From an uncultured bacterium (GTDB lineage: Bacteria; Babelota; Babeliae; Babelales; Vermiphilaceae), in contig OY969806.1 in assembly GCA_963703265.1 (NCBI GenBank), forward strand, positions 722,407 through 786,406: 64,000 nt of DNA, read 5' to 3'. The notes under the pieces are model-generated. The model worked only from the letters and a program-made list of their open reading frames with translations, was not told where the DNA came from and made no database searches. The translations under genes were made by a program, and so were the position numbers. Shown here in pieces: positions 1 through 64,000 of this stretch; positions within the stretch are counted from its first letter, which is position 1, and every line of letters begins with the position of its first letter.

Positions 1-1135
1 AGAGATATTTAATATTTTCTTGCGTGAATTGTGTATTGGTTTTGTTATTAAGATGGGCTATAACTGCATGTTTATAAGCTTCTGGATTAATAGCATTATA
101 TATAATAGTGTTTGTGTTCATTATTGAAAAGTATTTATCTGCCTTATCAAATTCATTGTTATGATAATAAAGTTCAGCCAATATGATATTTAAGTGGGAG
201 AAATCGGGATCGTCAGTGCTGAGAGTTGCCTGTTTTAATTTATTTATAATTGAATAAAATATTTGTTCTTGTGTTATGTTAAATAATATTTCTGATATGT
301 TAGTATACTCATTGAGGTTTTTTATAAATTTTTTTACTGCATCGTTAATTGATAATTCGGAATCTGCGTAATTTGCAAGAAAGAGGCATATTTCTTGTAT
401 TGCTAAATCGTCATTGGGGCATTTTTCGGTGAGTATAATATTTGCAGTTCGTTCTTTTTCAAGATTGGTAATTGATTGTAGAAAACGACATGTACAGAGT
501 ATATATGACGGAAGGTCTATAGTTGAATTTTTGCAGTTAATGATTTTTTTGTTGATATCGGTTGAAGAAAAAAAGCTTTTATTGCGTGTTGAAAGATCAA
601 CTAAAAAATCAAGGAGTCCAAAATTGCAAGAAATGGACTTTTTTTGAATATTTTTCCAGTCTTGATCATAGTTGCTATTCTCTTTAAGGTTATTGGCAAG
701 GTATTGTTTTATTTCTTTGATATGTAATAATCTGTCGATAAATCTTTCAAGTATGATTTTTTGGGCGTTAAGATTTCCTTTCTGTGCCATACAATAAAAA
801 ATATCAAGAATGTGTTCTTTTGCGTCATAGGCTTTTGGTGATTCTATTTTAGAAATTTTTCCAGAAGCCAATTTATTTTCATAATTTTTGAAAAGATTGA
901 TTATTTCCGCGTCTTGACCTTTTTTATAAAGCTTTATCATCTTATTCTCTAAAATGGTTATGACAAGATCGCTTGTTGGTGGACATTGAAAGGATATAAG
1001 TGGTTTTACTGAAATGTTGTTTATTGGAATCTTCTTTAATTGTTTTGCGTGTCGAATTATTTGGTTTGGGGGTATCATCCCAAAGGTTGGTATAAAAATA
1101 GTTAAAAGCAGCAGTTGGATTATATTTATTAACAT
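1..1135 (-). CDS. Large helical-repeat (TPR/Sel1-like) secreted protein, N-terminal part only. The 3' end lies beyond the window. Paralog of 1288..5991.
   Basis: Absent from the ORF track because it has no stop inside the window. Reading the minus strand from the ATG at 1133-1135 gives an open frame down to position 1 (MLINIIQLLLLTIFIPTFGMIPPNQ...EICLFLANYADSEL...ILAELYYHNNEFDKADKYF...). An in-frame stop lies upstream at 1172-1174. It is colinear with the first ~400 aa of the neighbouring 1567-aa protein (ELCLFLINYGDPTL, IIAELYYYDKNFMKAHEFF). Confidence 0.6.
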   Translation of the reverse strand, partial: MLINIIQLLLLTIFIPTFGMIPPNQIIRHAKQLKKIPINNISVKPLISFQCPPTSDLVITILENKMIKLYKKGQDAEIINLFKNYENKLASGKISKIESPKAYDAKEHILDIFYCMAQKGNLNAQKIILERFIDRLLHIKEIKQYLANNLKENSNYDQDWKNIQKKSISCNFGLLDFLVDLSTRNKSFFSSTDINKKIINCKNSTIDLPSYILCTCRFLQSITNLEKERTANIILTEKCPNDDLAIQEICLFLANYADSELSINDAVKKFIKNLNEYTNISEILFNITQEQIFYSIINKLKQATLSTDDPDFSHLNIILAELYYHNNEFDKADKYFSIMNTNTIIYNAINPEAYKHAVIAHLNNKTNTQFTQENIKYL

Positions 1136-1287
1136 ACAATAGCTTAATATAATGGGGTTTTTTATATTATTTTACAATAAGAGTATTAATTGCCTTATTA
1201 TATATTATTGTATTGAATGATTTCAGAATGTCAAAAATTATTAAAAAATTTCGGATTTATAATGGTTTTTTGCGCAGTGTAACTATT

Positions 1288-4200
1288 TCACAAAGAATTT
1301 TTCCATAATGGATGTGTAGAGAGGTCGATCTTGTTAATTTTTTTAAAAAAAGTATAAAAATCGTCGAGGTTAATTTTGGCTGCATGGATTGCATTTTTAA
1401 TTGCTGATAATAATGTTTGTGTAATTTCTTCTGGATGATTATTTTGAATTAAGCGATTCATGTAAATAAATAATGTATTTAAAAAGTAACCATCATGAAA
1501 TTTTTTTTGTTGATTATTTTTTGTCTCGACTAAGCCTTGATTAAGAGCGTTGACTAAGTGATTTCTTGAGGTTTCATAATTTTGTTTATAAGAGCTTGTT
1601 CCCATTAAAAAAATACACGCGAGTTTAATGGAAAGTAATGGATTTTTTGCGCTATCTATAGTTTTTGGTAAATTGTTCAAGGCTTGATTTTTATTGAGTT
1701 CATACGATTCTAGTGCTCTTTGTGCAATTGTTTTATTATTTTGATTATATTTAGTTTGAATCATTTTTTTTGTATAAGCATCATTAATAACGTGTCGTAA
1801 TATAGTTTCATATTCTTCAATAATTGCAATTGCTTCGTAGAAGTGAAGAAGAAGATCGCTATATCCTGAAATAGGTTCTTTATTTGTTTTTATATATTTG
1901 TTAATGAATGGTAAAAAATCGTTTTTGTTAATTGTTAAAGGTTTTTCTTTGAATAAAAGTAGCTCTCTTATATAGATGTCTCCAAGAGTATAACATGCGC
2001 TTAAATGATTAAGACATGCACTTTTTTTTAATAAATCGATATTTCGTATATGGGTTATTGATTTTTCTATACGTTCATATTTATAGTATGTTTCACTCAA
2101 CAAAAGTTGTATGATATTTTTGTAATAAGGCAGATGGAGATTGTTGACTAAAGCTTTAAGGACACTTTCAAAATATTTAATGGCAAGTTTTAATTTTTCT
2201 GCATTTTCGCTGCACATAAGCATAGAAGCAAAAATAATTGTAGCAATAATATTAAGAGGTAATTTGATACTACTATGTATGCATTCTTGTGCATATTTAT
2301 TAAATATATCATTACAGGAGTCGGTTATTTCTTGCATTAAAGAATATTTATCATTTATGTAAAATATGGGGATTTGTACTTTGCTGAACATGATAAGAGT
2401 GTCTTCAAATTCTTTAGTATCATGCTTACAATAATTGAGATAGATATAACATGCTGTCGCATAGCCTGCTTTGATGAGTGTTTGTAATTGTTGTATGAGA
2501 ATGTCAATTTCTTTTGTTTTTTTTATAGAATTATGATGGATAAGTTCTTTATGAACATAATAAAGAGCATCATATAAGAGTGTTGTGTTTATAGTTATAA
2601 TTGAATTAGAATGTTTTATTAAATAGGGTAGTAAAGCACGTTGAGCATCAATGTTTTCACCTTTAGCTGCGGTATAAAGATAGTTCAAAAGAAGTGATTT
2701 ATCGTAAGTGATTGTGGGGTTTTGATTATTATGCTGAAAGCATTCGTCAAAAGCAGCAAGGCAGCACCATTTTATAGCACTATCGGTAGTGATATTATCA
2801 TTAAGAATTTTTGCTGTATGTTCTTGTGTTTTTTCGATTGTATTAAAACGCAAATGTAAATTGTTTTTTTCATATAATTTGTATCGCATTTCAAAGCAGG
2901 TTATAGCATGATGGTAATCATTATCTTTAAAAGTGAAATCAAAAATAAAATTAAATGTATTCATTAATAGTGCATTGATGCCATCATTATCAATAGGCGA
3001 ATTTTCAATGAGTAGATATTTATTTATTTCATTAAGCGCATGGTCTGGTTGATTGAATTTACAATATATATAATTACGCATCATTAATATTTCCGGCAAT
3101 CTATAATTAATATTGAGTAAAATATTGGTATAGTGCATAGTTTGTTCATAATTTATATATTTTTCTTTGTGAGAGGAAGATAGTCCTGGAGCAATTCCAG
3201 AATATATTATTGCAAGTATTTCTTGTGCCATTGGCTCTTGGCTTTTGATTAAATATTCTATTGCTTTATCTATATCGAATGAAAATATTTCGGTGATTCC
3301 TTCTTGTGGTGGTATTTCCATCAGTGCTCCATGTAGATGACAATGTGCCATGAGAATAGCAGCATCTCCCGTTATTGTGCCATGTTCTTGAATGTTTTTT
3401 AAAAGAAGTTCTTGTGCTTCTTGTAAAAGTGTAATATCTCTTTTGCAAAGTATGATATATTTTGCTTTTTCATTACGAGCAAATTTGTTATTATACTGAG
3501 TTATTGCAATATCAAGAAGGCGAAAATGTTCATTTTCATCATCAATTTTAGAAAGAGCCCAGTTATAATAGAGTTCACTACAACATTTTTCTATGTTAGA
3601 TTTATCAGCAGGAGATAAATGGGGATTGTTAATGGCTGCATTAAAGTGAGAAATTGTTTTTTCATAGTGATGATAGATATCTTTTTGCGCGAATAATAAT
3701 TGCGCAATTTTATAATTAATGGATGGATTATAATATGTTGCATCCATTAGTTTATTATAGAATTGGGATTCATTAAGCGTTTTATTCCAGATATCGAGGT
3801 AAGAATTATTATTGGCAGTCAAATGGTCGTTGATAAAAAGTGTTAATAAAACGATATCAGTGGGCACTGATTCAAGTTCACCATAGTGTATGATTAGTTT
3901 ACGTGCAAATTCATAATGTTGTGGTGAAATAATAAAAAAATCTTTTGCAAGTAATGCTGCATGGGCAATAGTGTTTTTAATATGTTTCATAAATGTGTTA
4001 TTGTTTATTAGGCTTTTGTCAACTATCATTTTTTCCATGAGAATACACAGTTCTGCAGGTGATAAGGCTTTATTATGAGCGGTATAAATTTTGGTTTTAA
4101 GAAGCAGCATATTTTCAGGTACTGATTGCAATTGATCGATAAAATAATGTGCAATGCCGTATTTTTCATTTTTGAAGTAATAGAAAGCAAGTAGATATGA

Positions 4201-5991
4201 TATAGTTTCGCTTTTATTGTTTTTATTTGTTTTATAAGCTTGTTCGCAGTACGGAAGTAAGAGCGAAAAAAAGTGACGGAGAGCATATTTACGTAATATT
4301 TTTAAGTCGAAGGTATTGATTAATTCATTTTTTGTTAGGAGATTATTTATGCACTGTATTATATGAAAAATAAGAGAATTTTTTGTTATATAAAATTTTG
4401 GCATACATCTTTGTGCATTTTGTATGATGTTTATAATAACATCGTTTTGTTTATTGATTAATGCGTTATGTTTCATGACACGAATAATATATTCAAATGA
4501 ACTATAAATATCGTTATTGTTTTTATATATGGTAGCGCAAGCCATATTTAATTTTGCAGATAAGTTTCCTTCATAGCCTGAATATTTAAGATGATTTAAT
4601 GCGCTATTAATAAGTGATAGTTGTTGCTCAGTGGTTATTTTCATATATGATTTTTTGTTTAAAGCATGAATGAGCAATGCCATTTTATAGGATAGATTCT
4701 TATTTTTTTCTTTTGTTTCTAATAAAAAATTATACATACTATTAGGATTGTTTTTTGATTTATAGTTTTTATTAATGAGAGAAAAAAGATAGTCAATATT
4801 TTTATCAGTAAAACTTTCTGAATGTGCAACGCATGCATTAAAAGCATGTTTATAAATTTTTTGATTGATTGTATTGTCTAAGATAGTATTGACATTATTT
4901 TTTGAAAAGAATTCATGCGCTTTCATAAAATTTTTGTCATAATAATAAAGCTCGGCAATTATTATATATAAATTTGACAACTCTTTTTCATTGTTCGATA
5001 AAGTTGCGCTGTGCAATTTATGCAGAATTACATCGGTTAATGGTTCTTGTGTTATTCTACGCAAAAATTGTGATGGATTGTCTTGGTTCTTGATAGTATG
5101 TATAAATTTTTTTATTACATCATTAGGTAATAGCGTAGGATCTCCATAGTTAATAAGAAATAAACACAACTCTCTAATGTCTTGTTCTGTTTGTTCTGTG
5201 TTATATGTTTCTAAAAGATCGAAAAATCTTTTTTTTTCATCATCGGTGTGCGCTTGTAAATATCGACATACTTGTAAAATGTATTGGAGAGAAGGACTGC
5301 TTTGATTACGTATTTTTAAAAGTTTGTTAGTCAGTTCTTTTGAGGTAGCGATAGGTATATTTTTGGCGTGAAGTGTTAAAAGAAAAGTTAAATATTCAAA
5401 TGCGCATGAAATTATTTGTTTGTTTGCATTTTTTTGTTTTTCCAGGCTAATATTGCATCTATCTAAAAGCCTGTTAGATAGAATCAGTTGCGTGCTTATA
5501 TTTTTTTTAAAACTGTGTTTATACAATATATTTATCATTGATTCTTTAGCATTGTGTTTCTTTCTATCGTCTTTTGGAGAGCTTGTTTGTGGAGCAAATA
5601 ATGGCATATAATTGGTAATGGTTTTAGCTAACTGATCGCTATTATTATGTAAATCAAAATCAATAATTTTATGAGCTATTATTGTTGGAATGTGAAATAT
5701 AGGCGGTAGTGATTGAATGATAGTAGTTTTATGGATGGTGCAGGGGCAGATCCATTCTTCATACAATGTATCGGCAAGCATTGAATGAATAGATTGTTGA
5801 TATTTTTCATTATTAGTATTTATTTTTATGCCAAATGAGCGAGGAAAGTTTTGTGGTAGTGGAAGAATAATTGGATGTTTTGATGCAAGTGAATGTTGAT
5901 CCATTGCGCATATTGTTAGAGAGAAGTTAAAAAAAACTGCGAGGCGGATTATAGTTATAATGGTACGATTTTTTGTTTGTATTAATCGCAT
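1288..5991 (-). CDS. Giant (1567 aa) all-helical repeat protein with an N-terminal signal/anchor. Function unknown.
   Basis: Single uninterrupted 4.7-kb ORF. Hydrophobic N-terminus (IITIIRLAVFFNFSLTICAMDQ). Recurrent TPR/Sel1-like Y/F/A-rich helical pairs. Internal plus-strand ORFs are short and low-complexity. Confidence 0.75.
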   Translation of the reverse strand: MRLIQTKNRTIITIIRLAVFFNFSLTICAMDQHSLASKHPIILPLPQNFPRSFGIKINTNNEKYQQSIHSMLADTLYEEWICPCTIHKTTIIQSLPPIFHIPTIIAHKIIDFDLHNNSDQLAKTITNYMPLFAPQTSSPKDDRKKHNAKESMINILYKHSFKKNISTQLILSNRLLDRCNISLEKQKNANKQIISCAFEYLTFLLTLHAKNIPIATSKELTNKLLKIRNQSSPSLQYILQVCRYLQAHTDDEKKRFFDLLETYNTEQTEQDIRELCLFLINYGDPTLLPNDVIKKFIHTIKNQDNPSQFLRRITQEPLTDVILHKLHSATLSNNEKELSNLYIIIAELYYYDKNFMKAHEFFSKNNVNTILDNTINQKIYKHAFNACVAHSESFTDKNIDYLFSLINKNYKSKNNPNSMYNFLLETKEKNKNLSYKMALLIHALNKKSYMKITTEQQLSLINSALNHLKYSGYEGNLSAKLNMACATIYKNNNDIYSSFEYIIRVMKHNALINKQNDVIINIIQNAQRCMPKFYITKNSLIFHIIQCINNLLTKNELINTFDLKILRKYALRHFFSLLLPYCEQAYKTNKNNKSETISYLLAFYYFKNEKYGIAHYFIDQLQSVPENMLLLKTKIYTAHNKALSPAELCILMEKMIVDKSLINNNTFMKHIKNTIAHAALLAKDFFIISPQHYEFARKLIIHYGELESVPTDIVLLTLFINDHLTANNNSYLDIWNKTLNESQFYNKLMDATYYNPSINYKIAQLLFAQKDIYHHYEKTISHFNAAINNPHLSPADKSNIEKCCSELYYNWALSKIDDENEHFRLLDIAITQYNNKFARNEKAKYIILCKRDITLLQEAQELLLKNIQEHGTITGDAAILMAHCHLHGALMEIPPQEGITEIFSFDIDKAIEYLIKSQEPMAQEILAIIYSGIAPGLSSSHKEKYINYEQTMHYTNILLNINYRLPEILMMRNYIYCKFNQPDHALNEINKYLLIENSPIDNDGINALLMNTFNFIFDFTFKDNDYHHAITCFEMRYKLYEKNNLHLRFNTIEKTQEHTAKILNDNITTDSAIKWCCLAAFDECFQHNNQNPTITYDKSLLLNYLYTAAKGENIDAQRALLPYLIKHSNSIITINTTLLYDALYYVHKELIHHNSIKKTKEIDILIQQLQTLIKAGYATACYIYLNYCKHDTKEFEDTLIMFSKVQIPIFYINDKYSLMQEITDSCNDIFNKYAQECIHSSIKLPLNIIATIIFASMLMCSENAEKLKLAIKYFESVLKALVNNLHLPYYKNIIQLLLSETYYKYERIEKSITHIRNIDLLKKSACLNHLSACYTLGDIYIRELLLFKEKPLTINKNDFLPFINKYIKTNKEPISGYSDLLLHFYEAIAIIEEYETILRHVINDAYTKKMIQTKYNQNNKTIAQRALESYELNKNQALNNLPKTIDSAKNPLLSIKLACIFLMGTSSYKQNYETSRNHLVNALNQGLVETKNNQQKKFHDGYFLNTLFIYMNRLIQNNHPEEITQTLLSAIKNAIHAAKINLDDFYTFFKKINKIDLSTHPLWKNSL

Positions 5992-6152
5992 GAGATTGCA
6001 TTATCTCTTAAAAATTCTTCTTTTTTTGATAATAATGTACGGAATATTTTAGTCATAGTCAAAATAGTTAAACATTTTAATTTTTGTTATACTTGTTTAT
6101 GACAATTTTTTTTATGTTTCAGTGCACATTTTTTAGCTTACAAAGGGTGTTC

Positions 6153-7388
6153 ATGATTGATCTTATGTTGCTTAGAGAGAACCCTGAACGTATTATAGAT
6201 GCGCTCAGCAAAAAAGATCCTCATTATGATATAGCGCGATTGATAACTTTAGATAAGAAACTGCGAGTTGTCAAAAATGAAGTAGAAGCGCTGCGATGCA
6301 GTAAAAATGAACTTGCCAAGCAAGGAAAATCTGGCATAACACAAGAATTACGCGAAAAATCAATTGCTATTAATAATGAAATTAAAGAAAAAGAGAAAGA
6401 TCTTGAATCGTTAGAGCATGAATTTAATGAGCATTATCTTGCATGTCCAAATATTTTGCTTGATGAGGTTCCTGCAGGAAATAAAGAAGAAAATGTGGTG
6501 GTATCTGTTTTTGGTGAAAGGCCAACTTTTTCTTTTACGCCAAAAAATCATCTTGAATTGGGTGAAAAATTAGGATGGCTTGATTTTCAAACAGCCGCAA
6601 AAATTGCTGGTGCTGACCTTGCTCTTTATAAAGGAGAAGGTGTTGCACTGCTTTTTTCTTTGGCCATGTTTATGTTAAAGCATAATCGTTCACATGGGTT
6701 TAATTTTGTGCTTCCATCATTGTTGGTCAATGAAACGTCATTAGAAACTACGGGTAATTTCCCTAAATTTAAAGATCAAGTTTTTGCAGTCCCCAGTGAT
6801 AATTTTTTTCTGACACCAACATCAGAGGTGAATCTAACGAATATATATCGTGATCATATTTTTGCAGGAATTGATCTGCCAGTGCGTATGACAGCATTCA
6901 CGAGCTGTTTTAGAAGAGAAGGTGGCGCATATGGTTCAAGTGAGCGTGGGCTTATTCGGATGCGCCAATTTGAAAAAGTAGAAATTGTATCAATGTGTGC
7001 TCCAGCAAATTCTGAACAAGAACATCAACGCATGCTAGCATGCGCGGAAGGTATTTTGCAGGCTTTGGGATTGCATTATCGTGTGATGTTACTTGCAGGT
7101 CAGGATGCGTCATGGGCTTCCGCAAAAACATATGATTTGGAAGTATGGTTACCGGGGCAAAATGAGTATAAAGAAGTTTCTTCAGTCAGTAATTGCACTG
7201 ATTTTCAGGCACGTAGAGGGCATATTAGATTTAAAGATCGACCTGAAAGTAAAACTGAGCTTGTTCATACCTTAAATGGTTCTTCTTTAGCATTGCCGCG
7301 ATTAATGGTAGCTTTGATGGAAACGTATCAACAGACTGATGGAACAATAGCGATTCCTGAGCTGTTGAAAAAAGAAGGATTGTTTTAA
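6153..7388 (+). CDS. serS: Seryl-tRNA synthetase
   Basis: MIDLMLLRENPE... N-terminal coiled-coil arm. Class II core motifs (FRREGGAYG, RMRQFEKVE, GSSLALPR). Start moved to the ATG at 6153, preceded by AAGGG. The 23-aa extension in the track is hydrophobic junk. Confidence 0.95.
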   Translation: MIDLMLLRENPERIIDALSKKDPHYDIARLITLDKKLRVVKNEVEALRCSKNELAKQGKSGITQELREKSIAINNEIKEKEKDLESLEHEFNEHYLACPNILLDEVPAGNKEENVVVSVFGERPTFSFTPKNHLELGEKLGWLDFQTAAKIAGADLALYKGEGVALLFSLAMFMLKHNRSHGFNFVLPSLLVNETSLETTGNFPKFKDQVFAVPSDNFFLTPTSEVNLTNIYRDHIFAGIDLPVRMTAFTSCFRREGGAYGSSERGLIRMRQFEKVEIVSMCAPANSEQEHQRMLACAEGILQALGLHYRVMLLAGQDASWASAKTYDLEVWLPGQNEYKEVSSVSNCTDFQARRGHIRFKDRPESKTELVHTLNGSSLALPRLMVALMETYQQTDGTIAIPELLKKEGLF

Positions 7389-7933
7389 TGGAAATTAAAT
7401 CTTTTTGTATAGTCTTATCGCAGTGGCTTCCTCTATTTGTGTTCTTATTATTTGCACGATTTTATGAAATGACAGATGATTTGTGGCGACAGGCATTTTA
7501 TGTTAGTAGCATGTGTGCTTTTGTGGTTATTGCTTTTTTACTGTATAAAAAAGTTATTATTGATCGTTTACGGTTTGGGATTAATTTATTTTTAATTGCT
7601 GGATCATGTGCTTTTTTAACTGAGTCAGAATCAGTTTTACGTTTTTTTGAGATGTATAAAGGTGTGGCTTTTTTTGGAGGGATTGTTCTTGTTGGTATAA
7701 TTACTACTTTTTTTTCTTCATATGGTTTTGTTGGTGTTTCAGTTATCAATAAACAGAAGTTAAAAAAGAGTTCGCTCATACTTTTGGGGACAGCAATTGT
7801 GGCATTAGTTTGGTCGTTTTTTATGAATGATTATGGAACTCTTGTCTCAATAGTGGTTCCTTTTGTGGGGTTAAGGCTTTTAAGAAAAAGTTTAATTGAT
7901 TCATTGATAAATCAGTCTGATAGTAAATTATAG
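7388..7933 (+). CDS. Polytopic membrane protein, unknown function
   Basis: The ATG overlaps the serS stop (TAATG). About 5 hydrophobic helices. Confidence 0.6.
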   Translation: MEIKSFCIVLSQWLPLFVFLLFARFYEMTDDLWRQAFYVSSMCAFVVIAFLLYKKVIIDRLRFGINLFLIAGSCAFLTESESVLRFFEMYKGVAFFGGIVLVGIITTFFSSYGFVGVSVINKQKLKKSSLILLGTAIVALVWSFFMNDYGTLVSIVVPFVGLRLLRKSLIDSLINQSDSKL

Positions 7934-7939
7934 ATTTTT

Positions 7940-8830
7940 ATGATAAAAAAAAAGAATGTAATTTCACCTGAAGTTGTAAATAAAATAAAGCAACTTGAGA
8001 TTTTCACGAGACGCTTACTTAATGGATCATTAGTTGGTGATAGTCGTTCTGCAATTAAAGGCACTGGGTTTGAATTTGATCAGATTCGTGAATATAATTG
8101 TGGTGATGATATTCGTTTTATTGATTGGAAGGCATCTGCGCGTAATGATAAGCTGCTTTTAAAACAATATGTTGAAGAGCGTAGCAGAACAATTTTTTTA
8201 GTAGTTGATGTATCGCATTCAACTATTTTTGGCTCTGGTTTGAACAATAAATATAGCCGTATTATTGAACTTGCAAGTGTATTGGCATTGGTTGCTCAGC
8301 ATGGTAAAGATCGTGTTGGTCTTTTGCTATTTTCTGATAAGGTTGAAGAATTTATACCGCCAGGAAGTAGTTTGCGTCATATTCATTATGTCATTGAACA
8401 CATGTTTACTTTTAAGCCATCTGTATCTAAAACTGATATATCACAGGCATTAAAGCATTTGTTAACGATTAAAAAAAGTGACGCGATTGTATTTCTTATT
8501 TCGGATTTTATTGATGAGACATTAGATACATATCTTACGCAAGCAGCACGTAGATATGATTTGATTGCCGTGCGCTGCTTGGATAGTAATGAAATGTCAG
8601 TGCCTGCGGTTGGTTTTATTATGGTAGAAGATTTAGAAACGGGTGAAGTGGTTGAACTAGATCTACGTAATACGCGCAATAATAATGTTAAAAAATTTTT
8701 AACTGAGCGTATTAATAAACAAAATAAGTTATTGAGGCGTTGTGGTGTTGATCTTGTTGATGTATCTCCCGAAAGAGATGATTATTTAGCTGATATGATT
8801 AAGTTTTTTAGGCGTCGTATGATGTATTAA
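7940..8830 (+). CDS. DUF58 (vWA-like, MoxR-associated) protein
   Basis: GxGxEFxxxReYxxGDDxRxIDWKASAR motif (GTGFEFDQIREYNCGDDIRFIDWKASAR), followed by a vWA-like region. Confidence 0.8.
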   Translation: MIKKKNVISPEVVNKIKQLEIFTRRLLNGSLVGDSRSAIKGTGFEFDQIREYNCGDDIRFIDWKASARNDKLLLKQYVEERSRTIFLVVDVSHSTIFGSGLNNKYSRIIELASVLALVAQHGKDRVGLLLFSDKVEEFIPPGSSLRHIHYVIEHMFTFKPSVSKTDISQALKHLLTIKKSDAIVFLISDFIDETLDTYLTQAARRYDLIAVRCLDSNEMSVPAVGFIMVEDLETGEVVELDLRNTRNNNVKKFLTERINKQNKLLRRCGVDLVDVSPERDDYLADMIKFFRRRMMY

Positions 8831-8839
8831 ATAGATATT

Positions 8840-9355
8840 ATGAAAATAAATGAAAAAACTGGTTTATACGAAAATTATGGTCTATGGCATGTGCCATTTT
8901 GGCAAACAGAAAAATTTCAATTGATGGTTAAAGTAAGTTGTGCGGTTTTAGTCTTGTTTGTCATAGCATTGCTTATCAAAAAATATTATGATTATCAAAA
9001 AAGAAAAAAGCGTTCTGTGTGGGATCAAGCATTATTTGATTTATATCAGCTAAAAAATGATCATAAGATTTCAGCAGAGCATGGTAAAGAATTTTATCTT
9101 GTTGTCTCAGCAGTATTAAAAAAATATTTATATCAGCGTTTTGACTATGATGTTGTGGGTAAAACTGATAGTGAAGTATTACATTATTTAAAAGAATGTA
9201 ATGCTGATAAGGATATTCTTGTAGAGCTTGAAATATTGTTGCAAGGCGGTGTTATCATTAAATTTGCAAATGCTCAAGCTGCGCAAGAACAGGTTGAAAA
9301 CGATTATATGCGTGCTATTGCGATAATTCAAAGAACTATTCCAATAAAGAAATAA
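8840..9355 (+). CDS. Single-pass membrane protein, possibly DUF4381-like (Bat-operon type)
   Basis: Sits immediately after the DUF58 gene. W-rich N-terminus (LWHVPFWQ), then a TM helix, then a K/R stretch. The family call is from memory only. Confidence 0.45.
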   Translation: MKINEKTGLYENYGLWHVPFWQTEKFQLMVKVSCAVLVLFVIALLIKKYYDYQKRKKRSVWDQALFDLYQLKNDHKISAEHGKEFYLVVSAVLKKYLYQRFDYDVVGKTDSEVLHYLKECNADKDILVELEILLQGGVIIKFANAQAAQEQVENDYMRAIAIIQRTIPIKK

Positions 9356-9438
9356 AATTTGATATTTTTTAAAATTTCAAGCAGTCTTATATGTGCATTA
9401 AAGTGTTTAAAATCTATATATTCTATGAAAGGTTTTTG

Positions 9439-9792
9439 ATGAATATAAAAAATTTAATGATGGCAATTTTGATGATGAGTACGGTATTAACTCCGTTTGT
9501 CGTGCAAGCAGGTGATAAGGGAGAGTTAAAGCTTGGCACAACAATTCTTGTTGGACTTGCTGCTGCGCCATATCTAGTTGCTGGAGGTTTTGTATTGGTG
9601 GGTGGAGGGATTGTAGGAGGAGGACTTCTTGGTGGTACTGTTGCTGGAATGATCAAAGGAGGATTTCTGGCAGGTTTTGGTGGAATGGTAACAGGAGGAG
9701 TAGTAGGCGGTGTTGGGACTATTGCCACTTTATATGCATTTATTAATAGAACTGATTCGTCAGAAAATAATAATAAAAAAAATACTAATTAA
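9439..9792 (+). CDS. Secreted/membrane glycine-zipper protein
   Basis: MNIKNLMMAILMMSTVLTPFVVQAG signal followed by long GxxxG/GG runs. Start placed at the ATG at 9439 because its upstream context (gaaaggttttt-ATGAATATAAAAAAT) matches the paralog at 9821. Confidence 0.6.
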   Translation: MNIKNLMMAILMMSTVLTPFVVQAGDKGELKLGTTILVGLAAAPYLVAGGFVLVGGGIVGGGLLGGTVAGMIKGGFLAGFGGMVTGGVVGGVGTIATLYAFINRTDSSENNNKKNTN

Positions 9793-9820
9793 TTTGTTTA
9801 TTTTTTAGAAAGGTTTTTTT

Positions 9821-10134
9821 ATGAATATAAAAAATATACTATTTTCGATGTTTATTATGAGCGCAGCATTCACTAATCATATTGCGGTAGCTGGAGTTTC
9901 TCCAAATATGTTAGAGGGTTTAGATAAGGTGGCAGCAGCATCAGCGGGAGGATTGTTAGGAATGGGGGTAGTGGGTACGATGGGATTTGCAAAAGGAGGG
10001 GCAGTAATTGGTGGATGGATCGGCGGCACTTTGGGAGCTATTCTGGAGCAGCTGTTGGTGGTGTAGGAGGAGCCAGCCTTGGATGGATGGGCATGGTAGT
10101 AGGAAAGGCGTTTTATAATGAGTTTAAACGATAA
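9821..10134 (+). pseudogene. Glycine-zipper paralog with an apparent -1 frameshift near 10030-10036
   Basis: The frame from 9821 stops at 10066 (…GGTLGAILEQLLVV*). The -1 frame continues in family style (SYSGAAVGGVGGASLGWMGMVVGKAFYNEFKR*) to 10134. The switch point lies at the ttt-ggg run. Confidence 0.45.
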
Positions 10135-10168
10135 AAAATAATTTTAATTGCAAGAAATATTGATAGCG

Positions 10169-10195
10169 ACCGGCTAACATGTTAGCCGGTTTTTT
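10169..10195 (+). terminator. Rho-independent terminator
   Basis: ACCGGCTAAC-at-GTTAGCCGGT perfect stem followed by TTTTT. Confidence 0.6.
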
Positions 10196-10207
10196 ATTAT
10201 TTCAAAA

Positions 10208-10377
10208 TTATTTTGCAAATTGATCTTCATATAATCGTTTAATTTCATGATCAGTTGTTGCTTCATGCGCACTTTTATCTAATCGATAATCCATAAAACG
10301 TGGAAAGCGTAGTGCATATCCTAAATTTTTAGTAGTTTTGCCAGCGCTGTGTAGTGGTGATAGAGTAATTTCATCAG
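10208..10377 (-). pseudogene. Relic copy of the last ~55 codons of the ATP-dependent DNA ligase gene
   Basis: About 170 nt that align with 11993..12159, with roughly 90-95% identity by eye. Encodes ...LSPLHSAGKTTKNLGYALRFPRFMDYRLDKSAHEATTDHEIKRLYEDQFAK*. There is no upstream ligase body. Confidence 0.8.
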
Positions 10378-11909
10378 ATTGTTATTTCTGTTTTAAGTTC
10401 CATTGAAGTTTTTCCGCCATGATTTTTTAATAATGCGATAATGGCATAATATTTTTCATAATGGTTTTGATTGTTTTTATGCTCTTTTTCTTCTTCTTCT
10501 TTAATCTTTAATTTATTCATTTCTGTTATTATATATTTTTCAACAGATTTATCATGTTCTTCTTCCTGAAGTATTTTTATGGATTGTTCTGCCAGATCAA
10601 GAGGAGTTTTTTGTCTTATATTTAAATTATTGATAATTTCAGGATGTTTTTTGATTAAGTGCCGACAAATATTTAAATAATTATCCGTGGTGTATTTAAA
10701 TGATTTAAACCTACAAAGGTAATGCAGCAGACTTTCTCTATCACAATTTGGAGAATATGGACTAACATTATTATTAATGTAGAATTCTATTAATTTTGGT
10801 GAATGTTCTCTATGAATACATTCCCATAAAACATTGTATTTAGAGCGGTCTGTTGCTTGTCGGTCAAATGTTTTTTGATTCATGAATATTTGTGCTACAT
10901 GAATTGTTTGAATGGAAAAAAAATTGGGCTTATTTAACCATTTTTGATTGGGGCTTGTATTGTAATTAAATAATATTTCAAGCATCTCAGTATCACCGCG
11001 CCATATAGCATGTTGAAGTAAGGATGTTTTTTGGTATGCATCATTACGAGCGCCTGCGTATGTAAGGAATAATGCTGCTTTTCTGTTCTGCCAATAATTG
11101 TCGGAACTTGCTGTTTCCAGAAAATTGTTCATTTCGAAGTTTATTTTTTGAAGATCATGATATTTTTGGTATAGTTTTCCTATTGTGATAAGTAATGTGT
11201 TTTTGGTTTTACATGAGTCAGATATTCGTGACAGAGGTGACGTAGTAGTAAAATAAGAATTCTTTTCTATAAGCTCAAGACTTGTTGGAAGTGTATGGCA
11301 TGATTCACATATTAGACATTTAATAATTGTTTTAATAGAAAAAATTGTGTGTTTTTTTAGCCGCTCATGATTGAGACTTGTATTGTTACTAAGTAATCTT
11401 TCAAGCACCTCAGTATCAGAGAGATTTATGGCAAGTTGAAGTAAGTTTGTATTCCATTCATTAAGGTGAGCATCTGCGTATGTAAGGAATAATATTACTT
11501 TTCTGTACTTCTGATAATTGTCGGAATTTATGTCTTGCTGAAAGCGGTTTATTACAAAGTCTCTTTCGTCGTGACAATAATAATTTTGGCTTACTTTTCC
11601 TATTGTGATAAGTAATGAGTCTTGGTTATTACATGCTTTACATAAGCTACGCATTTTGAAAGCTGGTATGGCGATATCTTTAAAATATTTTTTTTGATTA
11701 ATAATGCTGAAGGCAATGATGAGATTGATACAATTTTGTGGTAGTAGTGGTATATTTGTGAGATCAGGTTTGGTTGGTTTTATTTTGTTATATCTAAGTA
11801 TTTTTAATTTTTGTGTTGTGTCAATGATCATGCATAATACATATGTATTATGAGTTATTAGTAAAGTAACTATAATGATAATGTTAATAGTATAAAAATT
11901 TGTTTTCAT
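10374..11909 (-). CDS. Ankyrin-like repeat protein with an N-terminal TM/signal, a weak F-box-like segment, and an internal 140-aa tandem duplication
   Basis: Long ORF. The ATG at 11909 (MKTNFYTINIIIIV) is preferred over the TTG at 11936. ANK-like segments (LLQHAIWRGDTEMLEILFNYNTSPN, TPLDLAEQS). The stop codon lies inside the ligase relic. Confidence 0.7.
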   Translation of the reverse strand: MKTNFYTINIIIIVTLLITHNTYVLCMIIDTTQKLKILRYNKIKPTKPDLTNIPLLPQNCINLIIAFSIINQKKYFKDIAIPAFKMRSLCKACNNQDSLLITIGKVSQNYYCHDERDFVINRFQQDINSDNYQKYRKVILFLTYADAHLNEWNTNLLQLAINLSDTEVLERLLSNNTSLNHERLKKHTIFSIKTIIKCLICESCHTLPTSLELIEKNSYFTTTSPLSRISDSCKTKNTLLITIGKLYQKYHDLQKINFEMNNFLETASSDNYWQNRKAALFLTYAGARNDAYQKTSLLQHAIWRGDTEMLEILFNYNTSPNQKWLNKPNFFSIQTIHVAQIFMNQKTFDRQATDRSKYNVLWECIHREHSPKLIEFYINNNVSPYSPNCDRESLLHYLCRFKSFKYTTDNYLNICRHLIKKHPEIINNLNIRQKTPLDLAEQSIKILQEEEHDKSVEKYIITEMNKLKIKEEEEKEHKNNQNHYEKYYAIIALLKNHGGKTSMELKTEITI

Positions 11910-11992
11910 ATAAATGCCTAATAGTTTACGGTGCAAAGATTATTTAATGTTTGTAGTAATTTTATTATATATTACATAAATGTGTCAAATTA

Positions 11993-13759
11993 TTATACAA
12001 ATTGATCATTGTATAATCGTTTAATTTCATGATCAGTCGTTGCTTCATGCGCACTTTTATCTAATCGATAATCCATAAAACGTGGAAAGCGTAGTGCATA
12101 TCCTAAATTTTTAGTAGTTTTACCAGCGCTGTGCAGTGGTGAGAGGGTAATTTCATCAGCACGTACTCGACAAACAATCTCAGGAGTTATCCATACATCA
12201 GGATACAATTCTTTAGCACAGTCTACATTTTTTGGTTTATGTTCAACTATAAGTGTATCACATTTTTTCTTGAGCGTGCGCCATTCGTCATCGGTCATAC
12301 CGGTACCAATTTTTGCAACAGTTTGGAAAATATCTTCCTTTTGATTGTATACGCCCACTAAAAATGCACCAATACCAAAATGTGCACGCTTACCTTTACC
12401 CGCATAGTATCCAAGAATAACGCAATCGATGGTATCTTCAAGATGACCTTCTTCTTGTCGTTTTAATTTAATCCAATTAAAGTTACGTTTTCCTGGTTGA
12501 TAAAGAGCATCAGGGCGTTTTACCATAATGCCTTCAAGTCCTGTTGCCACGGTTTCAAGAAAATAATTTTCTAGTTCTTGTGCATTGTGTATTTCTTTAT
12601 GTTTGATAACAAAAAGATGTGGTGATTTTATGCCGTACATAATTTTTTCAAGTTGTTCATGGCGTTTAATGTATGGTACATCGAGATAACTTTTATTATT
12701 AAGATATAGTATATCAAACAAAAATAGCTGAAGTGGAAATTCCGTTGCTGCTTTTTCTACGCCATGTTTACGTTTACGTTTTACCGTTTCTTGAAATGGT
12801 AAAAATCCGTTAGTATTTGGATCATATCCAATCGCTTCACCTTCGCAAATAAGATTTTTAACATCAAGTTTATAAAGTTCTTTTATTAAGTCGGGAAACA
12901 TCGCTGACATATCTTGTAAATTGCGAGAAAAAAAATGAATTTCTGGATCTGTTTTTGTTTTACCCTCCTTCGTTAAAACTTTGGCGGACATGTCAAGATG
13001 AATTTGCAGTCGAAAGCCATCTAGTTTTGGTTCAGCAACGCATGTTCCTAGTTTTTCATAAATAGTTTTTGCTGTTGGCATTCGCTCTGCAGCGGCAGGT
13101 AAAATAGGAGTGCCAAGTTTAATATGCATATGCTTGATAGCGTGTATTCCGTGTTCTTTGAGTGTGTGCGCAATGAGTCCGATATCCGCGCAAATATTAT
13201 ACGCATTTTCAAGATCGGTATGAAGTGATTTATTGCCGACCTCCATCCATGATAGCGCATCAATAATAGTCATATCAGAAAAACCAAGCCGTAATTTACC
13301 ATTGATGATGCGTGCAACGAATTTTGCTGAAAGAGGATCAAGGTTGTAGAATAATTCTTTGATGATGGTGATTTTTTCTTCTTGAGAACCTGAACCACCA
13401 GTTTTTTCAAGAGTACAGAGCGTTGTATATACATCCGTAACGGATAATATTTTTTTATTTTCCCATTCATATTCGCTCAACACCAGTCCGATATCACCAA
13501 GATGTTTTGCTTTTTTTTGAACAGTTTCTTGCGATAGATTTAAAAAATCAGCAACCGCTTTGATTAAATTTTTTTCAGCAATATTAAATTTTGTACCAAT
13601 ATGTTGCGGATGCAGTTGGCCAAGAGAAAGGTAGGTGATGATTTCTGCTTCATGCGCGGATGTTTTTTTGAGTAAATGAGCAAGTAGGCGAGTTATTTCT
13701 AAGCGTGCTGTAATTGGTTCAATGTCATTAAAGCATTGTGCTACTTCAATAAATTTCAT
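11993..13759 (-). CDS. lig: ATP-dependent DNA ligase, three-domain Lig1/archaeal type
   Basis: Motif I AEPKLDGFR (adenylated Lys), EGEAIGYD, LFLFDILYLN, EGIMVK, and C-terminal OB motif RFPRFMDYR. N-terminal DNA-binding domain MKFIEVAQCFNDIEPITARLEIT. Start moved to the ATG at 13759; the longer track ORF runs into plsY. Confidence 0.9.
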   Translation of the reverse strand: MKFIEVAQCFNDIEPITARLEITRLLAHLLKKTSAHEAEIITYLSLGQLHPQHIGTKFNIAEKNLIKAVADFLNLSQETVQKKAKHLGDIGLVLSEYEWENKKILSVTDVYTTLCTLEKTGGSGSQEEKITIIKELFYNLDPLSAKFVARIINGKLRLGFSDMTIIDALSWMEVGNKSLHTDLENAYNICADIGLIAHTLKEHGIHAIKHMHIKLGTPILPAAAERMPTAKTIYEKLGTCVAEPKLDGFRLQIHLDMSAKVLTKEGKTKTDPEIHFFSRNLQDMSAMFPDLIKELYKLDVKNLICEGEAIGYDPNTNGFLPFQETVKRKRKHGVEKAATEFPLQLFLFDILYLNNKSYLDVPYIKRHEQLEKIMYGIKSPHLFVIKHKEIHNAQELENYFLETVATGLEGIMVKRPDALYQPGKRNFNWIKLKRQEEGHLEDTIDCVILGYYAGKGKRAHFGIGAFLVGVYNQKEDIFQTVAKIGTGMTDDEWRTLKKKCDTLIVEHKPKNVDCAKELYPDVWITPEIVCRVRADEITLSPLHSAGKTTKNLGYALRFPRFMDYRLDKSAHEATTDHEIKRLYNDQFV

Positions 13760-13848
13760 AGAAGTCCTGTTATTGGTATAGAAATTTTTTTTTATCATGA
13801 ATAAAGTTATATGTATGAACAATAGCGAGATACACACAAGAAGGCAAT

Positions 13849-14430
13849 TTAATTGTTTGGAAAGCATGTTTTCCAATATGCATTGATATTAGATCGATGA
13901 GTGCTTATAATCCATAGTGCAGCAAAAAGTGAAAACAAAAAAAATGGAATGTCATAGAATTTATACGCAAGAGCTGGTAAAAAAATTACGGTAATTATTG
14001 ATGCAATACCAACGGTAGGCGTGATGGTAAGTAGTACAAGCCATAAGGAGAAAAATAATCCAGTAACGTATATATTAAGCGCCGCAAAAAGACCGCAGAG
14101 TGTTGCGCCGCCTTTGCCACCACTTCCACGCAGGAATATGGAATAACCATTACCAAAGAGTACTATGCAGGAAAAAATATAGATATATTTAAGAGAAAAA
14201 TAGGGCAATATTATATGGATAAAGAGGAATGCTTTTCCTGCATCAAGTAAAAGAACAAGAAAAAAGTAGTGCAGGCCTAAAAAACGAGAGACATTTGTTG
14301 CACCAATATTGCCTGATCCATGCGAGCGAATATCAGTAATTCCTTTTAATCGTGCAATAATATAACCGGTTGGTATAGCTCCGATGATGTAAGCACAAAG
14401 TGTTGTGATTATAAAGGTTATAATGTTCAT
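13849..14430 (-). CDS. plsY: Glycerol-3-phosphate acyltransferase PlsY
   Basis: GSGNIGATNVSR motif, about 5 TM helices, typical length. Confidence 0.9.
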   Translation of the reverse strand: MNIITFIITTLCAYIIGAIPTGYIIARLKGITDIRSHGSGNIGATNVSRFLGLHYFFLVLLLDAGKAFLFIHIILPYFSLKYIYIFSCIVLFGNGYSIFLRGSGGKGGATLCGLFAALNIYVTGLFFSLWLVLLTITPTVGIASIITVIFLPALAYKFYDIPFFLFSLFAALWIISTHRSNINAYWKTCFPNN

Positions 14431-14593
14431 ATATTTTCCAAAATTATTTTATATACTTAATTATTTTTATTTAATCATATCATTATTTTTCATTAAAATC
14501 GAAAAGAATTGTTTAGTGGTTTTAGCTAATATGTGTTATAGATGAGGGGAAAAATATTTTTATGTAGATCTCTATCATAAAGGAGCGTTGAGA

Positions 14594-15442
14594 ATGAAGA
14601 AAAATATTGTGATAATCGCATGTTTATTGGCCTTGCCAATGCGTGGTATGGAGCCGCAACAAAAAAAATTACAACCATATACTATAGTTGTGCATAATAC
14701 GCAAATTGTTTTGAAAAATAGTCCGTTATATACCGTTGATAAAACAGTGGGCATTGTAGGTGTTGGTAGAAACTGGCAACGAAAACTTCAAAAGCCAAAT
14801 TTTGGAGATAATAAATATATTGGAAGCACGGAATGTTTAAGTAATCAGGATGAATTATCTCTTTTGAGTTTTACTGGCACGGCAACATATGATTCTTATA
14901 TTATAGGTCAAGAGCTGTGGAAACAAGCTCAGTGTCACCCTATAGATAATTTAATATTGCGAGTTGTAGAACCAGATATTACAAAAAAAAAGGATTATAA
15001 AACTAAACAATACGATTGGTATTATTCGGTTCAACGCAGTACTGATAAAGAAGAGATGAAATCTATAGGATTTGAAACAACGGTTACCGGAGAATTGGCA
15101 GTTGAAGAAGCATTAACAGATTTAGGTTTATGTTATACTATTCTTTTATCTGACGGAATAAAAAATTTGGATAAGTTTAAACAGCGCGAGAAGAGCATTG
15201 CGTTGTCTGCGCTTGGTGCTCATATGGGGTTTCCAGAAGGTAAAGAGGCATTTATTTTAGTAAAGGCGATTATTGATTATATTGAAAAGAATGCGTCCAA
15301 TAAGGAAAAAAGTTATAAAAGAATTCACGTGCATGCGTCGGAAAATGAATTTAGTAATTATAAAAGAATTTTTGATGAAAAAATTTTAAAAAAAGAGTCA
15401 ACTGAGCAGGCGGAATATGCTACTAGTTGTGTTGTATCATAG
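14594..15442 (+). CDS. Secreted hypothetical protein ending in the CaaX box CVVS
   Basis: AAGGAG at 14580-14585, then ATG at 14594. Signal-like MKKNIVIIACLLALPMRG-MEPQQ. C-terminus ...EYATSCVVS*. Confidence 0.65.
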   Translation: MKKNIVIIACLLALPMRGMEPQQKKLQPYTIVVHNTQIVLKNSPLYTVDKTVGIVGVGRNWQRKLQKPNFGDNKYIGSTECLSNQDELSLLSFTGTATYDSYIIGQELWKQAQCHPIDNLILRVVEPDITKKKDYKTKQYDWYYSVQRSTDKEEMKSIGFETTVTGELAVEEALTDLGLCYTILLSDGIKNLDKFKQREKSIALSALGAHMGFPEGKEAFILVKAIIDYIEKNASNKEKSYKRIHVHASENEFSNYKRIFDEKILKKESTEQAEYATSCVVS

Positions 15443-15513
15443 TTTAGATTGGTGAAAAAGCGTGTGAATTAATCGATATAAACATGTTTTGTAAAAAAAA
15501 TAAAAGTAATATT

Positions 15514-16113
15514 TTAATACGGGTGATTTGAATTCTTTGGTGCGTAATTATTGATCAAAAATGAAAAATAATTACGCGCACTTATCAATGATAATAATGT
15601 TGCTATCAATAACAATACTATTTCAGTTCCATTCCAATAAAAAGAAGTCATTCCAAGAGATTGATAAGGATTAGTGATAATAAAAGTAAGACATATGATT
15701 TGGGCAACTGTTTTAAGTTTGCCCCACGATGATACGGTGATTGAACAATTATTTTCTAAAGCAATAATGCGTAATGCCATAATAAAAAATTCTCTACCTA
15801 TCCATATAATGGCCCAAAAAAAATGAATTTTGTGTGCTGCAATGAGTGCGATGAGTGTTGAATATAATAAAAATTTATCGGCAACGTGGTCAAGCATGGC
15901 CCCGAGCGGTGTTTCTTGTTGATATTTGCGAGCTAAATAGCCATCAAAAAAATCAGTTAATCCAAATAAAAAAAATAGTATCGCTAAGCTGCAATTGAGC
16001 CACATGATATTATAAGGTAATAGATAAGCTAAAAGAAAGGGTAGAATTAGAGGAGAGCCTATTAATCGGATATACGTAAGAATCATTGGAAGTGAGTAAT
16101 GAATATTGGTCAT
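15514..16113 (-). CDS. pgsA: CDP-diacylglycerol--glycerol-3-phosphate 3-phosphatidyltransferase
   Basis: CDP-alcohol phosphatidyltransferase motif DFFDGYLARKYQQETPLGAMLDHVADK. Polytopic. Confidence 0.9.
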   Translation of the reverse strand: MTNIHYSLPMILTYIRLIGSPLILPFLLAYLLPYNIMWLNCSLAILFFLFGLTDFFDGYLARKYQQETPLGAMLDHVADKFLLYSTLIALIAAHKIHFFWAIIWIGREFFIMALRIIALENNCSITVSSWGKLKTVAQIICLTFIITNPYQSLGMTSFYWNGTEIVLLLIATLLSLISARNYFSFLINNYAPKNSNHPY

Positions 16114-16139
16114 AAGAGTTGATCGTCTATAAATTTTTC

Positions 16140-16216
16140 TGGTAGCGACGCAGGGATTTGAACCCCGGACCTACGGATTATGATTCCGCCGCTCTAACCA
16201 ACTGAGCTACGCCGCC
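16140..16216 (-). tRNA. tRNA with CAT anticodon (elongator Met or lysidine-modified Ile2)
   Basis: The reverse complement folds as a 77-nt cloverleaf: GGCGGCG/CGTCGCT acceptor (two G-U pairs), GCTC..GAGC D arm, loop ATCATAA, TTCAAAT T loop, encoded CCA. It lacks the initiator GGG/CCC anticodon stem. Confidence 0.85.
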
Positions 16217-16261
16217 ACTAATATTTCATGGTTATTTAATGATACATTTTATAATATATCA

Positions 16262-17815
16262 TTAAATAGAGAGTTTTTGAATACTAAAGTTATCTAAAAT
16301 AAATTTAAAAAATGATCGCAAGAAAAACAACGTTGCTATAAGTGTTGCGATAATTCCTAACATAAGCGTTACGGCAAAGCCTTGAATAGGTCCTGAGCCT
16401 AAATGATATAATACAATACCACTTAAAAAGGTAGTAATATTACCATCTAAAATGACACCCATTGCACCAGCAAATCCTGTATCAACAGCTTTTTTTAAGC
16501 CTGATCCTGCAGCAAGTTCTTCCTTGATTCGTTCATAAATTAAAATTGATGCATCAATTGCCATACCAATAGTGAGTACCATTCCTGCAATGCCAGGAAG
16601 TGTAAGTGTTGCATGCATCCATGCAAGGCCAAGTAAAATAAAAATAAGATTATATACGAGCGCCAAGAATGCTAATAGGCCGCATAGTTTATAGTAATAG
16701 AGACTAAATAAAAATGTAAGAGCAAAGCCGGCAATGCATGAATATAGACCACTCTTAATTGATTCCGCACCCAGCGACGGTCCAATTTGACGTTCTTCTT
16801 CAAAGGTGACTGGAGCTACAAAAGATCCTGATTGTAATAGGTATGCTAATTTTTTTACTTCAGCACTTGAAAAATTACCGGTGATTGATCCAGATGAACG
16901 GATTGCAGTGTGTATATTTGGTGCTGAAATTACTTCATTATCAAGGACGATTGCAAGTTGACGTCCAATATTTTTGCTGGTAAGTTCATAAAATTTATCA
17001 CCACCTTCTGTGTTAAATGAGAATAAAACAATTGGCTCAACGGTTGTTTGACCTCCCATTGAAGCTTTTGCACTTTCAAGCATTCCACCATTTACTTTGG
17101 CATATTTTTGTACAACATAATATGAAGGTTGTCCATCATGGCGTTCCCCTGGTAATATTTGTAAATCATCAGGTAGATCTCCATCATATTCAAATAATAG
17201 TTCGTTTTCACTTGAACCGACTTTTTCCACAATTTTAAACTCAAGAATGGCAGCACGGCCAATCATTTCTTTTGCTTCTTGGGGATCTGCAACGTCAGGA
17301 AGTTCAATAATAATCTGTTTTTCCCCCTGCGGTGCTATAGGAATTTCAGCAACACTGAATCTATCAAGGCGCGTGCGAAGTATTTCAATATTACGTTTTA
17401 CGGCATTATTTTTGATGCGTTTTTCAGCGCCCTCAGAGAAACTTAAGGTAATTGTATTTTTGTTAACTGTTTGATTGATTTCACGTGTATCTGTCTTGAG
17501 GATACGAACAGCATCTTGCGCTTGCTGATTATTTTCAAAGGTGAGAATTATTTTATTGTTTTGAATTGTTTTTGAAATAGGCTTAATGGTTCGTTCGTGT
17601 TTAAATTTTGTTTCAATAGCATGAAGTTTACTTAAAAGTTCTGCTTGCACAGCTTTATCTGTTTGAACTTCAAGTGTTAAGTATGTTCCACCAACAAGAT
17701 CTATACCAAAACGTAAGGTTTTGCGTAATGGGTAGAGAAAATAAAGACCTACTATACACAACAATAACCATATCATTAATTCGGAACTTGCTATGCGTCG
17801 TGCTGTTAATTTCAT
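16262..17815 (-). CDS. secD: Protein translocase subunit SecD
   Basis: N-terminal TM, large periplasmic domain, C-terminal 5-TM block with the DASILIYERIKEE motif. Confidence 0.9.
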   Translation of the reverse strand: MKLTARRIASSELMIWLLLCIVGLYFLYPLRKTLRFGIDLVGGTYLTLEVQTDKAVQAELLSKLHAIETKFKHERTIKPISKTIQNNKIILTFENNQQAQDAVRILKTDTREINQTVNKNTITLSFSEGAEKRIKNNAVKRNIEILRTRLDRFSVAEIPIAPQGEKQIIIELPDVADPQEAKEMIGRAAILEFKIVEKVGSSENELLFEYDGDLPDDLQILPGERHDGQPSYYVVQKYAKVNGGMLESAKASMGGQTTVEPIVLFSFNTEGGDKFYELTSKNIGRQLAIVLDNEVISAPNIHTAIRSSGSITGNFSSAEVKKLAYLLQSGSFVAPVTFEEERQIGPSLGAESIKSGLYSCIAGFALTFLFSLYYYKLCGLLAFLALVYNLIFILLGLAWMHATLTLPGIAGMVLTIGMAIDASILIYERIKEELAAGSGLKKAVDTGFAGAMGVILDGNITTFLSGIVLYHLGSGPIQGFAVTLMLGIIATLIATLFFLRSFFKFILDNFSIQKLSI

Positions 17816-17917
17816 CTAAATAACTCCTAATATAAAACTAAATGCATCTCTACTTTTTTACGTTAACTTTTTTCTTTTATTGTCGATGGCTTGCCATACG
17901 AAGCTTTACGCGAAGTA

Positions 17918-18004
17918 TGGTGCCAGGGAGGGGACTCGAACCCCTACAGGATTTCTCCCACAGCCACCTCAAGGCTGCGTGTCTGCCAATTTCACCACCC
18001 CGGC
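17918..18004 (-). tRNA. tRNA-Leu (GAG)
   Basis: 87-nt class II tRNA on the minus strand: GCCGGGG acceptor, anticodon loop TTGAGGT, long variable arm, TTCGAGT T loop, encoded CCA. Confidence 0.85.
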
Positions 18005-18103
18005 ATGAAGAAAATATAATGTATTTTTAGTATAACGATAAATAATCTATTATCAATCTTTAAAGCTATAATTACGAAAAAATATGATGCTTTTGTTTAT
18101 CAC

Positions 18104-19264
18104 TTATTTACCAAAAAACATAGTATAAGGAAGTTTGATAATAGTGATTATAGATTTAAACAAGTTTTGAATTTTGGAGATAATCCAATTAATTAAACCA
18201 GTTTTTTGTTTTGGTTTTTCTTCTTCTTTTTCTTGTTCAGCAGCTTCAACTTCTCTTTGTTGTTGTTCTTCCTTTTCTTGTAAAGCAAGTTGTTCAGCAA
18301 CACTTTTAAAGGTGACTCCTTTTTCTTTTAATACAATTATGCGTTGTTGAACTTTGGTGATATGATTGCTTGTTTCATAGATAAGAGTATCAAAATGTTT
18401 TAAAAAACTTTGTTCAAGATAGGTACTTATATTTTTGATATTACGAGCAGCCCCTTCTATCATATAATATAACTCCCGAGCTTTTGTATCATTTAATATG
18501 TGTGCAATTTCTTTAAAATTTTTCCATGCTTGTGTTTCAAGATTTCTTGCATTATTAATTTGTTGCATTAATTTATCTAAAGCATCATCAATTGCATGAT
18601 CGAGATTAGCGATAGAATCAACATCCATTTTAAGTTGTTTTAGTGAATCTTGTTCTTCTATAAGTGATTCAAAAGATTCACGTTCTTGTTCGTTAAGAGA
18701 TCCTTCTTGTTCTCTTTGTTTGTCGAGAGAATCAATTTGCTCAGCAAGAATGATTTGTAATTCTCCAATTCTTAACCCAATATTGACATAAAAAGGTTCT
18801 AAAATATTGCGATCTAAATCATTTCGCTTGATAAAAAATTCAGTACGAGATCTCCATATTGCATCAACAAGAATTCTTATTTTTTCATATCGTTCTTCAG
18901 CTCGTTCCCACCAAATACGTTTGAATAGCCAATTTCCCTGTGCTTCTTCAAGGGAAACAGTATCGATTCCAATAGGGCTTTGTAAAATAGGCGTTTCAGT
19001 TATTGTAGAAGCTTCTTCTACTGTTGGTTCTGGAACAGCAGGAATTTCAACAATGTGAGGCTTAGCAGGTTGTTGACTATCATTAGTTTTTGGCTCTGAT
19101 GGTTGTTTAATAGATTGATTTTGTTCAGTTTCTAATGCTTGAGTAGATTCTTTAGTTTGTTTTTGTTCGCTTTGTTCATTGGGTATATTAATTGTTTCTT
19201 CTTGTGTGGTAGAAGGAAAATGTAATCCAAGTAACATGAGTGTTAACATTTTAAAAATACGCAT
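18104..19264 (-). CDS. Secreted E/Q-rich coiled-coil protein, unknown function
   Basis: Signal peptide MRIFKMLTLMLLGLHF, long heptad-like acidic helices, amphipathic hydrophobic C-terminus. Confidence 0.65.
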   Translation of the reverse strand: MRIFKMLTLMLLGLHFPSTTQEETINIPNEQSEQKQTKESTQALETEQNQSIKQPSEPKTNDSQQPAKPHIVEIPAVPEPTVEEASTITETPILQSPIGIDTVSLEEAQGNWLFKRIWWERAEERYEKIRILVDAIWRSRTEFFIKRNDLDRNILEPFYVNIGLRIGELQIILAEQIDSLDKQREQEGSLNEQERESFESLIEEQDSLKQLKMDVDSIANLDHAIDDALDKLMQQINNARNLETQAWKNFKEIAHILNDTKARELYYMIEGAARNIKNISTYLEQSFLKHFDTLIYETSNHITKVQQRIIVLKEKGVTFKSVAEQLALQEKEEQQQREVEAAEQEKEEEKPKQKTGLINWIISKIQNLFKSIITIIKLPYTMFFGK

Positions 19265-19286
19265 GAGATTAACCTTTTTTTTTGAT

Positions 19287-19748
19287 TTAAAGCGAGACTG
19301 AGAGCTCTTCTATTTCTTCCATTAACGCTTTTGATAGTTCTGCAGCTTCGGATGAAGTGTAGCTCCATCGTACACCACTTTCTACTTTTACAAGAATTGA
19401 ACGATCACTTTTAATATCAATAATATCAATACGTACTACATTCATAAATGGATGAACTATTGAGGGTGCTCGTACAACTCCTGCGCGTCCTAAAATACTG
19501 TAGGCGATATTTCCTTCATCTAAGAAGCACAGCATAACTTTCTTTTGCCATACCATATTGTGGTAGCCGGTATGATCTTTATTAATGGTGAGTAAAATAC
19601 TTTCAAGGCCCTTGGCAGCAACACATTGCACGGGAGTTGTATTAGGTAATCCTTTTTCAGAAAAAGTTGCAAGAATACCAACTGTTTGTCCTTTTTTCAA
19701 AATAGCCAATAAATCTTCTGGTAATTTTACGCCAACATGTTTTGCCAT
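19287..19748 (-). CDS. Pyridoxamine-5'-phosphate-oxidase-like (split-barrel FMN-binding) family protein
   Basis: Size and the pattern GILATFSEKGLPNTTPV...VMLCFLD...ILGRAGV resemble the PNPOx-like fold. Assigned from memory. Confidence 0.45.
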   Translation of the reverse strand: MAKHVGVKLPEDLLAILKKGQTVGILATFSEKGLPNTTPVQCVAAKGLESILLTINKDHTGYHNMVWQKKVMLCFLDEGNIAYSILGRAGVVRAPSIVHPFMNVVRIDIIDIKSDRSILVKVESGVRWSYTSSEAAELSKALMEEIEELSVSL

Positions 19749-19816
19749 GAATACCCTAACATTTCATAAATATTATCAATAATATACAATTTTAATTTAT
19801 TAGATAAAAATGAGAA

Positions 19817-20971
19817 TTATAATAACAGTTTTGTTATAATTTCATTTTCTACAATTAATCCTGCTGGAGTTAATTGTAAAAATCCATCAACCTCGACAAT
19901 TAAATTTTTTTGTTTTAGTGTATCAATTTTTATAATTAGTTCATTTTTCTGTAGTTCCGTTAAATTGTTACTTATTTCTTTCCAACAAACCCCCTTTATT
20001 CTTCTTAATCCAAGCATAATTTTTTCAGCATATATTTGATCTTTGGTAATCATTTCGGCAAATACGGGTTTATAGGTGTTTTGCTCAATGCTTTCTAAAT
20101 ACTTAATAAGATTTTTTTCATTTTGCAGGCGAGAGATACCATCAAACGAACATGCGCCAAGTCCAAATCCTCGATAAGGATTGCGTTCCCAATAAGTGGT
20201 ATTATGTCGTGATTCCTTTCTGTTGCGTGCAAAACTAGAAATTTCATATTGATTAAACCCATGTTTGGCAAGAAATTTGCGAGACCAATAATAAGCATTA
20301 ACAACAACATCGTCGCATGGTAAAATAACTTTTTTTGATTTAATGTTAAAAAATAATGGCGTGCTATCATGTATTTCTAAAATATACATTGATATATGGG
20401 TAATTTTCCATGTAACGATTTTTGTTAGTAATTCCTCCCATTCCTGTGTGCTAACTCCAGGTAGTCCTAAAATTATATCAACAGATATGTTATCAAAAAA
20501 GTCTGGTGCTTTATCAAGCAAAGAATAAACATCGGTTGCTTTTTGTAAGCGATTGAGTTTGTGTAATACGGAATCATTAAGACTTTGTACTCCAATGCTG
20601 ATACGATTGATGCCTAATTTTTTCCATAATGCAAGTTGTTCAAAGCGTACGGTGCCTGGGTTAACTTCTAAAGTAATTTCTATGTTATTTTCAAAATTAA
20701 ATAATTCTTTGAGTGTATCAAACATATGCGTGAGCAAATGGTCAGGATACGTGCTTGGTGTCCCTCCGCCAAAATAAATTGTATCAAGAGATAGTTTATG
20801 AGTATGATTATAGGCAAATTGTTTAATTTCTTGAATGAGAGCGTTATGGTATCGTTCCATAAATGGATCATGTGATGCTAAGGCAACAAAGGGACAATAG
20901 TGGCAACGATAGGGGCAAAATGGCCAATGGATATAGAGAGATCGTGTATGAGATGAGATATCATAATGCAT
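19817..20971 (-). CDS. hemW: Radical SAM heme chaperone HemW (HemN-like)
   Basis: LYIHWPFCPYRCHYCPF (CxxxCxxC), YFGGGTPS, C-terminal HemN_C-like region. Confidence 0.85.
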   Translation of the reverse strand: MHYDISSHTRSLYIHWPFCPYRCHYCPFVALASHDPFMERYHNALIQEIKQFAYNHTHKLSLDTIYFGGGTPSTYPDHLLTHMFDTLKELFNFENNIEITLEVNPGTVRFEQLALWKKLGINRISIGVQSLNDSVLHKLNRLQKATDVYSLLDKAPDFFDNISVDIILGLPGVSTQEWEELLTKIVTWKITHISMYILEIHDSTPLFFNIKSKKVILPCDDVVVNAYYWSRKFLAKHGFNQYEISSFARNRKESRHNTTYWERNPYRGFGLGACSFDGISRLQNEKNLIKYLESIEQNTYKPVFAEMITKDQIYAEKIMLGLRRIKGVCWKEISNNLTELQKNELIIKIDTLKQKNLIVEVDGFLQLTPAGLIVENEIITKLLL

Positions 20972-21211
20972 AATAATCCATTTTTTCGTGCAAAATCTAA
21001 AAAATAATACATTTTATTGTACCATAGATCGTGGTTGTCAGCAAATTGTGTAGTAAAGTTAAAGCGTTAAGAGTAGATTTTTTTATTAATATGACAGAAA
21101 ACCCCGTTGCTTCCTAGCGCCTTTTAAGGCCGGGGATGAATGTCATCATATGAGCTAATGATTAAGACAATAAGTCGAAATCAGTAGCGTAAATTACTAA
21201 AATAAAAATTA

Positions 21212-21238
21212 CAAAAAACACCGGCCTTTAGGCCGGTC
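21212..21238 (-). terminator. Rho-independent terminator of the 21244..21900 gene
   Basis: Minus strand: GACCGGCC-taaa-GGCCGGTG followed by TTTTTT, starting 5 nt after the stop. Confidence 0.7.
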
Positions 21239-21243
21239 GAAAT

Positions 21244-21900
21244 TTATTGTGATGAATTATTAGTGTCATATAATATGTTTGCCATTGTTATTATTTCATC
21301 AGGAGGTGTGCATCGCATGGTATAAATGTTTTGAATGAGGGTTTTAAATTCTTCTATGGCGATAGTATTGGGAATAGTAGTAAATATTTTTCTGTTTTCT
21401 GTTAATTCTGGAGTAAAAAAAACTCCATATTTGGAGGCATTGTTTAGGGCAGTTAAAATTTTTGTATTTTCTTTATGAAAGGAAAGTTCTTCTTTTGTTG
21501 GTGAGGTAAAATTGTTTTTTGTAAGAAGTTCATTGTATTGACGAAGCCTTTCAAAAAAAACACTAATATAGGCAGGGCCATTATAAGGTGCATTGGTTAA
21601 ATTAAACAGTTTGTTTTTTACTGAGGATGGTTGATTAAATGCAAATTTGCCGATTTGATTTTCAGTAACATTACTTTGTTTTAATTCTTTTATGTTATTT
21701 AAAATTTCACACAAAACAGTTTCAGCAGTAGTGCTTGTTGGGGTAATTTGGGTGATTTTGTCATATGTTTTGTTATATAAAGTTTGTATGTTTGTGGCTT
21801 TAAATGATGATTGGTCAGCGGATATAACAGTGATTTCCATTGAATAAAGAGAAAAAGAAAGACAGGTTATGATTAGTGACATTGCGTATGATTTGTTCAT
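21244..21900 (-). CDS. Secreted hypothetical protein
   Basis: Signal-like MNKSYAMSLIITCLSFSLYS-MEIT. No recognisable domain. Confidence 0.6.
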   Translation of the reverse strand: MNKSYAMSLIITCLSFSLYSMEITVISADQSSFKATNIQTLYNKTYDKITQITPTSTTAETVLCEILNNIKELKQSNVTENQIGKFAFNQPSSVKNKLFNLTNAPYNGPAYISVFFERLRQYNELLTKNNFTSPTKEELSFHKENTKILTALNNASKYGVFFTPELTENRKIFTTIPNTIAIEEFKTLIQNIYTMRCTPPDEIITMANILYDTNNSSQ

Positions 21901-22020
21901 TGTTACTCCTTTTGATTACATTTTTTCAATGCATTGATTTTTATTTACTTTACTATCATATTAAAAAATATAGTAAAAACATAATTTTTTTGTTTTTACC
22001 ATAAAATGATTTGTTATTAA

Positions 22021-22854
22021 ATGCAAGAGTTAATATTGCGTATAAAAAATAGATTTGTTTTAATAATTCTTTGTTTCATAGTTATGTTCTTTATTTTTCG
22101 TTATTGCGCATTGATTGATGGGTCGTTAATAGGATCTTTTTCATCGTGTGTGATATACCCTTTTTTGCGCGTGCAACATATTGTTGTTGAACCTATTAAA
22201 TTGTGGCTTGATCGACGTATGCAGATGAGGGATCTTTCTGATAAAATACAATGTTTGCAAAAGGAAAGAGATAAGCTTTTTGGGGAAAATATTACTCTTC
22301 AAGCAATGCATTATTATAGTGATGAGACGGCTGAATTGCGTCATTTTAATAAAAGATATTTATTGCAAAAAGGTCGAATTGTACAGGTATTAGCACGACA
22401 TTTTTCATTAAATAATCAATTTTTTTTTATGAATGCTGGTTCGTTTCATGGGATAAAAAAAGATATGATAGCTTTGCATAATAATTGTATAGTAGGTAGG
22501 GTTTGTGAAGTTTATCCATGGTATTGTAAAGTAGTATTAATTACTGATGCTGAATGTAAAATCGCAGTTATTTGTCCTCGATCAGGAGCGAGTGGTATTC
22601 ATGAAGGAATTAACGATGAGCATCATACCGTTTTGCGATATGTAAGTCATTTAAAGAAAGTTGAATTAGATAGTATGATATTTTCAAGCGGAGAAGGTTT
22701 GATTTTTCCGAGTGGATTTGCCGTTGGGGTTATAGAAACGGCAGATAAACAAGATTTATTTTATTCGATTAAAATTAGGCCAGCATTAGATGTGCAGTTA
22801 TTATCTTATTGTGTGCTTATTGCGCGAGAAGAAATTGAAGCAATATCGGCATAG
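22021..22854 (+). CDS. mreC: Rod shape-determining protein MreC
   Basis: N-terminal TM, coiled coil (LQKERDKLFGEN), beta-barrel region with GIKKDMIAL...IVGRV...VVLITD...SSGEGLIFPSGFAVGVI. Confidence 0.8.
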   Translation: MQELILRIKNRFVLIILCFIVMFFIFRYCALIDGSLIGSFSSCVIYPFLRVQHIVVEPIKLWLDRRMQMRDLSDKIQCLQKERDKLFGENITLQAMHYYSDETAELRHFNKRYLLQKGRIVQVLARHFSLNNQFFFMNAGSFHGIKKDMIALHNNCIVGRVCEVYPWYCKVVLITDAECKIAVICPRSGASGIHEGINDEHHTVLRYVSHLKKVELDSMIFSSGEGLIFPSGFAVGVIETADKQDLFYSIKIRPALDVQLLSYCVLIAREEIEAISA

Positions 22855-23552
22855 CAAAATTGATTTTTATGTTCAATCCATTCAATTTCACCTTCAACAA
22901 GTGCCTTTTCTTTGAGAATTTTTATAGCCGTGCACATTGAGCCTAGTTCATTGATTAATCCGAGAGAGAGAGCTTGATGACCAGTAAATATTTGCCCATC
23001 GGCCCAGTTTGCAATGGTTGTAAGAGAAAGTTTCCTTGCGCTTGCAATCTGTTTGATTAATTGTTGGTACGCATTATCTCGTAGTGTGTTTAATGATGTT
23101 TCATCAGACTCTAAGTGTTGTGTTGTTAAGAAGTTAAGTCCAATATTGCCAATAAGTGCTGATTCTGTAGCTATTATATAGTCGCATGCGCTTGAAATAA
23201 GATATCCGCCAGCAGTGCAATTATTTTCTACTACAGCAATTATTGGCTTAGGAAATTCTTTTTTAAGATGTCTAATTTCATGAAAAATTGTTTGACTTGT
23301 TCCCGAGGCAGCATTTAAACAATCTATTTTTATGAGGATTCCTTTTATATGGGAGTTTTTAAAGAAATTGTGCAACTCTGCTGTGTGATGGTATGAGTTT
23401 ATAAGAGTTCCATTGATGTAAATAACACCGATTTGCGTTCGGAGTTCAATAAATGGTGTATATTGTTTTTTTATGTTTTCAATGACCATTGGGCCAACAT
23501 AAATTAATAGGGTGAATGCCATAATAGTTTTGAAGGAGTCAAATAGTGTCAT
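22806..23552 (-). CDS. S49 family (SppA 36K-like) protein, with the predicted nucleophile Ser replaced
   Basis: ClpP/crotonase-like S49 pattern (ILIKIDCLNAASG..., AVVENNCTAGGYLISSACDYIIATESALIGNIGL). The canonical AASGGY reads CTAGGY here. The 3' end overlaps convergent mreC by 49 nt. Confidence 0.7.
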   Translation of the reverse strand: MTLFDSFKTIMAFTLLIYVGPMVIENIKKQYTPFIELRTQIGVIYINGTLINSYHHTAELHNFFKNSHIKGILIKIDCLNAASGTSQTIFHEIRHLKKEFPKPIIAVVENNCTAGGYLISSACDYIIATESALIGNIGLNFLTTQHLESDETSLNTLRDNAYQQLIKQIASARKLSLTTIANWADGQIFTGHQALSLGLINELGSMCTAIKILKEKALVEGEIEWIEHKNQFCYADIASISSRAISTQ

Positions 23553-23709
23553 AGCGGAGCCTTGTGGAAATAAAAAAAGAAGATTTTTTGATGTTTTTTA
23601 GTATCATATATAAAAAAAGAGGATTGGAAAAGAAATGTATGATATTTTTTTTGACTTTTGTGCGTATATCAATTACACTTTCCTGGAGTAAGTTAGGTGG
23701 GATTTGAAA

Positions 23710-23784
23710 GGGCGATTAGCTCAGTGGTAGAGCATCAGTCTTACAAACTGGGGGTCGTAGGTTCGAAACCTACATCGCCCACCA
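23710..23784 (+). tRNA. tRNA-Val (TAC)
   Basis: GGGCGAT acceptor, loop CTTACAA, TTCGAAA T loop, encoded CCA. 75 nt. Confidence 0.9.
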
Positions 23785-23804
23785 GACTTTTTACCCAATT
23801 TTCG

Positions 23805-23855
23805 CAGCCGTTCATCCTGAGCTTGTCGAAGGACAGTTGGGTGCCCATGGGGAAA
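23805..23855. repeat. GC-rich palindromic micro-repeat (core TCATCCTGAGCTTGTCGAAGGAC)
   Basis: A GC-rich island in an AT-rich spacer between tRNA-Val and tRNA-Asn. The core recurs inverted at 61300-61325, and split by an insert inside the ~115-bp repeats at 24.8, 25.9 and 26.0 kb. Confidence 0.7.
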
Positions 23856-23925
23856 GGTGAATTTGCCTTACTCATTTTGAATCTGTTGCAAGAGAGCGAA
23901 TGTGAAATTTTTTTTTGAAATATAT

Positions 23926-24000
23926 TCCTCGGTAGCTCAGTGGTAGAGCAAACGACTGTTAATCGTTAGGTCGCAGGTTCGAGTCCTGCCCGAGGAGCCA
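23926..24000 (+). tRNA. tRNA-Asn (GTT)
   Basis: TCCTCGG acceptor, loop CTGTTAA, TTCGAGT T loop, encoded CCA. 75 nt. Confidence 0.9.
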
Positions 24001-24006
24001 TAATTT

Positions 24007-24084
24007 GGGGTTGTAGCTCAGCTTGGTTAGAGCGTCCGCCTGTCACGCGGAAGGTCGCGGGTTCAAGTCCCGTCAGCCCCGCCA
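24007..24084 (+). tRNA. tRNA-Asp (GTC)
   Basis: GGGGTTG acceptor, loop CTGTCAC, TTCAAGT T loop, encoded CCA. 78 nt. Lies 6 nt after tRNA-Asn. Confidence 0.9.
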
Positions 24085-24119
24085 GTCTTCGCATAAAGTA
24101 GAGCCTGGTGGGTTTTTTT
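24079..24119 (+). terminator. Terminator of the tRNA cluster, using the tRNA-Asp 3' end as the 5' half of its stem
   Basis: CCGCCAG...CTGGTGG stem followed by TTTTTTT. Confidence 0.55.
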
Positions 24120-24157
24120 ATTTATAAATCAATTTTTTTGTCTGTAGTTACATTGTC

Positions 24158-24721
24158 ATGCATAAATATCAAATATCTTTGTTGTTATTTACTGGTTTTT
24201 TTATCTCATTAATTTTTTGTTGTACAAAAAATAAATTAATTGTTGTGATGGGTGCTTCTTGTTCGGGTAAATCAACGTTAAGTAAAGAGTTGCTACAAAA
24301 TTTGGGAGATGGATGGAAGTTTGTTGAACTTGATGAGATTGAAGATCAATGTAAGGCAAAAAAAATCACAATAACTAATGAAGAGCTCATTACAATGGTA
24401 GTGTATCAAGTTAATGAACACTTGGATAACAAATATAACGTTCTTGTTGATACAAATATTTATCATAATGATTTTTCTAAAATTGATTGTGATTATAAAA
24501 AGATTGTATGGGTTTATTGTCCATTAAATATTTTACTGGTAAGAAATGCTGAACGTGATAAGGTGTTGCAAAGACGTGGCGATAATGCGCGATATGCACG
24601 AGAATATACTCAAAAAACATTTTATAATTTTGAAAATTATCCATGTTATGATCTGAAAATAGATTCTTCTCTCATGTCTTTAGATGAAAGTTTAGAAAAA
24701 ATTTTTGCATTTATTTTTTGA
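24158..24721 (+). CDS. P-loop kinase, chloramphenicol-phosphotransferase-like (CPT family), with an N-terminal TM
   Basis: Walker A VVMGASCSGKSTLSKEL right after a hydrophobic N-terminus. Small kinase-size protein. Family assignment by resemblance only. Confidence 0.5.
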   Translation: MHKYQISLLLFTGFFISLIFCCTKNKLIVVMGASCSGKSTLSKELLQNLGDGWKFVELDEIEDQCKAKKITITNEELITMVVYQVNEHLDNKYNVLVDTNIYHNDFSKIDCDYKKIVWVYCPLNILLVRNAERDKVLQRRGDNARYAREYTQKTFYNFENYPCYDLKIDSSLMSLDESLEKIFAFIF

Positions 24722-24840
24722 ATTAATGCGAGTTCGATGTAAATATATTCATAATTACAATGATTTGATCGTTATATTCTCGCTCTGTTCGTCCTGAGTG
24801 TTTTTGTCTTGCAAAAATGTATCGAAGGATGAAGTATAGA
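24722..24840 (+). repeat. Composite ~115-bp repeat, copy 1. It begins directly after the stop codon of 24158..24721.
   Basis: ttaatgcgagttcgatgtaaatatat...gatcgttatat...gttcgtcctgagtgtttttgtcttgcaaaaatgtatcgaaggatga. Aligns with 25787..25908. Confidence 0.85.
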
Positions 24841-25009
24841 AAGATTATTAATATGTAATGTATTATTTGTTCCTGTTTTTACCAACGGTAAATATTATAT
24901 AAGTCCTGATGCAGATGGCCATAACGGTGGTTTTTGGAAAGTTTTTAGTAAAGCTGGTAAGCGGTTGTATACTTGTAATATAGATTTAACAAAAATTATT
25001 GGAGAATAA
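24833..25009 (+). pseudogene. Orphan 3' relic of a polymorphic-toxin-like gene (C-terminal 58 codons, no start codon)
   Basis: Open frame SIERLLICNVLFVPVFTNGKYYISPDADGHNGGFWKVFSKAGKRLYTCNIDLTKIIGE* with no Met, bounded upstream by TGA at 24830. The stop lies 3 nt before the next ATG. The D..GH.GG.WK....GKR..T.D tail resembles toxin C-termini as I remember them. Confidence 0.35.
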
Positions 25010-25012
25010 TAG

Positions 25013-25465
25013 ATGAATATGTCTATAAAAATTATAGATGCAAATCCTAAAAAGAAATGGGGGGTTTTTACGATAAAGGGGGAAATTAATATTAATGATT
25101 TTAAGGAAACTTTGTATCCTTCATTGGATTGGTGGAGTTTAGATGATTATCGATTACAATGGCAAGAAGGTTTAAGGCGACTAATAGATCATGATCGTTC
25201 TTGTTTGGTTGCAACAGTAGATAATCCCAAACTTAGAAAGTTTATAGAGTGGTGGTTATTATATAAAATTGGAGATAAGGTTTATATTAGAAATAGTATA
25301 GTTTTGAGTGATATTTATGAGGAATATATTGGAGACAAGCCCTTTACTGTAGATAATTGTTATGATTTTATCCCTGGCAAAGGAGAATCATATGATGAAG
25401 ATGGAAATAAAATTGCAGAATGGGTTGTTGATTGGAATTGCAATAGAATTGATCAGCAACATTGA
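25013..25465 (+). CDS. Hypothetical cytoplasmic W-rich protein; candidate immunity protein
   Basis: Clean 150-aa ORF starting 3 nt after the relic's stop. No signal peptide. Its position is typical of an immunity gene. Confidence 0.6.
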   Translation: MNMSIKIIDANPKKKWGVFTIKGEININDFKETLYPSLDWWSLDDYRLQWQEGLRRLIDHDRSCLVATVDNPKLRKFIEWWLLYKIGDKVYIRNSIVLSDIYEEYIGDKPFTVDNCYDFIPGKGESYDEDGNKIAEWVVDWNCNRIDQQH

Positions 25466-25484
25466 TTACTGTTGAGTTGAATTA

Positions 25485-25778
25485 ATGATTATCATTTGTA
25501 GGTCGGTCAAATATTACTCTCGTAAGGATGAGGATGCTTTTTTTGAATGGATAAAGAAAATTGATTGTATTGATAGTGTGGTTGGGGTAGGTAAAGAATT
25601 GCATTTGGGGATTACATGTAAAAATTTACATGATAATGATTTGCGAGATTTGCTGGCATTATTTTATCGATATGATCTTGATATGCAACAATTGCAATGT
25701 TTTTTAAATGAAGAAAATAAGACGTGGTTTTATAATAATAAAGAAGCATATTGGTATAAGAGAGTATTTGGTAGATAA
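25485..25778 (+). CDS. Small hypothetical protein; second candidate immunity-type gene
   Basis: 97-aa ORF. The pattern DEDAFFEWIKKI...LRDLLALFYRYDLDMQQLQCF...WF recalls small proteins seen in toxin/immunity loci (from memory only). Confidence 0.55.
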   Translation: MIIICRSVKYYSRKDEDAFFEWIKKIDCIDSVVGVGKELHLGITCKNLHDNDLRDLLALFYRYDLDMQQLQCFLNEENKTWFYNNKEAYWYKRVFGR

Positions 25779-25786
25779 TTAATATT

Positions 25787-25899
25787 TTAACTAACGCGAG
25801 TTCGATGTAAATATATTTATAATTATAATGATTAGATCGTTATATCCTTCTTCCGTTCGTCCTGAGTGTTTTTGTCTTGCAAAAATGTATCGAAGGATG
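25787..25899 (+). repeat. Composite repeat, copy 2. Left arm of a perfect 113-bp inverted repeat.
   Basis: Checked base by base: its reverse complement equals 25995..26107. It starts 9 nt after the stop of 25485..25778. Confidence 0.9.
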
Positions 25900-25994
25900 A
25901 AATATAAGACAAAAAACAGAATATGTTATATTTATGTTTTTTGTTTGTGTATATCTATATCAAGAGTTTTAAATGCTAAAATATGATTAGATCG

Positions 25995-26107
25995 CATCCT
26001 TCGATACATTTTTGCAAGACAAAAACACTCAGGACGAACGGAAGAAGGATATAACGATCTAATCATTATAATTATAAATATATTTACATCGAACTCGCGT
26101 TAGTTAA
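25995..26107 (-). repeat. Composite repeat, copy 3. Right arm of the perfect inverted repeat.
   Basis: Identical to the reverse complement of 25787..25899. The spacer is 95 nt. It lies 47 nt beyond the stop of the minus-strand gene 26155..26625. Confidence 0.9.
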
Positions 26108-26154
26108 GGTTTTTTTTCATATTTTTGGGTGAAAGTTTAAAAAAAATTTTTGCA

Positions 26155-26625
26155 TTAATTTTTTAAATATATAAGTATACTCGTTGCAGTGAAATTGATG
26201 AAAAACACCATATGAAAAATTACGTGCAATGTATTTGGAATAGGATTAGTGCCGATGCGTGGTAAAAACGTATGTGTTGAAGAATAGACTTCTTGTAACT
26301 CTTTTACTTGTTGAGCAGGCCAGCCAAAAAAGTAGGGAATCCACCAAGAAAAAATAATTCCCATACCAAAAAGAATATTGCATAAAAATAGATAAAGTTT
26401 TGCGTAGAATGGAAGCGGCGTTGACCAATACCATAATAAAATAAGTGTGTACACAGCAAAAAATGGTGTATTGATAATTGTCATTAAAATTTTGTTACGT
26501 AATGAACAATGTTTGTTGAATGTTGTAAGGTCATTAAGAGGATATATATTAATCCAGTCATGAAATAAAAGAAACAGTGTAATGAGTATTGAGCTTATGA
26601 GACTTATCATTAACCATGTTATCAT
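26155..26625 (-). CDS. 4-TM membrane protein, unknown function
   Basis: 156-aa ORF with four W/F-rich hydrophobic helices. Confidence 0.6.
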   Translation of the reverse strand: MITWLMISLISSILITLFLLFHDWINIYPLNDLTTFNKHCSLRNKILMTIINTPFFAVYTLILLWYWSTPLPFYAKLYLFLCNILFGMGIIFSWWIPYFFGWPAQQVKELQEVYSSTHTFLPRIGTNPIPNTLHVIFHMVFFINFTATSILIYLKN

Positions 26626-26722
26626 AGTGCATAATCCTTTGATTGTGATTTTATTTTTTTACTATAGCATAGTTATAAAATTTTGTTTAACTGATTAGCT
26701 TTTTATAAAGGAGAGATGTTTG

Positions 26723-28045
26723 ATGAAAAAGTACAACAATATAATGGTTTTACTCATGTTATTGTTATCTAACATGCCAATAAATGGAATGGAGGAGAGA
26801 GATCCTCAAGGGCCGATGGATTCTACATGGTTTTATGATCCTCATTGTATAGCTTTAACGGGCAATCAGTTTTATCAAAAACAAGAATGGGATAAAGCTT
26901 CAGATGCTTATAAAAATTTTTTAGTAGACAAACAACATAGTGAGTATAATAAACATAAGGTTGGGTTAAACTTGGCGTCATGTTTGCTTGCACAGGGTCA
27001 AGCGACACCTCATTGGGCTTGTTTTGATAGATTATTGAATATTGCAGAAGATAGACTTGTGCCTATCATGTCAGCTGGATCTATTTTCGGCAATGATAAA
27101 GAAGCATTAAAAGAACTTGATTTAGCGCAAGATGAATTAGTATGGGTATCAAGGGAAGATAAAAATTTAGTATTAGTCAGAACTGATCAAATTGGCATTG
27201 GTGATATTTTTCATTTTATATCAGCAGTTGATTTTTTTATAAAACTTACTAACTCTAAAGTAACAGTTTCTGTGCCTCAGTTTCTTAAAGATACTTTAAC
27301 GCCTGCGGCAGAGGCATATGGTTTTAATATTATTGGAACAAAAGATGATGTGCCAAAAACTGATTATGAAACACATTTGATATCGTTGCTTGGGTATCTT
27401 CAGCTTAGTCCTTCTCAATTAAATCCGGCAAAAGTTGTATTCACTGCACCAGAAAGAGCGATGAATGCTGTTTTGGAGCAAATAGCGGGTCCATTGAATC
27501 TTAAGTATACTGTTGCAGCGGTATTTGCGGGTGAAAATCGACAGGCAAAATTGATAGGTGGTAAAAAACTTCCTAACGATGCAAAAAGTCATGGGCGACA
27601 TCTTAATTCCGAAGGTTTTGAGGCTTTATTGGATAATTATTCAAAGCTGATGTTGATAGATTGTGGAACAAAGGCAAGTAGGATTACTATTAATAAAGAA
27701 TCCAATAAAGATCGGTGCTTGATGATTGCTGATGAAAAACAAGCATTTGATACGATTATTGCGTTGGGGTCAATTATGAATAAAGAAAAAAATATTATCG
27801 GTATTGGTGCTGATAATGGACCAACAAACGTTTTTGTGCGCTCTCTTACTAATGATGGGCAAGATCGTATGGCATTAATTACCCCAAATCCTCAAGAATA
27901 TGATGCGCGTATGGAAAATTGTAAAGATAAAAGTGATAAATATAAGCAACCGATTTCTAATGCGTGGATATATAAGTGTAAATCACCTTCAATTAAGCAT
28001 CAGACTAAGATGATTGAAAGAGTCTATCAGGATCTGACGCATTAA
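26723..28045 (+). CDS. Secreted protein with an N-terminal TPR-like segment; the C-terminal part is weakly GT9-like
   Basis: AAGGAGAG RBS then ATG at 26723. Signal MKKYNNIMVLLMLLLSNMPING-MEERD. TPR-like YQKQEWDKASDAYKNFL. IGIGDIFHFISAV resembles the heptosyltransferase-type GxGD motif (weak). Confidence 0.55.
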   Translation: MKKYNNIMVLLMLLLSNMPINGMEERDPQGPMDSTWFYDPHCIALTGNQFYQKQEWDKASDAYKNFLVDKQHSEYNKHKVGLNLASCLLAQGQATPHWACFDRLLNIAEDRLVPIMSAGSIFGNDKEALKELDLAQDELVWVSREDKNLVLVRTDQIGIGDIFHFISAVDFFIKLTNSKVTVSVPQFLKDTLTPAAEAYGFNIIGTKDDVPKTDYETHLISLLGYLQLSPSQLNPAKVVFTAPERAMNAVLEQIAGPLNLKYTVAAVFAGENRQAKLIGGKKLPNDAKSHGRHLNSEGFEALLDNYSKLMLIDCGTKASRITINKESNKDRCLMIADEKQAFDTIIALGSIMNKEKNIIGIGADNGPTNVFVRSLTNDGQDRMALITPNPQEYDARMENCKDKSDKYKQPISNAWIYKCKSPSIKHQTKMIERVYQDLTH

Positions 28046-28062
28046 GAATTAATGAATAAAAA

Positions 28063-28102
28063 ACAGCATTAGAATTATAAAAAGTTCTGATGCTGTTTTT
28101 TT
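28063..28102 (+). terminator. Rho-independent terminator
   Basis: ACAGCATTAGAA...TTCTGATGCTGT stem followed by TTTTTTT. Confidence 0.7.
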
Positions 28103-28216
28103 ATTTATGGGCGTGTAATCCTTTACAAAAGATCATTTTTGGATTACTTTTAGAATATATTTGTTACGGTTATATAGTCTTTTATCATATAAAAATATAA
28201 ATTATTAGGGCATAGT

Positions 28217-28420
28217 ATGAAAAAAAATATACATCCAGAGCTTCATGAAGTTACCGCGCGTTGTGCATGTGGCAATGCGTTTGATACTCATTCAACAGCT
28301 ACAGAGCTAAGAGTTACTATTTGTTCGAATTGTCATCCATTTTTTACTGGTGCGCAAAAGTTTGTGGATACTGCGGGTCGAATTGATAAATTTAATAAAA
28401 AATATTCAAAAAAAGCATAA
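28217..28420 (+). CDS. rpmE: 50S ribosomal protein L31 (Zn-ribbon type)
   Basis: MKKNIHPE..., CxC...CxxC, HPFFTG. Confidence 0.95.
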
Positions 28421-28426
28421 CTTTCT

Positions 28427-29497
28427 ATGAATATGACAGATCTGGCGATCCTGCAAAAAAGATATGACGATCTTACGGCTGAGCTTGCTTCTACTGTTGA
28501 TAATCCTAAAAGGATAGTATTACAAAAGGAACTAGCTCGTCTTTTGCGTATTATTGAGGTGCAAAAAGAGCTGGTAGCTCTTGATACAACAATTGTGGAT
28601 ACGAAAAATCAGTTAAAGCAGTCAGTTGAAGATAGCGAAATGACAGATTTGTTTAAGCTTGAATTACATGATTTGGAATTAAAAAAGTTAGAAAAAGAGC
28701 GTATGCTCGAAGATCTTATGATCCCATCGGATGAACACGACGAGCGTTCGGTGTTTATTGAGATACGTGCGGGAGCTGGAGGACAGGAGGCCGCGTTATT
28801 TGCCGCAGATCTTTTGCGTATGTATACTAACTATGCGCTAAAAAAAGGATGGCGAGCGACGGTGGTTGATGAAAGTTTTACTGATATTGGTGGTATTCGT
28901 GATGTTACATTGCACGTTGAGGGTGCTGGCGTTTATGGGTATTTAAAATTTGAGGCAGGGGTTCACCGTGTGCAACGAGTGCCAAAGACTGAAACTGCTG
29001 GTCGTGTTCATACTTCAACAGCAACAGTTGCAGTATTACCGGAAGCGCAAGAAGTTGATGTAAGTATTAACCCTGCAGATTTACGTATTGACGTGTTTCG
29101 TGCAAGCGGTGCAGGTGGTCAGCATGTTAATACTACTGATTCTGCTGTTCGTATTACTCATATTCCTTCGGGAGTTGTGGTTTCATGTCAAGATGAGCGT
29201 TCTCAGCACAAAAATAAAGCTAAGGCATTAAAGGTGTTGCAATCACGGTTATTGGTATTTGAAAAAGAACGGCATGCAGCAGAAATAGGTAAACAGCGGA
29301 AAGAAATGGTTGGAAGAGGTATGCGAGCAGAAAAAGCGCGTACCTATAATTTTCCTCAAAATCGCGTAACGGATCATAATGCTGATATAACGCTTAAAAA
29401 GCTTGATTATGTTATGGAAGGTGATCTTGATGAAATCATAGAGGCTTTGCGTTCTATTGATAGAGAAGAGCGACGTAAGCACGCGTTAGAGATGTAA
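28427..29497 (+). CDS. prfA: Peptide chain release factor 1
   Basis: GGQ motif (SGAGGQHVNTTDSAVRITH). PxT-type tripeptide region VPKTETAGRVHTS. No SPF motif. Confidence 0.95.
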   Translation: MNMTDLAILQKRYDDLTAELASTVDNPKRIVLQKELARLLRIIEVQKELVALDTTIVDTKNQLKQSVEDSEMTDLFKLELHDLELKKLEKERMLEDLMIPSDEHDERSVFIEIRAGAGGQEAALFAADLLRMYTNYALKKGWRATVVDESFTDIGGIRDVTLHVEGAGVYGYLKFEAGVHRVQRVPKTETAGRVHTSTATVAVLPEAQEVDVSINPADLRIDVFRASGAGGQHVNTTDSAVRITHIPSGVVVSCQDERSQHKNKAKALKVLQSRLLVFEKERHAAEIGKQRKEMVGRGMRAEKARTYNFPQNRVTDHNADITLKKLDYVMEGDLDEIIEALRSIDREERRKHALEM

Positions 29498-29598
29498 GTA
29501 TAAAAAAGTTTGAGTAGTATATTTTTTTGAGGTTGTATAATATTTATAATGTTTTGTAGTGTACTATATTTTAATTTTTTTATAAGAGGATATATCCT

Positions 29599-30195
29599 AT
29601 GATGAATTTTAATGTACGTTGTAAATCAATTGCATTGGTTACGATGATTACGATTTCTAATTGTTTTGTTTTGGTGGGGACTCAAACTGTTGTAGATAAG
29701 TCTAAGCAAGAAGTTGCAAAAGTATTGCCATCTGTTGCCCGTTGTATCCCTGGTAGCAGGGCTGCAGTAATTGTTACCGCGATAACAGTAATAGCAATGT
29801 GGATACGTTTAAACACAAAAGGATCATCGTTTAATTATAAGTTAAAAGATTGGCGTTCAGATTTTGACTTGTTCTTGAAATCGTTTAATATTTTTGATGC
29901 TGAATCACGAGCAACTTTATTGATGCTTTTTGATAAATGGATTATTGGAAGACAATTATCTATTATTGACGTGAGTTATGAAAGTGAAGATGATAATGGA
30001 ACAGTTACTATACTAAAAGATAAAAAACTTAAAGCAAAGCCGTTTGGTTTGATGGGTTTCATTGATGCGTACGCTCTTATTCAATTCAAAAAAATCAATG
30101 AGTTTGCAAAAGAAATAAATGGTGTAATAACATTGATAAATAATCCAATGGCAGCTCTTACTAAAGACGCTAAAGGCGCTAAAGACTCTCAATAG
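29599..30195 (+). CDS. Membrane/secreted hypothetical protein
   Basis: 198-aa ORF with two N-terminal hydrophobic segments. Confidence 0.55.
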   Translation: MMNFNVRCKSIALVTMITISNCFVLVGTQTVVDKSKQEVAKVLPSVARCIPGSRAAVIVTAITVIAMWIRLNTKGSSFNYKLKDWRSDFDLFLKSFNIFDAESRATLLMLFDKWIIGRQLSIIDVSYESEDDNGTVTILKDKKLKAKPFGLMGFIDAYALIQFKKINEFAKEINGVITLINNPMAALTKDAKGAKDSQ

Positions 30196-30217
30196 TTTTT
30201 TTAATTATACAAAAAAA

Positions 30218-30254
30218 AGACAGACTAGCTGTATGCTAATCTGTCTTTTTTTTT
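30218..30254 (+). terminator. Bidirectional-looking rho-independent terminator
   Basis: AGACAGACTAGC-tgtat-GCTAATCTGTCT stem, flanked by an A8 run and a T8 run. Confidence 0.7.
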
Positions 30255-30349
30255 GTATATGGATGTTTTTTTGCAAGCTTGAAAAAGTTGATTGTATTCT
30301 TTTACGATAAGGCTATTGGTTTTTCAATAACATTATCGTAGGAGTTAAT

Positions 30350-31552
30350 ATGAAAAAATTTTATTTACAAACTTTTTTGGTAATGAATGCACTATTTTTT
30401 ATTTTTAACGCTGGTGCTATTGTAAAAAAACCATGGACTTTTTTGGTTTATCTTGCCGCAGCAAATGATTTAAATAAATTTGCATTATTAGATTTACAAG
30501 AAATGATGCAAGTGGGATCGAGCTCTATTATTAATGTTCTTGTTTATTTAACAATACATGAAGAAGGTGAATCAAAACAGACAAAAAAATTATATATTAA
30601 TAAAGGTTCTATGACTCAAATTGGTGATACAATGATTCGTGATAGTGGTCATATGACGACGTTAGTAGAAGCATTGCAGTGGGCACATGTCGATTTTCCT
30701 TCAGATAATATAGCCGTTGTTTTATGGGATCATGGTTCTGGGCCATTAAATAGATCTGAAAAAGCATTGTTTTCTAAGGGCGTTTGTTATGATTTTGACA
30801 CCGGTAATTATCTAACAGATCGTGATTGTTTGCAGGCATTTACCTGGATTAAGGATAATTTACGTGGTGGTAAAAATTTTAATATTATTGCATTTGATGC
30901 GTGTTTATTAGCTTCTATTGAAATGGCATATACGCTTTCTTGGTGTGCTGATTATATGGTTGCTTCACAAGAAATAATTCCTAGTGATGGGTATCAATAT
31001 GCATATATATTAAACCAATGTGTAATCAAATCGCTTGATCCTCTTTCTTTTGCTAAGTTGATGGTTAGAGCCTACAATCAAGAATATCTTGGTAATAGTA
31101 ATTATACATTATCAGCTGTTGATTTGAATGCAAGTAAATTACTTGTTGAGAATTGTAATGCAGTGGCACAGATACTAACATCTCAGTTAAAAGGAAAAAA
31201 CAGTGTGATTGTTAAATCTACGCTAAAAAAATGTATTAATGCTGTTAATTGTCCTTCCTTTGATAAAGGTATTTATGTTGATATGTATCAATTTTATAAA
31301 AATCTTTTAAAAAATATTGATGGATTAAAATTATCAGCATCAATAGTAGCCCAGTTTCAGCAACTGTTGAACAATGGTATTAAAATGTTTATAACGGTTG
31401 TTCAAGCAAATGTTACCAGTAAGAATTATAAATTAGCCGGAGGTCTTTCTATTTATTTGCCTCGGTATACTATTGATCCATCATATTATGGGTTATATTG
31501 GACAGAAAAGAATCCAAATTGGTTAAATTTTTTGGAAGCATATATAGTATAG
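30350..31552 (+). CDS. Secreted clostripain-family (C11) cysteine peptidase
   Basis: Signal peptide. WTFLVYLAAANDL. His-Gly dyad context VLWDHGSG. Cys context IIAFDACLLAS. Confidence 0.7.
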   Translation: MKKFYLQTFLVMNALFFIFNAGAIVKKPWTFLVYLAAANDLNKFALLDLQEMMQVGSSSIINVLVYLTIHEEGESKQTKKLYINKGSMTQIGDTMIRDSGHMTTLVEALQWAHVDFPSDNIAVVLWDHGSGPLNRSEKALFSKGVCYDFDTGNYLTDRDCLQAFTWIKDNLRGGKNFNIIAFDACLLASIEMAYTLSWCADYMVASQEIIPSDGYQYAYILNQCVIKSLDPLSFAKLMVRAYNQEYLGNSNYTLSAVDLNASKLLVENCNAVAQILTSQLKGKNSVIVKSTLKKCINAVNCPSFDKGIYVDMYQFYKNLLKNIDGLKLSASIVAQFQQLLNNGIKMFITVVQANVTSKNYKLAGGLSIYLPRYTIDPSYYGLYWTEKNPNWLNFLEAYIV

Positions 31553-31647
31553 CAGTAAGCGCATGTTTCGATATAATTGTTTATTGAACGTGCGTTTATT
31601 TTATAACTAGATTTTTCAGAGCATAACATTGAAAAGGATATTGTGGT

Positions 31648-34041
31648 ATGAATCATGCTTGTCATTATATTAAATTTTTTGAGGATATTCGTCTTTCTGA
31701 TATAAAAGTAGTTGGAGGCAAAAATGCTTCGCTGGGAGAGATGGTAACGCAGTTGGGTGCGTGTGGAATTAGGGTGCCTGACGGGTTTGCGGTAACGGCT
31801 GATGCATATTGGTATTATATAAAAGAAAATAAGTTACTTGAGCCGATGCAGCAGGTGATAAATACATTGAAGGATATAAATGATGTTGAGTTATTGCAAT
31901 CTGTTGGCTTAAAAATACGTAATCTTATTTTAAATGGTACAATGCCGGATGATTTGGCACAAGAAATTATTGATGCATACCATGATCTTTCACAACGTTA
32001 TCATTGTGTTAATTGTGATGTTGCTGTTCGTTCTTCTGCTACGGCAGAGGATTTGCCAACGGCATCATTTGCGGGACAACAAGATACTTTTTTAAATATT
32101 GTTGGTGATGAGCAATTGTTATTAGCATGTAAAAAAAGTATGGCTTCATTATTTAATGATCGAGCAATTATATATCGTATTAATCAAGGATTTGATCATT
32201 GGAAAGTTGCCCTTTCTATTGGCGTGCAAAAAATGATTCGCTCTGACTGTGCTTGCTCGGGTGTTGCATTTTCATTAGATACAGAAAGTGGCTTTAAAGA
32301 TGTCGTGATGATTGAGGCGTCATATGGTCTTGGTGAGTCAGTTGTTCAAGGTCTTGTTACGCCTGATGAATATATGGTGCATAAGCCAACATTGTTGCAA
32401 GGGTACACGCCAATTATAAAAAAATATTGTGGAGATAAAAAAACAAAAATTGTGTATAAAGCGCATGCTGAAATGGCCGTTGAAACGGTGGACGTTTCTA
32501 TTGATGAACAGCATTCTTTTGCATTGTCTGATGAAGAAATTATTGAGTTGGCGCACTATGTTATGACCATTGAAAGTTATTATTCACAATTACATGGCAG
32601 TTGGTCTCCTATGGATATTGAATGGGCAAAGGATGGTATTGATAAAAAATTATACATTGTACAAGCTCGTCCCGAAACTGTTTACGCAGGGAAAAAAACA
32701 TTAACAGTGCAACAGTATCATTTATCTGGTGATGCAAAAAAAGAACTCATCGTTGCCGGATTAAGTGTAGGTCGTAAAATTGTCTCTGGTATTGCGCGAG
32801 TTGTTACGGGCGCGCATGATATTGCCCAAATACATGATGGCGATATCATCGTAACATCAATGACTGATCCTGATTGGGTACCTGTCATGCGACGTGCAGC
32901 CGGAATTGTAACTGATCGCGGTGGACGCACATGTCATGCCGCAATTGTTAGTAGAGAATTAGGTATTGCGGCAATTGTTGGTACAAAAAATGGAACAGAA
33001 AAAATAAAGGATGGTTCTGTTGTTACGCTTGATTGTTCCGAGGGTGCAGTAGGGTCAGTGTATGCAGGAAAAATTTCTTGTACCATTGATGAGATTGCGC
33101 TTGATACTGTTATGAGTACGCCTTCAGTTGAGGTGATGGTTAATTGTGCCGATCCTGATGGGGCATTTCAAATATCACAACTTCCTGTTGCGGGCGTAGG
33201 CCTTGCACGACTTGAATTTATTATAACTAATTTTATTAAAATTCATCCTATGGCGCTGGTGCATCCGGAAAAAATTGAAGATAAAAAGATAAGTGGTGAA
33301 ATAGATTCTATTGCTGCTGCATATAAAACTAAGCAAGATTTTTTTATTCAGACTTTGTCTCAAGGTATTGGTATGATTGCAGCAGGTTTTTATCCTCGAC
33401 CAGTGACGGTGCGGTTGTCCGATTTTAAAAGTAATGAATATCGCAATTTAATTGGTGGTACTTATTTTGAACCTATAGAAGAAAATCCAATGATCGGTTT
33501 TCGTGGTGCATCGCGTTATTATAATGAGCATTATAAAGAAGCATTTGCATTAGAATGTGCAGCATTGTATCGCGTGAGAACTCTTATGGGTTTAAAAAAT
33601 GTAAAAATTATGATTCCTTTTGTACGCACGGTGTCTGAAGCTCAATTAGTTATTGCCCAAATGGAAACTTATGGCTTGGTGCGTGGTAATGATGGGCTTG
33701 AATTAATTATGATGTGTGAAATTCCGTCAAATGCATTACTGATTGATGAATTTAGTGCGCTATTTGATGGATTTTCAATTGGATCAAATGATTTAACACA
33801 GTTAGTTCTTGGTGTTGATCGTGATTCAACTCTGATTGCATCGTTGTTTGATGAACGAGACGAGGCAGTAAAAAAAATGATGGCGATGGCAATAGAGGGA
33901 GCGCATCGCAACAATCGATATATAGGAATTTGTGGTCAAGCGCCATCTGATTATCCTGAGATTGCAGATTTTTTGATTTCATGTGGGATTAATTCATTGT
34001 CATTAAATGCAGATTCAGTATTATCTTTTTTAAAAAGATAA
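31648..34041 (+). CDS. ppsA: Phosphoenolpyruvate synthase
   Basis: ATP-grasp N-terminus (GGKNASLGEM), phosphohistidine swivel GGRTCHAAIVSRELG, C-terminal PEP-utilising TIM barrel with GSNDLTQ. Confidence 0.95.
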   Translation: MNHACHYIKFFEDIRLSDIKVVGGKNASLGEMVTQLGACGIRVPDGFAVTADAYWYYIKENKLLEPMQQVINTLKDINDVELLQSVGLKIRNLILNGTMPDDLAQEIIDAYHDLSQRYHCVNCDVAVRSSATAEDLPTASFAGQQDTFLNIVGDEQLLLACKKSMASLFNDRAIIYRINQGFDHWKVALSIGVQKMIRSDCACSGVAFSLDTESGFKDVVMIEASYGLGESVVQGLVTPDEYMVHKPTLLQGYTPIIKKYCGDKKTKIVYKAHAEMAVETVDVSIDEQHSFALSDEEIIELAHYVMTIESYYSQLHGSWSPMDIEWAKDGIDKKLYIVQARPETVYAGKKTLTVQQYHLSGDAKKELIVAGLSVGRKIVSGIARVVTGAHDIAQIHDGDIIVTSMTDPDWVPVMRRAAGIVTDRGGRTCHAAIVSRELGIAAIVGTKNGTEKIKDGSVVTLDCSEGAVGSVYAGKISCTIDEIALDTVMSTPSVEVMVNCADPDGAFQISQLPVAGVGLARLEFIITNFIKIHPMALVHPEKIEDKKISGEIDSIAAAYKTKQDFFIQTLSQGIGMIAAGFYPRPVTVRLSDFKSNEYRNLIGGTYFEPIEENPMIGFRGASRYYNEHYKEAFALECAALYRVRTLMGLKNVKIMIPFVRTVSEAQLVIAQMETYGLVRGNDGLELIMMCEIPSNALLIDEFSALFDGFSIGSNDLTQLVLGVDRDSTLIASLFDERDEAVKKMMAMAIEGAHRNNRYIGICGQAPSDYPEIADFLISCGINSLSLNADSVLSFLKR

Positions 34042-34086
34042 AATTATGTTGTTTGATATGTTTACTGAAAGTGTAAGTTTTAATTA

Positions 34087-34392
34087 TTAATTTTTATTTT
34101 TGATATATTTTTGTACAAGATTGCTGACAGCCTCTTTCATTGTTTGTGGTTCATTTGTTTTGTTACATTGTACTATTTTTTTTATACTGTGTGTTACGAC
34201 AGTCAATGGATGTGCGTCTTGTAGATGACCACATTCAACACATTTTCTCCCTTTGATGTAGGTACAGGAACAATCGCATTCAACAGAATGCCATCCTACG
34301 TATTCTATGCCTTTATATTCACTGAGACAGTTAAGACTTGCAAAAAGAGGAGAATGTAAAAAAGCAATTGTTAATAATATTATTCTGCGCAT
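34087..34392 (-). CDS. Small secreted Cys-rich protein
   Basis: Signal MRRIILLTIAFLHSPLFA, then 8 Cys including CxCxC and CxxC spacing. Confidence 0.55.
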   Translation of the reverse strand: MRRIILLTIAFLHSPLFASLNCLSEYKGIEYVGWHSVECDCSCTYIKGRKCVECGHLQDAHPLTVVTHSIKKIVQCNKTNEPQTMKEAVSNLVQKYIKNKN

Positions 34393-34547
34393 GATTTTTC
34401 CTTTTCTTCTTTACATTGTTCTTTTTCTTCATATTGTTCAAAAAAAGGTCGAGCATCATCAGGAGAAAATTCATAAGGACATGCTGATGCGATGGTGATA
34501 ATTGCTATGTTTAGTATAGCTATAAGTAGTAGAAGGTATTTTTTCAT
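34380..34547 (-). CDS. Unlisted 55-aa lipoprotein-like ORF, translationally coupled to 34087..34392
   Basis: Read from the minus strand: MKKYLLLLIAILNIAIITIASAC PYEFSPDDARPFFEQYEEKEQCKEEKEKSCAE*. Its last codons overlap the downstream ATG by 13 nt. It falls below the 60-aa cut-off of the ORF track. Confidence 0.4.
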   Translation of the reverse strand: MKKYLLLLIAILNIAIITIASACPYEFSPDDARPFFEQYEEKEQCKEEKEKSCAE

Positions 34548-34695
34548 AATAGTATTCCAATTATATTAAGCGTATTAAATTACTGCTTTTATAATTGTAT
34601 GATACTATTATTAAAATTCAAATTGCAATAATAATCATCGTATGGTTAAAAAATATTGAAGGCGACGAGAATAAATACCTTATTTAGTTAAAAAG

Positions 34696-35598
34696 TTATT
34701 GAATATATGTTAACCAATGATCAAATTGTTTACTATTTCCAGAGATAATAGAAGAAAAAATGGTATTTATTTTTTGAGTAATAGGGCCTATGCTTCCTGT
34801 TCCAATTGTTTGATTATCAATACATTTTATAGGGATGATTTCAACTGCAGTGCCGGTAAAAAAGGCTTCATCTGATTGATAAATATCTTCAAGTTTTAAT
34901 GTACATTCTTTTGTTGTTATTGATAAATAACGAGCGATTTCTAATATTTTTGCTCGCGTAATGCCTGGTAATATTGAGCCTAGTTGGGGAGTTTTGAGAA
35001 TATTGTTTTTTATCAAAAAAATATTAGCAGCGGCGCCTTCGGCAAGATTATTATTATAATCAAGAAGTAATGCTTCATCGTAACCTGATTTTTTTGCATC
35101 CATATGGGCTAAAATTGAGTTTACATAATGACCATTTATTTTTTTATCAACAAATGTTGATTGAGGATGGGGTCTTATAAAGGGTGAGGTTTTAATTGAA
35201 ATTGCATTGGTGCCAAAATGTTTTTCCCATGGCCACATGCTAATGGCAACATGTACGGGAGCATGTGTTATATCAAGACTCATGACACCGCAACCAAGAT
35301 AAATTATTGGTCTTATGTAGGCAGCTTTGAGATTGTTTTTTTTAATAAGATTAATAATTGCTTCTTTTATCTGTTTTTTGTTAAAAGGTATTGGTTTTTC
35401 AAAAACTGAAAATGAGTCAAAAAGACGATCGATATGTTCATTAAGACATAATAGGGCAGGCCCATTAATAGTGTTATATAGTCGTATACCTTCAAATACT
35501 CCAGCGCCGTAATGAAGAGTATATGTTTGTATATGAACGTGAGCATCTTGCCATGCTAAATAATTGCCATCAATCCAAATAAATTGTGTAGGATTCAT
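34696..35598 (-). CDS. ilvE: Branched-chain amino acid aminotransferase (fold type IV)
   Basis: HYGAGVFEGIRLY, the EGAAANIF region, and typical 300-aa length. Confidence 0.85.
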   Translation of the reverse strand: MNPTQFIWIDGNYLAWQDAHVHIQTYTLHYGAGVFEGIRLYNTINGPALLCLNEHIDRLFDSFSVFEKPIPFNKKQIKEAIINLIKKNNLKAAYIRPIIYLGCGVMSLDITHAPVHVAISMWPWEKHFGTNAISIKTSPFIRPHPQSTFVDKKINGHYVNSILAHMDAKKSGYDEALLLDYNNNLAEGAAANIFLIKNNILKTPQLGSILPGITRAKILEIARYLSITTKECTLKLEDIYQSDEAFFTGTAVEIIPIKCIDNQTIGTGSIGPITQKINTIFSSIISGNSKQFDHWLTYIQ

Positions 35599-35889
35599 AG
35601 AGGTCTCAATATAATTATGATTATTGGTTAATGTTTTTAAAAAATTTGTATTTTTTCAGTATAATCTATAAAATAATTAACAGAAAGAGATAATATAAAA
35701 TTAATAGTTAAAAGAGATTATGGAATATAATACTATGTTTACTTGCGAAAATTCTTCTTTGATGGTATATTTTCAAATTTCTGTAGTGCGTCTGTTATCT
35801 ATGTTTTCCTATTATTATGGTAATTATTCTTAACCGTGAGGATTGTAATATTATCATAAAATAAAATAATAAAAAAAATGAAATTCAGT

Positions 35890-35919
35890 CCTCGGCGCAA
35901 ACAGCCGGGGATTTTTTTT
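35890..35919 (+). terminator. Terminator-like hairpin inside the 5' leader of the ABC substrate-binding protein gene
   Basis: CCTCGGC-gcaaaca-GCCGGGG followed by a T8 run, 44 nt upstream of the ATG at 35963. An ATGAAATTC... mini-ORF runs through it. Confidence 0.4.
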
Positions 35920-35962
35920 AGGTTTGGCATACGTGCATTCATAATATAATAAAGGAAATTTT

Positions 35963-36940
35963 ATGGGACTTAAGCGGAACAATATGATCATGTGGGTAAT
36001 GATATTTGGCCTAGGCATTGGTGTTATTGCATTATATAAAACGGTAGTAGTACACAAAAAAGGCCAACTATTCACTATTGGGATTTTGCAAACAGCATCG
36101 CATCCAGCGCTGGATGCAGCACGAGAAGGTTTTATAGCAGCAATAAAAAATGGTGCGGGGAATAAAATTGATTATGTGGTGCGTAATGGCCAAGGAAATA
36201 TTAGTAGCATACATACCATTGCGCAGCAATTTCATGCAAAACAGGATATTGATGCGATATTTGCAATAGCTACTCCGGCGGCACAAGCAGCAGTGGCAGT
36301 AGAAAAAGAAAAACCAATTATTATTGCAGCAGTAAGTTTATCGCCACAATTGGGAGATATATTTTCTGCGCCTAATATATGTGGTACCAGTGATATGATT
36401 GATGTGCGCAGAGAAGTTGAGGCTGTGCGTGCATTATTGCCAGAAACAATTAAAACAATAGGAATTTTGTATAGTACTGCTGAGGTAAATTCGATGATAA
36501 TGTCGCAAAAAATGGTTGAAGAATTAGAGCGAGTAGGATATACGCCAGTGTTAGTAGGAGTAACATCTGAAGCGGATATAGAACCGGCAATTTTAAGCGC
36601 TGCGCGCAAAGTTGATGCATTTTTAGCACCAACTGATAATATGGTAGCAAATACAATTACGTTGATTGTTGATTTAGTAAATAAAGTAAATAAGCCATTA
36701 ATTGTAAGTGATAATATGTTAGTTCACCATGGTGCATTGATGGCACGAGGTGTTGATTATTATGAAAGTGGTAAACAAGCAGGAGAAATTTTGTTACAAT
36801 TGATAGTGCATAATAAAAAACCACAGGATCTGCCAATTGTTCAGGCGAGTAATAAAGAGATTTTTGTAAACAAAAAAGTGTTAGATAGCTTTGGTTTTGT
36901 TATTTCTGATTCTATTGCGCATGAAGTGATATTAGTTTGA
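35963..36940 (+). CDS. ABC transporter substrate-binding protein (PF04392/DUF534-like)
   Basis: N-terminal anchor, IGILQTASHPALDAAREGF signature, periplasmic-binding fold length. Confidence 0.7.
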   Translation: MGLKRNNMIMWVMIFGLGIGVIALYKTVVVHKKGQLFTIGILQTASHPALDAAREGFIAAIKNGAGNKIDYVVRNGQGNISSIHTIAQQFHAKQDIDAIFAIATPAAQAAVAVEKEKPIIIAAVSLSPQLGDIFSAPNICGTSDMIDVRREVEAVRALLPETIKTIGILYSTAEVNSMIMSQKMVEELERVGYTPVLVGVTSEADIEPAILSAARKVDAFLAPTDNMVANTITLIVDLVNKVNKPLIVSDNMLVHHGALMARGVDYYESGKQAGEILLQLIVHNKKPQDLPIVQASNKEIFVNKKVLDSFGFVISDSIAHEVILV

Positions 36941-36986
36941 TAAAAATTATTAGAGATTGCAGTATACTTAAAAAGAAAGATTGATT

Positions 36987-37424
36987 ATGGATGATCATTA
37001 TAATGTGATTAATGAAATTATTGATAGAGCTGAAAAAGAAAAATTGCCGTATCCGAAGTTATTTCAAGCTCTTATGGATGCGGGTGTAACATCATATGAG
37101 GTTCAGGTTGATAATTATCATGCTCAGTATTATGGTAGTTTTGGTACGTGGGTAAAGCCGGTTCCTAAAGATTTTGTCTCTTCAATTGTCAATCCTCATT
37201 GTGATAAAAATCTTTTTTTGCAGGCTCTTGAACGACGCATAAAAAAAGAGACAACGTATGTGGAATATTTAGCAGAAATTGCTGCGGCTGGAATTGCGTT
37301 TTATCGTGTTGATATGGCTACAAGAACGGCCACGTATTTTGCAGCAGATTCATCGATATGTCATGTTCAAAATATTCCAAAGATGTCGTCAGTTATGAAT
37401 AAAATGTGGTTGTTTTTTTTATAG
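36987..37424 (+). CDS. DUF1398 family protein
   Basis: YPKLFQALMDAGVTSYEVQV...YYG and AAGIAFYRVDMATRTATYF match the two-half DUF1398 pattern as I remember it. Confidence 0.55.
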   Translation: MDDHYNVINEIIDRAEKEKLPYPKLFQALMDAGVTSYEVQVDNYHAQYYGSFGTWVKPVPKDFVSSIVNPHCDKNLFLQALERRIKKETTYVEYLAEIAAAGIAFYRVDMATRTATYFAADSSICHVQNIPKMSSVMNKMWLFFL

Positions 37425-37486
37425 ACATAAGAAAAGATAACAGGTATCTATTTTTTATGAATAATTATTGATGCAAGGTAAATATT

Positions 37487-39058
37487 ATGCGTTTTTTTAA
37501 TACCGCAGGTCCTGTTAATCCTAAAGATCATTATTATGTACCTCATCGGTTAAATGAAGCTGAAATGAGGCAGCTTATTGATCAGAAAAAATATTTCATT
37601 TTACATGCACCTCGTCAGAGCGGAAAAACTACCGCAATTAATGCCTTTATTAAGCAATTGAATGATTCTGACAATTATAGTGCTTTATATATTAATGTAG
37701 AACCTGCTCAAACAGCACGTAGCAATGTTGAAAAAGGCTTGTTTACTATTCTTAATATTATTAAAGCACGAGCACATAAGGCATTTTCAGACAAGATGTT
37801 CATTTTTTTTGATAAAATTACTGCTGCAGAAATATCGGGAAATAGTCTCTTTGAATGTTTGGAATATTTGTCAATAAATATGAGTAAGCCAATAATATTA
37901 TTTATTGATGAAATTGATTCGCTTGTTGGTGATACATTGATTTCTGTTTTACGTCAATTGCGTGCAGGTTATCCCGAACGACCGGATAGTTTTCCACAGT
38001 CAGTATGTCTTATTGGAGTTCGTGATGTGCGTGATTATCGCATTTGGTCTGAATCAGAGCATAATATGATATTGGGGGGCAGTGCATTTAATATAAAGGC
38101 AGAAAGTTTAACGCTGCCTGATTTTTCATTAGATCAATTACGCGATTTATATGAACAACATACTCAAGAAACTGGTCAACAATTTACTAACGATGCAATA
38201 GAATATGCATTTTATTTAACACAAGGCCAGCCATGGCTTGTTAACGCACTTGCATATCAAGCATGTTTTGTAGATGTGCCTGATTGTAGTCAGCCGATTA
38301 CTAAAGATATTATTGAACGCGCAAAAGAAACGCTTATTAAGCGGTGTGATACGCACATTGATCAGCTTATTTATAAATTACAAGAACCGCGCGTCCGTAT
38401 GATTATTGATGCCATTATTGGTGGACAAAGTGATTTAACAACATTTCCTTCTGATGATGTTCAATACGTAAGAGATTTGGGATTAATAAAACTAAATAAT
38501 TTTGATATTGCTAATCCTATTTATCAAGAAATTATTCCACGAGCACTTGCACAAATTACACAAGAACGAATCAGAGAATCAGCCGTTTTTTACCAAAATC
38601 CTGATGGTTCACTTAATATGCACAAATTATTGGAAAAATTCACCCATTTTTATCGTGAAAATTCGGCTACATGGCTTGCAGATTTTCAATACAAAGAATC
38701 AGGGCCGCATTTATTAATGATGGCTTTTTTGCAGCGAGTGATTAACGGCCTGTCCGCCGAAGCCTTGGCGAAGGAGGAAGGTGGAACGATTCATCGTGAA
38801 TATGCACTTGATCGTAAACGAGTTGATTTGCTTTTGCATTGGCATAAGCAGCGCATTGTTATTGAATTAAAAGTAAGGCGTGGCAATAAAACATTAGAAG
38901 AAGGATTGCTTCAAACAGCTGAATATATGGATATTGCCAACGCAACTGAAGGGCACTTAGTTATTTTTGATCCTATTTCAACAAAATCATGGGATGAAAA
39001 AATTTTTACTCAACAGCATGTTGTTCGTAAATATACAATTACTGTTTGGGGTATGTAA
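37487..39058 (+). CDS. AAA-type ATPase fused to a C-terminal PD-(D/E)XK nuclease-like domain, copy 1
   Basis: MRFFNTAGPVNPKDHYYVP, Walker A HAPRQSGKTT, Walker B ILFIDEIDSL, C-terminal RVDLLL...IVIELKV (D...ExK). Confidence 0.8.
   Translation: MRFFNTAGPVNPKDHYYVPHRLNEAEMRQLIDQKKYFILHAPRQSGKTTAINAFIKQLNDSDNYSALYINVEPAQTARSNVEKGLFTILNIIKARAHKAFSDKMFIFFDKITAAEISGNSLFECLEYLSINMSKPIILFIDEIDSLVGDTLISVLRQLRAGYPERPDSFPQSVCLIGVRDVRDYRIWSESEHNMILGGSAFNIKAESLTLPDFSLDQLRDLYEQHTQETGQQFTNDAIEYAFYLTQGQPWLVNALAYQACFVDVPDCSQPITKDIIERAKETLIKRCDTHIDQLIYKLQEPRVRMIIDAIIGGQSDLTTFPSDDVQYVRDLGLIKLNNFDIANPIYQEIIPRALAQITQERIRESAVFYQNPDGSLNMHKLLEKFTHFYRENSATWLADFQYKESGPHLLMMAFLQRVINGLSAEALAKEEGGTIHREYALDRKRVDLLLHWHKQRIVIELKVRRGNKTLEEGLLQTAEYMDIANATEGHLVIFDPISTKSWDEKIFTQQHVVRKYTITVWGM
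38750..38779 (+). repeat. In-frame 30-nt GC-rich palindromic insertion (LSAEALAKEE)
   Basis: ctgtCCGCCgaaGCCttGGCgaaGGAGGaa. Present at the same codon in copy 2 and absent from copy 3 (INGGGKIH versus ING-LSAEALAKEE-GGTIH). Confidence 0.75.
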
Positions 39059-39941
39059 AACGCTTCTTTTTATTTTTTGAAGTAAAAAAACTCATTTTTT
39101 TAGATATAAGAATCTCTAATTGTTTGAATGCGCGTTGGTAATCAAGTAGTTTTTTTTGATTTTTTGCGCCAATATAATGATATCCTAAATAGGGAATGCC
39201 GCGTTCTTTGCATGCTTGTGCAATTGAACACAGTGCATCATAAGTATCATCAATTGAAATGATTAACAAAAGTTTGGATTCAAGAGAATCAATAAAGGCA
39301 CCCAAAACTAAACCTTTTGGTTGTTGATTGGCGCAAAGAATTCCTTTATAGAGTATTGGATAGACTCCTCTACGCATAGGAAGTTGATTAAATACACGAT
39401 CATCAAATGCTGAGAATGTTATTTCCATTGATGCGAGCATATTATATCGCCATTCAGGCATACTTGATATTATTCCCCAAGCTCCAGATTCCATTGACGT
39501 TAAACCAATTACAGAGCATTGTTTTTTTAATATATTGATTAATGGTACAACGGCTTGTTCAGTTAATCGACGTGGTGAATGAGTAAATAGCAAGCTTGTA
39601 ACATATTCATAACTCATCAATAATGATGGGTGATACAATAAGAAGCGTAGCCAAAATGCTAAGGGGATACCATAGCCAAGTATTGTAGAATCTTTATCAG
39701 TAATTAATGTGTCGTCAATGTCAAAGGTGATAAGGGTATCTGGTTTTATTGCATTGAAATCAATTTCATTAAATGACACAATTGACTTAATATTATTTGG
39801 CTGGTCATAAATACATCCAACAATAAAAATCAAACAAATAATACTTAAAAATAGACTTAGATATGATCGATTATGTAAGAAAGAGATTTTCATTTTAATC
39901 TGCATAAAATATATTGTTGGGGAGTAATTATTTATTTTCAT
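39039..39941 (-). CDS. HAD-superfamily (DUF2608-like) lipoprotein/secreted protein
   Basis: DxDxT motif ITFDIDDTLIT, later SIDDT. Lipobox-like IFIVGC. Alternative starts at 39905 and 39893. The 3' end overlaps convergent copy 1 by 20 nt. Confidence 0.5.
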   Translation of the reverse strand: MKINNYSPTIYFMQIKMKISFLHNRSYLSLFLSIICLIFIVGCIYDQPNNIKSIVSFNEIDFNAIKPDTLITFDIDDTLITDKDSTILGYGIPLAFWLRFLLYHPSLLMSYEYVTSLLFTHSPRRLTEQAVVPLINILKKQCSVIGLTSMESGAWGIISSMPEWRYNMLASMEITFSAFDDRVFNQLPMRRGVYPILYKGILCANQQPKGLVLGAFIDSLESKLLLIISIDDTYDALCSIAQACKERGIPYLGYHYIGAKNQKKLLDYQRAFKQLEILISKKMSFFTSKNKKKRFTYPKQ

Positions 39942-39949
39942 AATAATAT

Positions 39950-40109
39950 CTTAAATGCTAAGAAAAGACAGAGGTTATAATAAAATGAAGCAAAAAATAA
40001 GCAGTTATGTTGCACGACTTCTTTTTTTATAGGCATAAGAGAAGATAAGAGATATCTATTTTTTGTGAATAATTATTGATGCAAGGTAAATATTATGCAT
40101 TTTTTTAAT
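39950..40109 (+). pseudogene. Relic of the upstream region plus the first 5 codons (ATGCATTTTTTTAAT) of a fourth ATPase/nuclease gene
   Basis: Aligns with 42819..42979 and partly with 37415..37501. Homology stops after MHFFN. Confidence 0.75.
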
Positions 40110-40189
40110 TATATTCGATTGACTTTTTTTCTATTTGCTATAAGCTTATATGATATAATATTGATAATTTACGAATAGAAAAATAAGGA

Positions 40190-41122
40190 ATGATTAAAGA
40201 TGAAAAATTTATTAAAGAAACAAAGTGCTTGGTGGGTTTTTTTTATTGTATTAGTAGGGTTATATGTACCTTATATCCTGCTATTGAGCTTAGAGAGGCA
40301 TGGAACTCGCAAAAATCAGTGGCTATTTTATTAACAGGTACTGGATCATCAGGTAAATCATCTACGACGCGATCTATTGAAAAACAGAGTGGCGACAGCT
40401 ACAAAGTAATAAATATAGATGATTTTATTGATGGTAATGATTGGGAAAATATAAAGAAACAATTAGCGGTAGAATGGGGATGGAATGAAGTTGATGGAAT
40501 TGATCTGGGCGATTTTATAGGAAATTATCTTGATCAAGCAAATAGAGAAGAGGATAGGAAAAAATTTGATGATGCATTGCAAAATGGGGCAGTTCAATAT
40601 TGTCGAAATAAAGTAGAATCAAGTAAAAAGGTTGTGATTGATACAGTGCAGCCTTATTTTTATCATAATTTTTCTACTATTGTTTCTAATAGTTTGCCGG
40701 TTAAGGTATTATTATATTGTCCCTTATCAATAATTGGAGAACGTATTGCAAGCCGCAATCTTTTAGAGGACAGCAATGAACATCGAGATGTATGGTGTCC
40801 CTTTTTAGCATTTACTGTTATTTATAAAATTCAAGAATTTGATGATGAAATTGTGGTAGATAGAATTGTGTATAGTGATCAGTTAAAACAATTATTATTG
40901 GATAGTGTAGATATGGTGAAAAAATTTCATTTTTCAACATATGATAGCCCAGAAGAGTTAGCTAGTTTTGAAAATTTTTATGCAAAATTTTTACAAAAAT
41001 TGGAAGAACAAAAAGAGGTTGTTATTGTGCTTCGATGGCATTGTGATTTAGTGGTTAATACAGGTATTAATTCACCTGATGAAGTGGCAAAAATAATAAT
41101 TGATTATGTTGCGAATCTTTAA
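40190..41122 (+). CDS. CPT-like P-loop kinase family protein
   Basis: Walker A ILLTGTGSSGKSSTTRSI, close to the chloramphenicol phosphotransferase-like GGSSSGKS signature. Lies 81 nt downstream of the relic. Confidence 0.5.
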   Translation: MIKDEKFIKETKCLVGFFYCISRVICTLYPAIELREAWNSQKSVAILLTGTGSSGKSSTTRSIEKQSGDSYKVINIDDFIDGNDWENIKKQLAVEWGWNEVDGIDLGDFIGNYLDQANREEDRKKFDDALQNGAVQYCRNKVESSKKVVIDTVQPYFYHNFSTIVSNSLPVKVLLYCPLSIIGERIASRNLLEDSNEHRDVWCPFLAFTVIYKIQEFDDEIVVDRIVYSDQLKQLLLDSVDMVKKFHFSTYDSPEELASFENFYAKFLQKLEEQKEVVIVLRWHCDLVVNTGINSPDEVAKIIIDYVANL

Positions 41123-41138
41123 AAATAATTAAATTTTT

Positions 41139-41783
41139 TTATAACATCATAATAACCCAGTCTATATTACCTATCATATGTAGTAAAATAGCAAGATCAA
41201 TTCTTTGGCAATAAAGCGTGATAATTGATTGCATTAATCCAAAATTAAAATGACTAAGGAATTTGCGTGCATGTTGTTGCCAAGAGACTATGCCGGTAAG
41301 GCTTTCGCTCGTAAACCAATGACTTAAAGAAAAAGTAATTGAGCTCAGAATGATTAATGTAATAATTGTTTTTTTGTGAGTATTGGCAATATTAATTAAA
41401 AATCCACGTGCGCTAAATTCTTCAAGAAGAGGAATGAAAATCATTGCCGTGGAAATTGATTGCAAGAATGGATTCCCTGAAACAAGTAAAAATGATCCAA
41501 TGATAAAGTAGAGAACTATGTATATTATTATTGTATTGCAATGGTATCCGCATAAGGTAAATGTATGTTTTTGGTAAAAGGATTTTCCAAATATAAACAA
41601 AGGAAAACCTAAAAAAATGATTCCTTTTATAAGCCATGCTTCAAGTTCTGATTGGAAGTAGTAATAAAAAAAATGATAAGGGAATAAGGCGTGACATGCG
41701 CCAAGAGCGAGTGGCATCAGCCACATGCAATACGTATTAATCATTTGCTTTGTCATAATTTTTCCTTCATTTTTATAGCTCAT
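41139..41783 (-). CDS. CPBP family intramembrane glutamic endopeptidase (CAAX protease/Abi-like)
   Basis: Motif 1 EEFSARGF (EExxxR), FSLSHW, HMIGN. Six or more TM helices. Confidence 0.75.
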   Translation of the reverse strand: MSYKNEGKIMTKQMINTYCMWLMPLALGACHALFPYHFFYYYFQSELEAWLIKGIIFLGFPLFIFGKSFYQKHTFTLCGYHCNTIIIYIVLYFIIGSFLLVSGNPFLQSISTAMIFIPLLEEFSARGFLINIANTHKKTIITLIILSSITFSLSHWFTSESLTGIVSWQQHARKFLSHFNFGLMQSIITLYCQRIDLAILLHMIGNIDWVIMML

Positions 41784-42718
41784 CTATATTCATATAAAAC
41801 ATATTTGCCATCATCACTTGTGCCGTCACCTATTTTAATGAATCCAATTTTATCATAAAAATGTAAAGCTTTTTTATTTTTAATAAGACATTTTAATTTC
41901 CAGGGAAGTGGTAGCCATGCAGTTAGGCTTTGTATTAAAAGAGTTCCGATGCCTTGTTTTTGATGATGAGGAGAAATAAAGAGATGATGAATGAAAGAAT
42001 CCTTCTCCCAAATAGATATAAGCCCCAGAATTGTTTTATGTTGATCTTCTGCCAACATAATTACTTCACCTTTTGTTTGTATATAAAAATCTTCAAGTTT
42101 AAATTTTGTTTGATCTTCCCAGGTGAATGCAGAGCGACGAGATTCTAAAAAAAGACTTGCTAGAGATGGCATATCATTTGGTTGAGCCTGGCGAATGGAA
42201 ATAAACATATTTTTTTTGTCGTTTTTTTTAGTTGTGATCCATGAAATAAATTGGGTTGCAATGTTTTCAGAGGTAATATTAATATCTTCTACAATAAGGC
42301 TATTTTTTTGTTGTTTGACCTCCGCTTCAAGAAGATGCGCCCAGTTAATATTGTCAACGATAAGTTGTTCATTCCATCCTCGTTCTTGAAGGCGATTTTT
42401 TATAGTAACTTCATCTATTTTTATAAACCCAAAAAATGGTGATATAGGTAAGTTATTATTATCTATTACTTGTAGCACTTCTGATGGAACTGATACGCCA
42501 CAGAGAATAGTTGTTTTTTGTTGCTTATTGTTTTCAATTGCTTTATTAAGCCAGAAAGAGGTTGTTGCAATTCTCCATGCTCTGTCTGCATCTGTCGGAA
42601 CTCCATTTTCATCAAAATCATATATTGCATAATACTCGGATGATAATGATGATCTAAGGTGGTGCATTAAGGTTGTTTTTCCAGCTCCGCTTGTGCCGGT
42701 AATAAAAAAAATATTCAT
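41780..42718 (-). CDS. P-loop NTPase/kinase fused to a GNAT N-acetyltransferase
   Basis: MNIFFITGTSGAGKTTL at the ATG at 42718 (the track starts at a TTG at 42739). C-terminal GNAT motif A HQKQGIGTLLIQSL. Its stop overlaps the CPBP start as ATGA. Confidence 0.7.
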   Translation of the reverse strand: MNIFFITGTSGAGKTTLMHHLRSSLSSEYYAIYDFDENGVPTDADRAWRIATTSFWLNKAIENNKQQKTTILCGVSVPSEVLQVIDNNNLPISPFFGFIKIDEVTIKNRLQERGWNEQLIVDNINWAHLLEAEVKQQKNSLIVEDINITSENIATQFISWITTKKNDKKNMFISIRQAQPNDMPSLASLFLESRRSAFTWEDQTKFKLEDFYIQTKGEVIMLAEDQHKTILGLISIWEKDSFIHHLFISPHHQKQGIGTLLIQSLTAWLPLPWKLKCLIKNKKALHFYDKIGFIKIGDGTSDDGKYVLYEYR

Positions 42719-42818
42719 TAATATGGTGTCTATAAACAAACTGTGTCCTACAATAAGAAAGAAGGAATGGATGAATTGTTTTATTTTTCATTATAATTAT
42801 TTTTCCTTCCTAATATAC

Positions 42819-42964
42819 CTTAAATATCAAAAAATGACAGAAATTTTAACAAAATGTAGCAAAAAATAAGTAGTTATGTTGCACGACTTGTTTTTTTTAT
42901 AGGCTTAAGGGAAAATGGGAGGTATCTATTTTTTGTAAGTAATTATTGATGTAAGGAAAATATT
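42819..42964 (+). promoter_or_regulatory. Conserved upstream region of the ATPase/nuclease genes (shared with 39950..40094 and 37415..37486)
   Basis: Three-way alignment by eye: ...ttatgttgcacgactt-T8-ataggc(a/t)taag...tatctattttttgt.a.taattattgatg.aagg.aaatatt-ATG. Confidence 0.6.
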
Positions 42965-44539
42965 ATGCGTTTTTTTAATACAGCGGGTCCCATTAATCCA
43001 AAAAATCACTATTATGTACCACATCGATTGAATGAGCAAGAAATGTATCAATTAATAGATCAAGCAAAATATTTTATTTTACATGCACCACGTCAGAGTG
43101 GAAAAACAACAGCAATTAATATGTTTGTTGAGCAATTGAATGCTGCTAATAAATATAAAGCATTATATGTTAATGTAGAACCTGCTCAGATAGCACGAGG
43201 TAATGTAGAAAAAGGCATGGAAATTTTTTTACGAGAATTACGCGAATGGGCAACTATTTTACTTTCATTAGATGATCCTATCTTTGAATATGTGCGAAAA
43301 GGATTAGAGCATTTATCAGGGAGTAGTTTAAAAGAAGTCTTGCAGGCTTGGTGTATTGCTTCGGATAAACCAATTCTTCTTTTTGTTGATGAAATAGATT
43401 CCTTGGTAGGTGATACATTAATTTCTATTTTACGTCAATTGCGTGCAGGATATCCTAATCGTCCGAAATCATTTCCACAATCAGTATGTTTATTTGGAGT
43501 TCGCGATGTTCGTGATTATCGCATTTGGTCGGAATCAGAGCATCATATGATATTGGGTGGCAGTGCATTTAATATAAAGGCAGAAAGTTTAACTATATCA
43601 AATTTTTCATTAGAACAATTGCGTGATTTATATGAACAGCATACTCAAGAAACTGATCAAAAATTTACTGATGAGGCAATTGAGTATGCGTTTTATTTGA
43701 CGCAAGGGCAGCCTTGGTTAGCAAATGCACTTGCATATCAAGCATGCTTTGTTGATGTGACTGATCGTAGTCAGCCGATTACGAAAGATGTTATTGAACG
43801 TGCAAAAGAAACTCTCATTAAGCGATGTGATACTCATATTGATCAACTTATTCATAAACTACAAGAGCCACGTGTTCGTACAATTATTGATGCTATTATT
43901 GGTGGACAAAGCGATTTAACAACATTTCCTTCTGATGATGTTCAGTATGTAAGAGATTTGGGTTTGATAAAACCAAATAGTTTTGATATTGCCAATCCTA
44001 TTTATCAAGAAATTATTCCACGAGCGCTTGCGCAGACTACACAAGAACGAATAAGAGAATCAGCCTTATTTTACCAAAATGCTGATGGCTCACTTAATAT
44101 GCAGAAATTGCTTGAAAAATTCACTCATTTTTATCGTGAAAATTCAGCGACATGGCTTGCAGATTTTCAATATAAAGAATCAGGACCTCATTTATTAATG
44201 ATGGCTTTTTTGCAGCGAGTGATTAACGGCCTGTCCGCCGAAGCCTTGGCGAAGGAGGAAGGTGGAACGATTCATCGTGAATATGCGCTTGATCGTAAAC
44301 GAGTTGATTTGCTTTTGCATTGGCATACGCAGCGCATTGTTATTGAATTAAAAGTAAAGCGTGGCAATAAAACATTAGAAGAAGGACTGCTTCAAACAGC
44401 TGAATATATGGATATTGCCAATGCGACTGAAGGGCACTTAGTTATTTTTGATCCTATTTCAACAAAATCATGGGATGAAAAAATTTTTACTCAACAGCAT
44501 GTTGTTGGTAAATATACAATTACTGTTTGGGGTATGTAA
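42965..44539 (+). CDS. AAA-type ATPase + PD-(D/E)XK nuclease-like protein, copy 2
   Basis: Same architecture as copy 1. The C-terminal ~390 aa are at least ~90% identical to copy 1. Confidence 0.8.
   Translation: MRFFNTAGPINPKNHYYVPHRLNEQEMYQLIDQAKYFILHAPRQSGKTTAINMFVEQLNAANKYKALYVNVEPAQIARGNVEKGMEIFLRELREWATILLSLDDPIFEYVRKGLEHLSGSSLKEVLQAWCIASDKPILLFVDEIDSLVGDTLISILRQLRAGYPNRPKSFPQSVCLFGVRDVRDYRIWSESEHHMILGGSAFNIKAESLTISNFSLEQLRDLYEQHTQETDQKFTDEAIEYAFYLTQGQPWLANALAYQACFVDVTDRSQPITKDVIERAKETLIKRCDTHIDQLIHKLQEPRVRTIIDAIIGGQSDLTTFPSDDVQYVRDLGLIKPNSFDIANPIYQEIIPRALAQTTQERIRESALFYQNADGSLNMQKLLEKFTHFYRENSATWLADFQYKESGPHLLMMAFLQRVINGLSAEALAKEEGGTIHREYALDRKRVDLLLHWHTQRIVIELKVKRGNKTLEEGLLQTAEYMDIANATEGHLVIFDPISTKSWDEKIFTQQHVVGKYTITVWGM
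44231..44260 (+). repeat. Same in-frame GC-rich palindromic insertion as 38750..38779
   Basis: Identical 30-mer at the homologous codon. Confidence 0.75.
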
Positions 44540-44549
44540 TTTCCATCAT

Positions 44550-45998
44550 TTAATATCCAACAGGTGTTTTAGTATGCCAATCAGTTTCTTGTTGATATGC
44601 ATGTCCAACTTGATACAACAATTCCTCTGATAACTTAGGCCCAACAATTTGTAATCCTATTGGTAAGTTGTTGCTACTCATACCACATGGCAGTGCAAGA
44701 GAAGTAATACCTGCCAAATTCATTGCACAGGTAAAATAGTCTTGGAGATCGAGTTGTAATTTATTATTCGCAAATTCTCCAAATTTAAATGCAGGAGCAG
44801 GATGTATTGGCATTAGAAGTATATCAATATTGGTGAACGCTTGTGCAAATTCATGACTAATTAATCGTTGAACTTTTTGTGCATTATTATAAAATTGTCC
44901 CGCATGACCAGCAGAAAGAACATAGTTACCCACTAAAATACGAGCTCGTACTTCCTCTCCAAATCCATCATGTCGGGTGCTGCCATACATTTTGGCAAGT
45001 GTTGTGGCCTTTTTATTGCGAAGTCCGTATCGTACGCCATCAAAGCGTGCTAAATTTGATGCAGCTTCGGCTCGACTTAAAATAAAATAGGTTGCCGCGG
45101 CATAATCAAGTGTCGGTAATGATATATGTTTAATGGATGCACCATTTTTTTCGAATATTTTAATTGCTGTTTTTATAGCATTAACAATTTCTGTTTCTAC
45201 GCCATCGGCGTGAAGTGCATTTTCAACAACGCCAATACGCAGGTTTTTTGGTAAAATACCCGTCAAATTTTGGGTATAATCTTTTTTTTCTACTTGTTGC
45301 ATTGATGCATCTTTATTATCTTTGCCCGCAATAACGGAAAGTACGCGTGCGTTATCATAGACGGTGCGTGCTATAATGCCGATTTGATCAAGAGATGATC
45401 CATAGGCAACAAGCCCATAGCGAGAAACGAGGCCATAGGTTGGTTTTAGTCCAACAACGCCACATAAGGCAGAAGGTTGATTGACCGACCCACCAGTTTC
45501 TGAGCCGAGTGCCCAGGGCACTAATCCTGCCGCAACTGCTGCAGCAGATCCACCACTCGATCCGCCGGGTACGCGTGATACATCCCATGGGTTATGTGTT
45601 TTTTGAAAAGCTGAAGTTTCTGTTGAACTTCCCATGGCAAATTCATCCATGTTTGCGCGACCAATGAGTAATGCACCTGCGTTTTTAAGGCGAGTAATTG
45701 CAGTTGCATCGTAAGTTGCAACAAAATTTTCAAGAATTTTTGATGCACATGAAGTAATTCGGCCTTCTTGGCAAATATTATCTTTAATAAGACCGGGAAT
45801 TCCGTAAAGCTGTGTGCCTTGCACTGAAGTATGTCGTAAAATTGAATCTTTATCAAAAATTTCTAATGCCGAACCGATAGCGCCATCAAAAGCTTCGAAT
45901 CGTTTAATATAAAATTTAAGAATTTCTTCTTTTGAAATTTCTTTTTTGGCAAGTTTTTGTTCTAATTCACGGATAGTGATAAATGGAGTGAGGCTCAT
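44550..45998 (-). CDS. gatA: Glu/Asp-tRNA amidotransferase subunit A
   Basis: Amidase signature [14 protein letters not shown]. Lies directly downstream of gatC. Confidence 0.95.
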
Positions 45999-46019
45999 TT
46001 TTTTCCTTTTGTTGTTATT

Positions 46020-46307
46020 TTATTGGCCGGGTTCGATAATGACAGGAACAATGAAAAAATCACCTTCGCGTTCTGGAGCTTGTGCAAGAATTGGGTGCGG
46101 ATCTGTTGGGATAACAATATCATCACGTTCAATATTATTATTTTTGGGCGAGTGAGCAGTTATATCTTTTGCAATATCTTGAACACGTATAGCATAATTG
46201 AGAACCGCTTCAAGATGTTTTGTTACCGATATTATTTCTTCTTCAGTTAAGTCAATGAGTGATAATCGTGCAATTTTTTCAACTTCTTCTTTAGTAATGC
46301 GTCTCAT
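46020..46307 (-). CDS. gatC: Glu/Asp-tRNA amidotransferase subunit C
   Basis: MRRITKEEVEKIARLSLIDLTEEE. Start moved to the ATG at 46307 so it no longer overlaps the MATE gene. Confidence 0.9.
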   Translation of the reverse strand: MRRITKEEVEKIARLSLIDLTEEEIISVTKHLEAVLNYAIRVQDIAKDITAHSPKNNNIERDDIVIPTDPHPILAQAPEREGDFFIVPVIIEPGQ

Positions 46308-46318
46308 AATATTTTTCC

Positions 46319-47719
46319 TTAGGTGAGTGTTGCCTTTTTCCAACGTTCGCCGTTAAATCTTTTGATATACCATATACTCATAAGTGCGTTGCCAATATAA
46401 AATGAACCGTACAGGAGAATAAGTTTTACTGCTTCATTTTGAAATTGCCATTGGGATAATACGTACGAAATAGGTCCAAAAAAACAACAACAGGTAACAA
46501 GTCGGACTCCCATGACAATTCGTACATTACCGGTACCGCGAAGCGCCCCTGATAAAATTAATTGTAGCAAATCAAATAAAATAAATATACTCAGAATAGG
46601 AAATGCTTGAGCTGCTAATTCATTAAATTCTCCTTTTTTATCAAAGAGATAAATGATGTGGGATAATTTGTATATAAACAAAGATCCGATAATGATAATA
46701 GCTGTGGATGCTAAAAGGAGAGTTTTTTTAATATTTATTTTAATGCCATCCCAATTTTTAATACCTGCGTCATTGCTGACTAAAAAAGTTATGATTTGTG
46801 CAAATGCAAGAGCAGGTAAAAACACAAAACGTTCCATATCTTTTACTACACAAAATGCGGCAGTTCCTGTCGTTCCAATGGTTGCGATTCTACTGCCAAG
46901 CCAAATATATGCTCCTGCCATAATACCTTTATCAAGTATTACTGGCCATGATATAGTGAGTAAATGTTTTATATAAGAAGTGTCATTGAGGCCGGAAAAA
47001 ATATTGATACCATATTTAAGATTTTTTTTATTCCATATTACATATAATAGAGCAATAATCATCATGCTACTGTATTGGATGATAGTTGCGAGAGCAGAGC
47101 CTTGTAATCCCATGGTTGGAAATCCCCATTTGCCGAAAATGAGTACATAGTCAAAGAAAACAAAAAGGATTGAACCAAATATAAAAATTTTCATAGGAGT
47201 TCGGGGATTTTTAATACCGCGCAAAAAACCAACAAGTGCAAAATAAATGAACATGCATAAAACACCAATTGCTCGTAATTGTAGGAAAGGAACACCAAGT
47301 TCAATAATTTCTTGTGAAACACCGTACCATGTGTAAAAAGTTCGAGCACCAAAAAAAAGAATTCCGCCAAAAAGTAGTCCTAACATGGTGCTGAGCCAAA
47401 AAGCATCACGAATAGTACGACCTGCATTTTCATGAGAATTTTGACCATTAAATTGCCCGCTTAATACGGTTGTGCTTACTGAAAAAGCTTCACCTATTTT
47501 TATGATAAAATTTAAAAAAAGATTGGTTACGCCTAATGCTGCGTAAGTATTAATCATGCCAAGCGATCCTATAAATGCTGAATCAAGCCAAAAAGGCATT
47601 GCTAATAAAAAGGTAGTAATAAATTCAGTCAAAAAATAGTGTAATAATGTGGTATATTTTTCACCTTTTTCATTGTTGTACATATCACGGAAATATTGTG
47701 CAATTAAATTTCTCACCAT
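46319..47719 (-). CDS. MATE family efflux transporter
   Basis: 12-TM, 466-aa protein with MATE-like duplicated halves. Confidence 0.8.
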   Translation of the reverse strand: MVRNLIAQYFRDMYNNEKGEKYTTLLHYFLTEFITTFLLAMPFWLDSAFIGSLGMINTYAALGVTNLFLNFIIKIGEAFSVSTTVLSGQFNGQNSHENAGRTIRDAFWLSTMLGLLFGGILFFGARTFYTWYGVSQEIIELGVPFLQLRAIGVLCMFIYFALVGFLRGIKNPRTPMKIFIFGSILFVFFDYVLIFGKWGFPTMGLQGSALATIIQYSSMMIIALLYVIWNKKNLKYGINIFSGLNDTSYIKHLLTISWPVILDKGIMAGAYIWLGSRIATIGTTGTAAFCVVKDMERFVFLPALAFAQIITFLVSNDAGIKNWDGIKINIKKTLLLASTAIIIIGSLFIYKLSHIIYLFDKKGEFNELAAQAFPILSIFILFDLLQLILSGALRGTGNVRIVMGVRLVTCCCFFGPISYVLSQWQFQNEAVKLILLYGSFYIGNALMSIWYIKRFNGERWKKATLT

Positions 47720-47721
47720 TA

Positions 47722-48384
47722 CTAACTCCTTATGCAGGTAATTTTTTGTTTAAAGAAGATAAATTTTCTGAGTATTGTATCGATTGTATAAACTATTTCT
47801 TTGGTAATAAAGGAATGAAGAGATGGTTGGGGGATCCATTGTTTTGATGCCCAGTAGATTACTGTCGCATGCTGATACGGGGAATTTTGCTTAAAGATAC
47901 GAACAAGTTCTTCCGGTTGCAAGGAAGCACGAGCAAAAAAGTAGTCAATGGGATAATTTGTTGTACGTAAAAAGGTGCGCCAATCATAGGGGTAGATTAT
48001 TACATTATTTAAGGCAAGTTCCTTAATAATATAGTCTAAAAATGTTCTTTTTTTATTATTGACCTCGATAAGGACAACTTTTAGATGAGGAAAAAGGATT
48101 TTTAATGGAATGCCGGGAAAACCTGCACCAGTACCAATATCGCTGATATAGTCTATTTTAGTAAAATCAATATGGTGCATTAATGCGAGAGAATCATCAA
48201 AATGAGATGTGCAAATAGCGTCTGGATCGGTAATTGAGGTAAGATTAAATTTTTGATTCCAGGTGATTAATAATTCCATATAATGCTTAAATTTGGCACT
48301 TAATTCAATTGTTAAGTCATATTTATTAATTAAGTGCTGTAATTGAATGTTGGTTAAAGTACTCTCTAGATGCGACTTATTCAT
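47722..48384 (-). CDS. rsmG: 16S rRNA (guanine527-N7)-methyltransferase
   Basis: WNQKFNLTSI and SAM motif DIGTGAGFPGIPLKI. Confidence 0.9.
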   Translation of the reverse strand: MNKSHLESTLTNIQLQHLINKYDLTIELSAKFKHYMELLITWNQKFNLTSITDPDAICTSHFDDSLALMHHIDFTKIDYISDIGTGAGFPGIPLKILFPHLKVVLIEVNNKKRTFLDYIIKELALNNVIIYPYDWRTFLRTTNYPIDYFFARASLQPEELVRIFKQNSPYQHATVIYWASKQWIPQPSLHSFITKEIVYTIDTILRKFIFFKQKITCIRS

Positions 48385-48475
48385 TTTTGTTCCTTTAAAA
48401 CATAGCGTTGAGCTTCTTTTCTATGGTATCATGATTAAGAGTAAAATACAATTTGTATTACCGATGTGAGCCATT

Positions 48476-49165
48476 ATGAAAAAATACTATTATCTTTCTC
48501 TGGCAGCGTTTTTATTTGTATGCATGGAAATGATGGCTAATCCAACAATCTCATTCTTTTTTCACCCGTTAAGTGATTTAGAAAAAACAATTTCTCAATT
48601 GAAAAAACCAGGACATATTACTACAGCTCAAGTTCATGGAATAATGAATCATTCATCAGTTATGGGCATTGTTGTTCTTTATGCTGGCTTTATAGCAGTA
48701 TCTGATTTTGGTGGAGAGGTTATTATGCCTCGAAAGCATGCTAGTCCATCAGTGAACATTGTAGTTACCTCAGAACTTTTACCGGTTATGTTGTTTGAAA
48801 ATACCGTTGACCATTGGCAGTTTATACCAGGAGTTCCCGCAGTGATGTATTCAGGTGAACAAAAATATAATGATGAAACTGGACATTATTATTGGGAATT
48901 AAAAAAAATATCAATACCGGCAGATTATAAAATTCCGCTTTCCTCTATTATTATTGTTGCAAAACCAAAAAATATTGTTATACCTTCAGGTATAACACCA
49001 ACGCATGAGACAGCGAATCTTGTATTGCCACCTATATATGTAACTAAAGGAATAAACATTGTAACAAATAATATCTATATGCTTACTCTTCGGCATTTAT
49101 TCAAGCCTATTGATTTAAAAAATAAACGTGAGCCAATTCAAATTCTTACTCATGTTATGGATTAA
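48476..49165 (+). CDS. Secreted hypothetical protein
   Basis: Signal MKKYYYLSLAAFLFVC-MEMM. No recognisable domain. Confidence 0.55.
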   Translation: MKKYYYLSLAAFLFVCMEMMANPTISFFFHPLSDLEKTISQLKKPGHITTAQVHGIMNHSSVMGIVVLYAGFIAVSDFGGEVIMPRKHASPSVNIVVTSELLPVMLFENTVDHWQFIPGVPAVMYSGEQKYNDETGHYYWELKKISIPADYKIPLSSIIIVAKPKNIVIPSGITPTHETANLVLPPIYVTKGINIVTNNIYMLTLRHLFKPIDLKNKREPIQILTHVMD

Positions 49166-49269
49166 GGAGGAGAGCATCCATTTTTTTAAAATAAGAAATA
49201 CTGCTATACTTAATGAGAATTATTCATAATAATTACCATAATAGTGATCGCCTTCTTTGAGGATGTGAT

Positions 49270-49896
49270 ATGAAATTACAAATATCATTCGATCTTATTG
49301 ATTTAGATAAGGCTATTGCCATTGGATTAGATGTTGTTCAGTATGCAGATATCATTGAGATTGGAACTATTCTTATTTATCGTCATGGCATTGAGGCATT
49401 GAGACGATTTAAAGAAGCATTTCCTGATAAAGTAATTCTTGTTGATACCAAAATTGTTGATCGAGGAAAAGAAGCAGCGGAGCTTTTCGCTGGTAGTAGA
49501 GCAGATTGGATTACGGTTATGGCCGGGACATCGCCACATATTATTCATGCTACTACGACAGCAGCTCACAATGCAAATGTTAAAGTAATGCTTGATTTAA
49601 TAGATTCAAATTCAATAGGGCAATCAGCGTTAGAGGCAAAAAATCTTGGTGTTGATGCACTTCTTTTTCATCAACCATACAGTGAGGCAGAGTCGCTTGT
49701 ATTTCTTGATAAATGGGACATGATAAAAGGCAATAGCAGTTTGCCTATTTTTGTTTCAGCAAAAATTAATAGAGATAATGTTGATAAAATTGTTGCTCTT
49801 GGCCCTGATGCTATTATTGTTGGGGTGAGTATTACCGATTCTCAAGATAGTGCGGCGGAGGCACAATATTTTGCGCAGTTGGTGGGAAAGTTATAA
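49270..49896 (+). CDS. 3-hexulose-6-phosphate synthase / 3-keto-L-gulonate-6-P decarboxylase family (OMPdecase superfamily)
   Basis: MKLQISFDLIDLDKAI...DIIEIGT...VDTKIVDRG...ITVMAG matches the HPS/UlaD N-terminal pattern. Confidence 0.6.
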   Translation: MKLQISFDLIDLDKAIAIGLDVVQYADIIEIGTILIYRHGIEALRRFKEAFPDKVILVDTKIVDRGKEAAELFAGSRADWITVMAGTSPHIIHATTTAAHNANVKVMLDLIDSNSIGQSALEAKNLGVDALLFHQPYSEAESLVFLDKWDMIKGNSSLPIFVSAKINRDNVDKIVALGPDAIIVGVSITDSQDSAAEAQYFAQLVGKL

Positions 49897-50260
49897 GAAA
49901 TATTAAGAGTAAAAAAAATAATAGAAACAAGATTTTAAAATTGTTGAACTTTGTTTGGTGATGCTTTGACTTGATCTATCTGTTACGATTCGTGATGTAT
50001 TCTTTTGCAAGTTTTGATTTATATAGCATAGGCCATTAAAAAAGCCTGATAATTACGTCAACAAAAGGCCGTAATAACAAATTATTTTATGGCATATCTT
50101 TGGTTTTGGCATTCTTAGACTTGAAACGCTTTTATCATATTTTTAAATATAAAATTTTCTCATTATCTTAATTTGCTAAATTTTGTTTTTTTGTTATAAT
50201 TTTAAATATAAGATAGAATAATTTATTTTGTTAGTATATTAAGCTTTTAGGAATAAGAAT

Positions 50261-50902
50261 ATGATTAAATTATTCATCAAATATGGAATTTTGTCTATAT
50301 TAATAAATTTACCACACGTAATTATTGGAATGATAAAACCTTCAATAGAGATGGGAAATTTCCGTTTTCGTTTACATCACACTATAAAAGAAGGAATCGA
50401 GGACGCACATTACTTAGAAAATCATCCTGATGGTACAGGGGAAATTTATACGCGAGTCGCATCTCCTTATCTGTTAGATGAACATACTGGACCTCAAGCT
50501 ACTTTAGTTAAAAATAAGACTAATGATTATTATTTAAAAGTAAATGATTTAAAAGAAAAATATTGTCATCCTTTTAGAAATTTGATAAATAATAATGCAA
50601 TTTTAAGCAAACCACAAGAAGCATGCGAAATACTCTTAACAGATTGTTTTGATAGAACATTTGAAATACTGAAAGAATGTCAAGCGCGGGGCCCTTTTGC
50701 TCTTACTATTCCTAATGCGCAATACGCAAAGAATGGCATACCAAGACGTTTGATAGTTACAGCCTTGAAAGATCATTCCAAAAACAACCTTACACTCTTC
50801 ATTCGTGGTATCTGTGGGTTAGCTGTTCTTGCCATTTTTGCTATTATTTTATTGCACCTCAACAAAATGCCTCAGCTTGAAATTCTTTTATCATATCTAT
50901 GA
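50261..50902 (+). CDS. Hypothetical protein with a C-terminal tail anchor
   Basis: 213-aa ORF with a single TM (GICGLAVLAIFAIILLHL) about 15 aa from the end. Confidence 0.5.
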   Translation: MIKLFIKYGILSILINLPHVIIGMIKPSIEMGNFRFRLHHTIKEGIEDAHYLENHPDGTGEIYTRVASPYLLDEHTGPQATLVKNKTNDYYLKVNDLKEKYCHPFRNLINNNAILSKPQEACEILLTDCFDRTFEILKECQARGPFALTIPNAQYAKNGIPRRLIVTALKDHSKNNLTLFIRGICGLAVLAIFAIILLHLNKMPQLEILLSYL

Positions 50903-50940
50903 ATTACAACATTATATTTTAAAAAAAGATTTTTATATTG

Positions 50941-51106
50941 CACCCTTCGATCAGCCTTCGTTAAAACTTCGGCTGACGCAATCCGCCATAGCTTTAGCGA
51001 CGGCGGGTGCTTTTTTTTAGGCAAAAAACTTAGGGCGAGCGGTGGGAATGATATAGCGATCTAATCATTATGATTATGAATATATCGAGATTGAATTCGC
51101 GTTAAA
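50941..51106 (-). repeat. Composite repeat, copy 4, with a larger nested GC-rich hairpin module. It abuts the stop of 51107..52660.
   Basis: The gene-proximal part, gatatagcgatctaatcattatgattatgaatatatcgagattgaattcgcgttaa, matches copy 3. The distal stem cacccttcgat...cgagcggtggg encloses CCGCCatagctttagcgaCGGCGG. Confidence 0.7.
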
Positions 51107-52660
51107 TTACATACCCCACACAGTAATAATATCTTTACCTATTTCATGCTGTTGAACAAAAATTTTTTCATCCCATGATTTATTTGATTTGCGATTAAAT
51201 ACAATTAAATGACCTTCTGTTGCATTATTAGTATTCATGTAATTGGAAGTTTGTTGTAGGCCATCGGGAATGGTTTGTGGGCCACGATCAATTTTAAGTT
51301 CAATTACAATGCGCTGATTATTCCAAAAAATTAATAAATCAACACGCTTTCTGCCTAACGCATATTCTCGATGAATCTTTCCCCCACCATTTATAATCCT
51401 TTGCAAAAAAGCCATCAATAATAAATGTGGTCCTGACTCTTTATAATCAAACTTTTCTAACCAAATGTCAGAATTTTCACGATAAAATTGCGTAAATGCT
51501 TCAAGCATTTTATGCATATTTAATGAACCATCATTATTTTTATACCAACTATTTCCTGGTGTAGTTTCTTGCATACTTTCTTGATCGGTATATACCAATT
51601 CACGAGGAATAACTTCTTGATATATTGGATTTGCTATTTTTATTCCTTTTTGCGTGATAAGTCCTAAATCGCGAACATATTGTAAATCATCTATTTTAAA
51701 TGATTCTTCTTGGCCTGTGCCACTAATAATTGCGTCAATAATACGACGAACACGTGGCTCTTCTAATTTATGAACCAGTTGATCAATATGTGTATCTCTG
51801 CGTAAAATAAGCACATCTTTTGCTCGCTCAATAACATCTTTGGTAATTAGCTGAGTGCGATCAGTAACATCCCTAAAACATGCTTGATATGCCAAAGCAT
51901 TTACGAGCCATGGCTGACCTTGCGTTAAATAAAATGCATATTCTACCGCCTCATCAGTAAATTGTTGACCAGTTTCTTGAGTATGCTGCGCATACAAAAT
52001 TTGAATTTGCTCTAATGAAAAATTAGATAAAGTTAAACTTTCTGCCTTTACATTAAAAGCGCTACCACCAAGCACCATATTATGCTCTGATTCAGACCAA
52101 ATACGATAATCACGCACATCACGCACGCCAACTAAACATACCGATTGAGGAAAATTATCAGGTCGTTCATTATAACCTGCTCGTAATTGCCGTAAAACAG
52201 AAATAAGTGTATCACCAACAAGAGAATCAATTTCATCAATAAAAAGAACAATTGGTTTATCAGATGACCGACTCCATTCTTCCAAAACTTCTTGTAAACT
52301 TCCACCCGAAACTCTTTCTAATGCATTTTCAATATGAGTAAAAAATGAATCATCATTTTTTAATAATAATTTTGCAGCTCCACGTAATCTATTTAAAATA
52401 ATTTCCATAGCATGTTTAACATCATTGCGTGCAGCCTGTGCAGGCTCAATATTGACATATAATGCTTTATAATTGTTGGTAGCGTTGAGCTTCTGTGCAA
52501 ACATACGAATTGCGGTTGTTTTACCGCTTTGTCGCGGCGCATGTAAAATAAAATATTTTTTTTCTTCGATAAGTTGTAGAAACAAAGCTTCATCTAATCT
52601 ATGCGGAACATAATAGTGATCTTTTGGATTTACCGGGCCAGCAATTGTAAACGTACGCAT
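51107..52660 (-). CDS. AAA-type ATPase + PD-(D/E)XK nuclease-like protein, copy 3 (divergent, no palindrome insert)
   Basis: MRTFTIAGPVNPKDHYYVP, GKTT, LFIDEIDSL, RVDLLIFWNNQRIVIELKI. Confidence 0.8.
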   Translation of the reverse strand: MRTFTIAGPVNPKDHYYVPHRLDEALFLQLIEEKKYFILHAPRQSGKTTAIRMFAQKLNATNNYKALYVNIEPAQAARNDVKHAMEIILNRLRGAAKLLLKNDDSFFTHIENALERVSGGSLQEVLEEWSRSSDKPIVLFIDEIDSLVGDTLISVLRQLRAGYNERPDNFPQSVCLVGVRDVRDYRIWSESEHNMVLGGSAFNVKAESLTLSNFSLEQIQILYAQHTQETGQQFTDEAVEYAFYLTQGQPWLVNALAYQACFRDVTDRTQLITKDVIERAKDVLILRRDTHIDQLVHKLEEPRVRRIIDAIISGTGQEESFKIDDLQYVRDLGLITQKGIKIANPIYQEVIPRELVYTDQESMQETTPGNSWYKNNDGSLNMHKMLEAFTQFYRENSDIWLEKFDYKESGPHLLLMAFLQRIINGGGKIHREYALGRKRVDLLIFWNNQRIVIELKIDRGPQTIPDGLQQTSNYMNTNNATEGHLIVFNRKSNKSWDEKIFVQQHEIGKDIITVWGM

Positions 52661-52695
52661 AATAGTTTTCCTAAAAATATACTATAAGATTATAT

Positions 52696-53544
52696 TTACC
52701 AGTTAAGATTTTCTGGGAAATATTCCGAGACTAACTCTTTATAGTATGGCATAAGTTCTTTTATATTAACAGGATGTGTACTTTTTGAATAAAGATCATA
52801 GGTGCTAAATAATTTTAACCATTTCATCATTGATGTATCATAATCATTCATTAAATAATAATAATCGTCTTCTTTATGAGCAGCATAAAATGAGTGGTAT
52901 CGAATAATATAGAGAGCTTCTTGGGGCAAATAGTTTTTTATTACTAAATAGAGATATTCGTCATGGCCCCATGACATATGTACTGAATTAAGTCCGCAAT
53001 GGGGATGATAAATGCCATAGTGTGTTTGTAGTGCTGCATTATTAATATCGGGATTATATTTAAAATAAGGATTAAAAATAATTTTATTTGAGTATGCACA
53101 ACCAACGGGGAATGTGTCGCCCACTACGGCCCATTGTGGTTCGCCAAAAAGTATTAAAACTTTTCCAAGATCATGAATTAATCCTACCAAAATCAGCCAA
53201 CGCGGTTGCCCATCTAAACGTAATTTTTCTGCTGTTTGAAATGCATGGACAGTTTGAGCCTGTTCTAAATCGGGATCGCTTTCATCGATGATAGTGTCCA
53301 ATGTTTGCATTGCTTGCCATATTCCCATGGATAATCTATCCAGAGTGCTATACTCCTTTTTTTTGTTGAGTACAAACTCTAATGTTTGGTTGGTGTGATT
53401 AAGGAGATAAAATTCTTTTACTGTTGCAGATGCATTATTTTCATAATCACGAAAATTATGAGTTATTGTTCCTTTAGAATTACAAAAGATAATGGTTGAT
53501 GTGGTGAGAAAGTAGAGAGATAAAAAGATGTTTTTATTATGCAT
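52696..53544 (-). CDS. myo-Inositol oxygenase (MIOX) with an N-terminal signal/anchor
   Basis: Near-continuous match to animal MIOX motifs: DESDPD, HAFQTAE, GLIHDLGKV, GEPQWAVVGDTFPVGC, HPHCGL, MSWGHDEYLY, IIRYHSFY, C-terminal NLNW. Start taken at the ATG at 53544. Confidence 0.9.
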   Translation of the reverse strand: MHNKNIFLSLYFLTTSTIIFCNSKGTITHNFRDYENNASATVKEFYLLNHTNQTLEFVLNKKKEYSTLDRLSMGIWQAMQTLDTIIDESDPDLEQAQTVHAFQTAEKLRLDGQPRWLILVGLIHDLGKVLILFGEPQWAVVGDTFPVGCAYSNKIIFNPYFKYNPDINNAALQTHYGIYHPHCGLNSVHMSWGHDEYLYLVIKNYLPQEALYIIRYHSFYAAHKEDDYYYLMNDYDTSMMKWLKLFSTYDLYSKSTHPVNIKELMPYYKELVSEYFPENLNW

Positions 53545-53573
53545 CGGGATTCCTTTTTTTTGTAGATTATTAT

Positions 53574-53598
53574 TTTTAATAAAACAAAACAAGGGTGA
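53574..53598 (-). promoter_or_regulatory. 25-nt upstream motif shared with the PAP2 gene
   Basis: Coding-strand CACCCTTGTTTTGTTTTATTAAAAA, 30 nt upstream of the MIOX ATG. 24/25 identical to 56532..56556. Contains a TATTAA -10-like hexamer. Confidence 0.35.
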
Positions 53599-53662
53599 CA
53601 TATTATTAAGATAAATGTAAGCTTATTTGTTATTAATAATTTAGTTAATAAAGGATGGTTGT

Positions 53663-55603
53663 TTGGTAGATAAGAAAATATTTTTTTTATTTAATGTTTT
53701 AATTTTTTGTGCGTTAGTTTTTGGTGGTGATATTGTTGTCAAAAAAAAAGATGTCAAAAAAAATAATATCTGTGCGTATTACAAGATACCAACGTATGAT
53801 AATACTAATTTTTTAGTCGATAATAAAATCTGTACCAAAAATTTTGATGGTAAGTTTATCATTTATGATAATATTATCGAACTTCCAATAGAAATATTGC
53901 AAAAAATAATGAGTGTATGTGATCTTGAATCTATTGGAAGGCTTAATCGTACATGTAGCAAAATAAATTCATATGGTATTATTAAACTATCAAGCCCAAT
54001 ACATTATAAAGAGTTATGGTGGGGAAAAAAATCACAAATAAATAAAGAGTTACAAGAGCAGAATTTAAATAATCTTTTTAAAGCATTTGAATTAGAAAAT
54101 GGTTTTTTTAAATGTTCATATATACTTAGTTTTTTAAGCATTAAAGCGAATGGTGAAGATGAGTTTAAAAGTCTTAGTGAATTAGATCAATCTATATTTG
54201 ATACAATTTGTTCATTTCATGCGCAAGAAATAAAAAGAATTTTGAATAGCCATCATAATTTGACTGATAGTTTTATTCAAAAAAATTATATTGAATGTAA
54301 GGATTTACTGATAGGTGATTATAGGAAAAATGCTAAAGATTATTTTCTTTTTATGTTTATATCGGCTATTCAGAAAAATCAAATAAATAGAGTGAAGCAT
54401 ATTTTACAGTATTTTAATTGGCATGGTAGTTTGGAAAAGGTTCCTTTTTGTCATTATTTTAATAAAGCAAGTCAAAAATTTACCATTGATGAATGTATAA
54501 GGCGGTCATTAATTAAGCAGGACAAAAATTTTAATGATAAGAAACTGCAAGAAACGCAACAGGAAATGATTGAATTTATATTAACAGATGATAAGTGTAA
54601 GGATTTGTGTAACGGATATGATATATGGGAGAATTTAGTTTTAAATTTGTATCATAATAGAAGCGACTATTTGAAGGATATGATTGATTTTTTGATGTCG
54701 AAGAAGTTTAAAAAATATACTGATGAAGGTTTCTCATATCATTTTTTTCTTCAAAAAAATGGTTTTTTTTCTGTATGCAAAGAAGAAGAATTTGATGATC
54801 TGATTAATTATTGGTATGAGAATAAAAATGAATATCTTTTAACTAAAGATCGTCAAATTGCATTGAGTGATTTTTATGTACAAAAAAATGTTGATTTTAC
54901 TAATAAAAAAATTATGTGGATAATAAATAATTTTTATAAAAAATGGAATGCGGAGTATAATGAAAAATATGCCTGGTTTTGGAATGTTTGGTCTAAAGCA
55001 TTTGATGAAAGCAATGAGGAATTAATGTTGTTTTTGATGGATAATAGTTTCTATGACTATGGTCATTGTTCTTATGAAATTTTTGAATGTTTATGTAAAA
55101 ATGGTAAAATAGATTTTGCTCAAAGATTGATTAAAGAAATAATTAACAAAAAAACATCCCATTTGTCTAGTTGCATGTCACTAGCATGTAAATATCAATA
55201 TGTTAATATAGTAAAAGATTTGCTTAAAGCAGAATGTGTTAATGAGGGGCTTAAGGATAACATATATTTTCACTGGGCATTACAGAATGATAATCCTGAA
55301 CCTGTTTTGAATTTGCTATTAAATAATGGAAAACTTGAAATAGAAAATAAGAGAAATGCATTAGATATTATGCGGTATAAGTATTGTGATAATCAGCAAG
55401 TTTATAATTTATGGAGATCTTTTTCTTTTTATGATAGATATAGCAGTAGAATAGAGATAATTTATTTTATGATAGGTAGTATATTTTGGGGAGTACCAGT
55501 TGCTTTGTTTTTATGTTTTCTCAATTCTTTTTTAGGTTTTTCAGTTTTGGTAATATTAATGGGTGCAAATGGCGTAGCTTTCTGGTTGTTTAAAATTTCA
55601 TAG
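53663..55603 (+). CDS. F-box-like protein with an N-terminal signal/anchor and two C-terminal TM helices
   Basis: LPIEILQKIMSVCDLESIGRLNRTCSKI matches the F-box LPxEIL...L..L..VCK pattern. TTG start after AAGGA. Confidence 0.65.
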   Translation: MVDKKIFFLFNVLIFCALVFGGDIVVKKKDVKKNNICAYYKIPTYDNTNFLVDNKICTKNFDGKFIIYDNIIELPIEILQKIMSVCDLESIGRLNRTCSKINSYGIIKLSSPIHYKELWWGKKSQINKELQEQNLNNLFKAFELENGFFKCSYILSFLSIKANGEDEFKSLSELDQSIFDTICSFHAQEIKRILNSHHNLTDSFIQKNYIECKDLLIGDYRKNAKDYFLFMFISAIQKNQINRVKHILQYFNWHGSLEKVPFCHYFNKASQKFTIDECIRRSLIKQDKNFNDKKLQETQQEMIEFILTDDKCKDLCNGYDIWENLVLNLYHNRSDYLKDMIDFLMSKKFKKYTDEGFSYHFFLQKNGFFSVCKEEEFDDLINYWYENKNEYLLTKDRQIALSDFYVQKNVDFTNKKIMWIINNFYKKWNAEYNEKYAWFWNVWSKAFDESNEELMLFLMDNSFYDYGHCSYEIFECLCKNGKIDFAQRLIKEIINKKTSHLSSCMSLACKYQYVNIVKDLLKAECVNEGLKDNIYFHWALQNDNPEPVLNLLLNNGKLEIENKRNALDIMRYKYCDNQQVYNLWRSFSFYDRYSSRIEIIYFMIGSIFWGVPVALFLCFLNSFLGFSVLVILMGANGVAFWLFKIS

Positions 55604-56498
55604 AGAGTTTAATAGCAGGATCACCATAATCATTTCTTTCAAATCCAAGTTCAAATTCTTTTTCTTGTGCCAGTTTAGAATCAATAATTTTATTGGCGGA
55701 AAGTGCGTACATTGCACCAAATCCTGCTCCAGCAATCATTTGTGAAAGATAATGGCGATTGCTTGATAAAAAAATTATGGTTACAAAGGCAGCTACGGCG
55801 CCTAATGGTACTGCTGCATTGGGGCCATAGCGCATGCCATAAAGAACGGCGGTATAGGTAGCTTCTGCAAGATGCCCTGAAGGAAATCCGCCAAATTTTC
55901 GTTGTTCTTTGGCAAATTTTTCATGAAATGGTCTTTTGCATAAATCAAAATCAAGTTTTTTAATAAGATCTTTTGCTAATAAAACAAATGGCATGCCGGT
56001 TAAAAACACTTGTCCTGTTACTTGCAAATCTCTATTGCGACTAAAAAAAGCTTGAACGCTTAAAAGAGCAATAGGAACACCAATGCTTAAACGAGCAATT
56101 TCTTTTATCCATTGTGCTGGTTCATTTCTATTTTTTTTGCTGTTGTGATCAAAAAAGCAATTGTGCAGTTTATCATCAATCATGCGTGCTCCCACAAAAA
56201 AAGGAGCGGTAATTACAAATATTTTAAATGAATCCCATGAAAAAAGACCTAGATTAACGTTGACAACATCTTTTGCGGTACTACTGAGCACACTTGTGAC
56301 ACGATTACTTAAAGGAGGTTTTTTGAGTAACCATGTTGTGTCGTTATAAACGGTGTGATTAAGGTAGGCATCTTTTTTTTTTTGAGTTCTTTTATTGCGT
56401 TGTTGTGTATACGTAAGCGTTTGTTTGTTTTCAGAATGAAGCATAGAAATAGTGCCAGTTATATAAAGAAAACAGACTATTTTCTTTGTATAATTCAT
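55590..56498 (-). CDS. PAP2-superfamily (acid phosphatase / lipid phosphatase) membrane protein with a degenerate third motif
   Basis: KRP (LCKRPFHE) and PSGH (FPSGHLAE) are present. SNRHYLSQMIAG replaces SRxxxxxHxxxD. Confidence 0.5.
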   Translation of the reverse strand: MNYTKKIVCFLYITGTISMLHSENKQTLTYTQQRNKRTQKKKDAYLNHTVYNDTTWLLKKPPLSNRVTSVLSSTAKDVVNVNLGLFSWDSFKIFVITAPFFVGARMIDDKLHNCFFDHNSKKNRNEPAQWIKEIARLSIGVPIALLSVQAFFSRNRDLQVTGQVFLTGMPFVLLAKDLIKKLDFDLCKRPFHEKFAKEQRKFGGFPSGHLAEATYTAVLYGMRYGPNAAVPLGAVAAFVTIIFLSSNRHYLSQMIAGAGFGAMYALSANKIIDSKLAQEKEFELGFERNDYGDPAIKLSMKF

Positions 56499-56531
56499 AT
56501 TACCTGCCGTTTTTTAATTATAGCTTATAAT

Positions 56532-56556
56532 TTTTTAATAAAACAAAACAAGAGTG
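56532..56556 (-). promoter_or_regulatory. 25-nt upstream motif shared with MIOX
   Basis: Coding-strand CACTCTTGTTTTGTTTTATTAAAAA, 34 nt upstream of the PAP2 ATG. The IS end lies 1-2 nt away. Confidence 0.35.
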
Positions 56557-56599
56557 GTATAGTGACCCCTTTTGTCAAGACACAAAATTATAAAATTTT

Positions 56600-57511
56600 T
56601 TAAATCATATTGGTTCCAATGTTATCTACAAAATTTGATGTAACAAAACTTACTAGCAATTCTTGTTTAGTGGGTATTCTTTTTTTAGCAAAGATATCGT
56701 CAGGTGTATGATAATTAAGCGATTGATGAGGGCGATGTTTATTGTAAAAATCTATATAAAGTGCAAGTGCATCACGAGCTTGCTGAAGATTTTCAAAGCT
56801 GTGCAAATGTATAAATTCATATTTAATTGTTCTCCATAATCTTTCTATGTAAACATTATCAGCCCATCGACCTTTACCATCCATGCTTATAAAAATGGCT
56901 TTTTCTTGTAAAAAATTAACCCATAACTCACTTGTAAATTGACATCCTTGATCGCTGTTAATAATTTCAGGAACATTGCTCTGAAGAGCTGAACCAAGAG
57001 CTTCTAAGCAAGATAATGTATCCAAAGAATTTGAAAAATTCCAACCCATAATTTTTCTACTAAAAATATCAATTAAGCAAATCAAATAAACAAAATGTCC
57101 ACGTACTTTTATATAAGTTATATCAACTTGCCATACCTGATTTGGCCGCTCGATTTTCATATTACGCAATAAATAAGGAAATACTTTGTGCGTTAAATTT
57201 CTTATGGTAGTTATTTTTTTAGGATAAATAGCTTGAATTCCAGCTTCTTTAAGCAAGCGATATACTTTTTTGTGATTAATCAGTACCCCGGCCTTGCGTA
57301 ATTCAACAGTCATTCTTCTGTATCCATAAAAAGCATGTCGTTCATAAATAACACGTAATTTATCAGTTATTTCTTTGTCTGAACTATTATCTTGTATAAT
57401 TTCTTTATAATACATTGAACTCCTCGGAACATTAAGCAGTTCGCATTTTTTCTTTAAATTTAAACTTTTAATTTTTTCTTTTTTGTTCTCTTCATTACTG
57501 CGCTCAATCAC
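56600..57511 (-). CDS. IS3 transposase OrfB (DDE integrase core)
   Basis: WQVDITYI, NSDQGCQFTS and ERLWRTIKYE give D, D and E in rve-domain spacing. The frame is open upstream to 57558. Confidence 0.85.
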   Translation of the reverse strand: MIERSNEENKKEKIKSLNLKKKCELLNVPRSSMYYKEIIQDNSSDKEITDKLRVIYERHAFYGYRRMTVELRKAGVLINHKKVYRLLKEAGIQAIYPKKITTIRNLTHKVFPYLLRNMKIERPNQVWQVDITYIKVRGHFVYLICLIDIFSRKIMGWNFSNSLDTLSCLEALGSALQSNVPEIINSDQGCQFTSELWVNFLQEKAIFISMDGKGRWADNVYIERLWRTIKYEFIHLHSFENLQQARDALALYIDFYNKHRPHQSLNYHTPDDIFAKKRIPTKQELLVSFVTSNFVDNIGTNMI

Positions 57512-57517
57512 TTTTTT
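57511..57517 (-). promoter_or_regulatory. Canonical IS3 heptamer A AAA AAG, in orfA phase but 5 codons downstream of the orfA TAA
   Basis: orfA frame: aac TAA att tat ctt cac gtA AAA AAG tga. Confidence 0.4.
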
Positions 57518-57531
57518 ACGTGAAGATAAAT

Positions 57532-57807
57532 TTAGTTCCTGAGCGCTCGTTCTAAAAAATCACGCTCTGCTGTTATTTGACCAATGACACGATGAAGTCT
57601 ATCAATTTCCGCTTGTTGATTCTTCTTTTCTTTGACTTCAAATAGCTCTTTGCACTTCTCTTCAATTTCTTTTTTCCATGTTGATATTTGCGTTGGTGCA
57701 ATGCTATATTGTTGACCTAATTCGCCTAAAGATTTTTTCTCTTTGATAGCTTCTAGTGCGACTTTTGCTTTAAATGAACTGCCATGTTTTTTATATATTC
57801 GTGCCAT
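57532..57807 (-). CDS. IS3 transposase OrfA (HTH)
   Basis: MARIYKKHGSSFKAKVALEAIKEKKSLGELGQQYSIAPTQISTWKKE plus a leucine-zipper-like tail. ATG at 57807. Confidence 0.8.
   Translation of the reverse strand: MARIYKKHGSSFKAKVALEAIKEKKSLGELGQQYSIAPTQISTWKKEIEEKCKELFEVKEKKNQQAEIDRLHRVIGQITAERDFLERALRN
57553..57559 (-). promoter_or_regulatory. Candidate -1 frameshift heptamer T TTT TTA, in phase with orfA
   Basis: The minus strand reads gaT TTT TTA gaa. The -1 frame opens exactly here, with TGA immediately upstream in that frame. Confidence 0.4.
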
Positions 57808-58061
57808 AATAAACCCCAAGTTATAATGATTATTTTTTACCATCATTACACCCTAACATTTTTCAAATCTCATATGTCTAGTTTCTTGGGTTCATTATAT
57901 GGTGTGTAGTGAGTGTTGATGCGATTTAGTTGTAATTATTTTTTAATAAATGAAGTTTTTCTGTTGCGATTATTGTTGATAGATCAAAAATTATGTATTA
58001 TTATGTTATTTGTGTGTAATAAATACAATATGAATATTGCAATTGTTGTTAAGGATTTTTT

Positions 58062-59045
58062 ATGAGGCATAAACGAATATTTTGTATAGTGAGTGGTATG
58101 TTTTTATATATGAATATTATTGGAATGGAACAAGAGAAGAACTTAATGTTAATGCCAGATGATATTTTATATAATATAACACTTCATTGTACGCTGAGAT
58201 CAATTGTATGTTTTAAAGGAACATGTAAAAAATATAATAATAATGATATAAGTAATCCATATTATATAGGCAGATTAATATGTGGAATTTATAAAAATTC
58301 TTATGAAGCGATTGGAGGCCGTCGTGGAGTAGTAGAATGGTTGTATGAATATAAAGATGGAAAGCGTTTATTTAAAGAGTCTATTGATAATGAAAGGATT
58401 TGCGGTTATTTTTCAAATAAAAAATTATGTCTTCTAAAATATTTTGCTAAAAAGGCAGATCAAGTGATGTTTGATTTTTGCTATAATCACTTAAGTGATA
58501 TATGTTGTTTTAAAGATAATAAAAGTTGTTATGATAAAAATAAATGTGATTATGAAAAACTTTTTGATGATGCGGTTAGTTGCCCTAGCAGTTTTAGTTA
58601 TGATTTAGCAAATTTTTTGGTAAATCATAAAAAAGAAAATATTAATTTTGATAATGATAAACGTAATAAATTTTTTTTTCTTGTATGTATATATGGTGAT
58701 AATAGAATGGTGAAAAAATGGATGTTGCCTGGTGTTAATGTTAACTATGCACCAGAATACGCTTGTAAAAATACTCCTCTTCATTATGCATTTAATAACG
58801 GTAATGTTGAATTGGCAAAATTTTTGATGAAAAATGGTGCAGATATAAGTCATGCTAATGCAACAGGAGAAAGACCTTTTGATATTATGTTAAATAATTC
58901 TGAGTTTTGTAAGCTGTATGTTTCATTGGTATATCCGGAGTTATTGAAGGTGAAGGATGATGAAAATTTTTCAGTAATACAAAATATCGTTATTCCTTTG
59001 ACAGCAGTAGTAATTGGAGGAATTGGTTGTCTTTTTTTTATATAA
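58062..59045 (+). CDS. F-box-like + ankyrin-repeat protein with an N-terminal signal and a C-terminal tail anchor
   Basis: MPDDILYNITLHCTLRSIVCFKGTCKKY (F-box-like). ANK repeat NTPLHYAFNNGNVELAKFLMKNGADISHANATGERPFD. Terminal TM VIPLTAVVIGGIGCLFFI. Confidence 0.7.
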   Translation: MRHKRIFCIVSGMFLYMNIIGMEQEKNLMLMPDDILYNITLHCTLRSIVCFKGTCKKYNNNDISNPYYIGRLICGIYKNSYEAIGGRRGVVEWLYEYKDGKRLFKESIDNERICGYFSNKKLCLLKYFAKKADQVMFDFCYNHLSDICCFKDNKSCYDKNKCDYEKLFDDAVSCPSSFSYDLANFLVNHKKENINFDNDKRNKFFFLVCIYGDNRMVKKWMLPGVNVNYAPEYACKNTPLHYAFNNGNVELAKFLMKNGADISHANATGERPFDIMLNNSEFCKLYVSLVYPELLKVKDDENFSVIQNIVIPLTAVVIGGIGCLFFI

Positions 59046-59088
59046 AAATTATTTAAATAATTGATAAAAATTTTATGGCAATAGATTT

Positions 59089-59904
59089 TTATAATCCTAT
59101 AGCAATATTTGCATTAAGCCATCCGGCAGGAATGCCAATATCATAGCGCGTTGTATCGATAATATGAGCGATCACGCGTTCGCCATTACGCATCATATCT
59201 GCAATGCCATCAGTAAGTTGAATTTCACCGCCAGCACCAGGTGTAATAATTTCAAGAGAATCAAATATACGTGGTGAGAGAATATAGCGACCAATGATGG
59301 CATAATTTGATGGTGCTTGATCGATAGATGGTTTTTCAATTAAGTGCGCAACTTCAAATACATTGTCTTCTAATTGTTTTTTAATATCGATAATGCCATA
59401 TGAAGAGACTTTTTTTTGTGGAACTTGTTGAACGCCAATAACTGATGCATTATATTTTTGTGCAATAGTGATAAGTTGTGCAAGTGCTGGTGTTTTTCCA
59501 CTCATAATTTCATCAGGCAAAAAGATACCAAAATATTCGTTATCTATTGCTGCTTGTGCCATTAATACTGCATGGCCAAGGCCGCGCGGTATTGGTTGCG
59601 GAATATAGTTAAAATGAGCAGTGTTGATAATAGTATTAATACTATCAAGTAAGGAGAGTTTACCCGCAGCTTTTAATGTTTTTTCAAGAGCGGGTTGGAC
59701 AGAAAAATGATGTTTGATTGCTTGTTTATCGTCATTAAGAATAATATTAAATTCTTTAATATGTGAAGCAATTCCTTCTTCAATAATCAACTGAATTGCT
59801 GGTTTATTTAATATGGGCAGCATCTCTTTAGGAATTGCTTTGGTGTAAGGCAAAAAACGTGTACCAAGACCTGCTGCTGGGATGACTGCTTTAGTTATAT
59901 TCAT
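59089..59904 (-). CDS. galU: UTP--glucose-1-phosphate uridylyltransferase
   Basis: KAVIPAAGLGTRFLPYTKAIPKEMLPI and VEKP-like IEKP. Confidence 0.9.
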   Translation of the reverse strand: MNITKAVIPAAGLGTRFLPYTKAIPKEMLPILNKPAIQLIIEEGIASHIKEFNIILNDDKQAIKHHFSVQPALEKTLKAAGKLSLLDSINTIINTAHFNYIPQPIPRGLGHAVLMAQAAIDNEYFGIFLPDEIMSGKTPALAQLITIAQKYNASVIGVQQVPQKKVSSYGIIDIKKQLEDNVFEVAHLIEKPSIDQAPSNYAIIGRYILSPRIFDSLEIITPGAGGEIQLTDGIADMMRNGERVIAHIIDTTRYDIGIPAGWLNANIAIGL

Positions 59905-59933
59905 ACATCCTCCAAACTTTATGAAAACAAACT

Positions 59934-60971
59934 TTATGAAAATTGATCAAGAAATTTTATTTTACTTGAATGAAAAAGTCTAATATCATTTATTCCATAT
60001 TTAATCATAGCGATTCGTTCAATACCCATACCAAAGGCAAATCCAGAATATATAGTGGGATCGATTCCTCCTGCACGTAAAACATTGGGATGCACCATGC
60101 CAGTTCCCAGTAATTCTATCCAACCAGTATGTTTGCAGATAGAGCATCCGGTAGTGCAAAAAGAACATGAAGCATCTATTTCAAGGCCTGGTTCAACAAA
60201 AGGAAAAAATCCTGGTCGTACACGAATTTCTAATTTTTCATTTTCAAATATTTTTTTTAAAAATATGTGTGCAGTTGCAAGAAGGTTGCTCACTGATATA
60301 TTTTTATCAATTAATAATATTTCTGCTTGAGTAAATAGAAAGTCATGAGTTTGATCTGTCGCTTCTTTTCTATAGACTCGCCCTGGTGAAAAAATGGCAA
60401 GGGGAAGTGGGTATTGTTCCATTGCACGGGCTTGAACATTGGAGCATTGTGTACGAAGTAGCATTGATTTTTGTTCTAAAAAAAATGAATCTTCTGCTTC
60501 TCGCGCAGGGTGATCGGCAGGAATATTGAGTGATTCAAAATTATAAAATTCAGTTTCGACTTCTGGTCCATCAGCAATATCATAACCCATAGATATAAAA
60601 ATATTCTCGAGATCAGTAATAATTTGTGTGTAAATGTGAGATGTTCCTTTAAGTTCATTAGAGCGATATGCGGTGACGTCAAAGTTTTTGTGAGCTGAAT
60701 ATTTTTTTTCGTATGCCTGTTTTTCAAGGGAATTATTCAGAGAGTTGAACGTGTCTTGAATTTCTGTTTTGAGTTGGTTAAGTAATGGGCCAATAATTTT
60801 TTTTTCTTCAATAGGTAATGTTTTAAGTTCTTCCATCAGATGAGCAATTTTTCCTTTGCGTCCCAAGAATGTGACACGAGCTGATTCTAAGGATGCCTGT
60901 GTATTAATCATTGAGATTGTAGAGGTAAATTCTTTTTTTATATAATCAATGTATTCTGAGAGGCTTTTCAT
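59934..60971 (-). CDS. pheS: Phenylalanine--tRNA ligase alpha subunit
   Basis: Class II motifs (FSPGRVYR, GFAFGMGIERIAMIKYGI), N-terminal coiled coil. Confidence 0.95.
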   Translation of the reverse strand: MKSLSEYIDYIKKEFTSTISMINTQASLESARVTFLGRKGKIAHLMEELKTLPIEEKKIIGPLLNQLKTEIQDTFNSLNNSLEKQAYEKKYSAHKNFDVTAYRSNELKGTSHIYTQIITDLENIFISMGYDIADGPEVETEFYNFESLNIPADHPAREAEDSFFLEQKSMLLRTQCSNVQARAMEQYPLPLAIFSPGRVYRKEATDQTHDFLFTQAEILLIDKNISVSNLLATAHIFLKKIFENEKLEIRVRPGFFPFVEPGLEIDASCSFCTTGCSICKHTGWIELLGTGMVHPNVLRAGGIDPTIYSGFAFGMGIERIAMIKYGINDIRLFHSSKIKFLDQFS

Positions 60972-61131
60972 GGGTCTTTTCTCGCCTGCTTGATTTTTGG
61001 ATACTTTATATTAGCTTTTTTAAGATATCAAAGAATTAAATTGTTAGCAAAAAGTAGCGATTGTTATTGACAAAAACTTACAAAGAGGTACCATACTAAA
61101 GTACCTATTGATCTTTTTCATAATAAATAAT

Positions 61132-61206
61132 GCCGGGGTAGCTCAGTGGTAGAGCGGAAGCCTGAAGAGCTTCGCGTCGTTGGTTCAATTCCGACCCCCG
61201 GCACCA
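61132..61206 (+). tRNA. tRNA-Phe (GAA)
   Basis: GCCGGGG acceptor, loop CTGAAGA, TTCAATT T loop, encoded CCA. 75 nt. Confidence 0.9.
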
Positions 61207-61225
61207 GCTTTCGCTAAAGCTTCAG

Positions 61226-61244
61226 CTGGCACAGCCAGTTTTTT
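61226..61244 (+). terminator. Short terminator after tRNA-Phe
   Basis: CTGGC-aca-GCCAG followed by TTTTTT. It is preceded by a second palindrome, CCAGCTTT...AAAGCT..GCTGG. Confidence 0.5.
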
Positions 61245-61290
61245 AAAGGTTTGATATTAATAATATAAAAAGTTTGACTATAAAAGTGTA

Positions 61291-61343
61291 GTCCACCCGC
61301 CGTTCTTCGACAAGCTTAGGATGATCTGGGGCGAAGGCTGGAC
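61291..61343. repeat. GC-rich palindromic micro-repeat (inverted copy of the 23.8-kb core)
   Basis: GTCCAcccgccgTTCTTCGACAAGCTTAGGATGAtctggggcgaaggcTGGAC. Confidence 0.7.
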
Positions 61344-61387
61344 AAAATAAAGCTATGTCCGATATATTTTTTTAAATATTGTCTTTT

Positions 61388-61417
61388 TATTTCATTTCAT
61401 TTTATTTCATTTCATTT
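61388..61417 (+). repeat. Perfect 15-bp tandem duplication (tatttcatttcattt x2)
   Basis: Read directly from the sequence. Intergenic and AT-rich. Confidence 0.8.
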
Positions 61418-61488
61418 TTAATTGATTTTTACTAGTTTTTTGTGATATTTTGCCTGTAAAGTTTATTTTTTAAAACAAGGAAAAAAAT

Positions 61489-61821
61489 ATGAAAGCTGTT
61501 ATTGTTTTTAATTTTCTAATATGTATGGGTGTTGTTTATGGAGCGGAAAATAAAGGAGGTCTTAAAGATAAAGGAAGGAGTGGTAATACGAGTACTCCAA
61601 AAATAGTTATTACGCCCGCTTTTGGAACTCCTGTTCCTCAGAGACATTTGAGTAAGAAGCAAGAAAATTTATTACCAGAAACAGTAATAAATCAGACAGC
61701 AATAAATAGGCCTCAAACAGTTAAAAGCCAGCCGGGTGTAGAAAGAGTTAAAAGTCAGCCGTTAATATCAGCATCAGTAGTTAAAACTCCTTATCCAACA
61801 TCAACACCAAATAAAAAATAA
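61489..61821 (+). CDS. Small secreted P/T/K-rich protein
   Basis: Signal MKAVIVFNFLICMGVVYG followed by a low-complexity region. Confidence 0.5.
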   Translation: MKAVIVFNFLICMGVVYGAENKGGLKDKGRSGNTSTPKIVITPAFGTPVPQRHLSKKQENLLPETVINQTAINRPQTVKSQPGVERVKSQPLISASVVKTPYPTSTPNKK

Positions 61822-61934
61822 CATTTCACTCTATCAATGTGATAAAATTAAATATCCTCAACCATTTTTATTTTTTTATAATTGTACTAGAGTACTTAAA
61901 AAGTAGTAGATTTGGTAAAAGTGGAGAGATATTT

Positions 61935-62417
61935 ATGAAGCAGATGCAGTCTAATAAAAATAGTATCGCATGGTTTAAAATTGCCGAATGTGTATCACGA
62001 GGAGAAAAAGAGCGTGCACTTGGTGTGTATCGTCTTCTTTCTCATTCTTTTAACGATGATGCAGTAGCACGACAACTTGAAGGAGATATTTATCTTTCTT
62101 TTAATGAATATGATGCTGCTGTTCTTTTATATCGTCAGGCAATGGATCTTTATCAAAAATCAAATCGTATATTTGAGGCAGCAGCGGTGTGTGAACACCT
62201 TATTACGCTCTCTCCTGATGATAGTGGATTGCGCAAAGAGGTGATAAAATTTTATATTTCTCTTGATAATATATCATTGGTAAAAAAACATATTTGTAAA
62301 GCATTTGAAGATGGTCGCATGGTTGAAAGTCAACAACTTTTACAAGAATTTATGTCCATATTACGAGCATATTCAGATGAATTATATGAATATGCTGTTA
62401 CCTATATTGCAAAGTGA
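61935..62417 (+). CDS. TPR-like cytoplasmic protein
   Basis: GGAGAG RBS then ATG at 61935. Helical pairs such as GDIYLSFNEYDAAVLLYRQAMDLYQKSN. Confidence 0.55.
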   Translation: MKQMQSNKNSIAWFKIAECVSRGEKERALGVYRLLSHSFNDDAVARQLEGDIYLSFNEYDAAVLLYRQAMDLYQKSNRIFEAAAVCEHLITLSPDDSGLRKEVIKFYISLDNISLVKKHICKAFEDGRMVESQQLLQEFMSILRAYSDELYEYAVTYIAK

Positions 62418-62451
62418 CAGCATATTTTTAATTATTTTTACAAAAATCAGT

Positions 62452-63423
62452 TTATTGTATTGTGCAAGAAGAGGATGTGGTTGTTGTATCTTTTTTCTGA
62501 GATTTCTCTTGATCTAGAAAGTTTTTTATAGTATCGCATATGATTATATTAATATCGTTTGCTTTTATCTCAGGATATGACCCATTTAGGTATTCTTGCC
62601 AATATTCTGTTCCTTTATTTTCTTTGTATTCATTAAATAAGTATTTAAAACAATTTAGCGAATTGAATTTTATAGAATCGTGTATTAATGAGTGTAATCC
62701 TGAATTATTAGGTTTTGTTTGTGAGCATAATTTTTTTAGTTGATTTACATTGTCACATAATAAGGCTAAAGAGTAAGAAAGAAAGAAACCAGTTTGATTG
62801 TTTATTTTTGGGAAAAATGTAGTTGAGCTATCTAAAGGCCAAAGGTTAGTAGAATAAAAATAGTTTATATCGATTGTATCATAGTATTCTTGACATGTAC
62901 CAATGGTTATTTCTTTTAGAAATTTTCTTTTAATGTTAATCAATATTGTGCCCATATCAAGATTGTTATTTTTTTTTGCGAATAAAATGGAAGCGTGCAA
63001 TGTCCAGAATCTTTGACATGGGTAAAAATTTGGATTGTTTTTTGCAAATTTGATAGAAGGTATTGGTTGAATATTATCTAATATCCATTTTATAGAATTT
63101 AAATCATTTTTTTCTGCAATGACCGGAAGGATTAAATCAAATTTGTATGGGGAATGTTTAATATTTTTGTCATGAGTCTTTATAACTGCTAATACATTGT
63201 CAGGCATAAATGTCCATGTTTTAGGAGCGTCGGCGCCTACCTGAGCAAGATGTTTGTTAACTAATCTCATATCTTTTGGTTTAAATTGGGCTAGTATAAG
63301 ATACTTAGTTTCTATTGGTAATTTGTCAATGTAATAGGGCATATTCTTTTCTTCCATTCCCAAAATAGTTGGAATATAAAGAGAGATAAATAATATGCTG
63401 AGAGAGAAATATGATTTGTTCAT
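62452..63423 (-). CDS. Secreted F-box-like protein ending in the CaaX box CTIQ
   Basis: Signal MNKSYFSLSILFISLYIPTILG-MEEKN. IDKLPIETKYLILAQFKPKDMRLVNKHL. C-terminus TTTSSSCTIQ*. Confidence 0.7.
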   Translation of the reverse strand: MNKSYFSLSILFISLYIPTILGMEEKNMPYYIDKLPIETKYLILAQFKPKDMRLVNKHLAQVGADAPKTWTFMPDNVLAVIKTHDKNIKHSPYKFDLILPVIAEKNDLNSIKWILDNIQPIPSIKFAKNNPNFYPCQRFWTLHASILFAKKNNNLDMGTILINIKRKFLKEITIGTCQEYYDTIDINYFYSTNLWPLDSSTTFFPKINNQTGFFLSYSLALLCDNVNQLKKLCSQTKPNNSGLHSLIHDSIKFNSLNCFKYLFNEYKENKGTEYWQEYLNGSYPEIKANDINIIICDTIKNFLDQEKSQKKDTTTTSSSCTIQ

Positions 63424-63459
63424 AAAAGTTAGTCCTTATACATGTTTCTTTTTGAGAGT

Positions 63460-64000
63460 TTATTGTATTGGGCAAGAAGAAGGCATTGATATTTTTCTTT
63501 GCTGCTTTAAGTATTCTATAACCTTGTCGCTTACCTGAAATCCTCTTCCTGTTATTTTTAAACAGTGCAATATCAATTTATTACTTTCTGGAATAGATGA
63601 TGATTCTTTATATTTTGTAAATATAAATTCGAACAATTCTGGTTTATCAAAGCAATGGTAGATTAATTCTATTTTGCCATCATTAGTAGGTTCCACTTGG
63701 AACCATAATTTTTTAAGGTCATTTAAATCATTATTGAGTGCATTTATTTCATATAACTCAATTACGTTCTCGCATTCATTTTCTGGCAAGAGATTTGGTT
63801 TATGCTCTATAGCAGGAATATTTTGATAAATTTTTTGCCAACTTGTATTGATAAATTCTTGTGAATAATTATAAACTTTCAGATAATTTTTAATTAACAC
63901 TTCGCCGGCTTGTTCGTTATTATAGTGTTTTACTAATTTAAATGGGCCATAAGGATCATAATAAAATTGGCAGTTGATTTTATGAGATACTAAGTCAGCA
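63460..64000 (-). CDS. Paralog of 62452..63423 ending in the CaaX box CPIQ. The 5' end lies beyond the window.
   Basis: The frame stays open from 63900 up to the window edge (...HKINCQFYYDPYGPFKLVKHYNNEQAGEV-LIKNYL...). The C-terminal ~100 aa align with the neighbour (LNDLKKLWFQVEPTNDG / VNQLKKLCSQTKPNNSG). Ends MPSSCPIQ*. Confidence 0.65.
   Translation of the reverse strand, partial: ADLVSHKINCQFYYDPYGPFKLVKHYNNEQAGEVLIKNYLKVYNYSQEFINTSWQKIYQNIPAIEHKPNLLPENECENVIELYEINALNNDLNDLKKLWFQVEPTNDGKIELIYHCFDKPELFEFIFTKYKESSSIPESNKLILHCLKITGRGFQVSDKVIEYLKQQRKISMPSSCPIQ

Follow-up and report, generated by a model that had tools for sequence, protein, structure and literature searches.

A short GC-rich hairpin repeat read in frame in bacterial ATPase/nuclease genes, and a proposed pan-bacterial family of such repeats

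Described hairpin repeats and the element B1

In PMC10969869, which summarizes Ogata et al. 2000, the RPEs (Rickettsia palindromic elements) are described as repeats of ~150 bp that fall into ten families and are found only in Rickettsia, an AT-rich intracellular bacterium. According to the same source, they lie in frame in unrelated genes and are translated, and the surfaces of proteins are thought to accommodate them; they also occur between genes. The tagged REPs (GTAG and CGTC super-families) are hairpins of 20-40 bp whose short unpaired end tag gives them an orientation. They can be arranged in clusters or mosaics, some units have been reported from within known genes, and RPE-4 and RPE-6 of Rickettsia belong to the CGTC type (Di Nocera et al. 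2013, PMC3733652). Ssn nucleases, which are of the GIY-YIG type, cut single-stranded DNA beside tagged hairpin repeats of 30 bp (Chenal et al. 2025, PMC11893778). These NTS/SRM repeats are oriented hairpins of ~30 bp with a conserved upstream tag, known from several phyla including endosymbionts; they flank a small single-domain GIY-YIG gene, and 2% of NTS are intragenic (PMC11893778).

We analyzed a window (the whole stretch of DNA under study) of 64,000 nt from an uncultured bacterium of the Dependentiae (Babeliales-like). Two ATPase/nuclease genes in this window carry an insert of 30 nt, and this insert was shown to be a complete copy of a GC-rich hairpin repeat, short and non-autonomous, which we call B1. 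That palindromic repeats colonize genes in frame is textbook material in the case of Rickettsia, and the same has been noted for some REPs; the behavior generally passes for a lineage-specific oddity. The GC clusters or 'byp' elements of yeast mitochondria are short GC-rich palindromic mobile elements that also occur in the coding sequences of a very AT-rich genome; byps belong to a eukaryotic organelle and are bypassed by the ribosome.

A preliminary description of the window had called the insert RPE-like. The likeness holds for behavior, not for membership: B1 is a dispersed palindromic repeat, is present in an AT-rich bacterium, and is read in frame in unrelated genes without disrupting them. 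It does not hold for size or range. RPEs measure ~100-150 bp and encode conserved peptides of ~30-50 aa, whereas B1 is a single tagged hairpin of 30 nt that encodes 10 aa, and its sequence is almost constant across many phyla. With the tagged REPs, B1 shares the short hairpin and the orienting unpaired tag; however, B1 carries the tag CYTG instead of GTAG or CGTC, its stem (CCTCC/GGAGG) does not start with AT, and its apex is a conserved stretch of 14 nt with an internal loop, in contrast to the loop of 4-5 nt in REPs. The CGTC REPs have a stem of 8-9 bp and a CCA-like 3' tail, whereas B1 has a 3x3 internal loop, an apical helix of 2 bp, and no conserved tail past +21. Unlike in REPIN/RAYT systems, no RAYT-type (Y1 transposase) gene recurs beside B1 among the matches listed, nor does any other transposase family. 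A REP family is as a rule restricted to one species or clade, whereas B1 is pan-bacterial.

B1 resembles the NTS/Ssn system in its orientation, tag, and length of ~30 nt, and in an ORF of ~80 aa for a GIY-YIG protein just downstream at eight loci among the matches listed. In contrast to the low intragenic share of NTS, ~34-43% of B1 copies lie inside long ORFs in genomes of at most 50% GC, again among the matches listed; the earlier statement that in-frame colonization is rare outside RPEs fails for B1. None of the 124 element sites fits the published SRM string, HGTCWYN(0-2)YYVSBRHN(0-5)WNVSBRGN(0-2)RNCYNB, and neither strand of the window contains a match to it. Unlike a MITE, B1 is a single hairpin without a consistent flanking duplication. 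Its sequence is unrelated to that of byps; unlike them, it has every frame open, and translation is the simplest assumption for it.

The insert in the window and its host genes

An exact 30-nt repeat, CTGTCCGCCGAAGCCTTGGCGAAGGAGGAA, is located on the plus strand at 38750-38779 and 44231-44260, as had been reported in the preliminary description. The window contains no further match to it with up to three mismatches allowed, and none of 100 shuffles matched it. The best parse of the indel moves both copies one base to the left (Table 1). The element is then inserted between the second and third bases of the first Gly codon in a conserved N-G-G-G loop, which lies shortly upstream of the PD-(D/E)XK core in a multi-copy family of AAA_35 ATPase/nucleases, and the indel coincides with the conserved span of B1 (-9 to +21). 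The Gly codon before the insert is GGC in all eight filled genes of the family, and the base directly 3' of the element varies as a Gly third position does. The first copy encodes (G)LSAEALAKEE; in both ORFs, LSAEALAKEE is placed in frame between ING and GGTIHREY. The lack of the insert noted earlier for copy 3 corresponds to an empty site that reads AAT GGT GGG GGA AAG (51391-51377, minus strand). The GC content of the insert is 63% (19/30) versus 35% for the host gene and 32% for the window, in keeping with the initial estimate of about 60% in an AT-rich gene.

Both copies contain the exact 20-nt B1 core, CGAAGCCTYGGCGAAGGRGG, and their tag region (C-C-T-G-T-C-C-G-C) fits the logo of the 124 sites (C-Y-T-G, then Y-C-C-K-C). 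Positions -5 and +20 of the stem form a T-A pair, and positions -2 and +17 are an unpaired G.A, as in the CCGCC variant at 27 of the 124 sites. The window copy folds like the consensus, at -13.2 kcal/mol, with this mismatch (CCGCC versus GGAGG) in the stem; its z of -0.4 means that its stability does not exceed that of shuffles. The hairpin claimed for the insert is borne out by the family consensus, whose RNA folds at -16.9 kcal/mol (z = -3.8), but only imperfectly by the window copy itself. The Rfam covariance models had no match between 38500 and 39000 at E values up to 10.

In an AlphaFold2 model of copy 1 (mean pLDDT 89.4), which has structure matches to AAA+ folds, the insert (residues 422-431) is located at the junction of the ATPase and nuclease domains, between a helix (406-420) and a strand (434-440); the PD-(D/E)XK-like residues are D447, E460, and K462. 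The pLDDT falls to 63 for residues 421-430. In this model, LSAEALAKEE is shown as a low-confidence excursion between the helix and the first core strand.

Copies 1 and 2 are nearly identical over their 3' ends only, and the similarity stops at the stop codon. Alignment of the two genes shows the two window inserts to be a single event, copied between the paralogs by gene conversion of the 3' end; they are not independent.

Table 1. Coordinates of the features discussed (window numbering).
Feature	Position	Strand	Remarks
Host gene copy 1	37487..39058	+	AAA_35-type ATPase with C-terminal PD-(D/E)XK-like domain; Pfam AAA_35 1.8e-12
B1 complete copy, CCTGTCCGCCGAAGCCTTGGCGAAGGAGGA	38749..38778	+	Exact 30-mer; best indel boundary parse; in copy 1
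Gene-conversion tract	38707..39058, common to 44188-44539	+	7/351 mismatches; ~11% (about 1 in 9) divergence upstream
Host gene copy 2	42965..44539	+	84% amino-acid identity to copy 1
B1 identical second copy	44230..44259	+	Exact 30-mer; in copy 2
Composite terminator-like array	50941..51020	+	Between convergent genes; folds at -29.7 kcal/mol, z = -4.2
B2 hairpin, CCGCCATAGCTTTAGCGACGGCGG	50983..51006	+	Intergenic; B1 architecture with compensatory changes
Paralog copy 3, no insert	51107..52660	-	Reads INGGGKIHREY; clean 10-residue gap

Structure and distribution of the repeat

The B1 logo comprises 31 positions from 124 sites. The consensus, CYTGYCCTCC-GAA-GC-CTTG-GC-GAA-GGAGGR, consists of an unpaired 5' tag (CYTG), a stem of 7-8 bp (YCCTCC/GGAGGR), an internal loop (GAA/GAA), a helix of 2 bp (GC/GC), and a CTTG loop. 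Conservation drops sharply at -9 and +21, the same extent as that of the window insert. Stem pair 8-33 is UA in 56, CG in 52, and GC in 6 sequences, and pair 11-30 is UA in 83 and CG in 15; the covariation score of the stem was reached by none of 500 shuffles. All six frames of B1 are free of stop codons, and it is therefore read through, as LSAEALAKEE in the window.

The core CGAAGCCTYGGCGAAGGRGG was scanned against contigs from one genome per species. At least 120 loci matched, versus ~4 expected under equal base frequencies; if all genomes had 68% GC, our calculation gives at most ~25. The matches listed include genomes of CPR, PVC, Bacteroidota, Acidobacteriota, and Proteobacteria, with Mesorhizobium, Brevifollis, Aquisalinus, and Acidobacteria Mor1 among the isolates, and the core was also present on 23 viral contigs. 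B1 is nearly invariant across many phyla, where it is found in spacers and genes, in both orientations, and between unrelated flanks; the 30-mer with only its known variable positions altered is likewise present across many phyla, in spacers as well as in unrelated genes. A near-invariant repeat with this distribution behaves as a tiny piece of selfish DNA that is tolerated by proteins. Of the further Dependentiae copies, one is inside a class-I aaRS and the others are in spacers. Hosts with in-frame copies that were confirmed by Pfam are an M24 peptidase, DinB, PurM, LeuRS, Fmt, a prepilin peptidase, a Mur ligase, an ABC ATPase, and a RecF/SMC_N-like protein.

Chance similarity of GC-rich sequences was excluded by the match counts and the covariation. 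An origin of the element as a piece of a universal RNA (rRNA, SRP RNA, or RNase P RNA) that was inserted during repair was rejected for lack of Rfam similarity; such RNAs are not known to share more than short matches with the element. A blastn search of PLSDB plasmids with the consensus gave no match. Full-text literature searches with the DNA string and six encoded peptides returned nothing relevant, and keyword searches returned only general papers on REPs, RPEs, and Ssn. B1 is pan-bacterial and not specific to a lineage, and we propose that it is undescribed; its RPE-like behavior is supported, while its means of movement has not been shown.

A single 30-nt sequence that hardly differs between Mesorhizobium, Saccharibacteria, and Dependentiae, that is also carried on viral contigs, and that lies in frame within genes for tRNA synthetases, peptidases, polymerases, and nucleases points to either a very small mobile unit in horizontal circulation or an unusually strong universal constraint; the partner enzyme is unknown. 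Through B1, essential proteins repeatedly acquire loop insertions of 10 residues. The element is also a practical pitfall for annotation and phylogeny, as it creates spurious 'conserved' peptides (SAEALAKEG, SFAKASED) and makes unrelated genes look homologous.

The intergenic hairpin at 50983 had been described as sharing the design of the insert, and sequence comparison places it in B2, a widespread sister family of B1. This copy has G-C where the gene copies have G.A and an apical T-A pair in place of C-G; it is without the CYTG tag, and its fold has a z of -2.7. Elsewhere, B2 has a CYTGY tag, as does B1, together with stem covariation, and the B2 pattern CCGCCNTAGCTTTAGCGANGGCGG was found at no fewer than 120 loci in metagenomes. 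The window copy is part of a composite array that was not called by a simple terminator scan; its order is an outer stem (GCACCC/GGGTGC), 'module A' (CAGCCTTCGTTAAAACTTCGGCTGAC), the B2 hairpin, and T8.

History of the insert and possible means of spread

The insert is present in 8 of 118 members of the ATPase/nuclease family, with the same site, frame, and orientation in all eight; the other 110 lack the segment. The carriers are scattered over at least six separate positions in the tree and include homologs from other metagenomes with similar decapeptides at the identical site. The closest paralogs in the same genome (P0003 and P0005) are without it. At conserved residues, codon identity is 98% within the insert (196/200) versus 51% in the flanks (550/1068). 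The carriers have the variants CCGCC, CCTCC, and CCTTC, which also circulate in the pan-bacterial pool, and in the ATPase genes the element is followed by GGN GGN ACN/AAN ATH codons. In the orthologous pair L001/L002, the insert is present in both genes with an identity of 87% (flanks, 83%); since this divergence resembles that of the flanks, part of the distribution reflects plain vertical descent. The insert-less sequence P0015 is nested in the tree beside the carriers P0008 and P0009, which suggests a loss. We infer that the element entered this G-rich site more than once, or moved from paralog to paralog by conversion, with occasional precise loss. Taken as a whole, a dispersed hairpin repeat that is read through in frame, with this history, is the best explanation, to which we assign a probability of roughly 0.8.

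The most durable alternative, though we consider it unlikely, is one ancient insertion in the ancestor of the family. Selection on the nucleotides, or constant conversion against copies elsewhere in the genome, would then have kept the element unchanged, slippage between the flanking GG(N) repeats would have removed it precisely on many occasions, and no further insertion would have taken place. The uniform site, frame, and orientation, the GG microhomology at the flanks of the element, the apparent loss in P0015, the vertical sharing by L001 and L002, and the gene conversion seen directly between paralogs are all compatible with this history. However, no fewer than 6-10 independent precise losses would have to be assumed across both deep subtypes ('ALDRKR' and 'ALGRKR'), as well as an unexplained force that freezes 30 nt while the flanks saturate, and the carrier variants match those of the pan-bacterial pool.

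We give far less weight to a selected cis-acting signal in the mRNA or gene, be it a protein-binding hairpin or an internal Shine-Dalgarno sequence (AAGGAGG) masked by the anti-SD-like CCKCC, which would serve in pausing or in internal initiation of the nuclease domain. The perfect AAGGAGG paired with CC(T/G)CC, the conservation at the nucleotide level, and the location at the domain junction could be so explained, as could two observations from other loci: at the GIY-YIG loci, GGAGG lies ~7-25 nt before the likely start codon, a place like that of an RBS, and among the matches listed all 17 copies that follow a tRNA gene at a distance of up to 250 nt have the orientation of the tRNA. The latter may reflect a constraint that acts on RNA or on one strand, which the single-stranded DNA model presented below leaves unexplained. 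Against such a signal, the ATPase genes have no conserved start codon at RBS distance, most paralogs manage without the element, and elsewhere it is read in all six frames, with antisense outnumbering sense copies in genes (22 versus 12 among the matches listed).

The possibility that the ten residues are an ancestral loop, kept for its function in a few members and deleted elsewhere, copy 3 included, was largely refuted: it draws on the similar decapeptides at the identical site in homologs from other metagenomes, the loss suggested for P0015, and the insert common to L001 and L002, but homologs would then be expected to have ordinary codons for these residues (the outcome that the preliminary description had named as refuting its reading), whereas the segment is GC-rich, its synonymous sites are frozen, the opposite of protein-level selection, it is absent from 110 of 118 members including the closest paralogs of the same genome, and across phyla the nucleotide string recurs in spacers as well as in unrelated genes, where other frames and orientations are used. 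The flanks exclude the cross-phylum copies being fragments of genes of this family.

As to the spread of the dispersed repeat, we can offer only a tentative and rather doubtful model, inferred by analogy with REP/RAYT and NTS/Ssn. The tagged hairpin would be recognized as single-stranded DNA by a structure-specific nuclease or transposase acting in trans; propagation would be limited to copies that fit the specificity of the enzyme, which would keep the sequence constant; and phages and other transferred DNA may carry the element between phyla. The only candidate partner seen is the ~80-aa GIY-YIG protein, for which there are no cleavage data. Its ORF (Pfam PF01541, 3.2e-16) is co-oriented with the element at the eight loci, for instance at a tRNA-Ser locus of Mesorhizobium, and among the matches listed GIY-YIG is the top recurrent neighbor family and the sole recurrent small one, although only ~5% of these copies adjoin such a gene. 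The protein has a single domain, and its best match is the UPF0213 protein 1zg2; membership in cd10448 is not established, and NCBIfam has no name for it. No mobilizing enzyme was found in ~150 kb of Dependentiae DNA, and a custom GIY-YIG HMM had no match in the window or the Dependentiae loci at E values up to 10. B1 is a concrete candidate substrate for the newly described Ssn-type single-strand nucleases.

A broader proposal is speculative, and we regard it as possible but less likely than not: B1 (apex GAAGCCTTGGCGAA) and B2 (apex GTAGCTTTAGCGAA), possibly with more modules, may form an undescribed superfamily of CYTG-tagged 30-nt elements, still mobile across most phyla by a single-stranded DNA route with small GIY-YIG-type nucleases or an unknown partner. 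In reduced genomes (CPR, Dependentiae), these nearly invariant elements would regularly reshape the loops of housekeeping proteins.

No target-site duplication was consistent across the flanks, and transposition is therefore not demonstrated. Flanking repeats of at least 8 nt were found in 13 cases versus 1.8 expected, an excess that arises because these copies are embedded in local tandem-repeat arrays.

The insert and its host genes

The 30-mer CTGTCCGCCGAAGCCTTGGCGAAGGAGGAA has exactly two exact occurrences in the window, in copies 1 and 2 of an AAA_35 ATPase/PD-(D/E)XK gene; no further matches at up to three mismatches were found in the window, and none is expected by chance. The proteins of copies 1 and 2 are 84% identical. 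The insert contributes the residues LSAEALAKEE, with ...QRVING on one side and GGTIHREY on the other. The preliminary description had claimed an identical in-frame insert in copies 1 and 2 and none in copy 3, and the two exact 30-mers and the clean gap in copy 3 confirm this. It had also called the insert GC-rich in an AT-rich gene; the values are 63% for the insert versus 35% for the gene and 32% for the window, and the insert is among only 15 GC-rich islands in the 64 kb.

Window positions of the insert and of the paralogue lacking it
Feature	Position	Strand	Remarks
Insert, copy 1	38750-38779	plus	in frame in ORF 37487-39058
Insert, copy 2	44231-44260	plus	in frame in ORF 42965-44539
Third paralogue (copy 3)	51107-52660	minus	68% identity; no insert, leaving a clean gap of 10 residues in the alignment

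The unit is best placed at 38749-38778, as GG^[C CTG ... GAG GA]^N, because the preceding Gly codon is constant (GGC in 8/8 family genes with the insert; GGT, GGC, and GGT in genes without it) and the base following the element varies across filled genes (A/G/A/A/T/T/T) as the third position of a Gly codon would. Copies 1 and 2 did not acquire the insert independently, as the region 38707-39058 was shown to be a gene-conversion tract carrying the insert: between 38707 and the stop codon (39058) they differ at 7 of 351 positions, upstream of 38707 at about one position in nine, and their similarity stops at the stop codon.

In Pfam, the proteins have matches to AAA_35 and other P-loop models and, in copy 3, also to PDDEXK_3 (residues 431-495); close homologues carry the names Candidatus Babeliales or Dependentiae. 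The source contig (1,469,486 bp) contributes at least ten paralogues to the best 120 homologue matches; among these, only the two window copies have the insert. The three window paralogues lie within 15 kb (37487-52660), with unrelated metabolic genes between them (DUF2608, GNAT, amidase, MatE, MIOX). In the AlphaFold2 model of the host protein (mean pLDDT 89.4, pTM 0.86), the N-terminal part resembles AAA+ ATPases in PDB matches. The insert is predicted to be a loop excursion at the entrance of the nuclease core, because residues 422-431 are placed between helix 406-420 and strand 434-440, just N-terminal of the D447/E460/K462 motif, with a drop in pLDDT (63, versus 92 before and 83 after); the insert itself is modelled as a short helix. 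The prediction agrees with the earlier guess of a loop insertion near the nuclease motif.

A dispersed hairpin repeat

The insert belongs to B1, a pan-bacterial hairpin family of almost constant sequence that colonises spacers and coding loops, a larger finding than the one first proposed. In a scan of one genome per species, CGAAGCCTYGGCGAAGGRGG matched at least 125 sites in at least 120 loci; the calculated expectation is about 4 with all bases equally frequent and no more than about 25 even at 68% GC. The matches listed include isolates (Mesorhizobium spp., Brevifollis, Aquisalinus, Plastoroseomonas, and Acidobacteria bacterium Mor1) and MAGs of Saccharibacteria and other CPR, Verrucomicrobiota, Kiritimatiellia, Planctomycetia, Bacteroidota, Ignavibacteria, Nitrospira, Acidimicrobiia, Bdellovibrionales, Myxococcales, Rickettsiales, and Alpha- and Gammaproteobacteria. 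The element was also found in 23 viral contigs. The flanks of the sites have no relationship to each other, and the conserved span is exactly -9 to +21 of the logo (C-Y-T-G-Y-C-C-K-C, core, R-y), which equals the window insert in length and content. The insert was shown to be identical to a dispersed, structured, cross-phylum repeat.

Among the matches listed, pair -5/+20 covaries (T-A 50, C-G 47, G-C 7), as does pair -2/+17 (T-A 74, C-G 11), where G.A is a common variant (27 sites) shared by the window copy. The covariation score of a 140-sequence alignment was reached by 0/500 shuffles, and slid registers scored far lower. In its fold, the consensus has a stem of 8 bp, a 3x3 internal loop (GAA/GAA), a 2-bp helix, and a terminal CUUG loop, with energies of -16.9 kcal/mol (z = -3.8) for RNA and -7.6 kcal/mol (z = -2.8) for DNA; the four upstream bases, CYTG, are unpaired and confer orientation on the element. 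The earlier claim that the insert is hairpin-forming holds for the family, which covaries and whose consensus folds; the window copy has the same topology (-13.2 kcal/mol), but its z is only -0.4, with the G.A in its stem.

The element at 50983, CCGCCATAGCTTTAGCGACGGCGG, belongs to a widespread sister family, B2. Its architecture is that of the gene insert, with compensatory changes at two pairs (G-C for the G.A of the gene copies; at the apical pair, T-A in place of C-G). The CCGCCNTAGCTTTAGCGANGGCGG pattern occurs at no fewer than 120 loci in metagenome contigs, and these copies have the CYTGY tag of B1 and the same outer stem pair covariation; the shared design claimed for the two elements was therefore upheld. 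The window hairpin has no tag. Together with a second module it sits inside an outer GCACCC/GGGTGC stem with T8 after it, between convergent genes; the fold of this composite has an energy of -29.7 kcal/mol (z = -4.2). Hybrid B1/B2 arrays exist. Tandem or hybrid arrays of B1-like and B2-like units (L028:769-830, L088:3690-3760, and L167, loci from other genomes or metagenomes; e.g. ...GGCGG-AAGCCTTGGCGAAGGC...) point to template switching or recombination among members of the family. Directly 3' of the window tRNA-Phe (61132-61206) is CCA-GCTTTCGCTAAAGCTTCAGCTGGCACAGCC and a T-run (61204-61240). Hairpins of this kind, module A, are built on the CCA end; they follow tRNA genes in alphaproteobacterial loci L013, L051, and L084, and one makes up the first half of the 50941-51020 composite.

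Insertion in coding sequence

No B1 reading frame of the six contains a stop codon (SAEALAKEG, PPKPWRRR, RSLGEGG, SFAKASED, PPSPRLRR, and LLRQGFGG). In low-GC genomes, B1 lies within Pfam-confirmed domains of M24 peptidase, DinB, PurM, LeuRS, Fmt, prepilin peptidase, Mur ligase (two tandem copies), ABC ATPase, and a RecF/SMC_N-like protein. At loci of at most 50% GC, 17/40 B1 and 17/50 B2 copies are inside ORFs of at least 120 codons, 22 antisense and 12 sense; by our own tally SFAKASED is the commonest reading among such B1 copies in low-GC loci. The Dependentiae ATPase genes use the SAEALAKEG frame. Outside that family, one copy in the Dependentiae DNA examined is in frame in a class-I aminoacyl-tRNA synthetase (L002:11746-14244), reading PARRSLGEGWA, and others are in spacers, one of them a mosaic array. 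In-frame tolerance was shown for many genes, in-frame colonisation is general for the element, and the earlier reading of RPE-like behaviour stands. Leucyl-tRNA synthetase or class-I aaRS genes recur as B1 neighbours or hosts at six loci (L063 and five others), and aaRS genes may be a preferred or well-tolerated host.

A related decapeptide is present at the identical site in 8/118 full-length ATPase/nuclease homologues (LSAEALAKEE, LSFEALAKED, VSAEASAKGE, VSAEALAKEG, LSSEALAKED, LPFEALAKEG); one more member has an unrelated 27-residue insert there. The insert DNA was compared for six of the eight carriers, from independent metagenomes. The core GAA GCC TTG GCG AAG GAG is the same in all but one, synonymous positions included, and codons at conserved amino acids are identical in 196/200 comparisons in the insert versus 550/1068 in the flanks. 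Conservation was shown to be at the nucleotide level, not the protein level. In a neighbour-joining tree calculated without the insert columns, carriers occupy at least six separate positions, the nearest neighbours of each lack the insert, and both deep subtypes include carriers.

The family history is unresolved. Repeated entry at the G-rich N-G-G-G site together with conversion between paralogues is favoured because the carriers scatter over both subtypes, the sequence is frozen, and the variants carried are those of the general pool. A single old insertion followed by many precise losses is less favoured. There are also indications of no fewer than one loss (P0015) and of one copy shared by vertical descent (L001/L002).

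A second loop, between VDLLxxW and QRIVIELK, is longer in about 30/118 members. In family member P0022 (L008:11342-11410) it contains TTCGCCAAGGCTTC, the B1 core in reverse orientation (reading FAKAS), and then TTCGTTAAAACTTC, a 14-mer also present at window 50957-50970. Window 61296-61325, ccgttCTTCGACAAGCTTAGGATGA, is similar to another GC-rich module ('FDKLR' reading), which is in frame at a second variable loop in family member P0024 (L005: GCT TCC TTC GAC AAG CTC AGG ACG).

Known repeats, mobility, and neighbours

RPEs show the same in-gene behaviour as B1; however, they are about 150 bp and Rickettsia-specific (PMC10969869), whereas B1 is 30 nt and pan-bacterial. The tag-plus-hairpin design is common to B1 and the tagged REPs (GTAG and CGTC super-families), for which intragenic units are reported; CGTC REPs include RPE-4 and RPE-6 and had no known transposase as of 2013 (PMC3733652). 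In 2025, CGTC-type repeats (NTS/SRM) were tied to the small GIY-YIG nucleases Ssn, whose cuts in single-stranded DNA fall next to the hairpin (PMC11893778). The SRM search string matched 0/124 B1 sites among the matches listed, and the B1 tag, stem, and apex are all unlike SRM. The insert region had no Rfam match, and a full-text literature search found neither the B1 sequence nor its encoded peptides in published papers.

How this REP/RPE-like family is mobilised is unknown. No consistent target-site duplication was found at B1 sites and no mobilising enzyme in the Dependentiae DNA examined, both of which count against a simple transposon. Direct repeats of a short motif specific to the host, e.g. 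ATCCGTG(G/C) or AAATACTAAA, surround some copies (L017, L068, and L090 in PVC-group genomes; L027, L088, and L070). This makes 13 B1 sites with flanking repeats of at least 8 nt (1.8 expected), which may be target duplications or local tandem arrays. By analogy with REP/RAYT and NTS/Ssn, B1 might move by means of a trans-acting enzyme that recognises its single-stranded hairpin, and the GIY-YIG protein described below would be a candidate.

The only recurrent small neighbour of B1 is a GIY-YIG protein with a single domain and a length of about 80 aa (PF01541, 3.2e-16; closest PDB relative UPF0213 protein 1zg2). Its gene is downstream of and co-oriented with B1 at 8 loci, and at several the element's GGAGG lies about 7-25 nt ahead of the likely start codon. 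The link is suggestive, not general, because it involves only about 5% of copies. B1 lies within 250 nt downstream of a tRNA gene in 17/149 copies, co-oriented in 17/17, usually preceded by another hairpin beginning at the CCA end. In Alphaproteobacteria (L013, L033, L036, L039, L051, and L076), a tRNA gene, one or two GC-rich hairpins, B1, and a GIY-YIG ORF of about 80 aa follow one another, all co-oriented; in L036 a similar hairpin (GCCTTCGGCTTCGGRTGGCGCAGCCAT) is on either side of the GIY-YIG gene.

Follow-up and report, generated by a model that had tools for sequence, protein, structure and literature searches.

Two tandem genes and their family

The window, the whole 64,000-nucleotide stretch of DNA analyzed here, ends with two neighboring genes on the minus strand. 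P0001 is a complete gene (62452–63423, minus strand) encoding a 323-aa protein, in which the open reading frame list, the sequence and HMM comparisons delineate a leader, an F-box-like segment, ankyrin-like repeats, a polar tail and the terminal residues CTIQ. A Shine-Dalgarno-like AAGGA (63433–63437, minus strand) can be read from the sequence 9 nt upstream of the ATG at 63423–63421. The second gene, P0002, lies upstream, with a gap of 36 nt between its stop codon and the start of P0001. The window holds its 3′ part, residues 160–338 of 338 (63460–64000, minus strand), as a 179-aa frame that is open from 63460 to 63999 at the window end. Its 5′ part lies beyond, and the protein database contains the full-length 338-aa protein, encoded by the 1,469,486-bp contig to which the window also belongs.

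The original prediction described the two genes as tandem paralogs, and sequence comparison bears this out: the in-window parts align with a BLASTP E-value of 3e-08 and the full-length proteins are 33–37% identical. Both genes also end, as predicted, in Cys-aliphatic-aliphatic-Gln directly before the stop codon. P0001 closes with ...TTTTSSSCTIQ (codons for Cys-Thr-Ile-Gln at 62455–62466, stop codon at 62452–62454, minus strand), and P0002 closes with ...ISMPSSCPIQ (codons for Cys-Pro-Ile-Gln at 63463–63474, stop codon at 63460–63462, minus strand). The conserved DNA reported at the gene ends was likewise recovered: the window contains exactly two copies of the 21-nt string TTATTGTATTG[T/G]GCAAGAAGA, one at the end of each gene, with 0 expected in 100 shuffles. 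This string spans only the codons S-S-C-x-I-Q-stop. The only Rfam matches in the window are tRNAs.

A word-indexed protein search with P0001 alone returned only the two paralogs, and an exhaustive HMMER search retrieved about 27 relatives. P0001 matches the resulting family HMM at E=9e-78 and the in-window fragment of P0002 matches at E=9e-33. One further HMMER match, the 934-aa P0016, was dropped as a spurious match to a repeat protein. A scan of genome contigs with a close-clade alignment found no relative, which places the genome of the window outside the species representatives, and a second scan found one MAG; a metagenome scan added one short contig bearing a relative, and a scan of viral contigs found none.

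All relatives come from metagenomes or from uncultured-bacterium chromosomes of 1.2–1.5 Mb, two of which tie to Candidatus Babeliales (Dependentiae). Namely, the HU gene adjoining the family locus in a 1.2-Mb genome has identical counterparts at NCBI that bear the name Candidatus Babeliales bacterium, and the 90% cluster of this HU gene includes a 1.37-Mb MAG that likewise carries the family. The window itself resembles Babela in its ATP-dependent DNA ligase, its many leader-bearing ankyrin proteins and its expanded AAA ATPase family, as judged against published Babela and Dependentiae traits (PMC4378268; PMC6561590). The window bacterium is most likely a member of Candidatus Babeliales (Dependentiae), a group of protist parasites that are obligately intracellular. 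With family relatives present in Candidatus Babeliales genomes, it is plausible that the host is a eukaryote.

Leader, F-box-like segment and ankyrin body

By inspection, residues 1–22 of P0001 (MNKSYFSLSILFISLYIPTILG, then MEE; 63358–63423, minus strand) form a Sec-type signal-like leader, with a basic n-region (MNK), an h-region that spans some 15 residues (Kyte-Doolittle 2.0) and Pro, Ile and Gly at positions −6, −3 and −1. P0002 has this leader too, in the part beyond the window end, as do nearly all family members, in which G, S or A occupies position −1 and the h-region is weak in some (Kyte-Doolittle 1.1). The methionine that follows the leader is at least 90% conserved across the family, and a methionine directly after the leader is found in at least eight leader-bearing window proteins, including both of the CaaX families described below. 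Met23 was considered as the true start, which would make the leader an annotation artefact. This was rejected, since about 25 homologs keep the leader both open and hydrophobic and AAGGA precedes Met1; the AAGGA 9 nt ahead of the ATG favors Met1 over the conserved Met23 as the start of P0001.

Residues 35–59 of P0001 (LPIETKYLILAQFKPKDMRLVNKHL; 63247–63321, minus strand) form an F-box-like segment, assigned at the family level by hhalign. Such a segment had been predicted in one copy only; P0002 carries one as well (LPIELKY...MRLVNKYF), which lies past the window end. When compared with a set of ten F-box sequences, each past Pfam's F-box threshold, the N-terminal alignment of the family scored 94.3% in hhalign (P=9.5e-8), against 0.1% for the reversed control and at most 0.7% for 30 column shuffles. 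Clade 1 alone, to which P0001 belongs, scored 86.4%. Taken singly, however, the window copies scored 3.3% (P0001) and 2.2% (P0002), and neither gave a Pfam F-box match at E≤1 to 10. The predicted F-box-like motif thus stands for the family as a whole but not for either window copy by itself.

In searches with the Pfam models F-box and F-box-like (PF00646 and PF12937), the family consensus matched at E=0.0039 and 17.5 bits, under the 20.5-bit cut-off, and 6 of 10 other members matched at the homologous position with E-values of 0.013–0.16. The F-box is the sole non-ANK Pfam family that recurs among members, and always at that position. The window copies are the most degenerate members, with indels in the helix 1–helix 2 region and Leu or Phe in place of the KxW tryptophan; judged from these features, Skp1 binding by the two window copies is doubtful. 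A PDB sequence-profile search with the N-terminal region returned no F-box protein, and the PRANC model (PF09372) reached only E=0.21 and 12.4 bits at the P0002 N-terminus, against a 25.8-bit cut-off. The F-box-like part is joined to the repeats by a family-specific W-x-F-M-P-D-x-V motif (WTFMPDNV, P0001 residues 70–77; 63193–63216, minus strand), for which we know of no counterpart. W70, M73 and P74 of this motif are at least 90% conserved across the family.

The body of P0001 (residues ~95–314; 62482–63141, minus strand) is composed of ankyrin-like helical repeats, as indicated by family-level matches to Ank_2 and to PDB sequences. The family consensus matched Ank_2 at E=7e-11 (43 bits versus a 27.3-bit cut-off), and Ank_2 was matched by 12 of 20 members at E≤1; P0009 scored 31.1 bits against Ank. 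P0001 alone was sub-threshold against Ank (E=0.084, 13.9 bits). When the family profile was searched against the PDB, it matched ankyrin and TRPC ankyrin-repeat domains at E=2.6e-5. An AF2 model of P0001 built on a 25-sequence alignment (pLDDT 72.5) has an all-helical repeat body, preceded by three short helices at residues 37–63 with a pLDDT of about 50. An earlier model, built on two sequences (pLDDT 51), was discarded. Foldseek searches of the PDB and BFVD with the pLDDT-72.5 model yielded no significant match, the best being ANK/DARPin proteins and giant-virus ANK and F-box proteins at E≥0.01. As these fold matches are weak and non-significant, the structure neither confirms nor refutes the F-box. 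With the ankyrin body, the F-box + ANK + CaaX layout of Legionella AnkB, the precedent that had been proposed for these genes, is complete at the family level.

The C-terminal CaaX box

Protein prenyltransferases leave the a1 position (−3) of the CaaX box free, recognize an aliphatic a2 (−2), and differ in the terminal residue X (−1), which is S, M, Q, A or C for farnesyltransferase and L or F for geranylgeranyltransferase I. The motif C-x-I-[Q/L] is located at the extreme C-terminus of 13 of the 23 complete family members, and the other 10 are without the box. Each of the 13 box-bearers has Cys at −4 and Ile at −2, the −1 residue is Gln (10) or Leu (3), and the −3 residue varies between T, A, I, P, L and V. 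Polar residues make up 100% of the 15 positions ahead of the box in P0001 and 53–100% across the box-bearers, and the C-terminal residues of P0001 have a low pLDDT in the AF2 model. The box-bearers have a cysteine four residues from the end, an aliphatic a2, an X within the farnesyltransferase and geranylgeranyltransferase I sets, and a polar upstream segment. At the level of the aligned sequences, the C-x-I-[Q/L] substitution pattern matches the recognition rules of both enzymes, and we infer from it that the family proteins may be prenylated by the host.

Conservation of the cysteine in orthologs had been set beforehand as a refutation test, and the cysteine is kept in the 13 box-bearing members, including a syntenic ortholog, an outcome that speaks for the CaaX reading. 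This ortholog (locus L004) shares the tandem pair, a TPR gene, pheS, galU and PAP2 with the window. At this locus pheS is 75% and galU 67% identical to the window, in contrast to only 36–47% for the family member, which still ends in SCTIQ despite having diverged far more than its housekeeping neighbors. Across the family, box-bearers are roughly 25–45% identical to one another, with a mean column identity of about 27%. Counted from the last conserved Cys, their tails are 43 to 139 residues long, and the box still stands at the exact end. Box-bearers occur to either side of the deepest split in a neighbor-joining tree, which implies an ancestral box with no fewer than four losses.

Cysteine makes up 1.6% of the residues in the large open reading frames of the window, yet is found at −4 in 4 of the 52 frames of at least 150 aa, which is above chance; the conservation of the motif in distant homologs carries more weight. 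The gidB gene in the window ends in CIRS, presumably by chance. Outside the family the excess of CaaX endings is not significant (3 of 101 open reading frames, with ~1.7 expected).

The window does encode a second, unrelated CaaX candidate of 282 aa (14594–15442, plus strand), with a leader (MKKNIVIIACLLALPMRG, then ME) and the ending SCVVS (Cys codon 15428–15430). Its only homolog, P0031 (63% identical), ends in SCVIS after a longer tail of different sequence, and no Pfam family was found for the window protein. Two other plus-strand genes share the remaining architecture. The product of 58062–59045 has a leader, an F-box-like segment (hhalign 65%) and ankyrin repeats (Ank E of ~1e-9), and carries a hydrophobic tail anchor in place of a CaaX box, with the C-terminus ...VIPLTAVVIGGIGCLFFI directly before the stop codon. 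The 646-aa product of 53663–55603 has a leader, an F-box-like segment (Pfam F-box-like E=0.0025, hhalign 59.5%), ankyrin repeats (Ank_2 E=7.9e-5) and hydrophobic C-terminal segments. Hydrophobic tail anchors or polybasic tails are found in CaaX-less relatives and in these sister window proteins, suggesting that one membrane address at the C-terminus can be swapped for another.

Proposed mechanism, alternatives and known systems

Our best explanation is that P0001 and P0002 are paralogs in tandem, members of a small and rapidly evolving family of putative secreted host-targeting proteins from uncultured, reduced-genome bacteria, most likely Candidatus Babeliales (Dependentiae); that all parts of this explanation hold together is a view we take with moderate confidence. 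In the mechanism we propose, the Sec-type leader would export the protein out of the bacterial cytoplasm and a further step would bring it to the host cytosol, host delivery being assumed for leader-bearing ankyrin proteins in the Babela and Chromulinavorax papers (PMC4378268; PMC6561590). There, host farnesyltransferase (X=Gln) or geranylgeranyltransferase I (X=Leu) would lipidate the box cysteine, as the conservation of the motif suggests, followed by cleavage of -aaX and then methylation. The lipid would hold the protein on the cytosolic face of a host membrane, where the ankyrin repeats could bind host targets, and the divergent F-box, a domain assigned at the family level, may recruit the host Skp1/SCF ubiquitin ligase in an AnkB-like manner.

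A bolder version of this mechanism is possible, although we hold it to be rather unlikely as a whole. Sec-leader effectors of Babeliales would reach the host cytosol and be addressed to membranes by an interchangeable C-terminal module on an F-box/ankyrin scaffold, the options being a CaaX box of either the farnesyl or the geranylgeranyl type, a polybasic tail and a hydrophobic tail anchor, and the nearly invariant methionine after the leader would be a second initiation site giving rise to a leaderless isoform.

The leader lends itself to a different reading as well, since a Sec leader places a protein in the periplasm and we know of no route from there into the host cytosol for the lineage of the window. 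The family could consist of periplasmic or envelope proteins that never meet host prenyltransferases, for example in ankyrin-type self-protection or as scaffolds, with Cys-x-Ile-Gln/Leu serving in a disulfide, in metal binding or in recognition by a bacterial protease or sorting factor. This would agree with the conservation of the leader in almost all members and with a weak match of the family profile to the N-terminus of Bdellovibrio Bd3460 (E=0.032), which we take to be an ankyrin-type self-protection protein. However, we know of no bacterial sorting or modification signal of the C-a-a-X form at an extreme C-terminus and of no F-box partner in bacteria, and a free a1, Ile at a2 and an X limited to Q or L form the pattern expected of eukaryotic prenyltransferases. 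Furthermore, most ankyrin proteins of Babela and Chromulinavorax have signal peptides and are taken to be secreted into the host (PMC4378268; PMC6561590), and we consider a periplasmic role distinctly unlikely.

Host delivery and prenylation could also be correct while the F-box is a relic, so that the proteins are prenyl-anchored ankyrin scaffolds that relocate or sequester host proteins at the membrane without Skp1/SCF. The helix 1–helix 2 indels, missing KxW tryptophan and hhalign scores of 2–3% of each window copy point in this direction, as do the position of the family consensus under the Pfam cut-off and the low AF2 confidence over residues 35–63. On the other hand, few parts of the family are as well conserved as the N-terminal segment, with R53, V55 and K57 conserved in at least 90% of members, the family-level F-box homology is strong, and purifying selection on a relic would be unexpected; a scaffold with a relic F-box seems to us rather improbable. 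By far the least credible alternative is that the shared ending reflects phylogenetic inertia or chance and is a functionless inherited motif. Such an origin is conceivable in a small family whose members are all related, in which the motif has disappeared from 10 of 23 complete members, and in a window with a gidB product that ends in CIRS. Yet all 13 bearers retain Cys at −4 and Ile at −2 at a mean column identity of only ~27%, the motif stays at the exact C-terminus through a threefold variation in tail length and in an ortholog that is only 36–47% identical, and the unrelated protein with CVVS/CVIS endings behaves alike.

That hosts prenylate bacterial effectors has been established in a few cases, for type III and type IV substrates of pathogens that can be cultivated. 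Under the preferred explanation of secreted, host-targeting proteins, the combination of F-box, ankyrin repeats and CaaX would be an independent solution in a phylum known almost solely from metagenomes, on proteins with Sec-type leaders. The eukaryotic cytosol is where protein prenyltransferases work, and a CaaX box under selection would therefore be indirect evidence that leader-bearing "eukaryote-like" Dependentiae proteins enter the host cytosol, an entry that genome papers assume and that, to our knowledge, has never been demonstrated. If the interchangeable-module version were true, the CaaX box would be a built-in reporter of signal-peptide effectors that reach the eukaryotic cytosol. 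A leader together with a C-terminal C-x-I-[Q/L] offers a simple signature for effector mining in uncultured intracellular bacteria, and C-to-S mutants and the Q and L variants provide test constructs.

The closest comparison by lineage is with the ankyrin proteins of Babela massiliensis and Chromulinavorax destructans, of which 79 of 126 and 78% of 98, respectively, bear a signal peptide, with secretion into the host presumed (PMC4378268; PMC6561590). These resemble the family in their probable lineage and in combining a Sec-type leader with ankyrin repeats, and Babela also encodes an F-box protein. Neither CaaX boxes nor prenylation are mentioned in the two papers (PMC4378268; PMC6561590), and the literature searched held no link of Dependentiae or Babela to CaaX or farnesylation. 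A C-terminal lipidation address on leader-bearing ankyrin proteins of Dependentiae thus appears to be undescribed so far.

Several host-directed proteins share single elements with the family. The Legionella Pel proteins and Salmonella SifA and GtgE have C-terminal CaaX boxes that undergo host lipidation and direct membrane targeting (PMC13081727; PMC13423502; PMC4951486); unlike the family, they are type III or IV substrates that lack both Sec leaders and an F-box/ANK body and are built from other domains. In Orientia, poxviruses and giant viruses, PRANC proteins combine ankyrin repeats with an F-box-type Skp1-binding module (PMC4148323), but this module is at the C-terminus and there is no CaaX box. 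On the host side, FBXL2 (FBL2) is a conserved prenylation candidate in PrePS/PRENbase (PMC1847700). Compared by description, it is, like the family, an F-box adaptor with a conserved CaaX box, tethering an SCF ligase to membranes, and it would be the host-side model that such bacterial proteins mimic. It differs in being eukaryotic, in having leucine-rich repeats instead of ankyrin repeats and in being without a leader.

The nearest counterpart in layout is Legionella pneumophila AnkB (Lpg2144/LegAU13), whose CaaX box, CVLC, receives a farnesyl group from the host and so fixes the protein to the vacuole membrane, where its F-box binds host Skp1 (PMC2916131). In AnkB strain variants a di-lysine motif replaces the C-terminal anchor (PMC5506055), in parallel to the CaaX, polybasic and tail-anchor alternatives of the family. 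The proteins differ in their N-terminus, as AnkB is a Dot/Icm type IV substrate and the family has a Sec-like leader, which implies a delivery route other than type IV secretion. Family proteins are also about twice the length of AnkB, with more repeats and the family-specific W.FMPD.VEK.YD linker, and X is Gln or Leu rather than Cys. An AnkB–Skp1 structure is present in the PDB, and no Legionella AnkB chain was among the PDB matches of the family profile at E≤10. Because the family belongs to a different phylum, probably Dependentiae, the common order of an N-terminal F-box, ankyrin repeats and a C-terminal CaaX box would be convergent. From its sequences, the family is one of putative AnkB-type, host-prenylated F-box effectors, convergent with AnkB and like it in architecture only.

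The tandem genes and their family

The complete gene, P0001, lies at 62452–63423 on the minus strand, with AAGGA 9 nt upstream of its ATG, and its reading frame encodes 323 amino acids ending in ...DTTTTSSSCTIQ. The 3' part of its upstream neighbor P0002 (63460–63999, minus strand), 36 nt away, extends past the window edge and ends in ...ISMPSSCPIQ; the protein database gives a full length of 338 amino acids on the same 1,469,486-bp contig as P0001. The two proteins are 33–37% identical, which bears out the original prediction of tandem minus-strand paralogs with CaaX endings. Both carry a leader consisting of MNKSYFSL, a hydrophobic stretch and LG/MEE (slashes mark predicted cleavage sites), together with the motifs LPIE.KY, MRLVNK and APKTWT.MP. 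Conserved DNA had also been claimed at the gene ends; a 21-nt string does occur there in exactly two copies in the window (0 expected), but it spans only the S-S-C-x-I-Q-stop codons and nothing beyond.

Searched alone against Pfam, P0001 gave no match except a sub-threshold Ank_2, and a word-indexed protein search recovered its paralog P0002 alone. An exhaustive HMMER search with a profile of both proteins added 19 proteins, of which one was spurious; with those from a later profile search and locus look-ups, the family numbers about 27 distinct proteins. Their only sources are metagenomes (including soil and farmland) and three chromosomes of 1.20, 1.37 and 1.47 Mb that look complete. The genes typically stand in tandem pairs or larger arrays: P0006 with P0003 on L004, a contig syntenic with the window; P0019 with P0028 at L006, a locus in a 1.2-Mb Babeliales genome; and two copies with a ybaK-like gene between them at L002, a locus in another Babeliales genome. 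A JGI contig carries five ORFs of similar size, which are candidate members.

Five parts can be read from the family alignment. The leader (i) begins M-[NKH]-K/T, continues with roughly 15–18 hydrophobic or polar residues and closes on a small residue, directly followed by a Met that is at least 90% conserved. Part (ii), the F-box-like segment, reads DI.P.I...L...D..DMRLVCK.WA in the family consensus and QLPKEI...NLRLV.K..AQ in the clade with the window genes, and is followed by an invariant-looking linker (iii), W.FMPD.VEK.YD. The helical repeat body (iv) matches Ank_2 at 43 bits (E=7e-11) as a family consensus and in 12 of 20 members, and the family profile retrieves ankyrins and TRPC ankyrin-repeat domains from the PDB (E=2.6e-5). 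The polar tail (v) is very variable in length. An AF2 model built on a 25-sequence alignment (pLDDT 72.5, pTM 0.71) predicts the repeats confidently but the first 65 residues poorly.

In at least eight leader-bearing proteins of the window, the first residue past the predicted cleavage site is Met: 1288–5991(−), ICA/MDQ; 10374–11936(−), VLC/MII; 14588–15442(+), MRG/MEP; 21244–21900(−), LYS/MEI; 26720–28045(+), ING/MEE; 50261–50902(+), IIG/MIK; 58062–59045(+), IIG/MEQ; and 62452–63423(−), ILG/MEE. This could reflect dual initiation, a leader joined to an older start codon, or a cleavage preference particular to the lineage.

Conservation of the C-terminal CaaX box

The sequence Cys-a1-Ile-X closes 13 distinct members; as listed, the endings are CTIQ (5), CTIL (2), CAIQ, CAIL, CPIQ, CLIQ, CIIQ (2) and CVIQ. 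Six residues occur at a1 (T, A, I, P, L and V); all 13 have Ile at a2, and X is Gln in ten and Leu in three. Eukaryotic prenyltransferases tolerate many residues at a1, recognize an aliphatic a2 and are selected by X, with Gln directing farnesyltransferase and Leu geranylgeranyltransferase I. Judged from sequence, the family pattern fits this specificity, and the context upstream of the box is polar. Leu as X, and the overlap of the two enzymes, have been described (PMC1847700).

The bearers share approximately 25–45% identity (mean column identity 27%), and the stretch between the last conserved Cys of the repeat body and the C-terminus varies from 43 to 139 residues, with the box always at the very end. 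In a neighbor-joining tree, the deepest split has bearers on either side and the ten complete members without a box fall in about four groups, which implies that the box is ancestral and was lost repeatedly. Low identity, variable tail length and spread across the tree argue for selection on the box itself. Loss of the Cys in orthologs would have spoken against the original prediction; it is retained in the 13 members, among them the L004 ortholog, which ends SYSCTIQ after a tail different in length from that of the window copy. Synteny with L004 covers the tandem pair, a TPR gene, pheS (75% identity), galU (67%) and PAP2 (68%), and identity of the family member itself is 36% by BLAST to 45–47% by alignment. 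On L004 (5529–7411) the PAP2 gene comes straight after galU; in the window, an ankyrin/tail-anchor gene and an IS3 transposase (57532–57846, 56600–57511) lie between the two at 56600–59045, which points to an insertion associated with a mobile element.

Among 107 non-overlapping ORFs from the window and loci, Cys occurs nine times at position −4 and 0–3 times at the other eleven terminal positions, in a sample where six of the nine belong to the family and the loci had themselves been fetched through it. Outside the family the excess in these ORFs is not significant (3 against about 1.7 expected). A second candidate, at 14594–15442 on the plus strand, is unrelated to the F-box/ankyrin family and matches no Pfam family; its 282 residues begin with a Sec-like leader, MKKNIVIIACLLALPMRG/ME, and end ...EYATSCVVS. 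Its sole homolog, P0031 (63% identical), has a longer tail that differs in sequence and closes with ...LGLFDSCVIS. With CVVS in one and CVIS in the other, the box appears to be conserved here too, which makes this protein a second CaaX candidate; the combination of leader and box would then recur in this genome outside the family. At L006, a 448-residue protein with a hydrophobic N-terminus (16805–18151, minus strand) ends GQCPLI, which may be a further CaaX-type end outside the family.

Other members and relatives carry different C-termini. One CaaX-less clade (L002 6001–7053; P0022, P0023, P0025) has strongly basic tails, ...RKMERRRRIQGY, ...KRKEQRRRGY and ...KMRQRQRMNR, which could be polybasic membrane or nuclear addresses in place of a lipid anchor. 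P0013, also without a box, ends CMIPY and resembles a decayed one. Two plus-strand ankyrin proteins of the window with a leader and an F-box-like N-terminus, at 58062–59045 (hhalign 65%) and 53663–55603 (hhalign 59.5%; Pfam F-box-like E=0.0025), end not in CaaX but in hydrophobic segments (for example ...VIPLTAVVIGGIGCLFFI) that may give the same scaffold an alternative membrane anchor.

The F-box-like segment

An F-box-like motif had been noticed in one copy; it is present, but LPIE.KY and MRLVNK occur in both. Pfam makes no F-box call in P0001 or P0002. Across the family, F-box/F-box-like is the sole non-ankyrin Pfam family to recur, matching six of ten members tested (E 0.013–0.16) always at the homologous position and at profile positions 1–33. 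Apart from ankyrin, the family consensus matches F-box at E=0.0039 (17.5 bits; cut-off 20.5 bits) and also F-box-like, and nothing else. For hhalign, ten F-box sequences were assembled and each verified above the Pfam F-box or F-box-like threshold. Against this set, the family N-terminal alignment scored 94.3% (P=9.5e-8) over 30 ungapped columns across helices H1–H3, clade 2 94.4%, and the clade 1 sub-alignment with the window genes 86.4%, while the reversed family alignment scored 0.1% and 30 column shuffles at most 0.7%.

The F-box reading thus holds at family level but not for the window copies alone, which score 3.3% (P0001) and 2.2% (P0002). Between LP.E and RLV, P0001 has a 3-residue deletion and P0002 a 4-residue insertion, and both have Leu or Phe at the F-box Trp position. 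Foldseek with the AF2 model gave no significant match, and a PDB profile search with the family N-terminal region retrieved no F-box protein. As judged by profile comparison, part (ii) is descended from an F-box.

Probable source organism, proposed function and precedents

The window (32% G+C) carries bacterial housekeeping genes (serS, secD, prfA, gatA, pheS, galU, gidB, PEP synthase), an IS3 transposase and several leader-bearing ankyrin proteins. Nearly every 2-kb bin has a positive GC skew (about +0.1 to +0.33) whichever the gene orientation, an unusually strong strand asymmetry. Two genes are of eukaryote/archaea type: a dnl1-type ATP-dependent DNA ligase (11993–13876, minus; 412 bits) and myo-inositol oxygenase (52696–53601, minus; 348 bits). 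Three AAA_35 ATPase paralogs of 517–524 residues (37487–39058(+), 42965–44539(+), 51107–52660(−)) start identically, MR(F/T)F(N/T)(T/I)AGP(V/I)NPK, and one has a PD-(D/E)XK match. The leader-bearing repeat protein at 1288–5991(−) is very large (1567 residues; TPR/Sel1-like in relatives) and is 26–31% identical to L006 1–5031 and L002 24–4391, in both Babeliales genomes just upstream of the family locus.

A link to Babeliales comes from the HU gene that flanks the family in the 1.2-Mb genome: NCBI entries under the name Candidatus Babeliales bacterium have the identical sequence, and the 90% cluster of this gene also includes the 1.37-Mb MAG. In Babela, an ATP-dependent ligase takes the place of the NAD-dependent one, 79 of 126 ankyrin proteins have signal peptides, the AAA ATPase family is expanded, and an F-box protein is encoded (PMC4378268); in Chromulinavorax, signal peptides are present on 78% of the 98 ankyrin proteins (PMC6561590). 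The window resembles Babela in its ligase, AAA ATPase paralogs and leader-bearing ankyrin proteins. From the HU match and these shared traits, we infer that the source is a member of the Babeliales/Dependentiae, obligate intracellular parasites of protists.

Domain composition is established for the family as a whole, and conservation of the CaaX box among its bearers. In the proposed mechanism, the protein would be exported by Sec with cleavage between Gly, Ser or Ala and Met, and would pass by an unspecified route into the host cytosol, where host enzymes would farnesylate (Q) or geranylgeranylate (L) the box to create a membrane anchor. The ankyrin repeats would bind targets, and the protein might possibly recruit SCF. 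What makes the family valuable is mainly that it offers indirect evidence that Sec-leader effectors reach the host cytosol in an uncultured phylum, and a means of testing this. Our literature search found no paper linking Dependentiae or Babela to CaaX or farnesylation.

The closest functional precedent, as originally proposed, is Legionella AnkB, a Skp1 binder that combines an F-box, ankyrin repeats and a CaaX box (CVLC) and is farnesylated by macrophages and Dictyostelium (PMC2916131); a strain variant has a different C-terminal anchor (PMC5506055). The set of modules matches at family level, although the family profile search of the PDB detected no sequence homology to AnkB. Unlike AnkB, the family carries a leader that implies a different export route, and it belongs to a different phylum. 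The family is a convergent new example of a known functional class rather than a new class, and its eukaryotic counterpart is FBL2, a prenylated F-box protein (PMC1847700).
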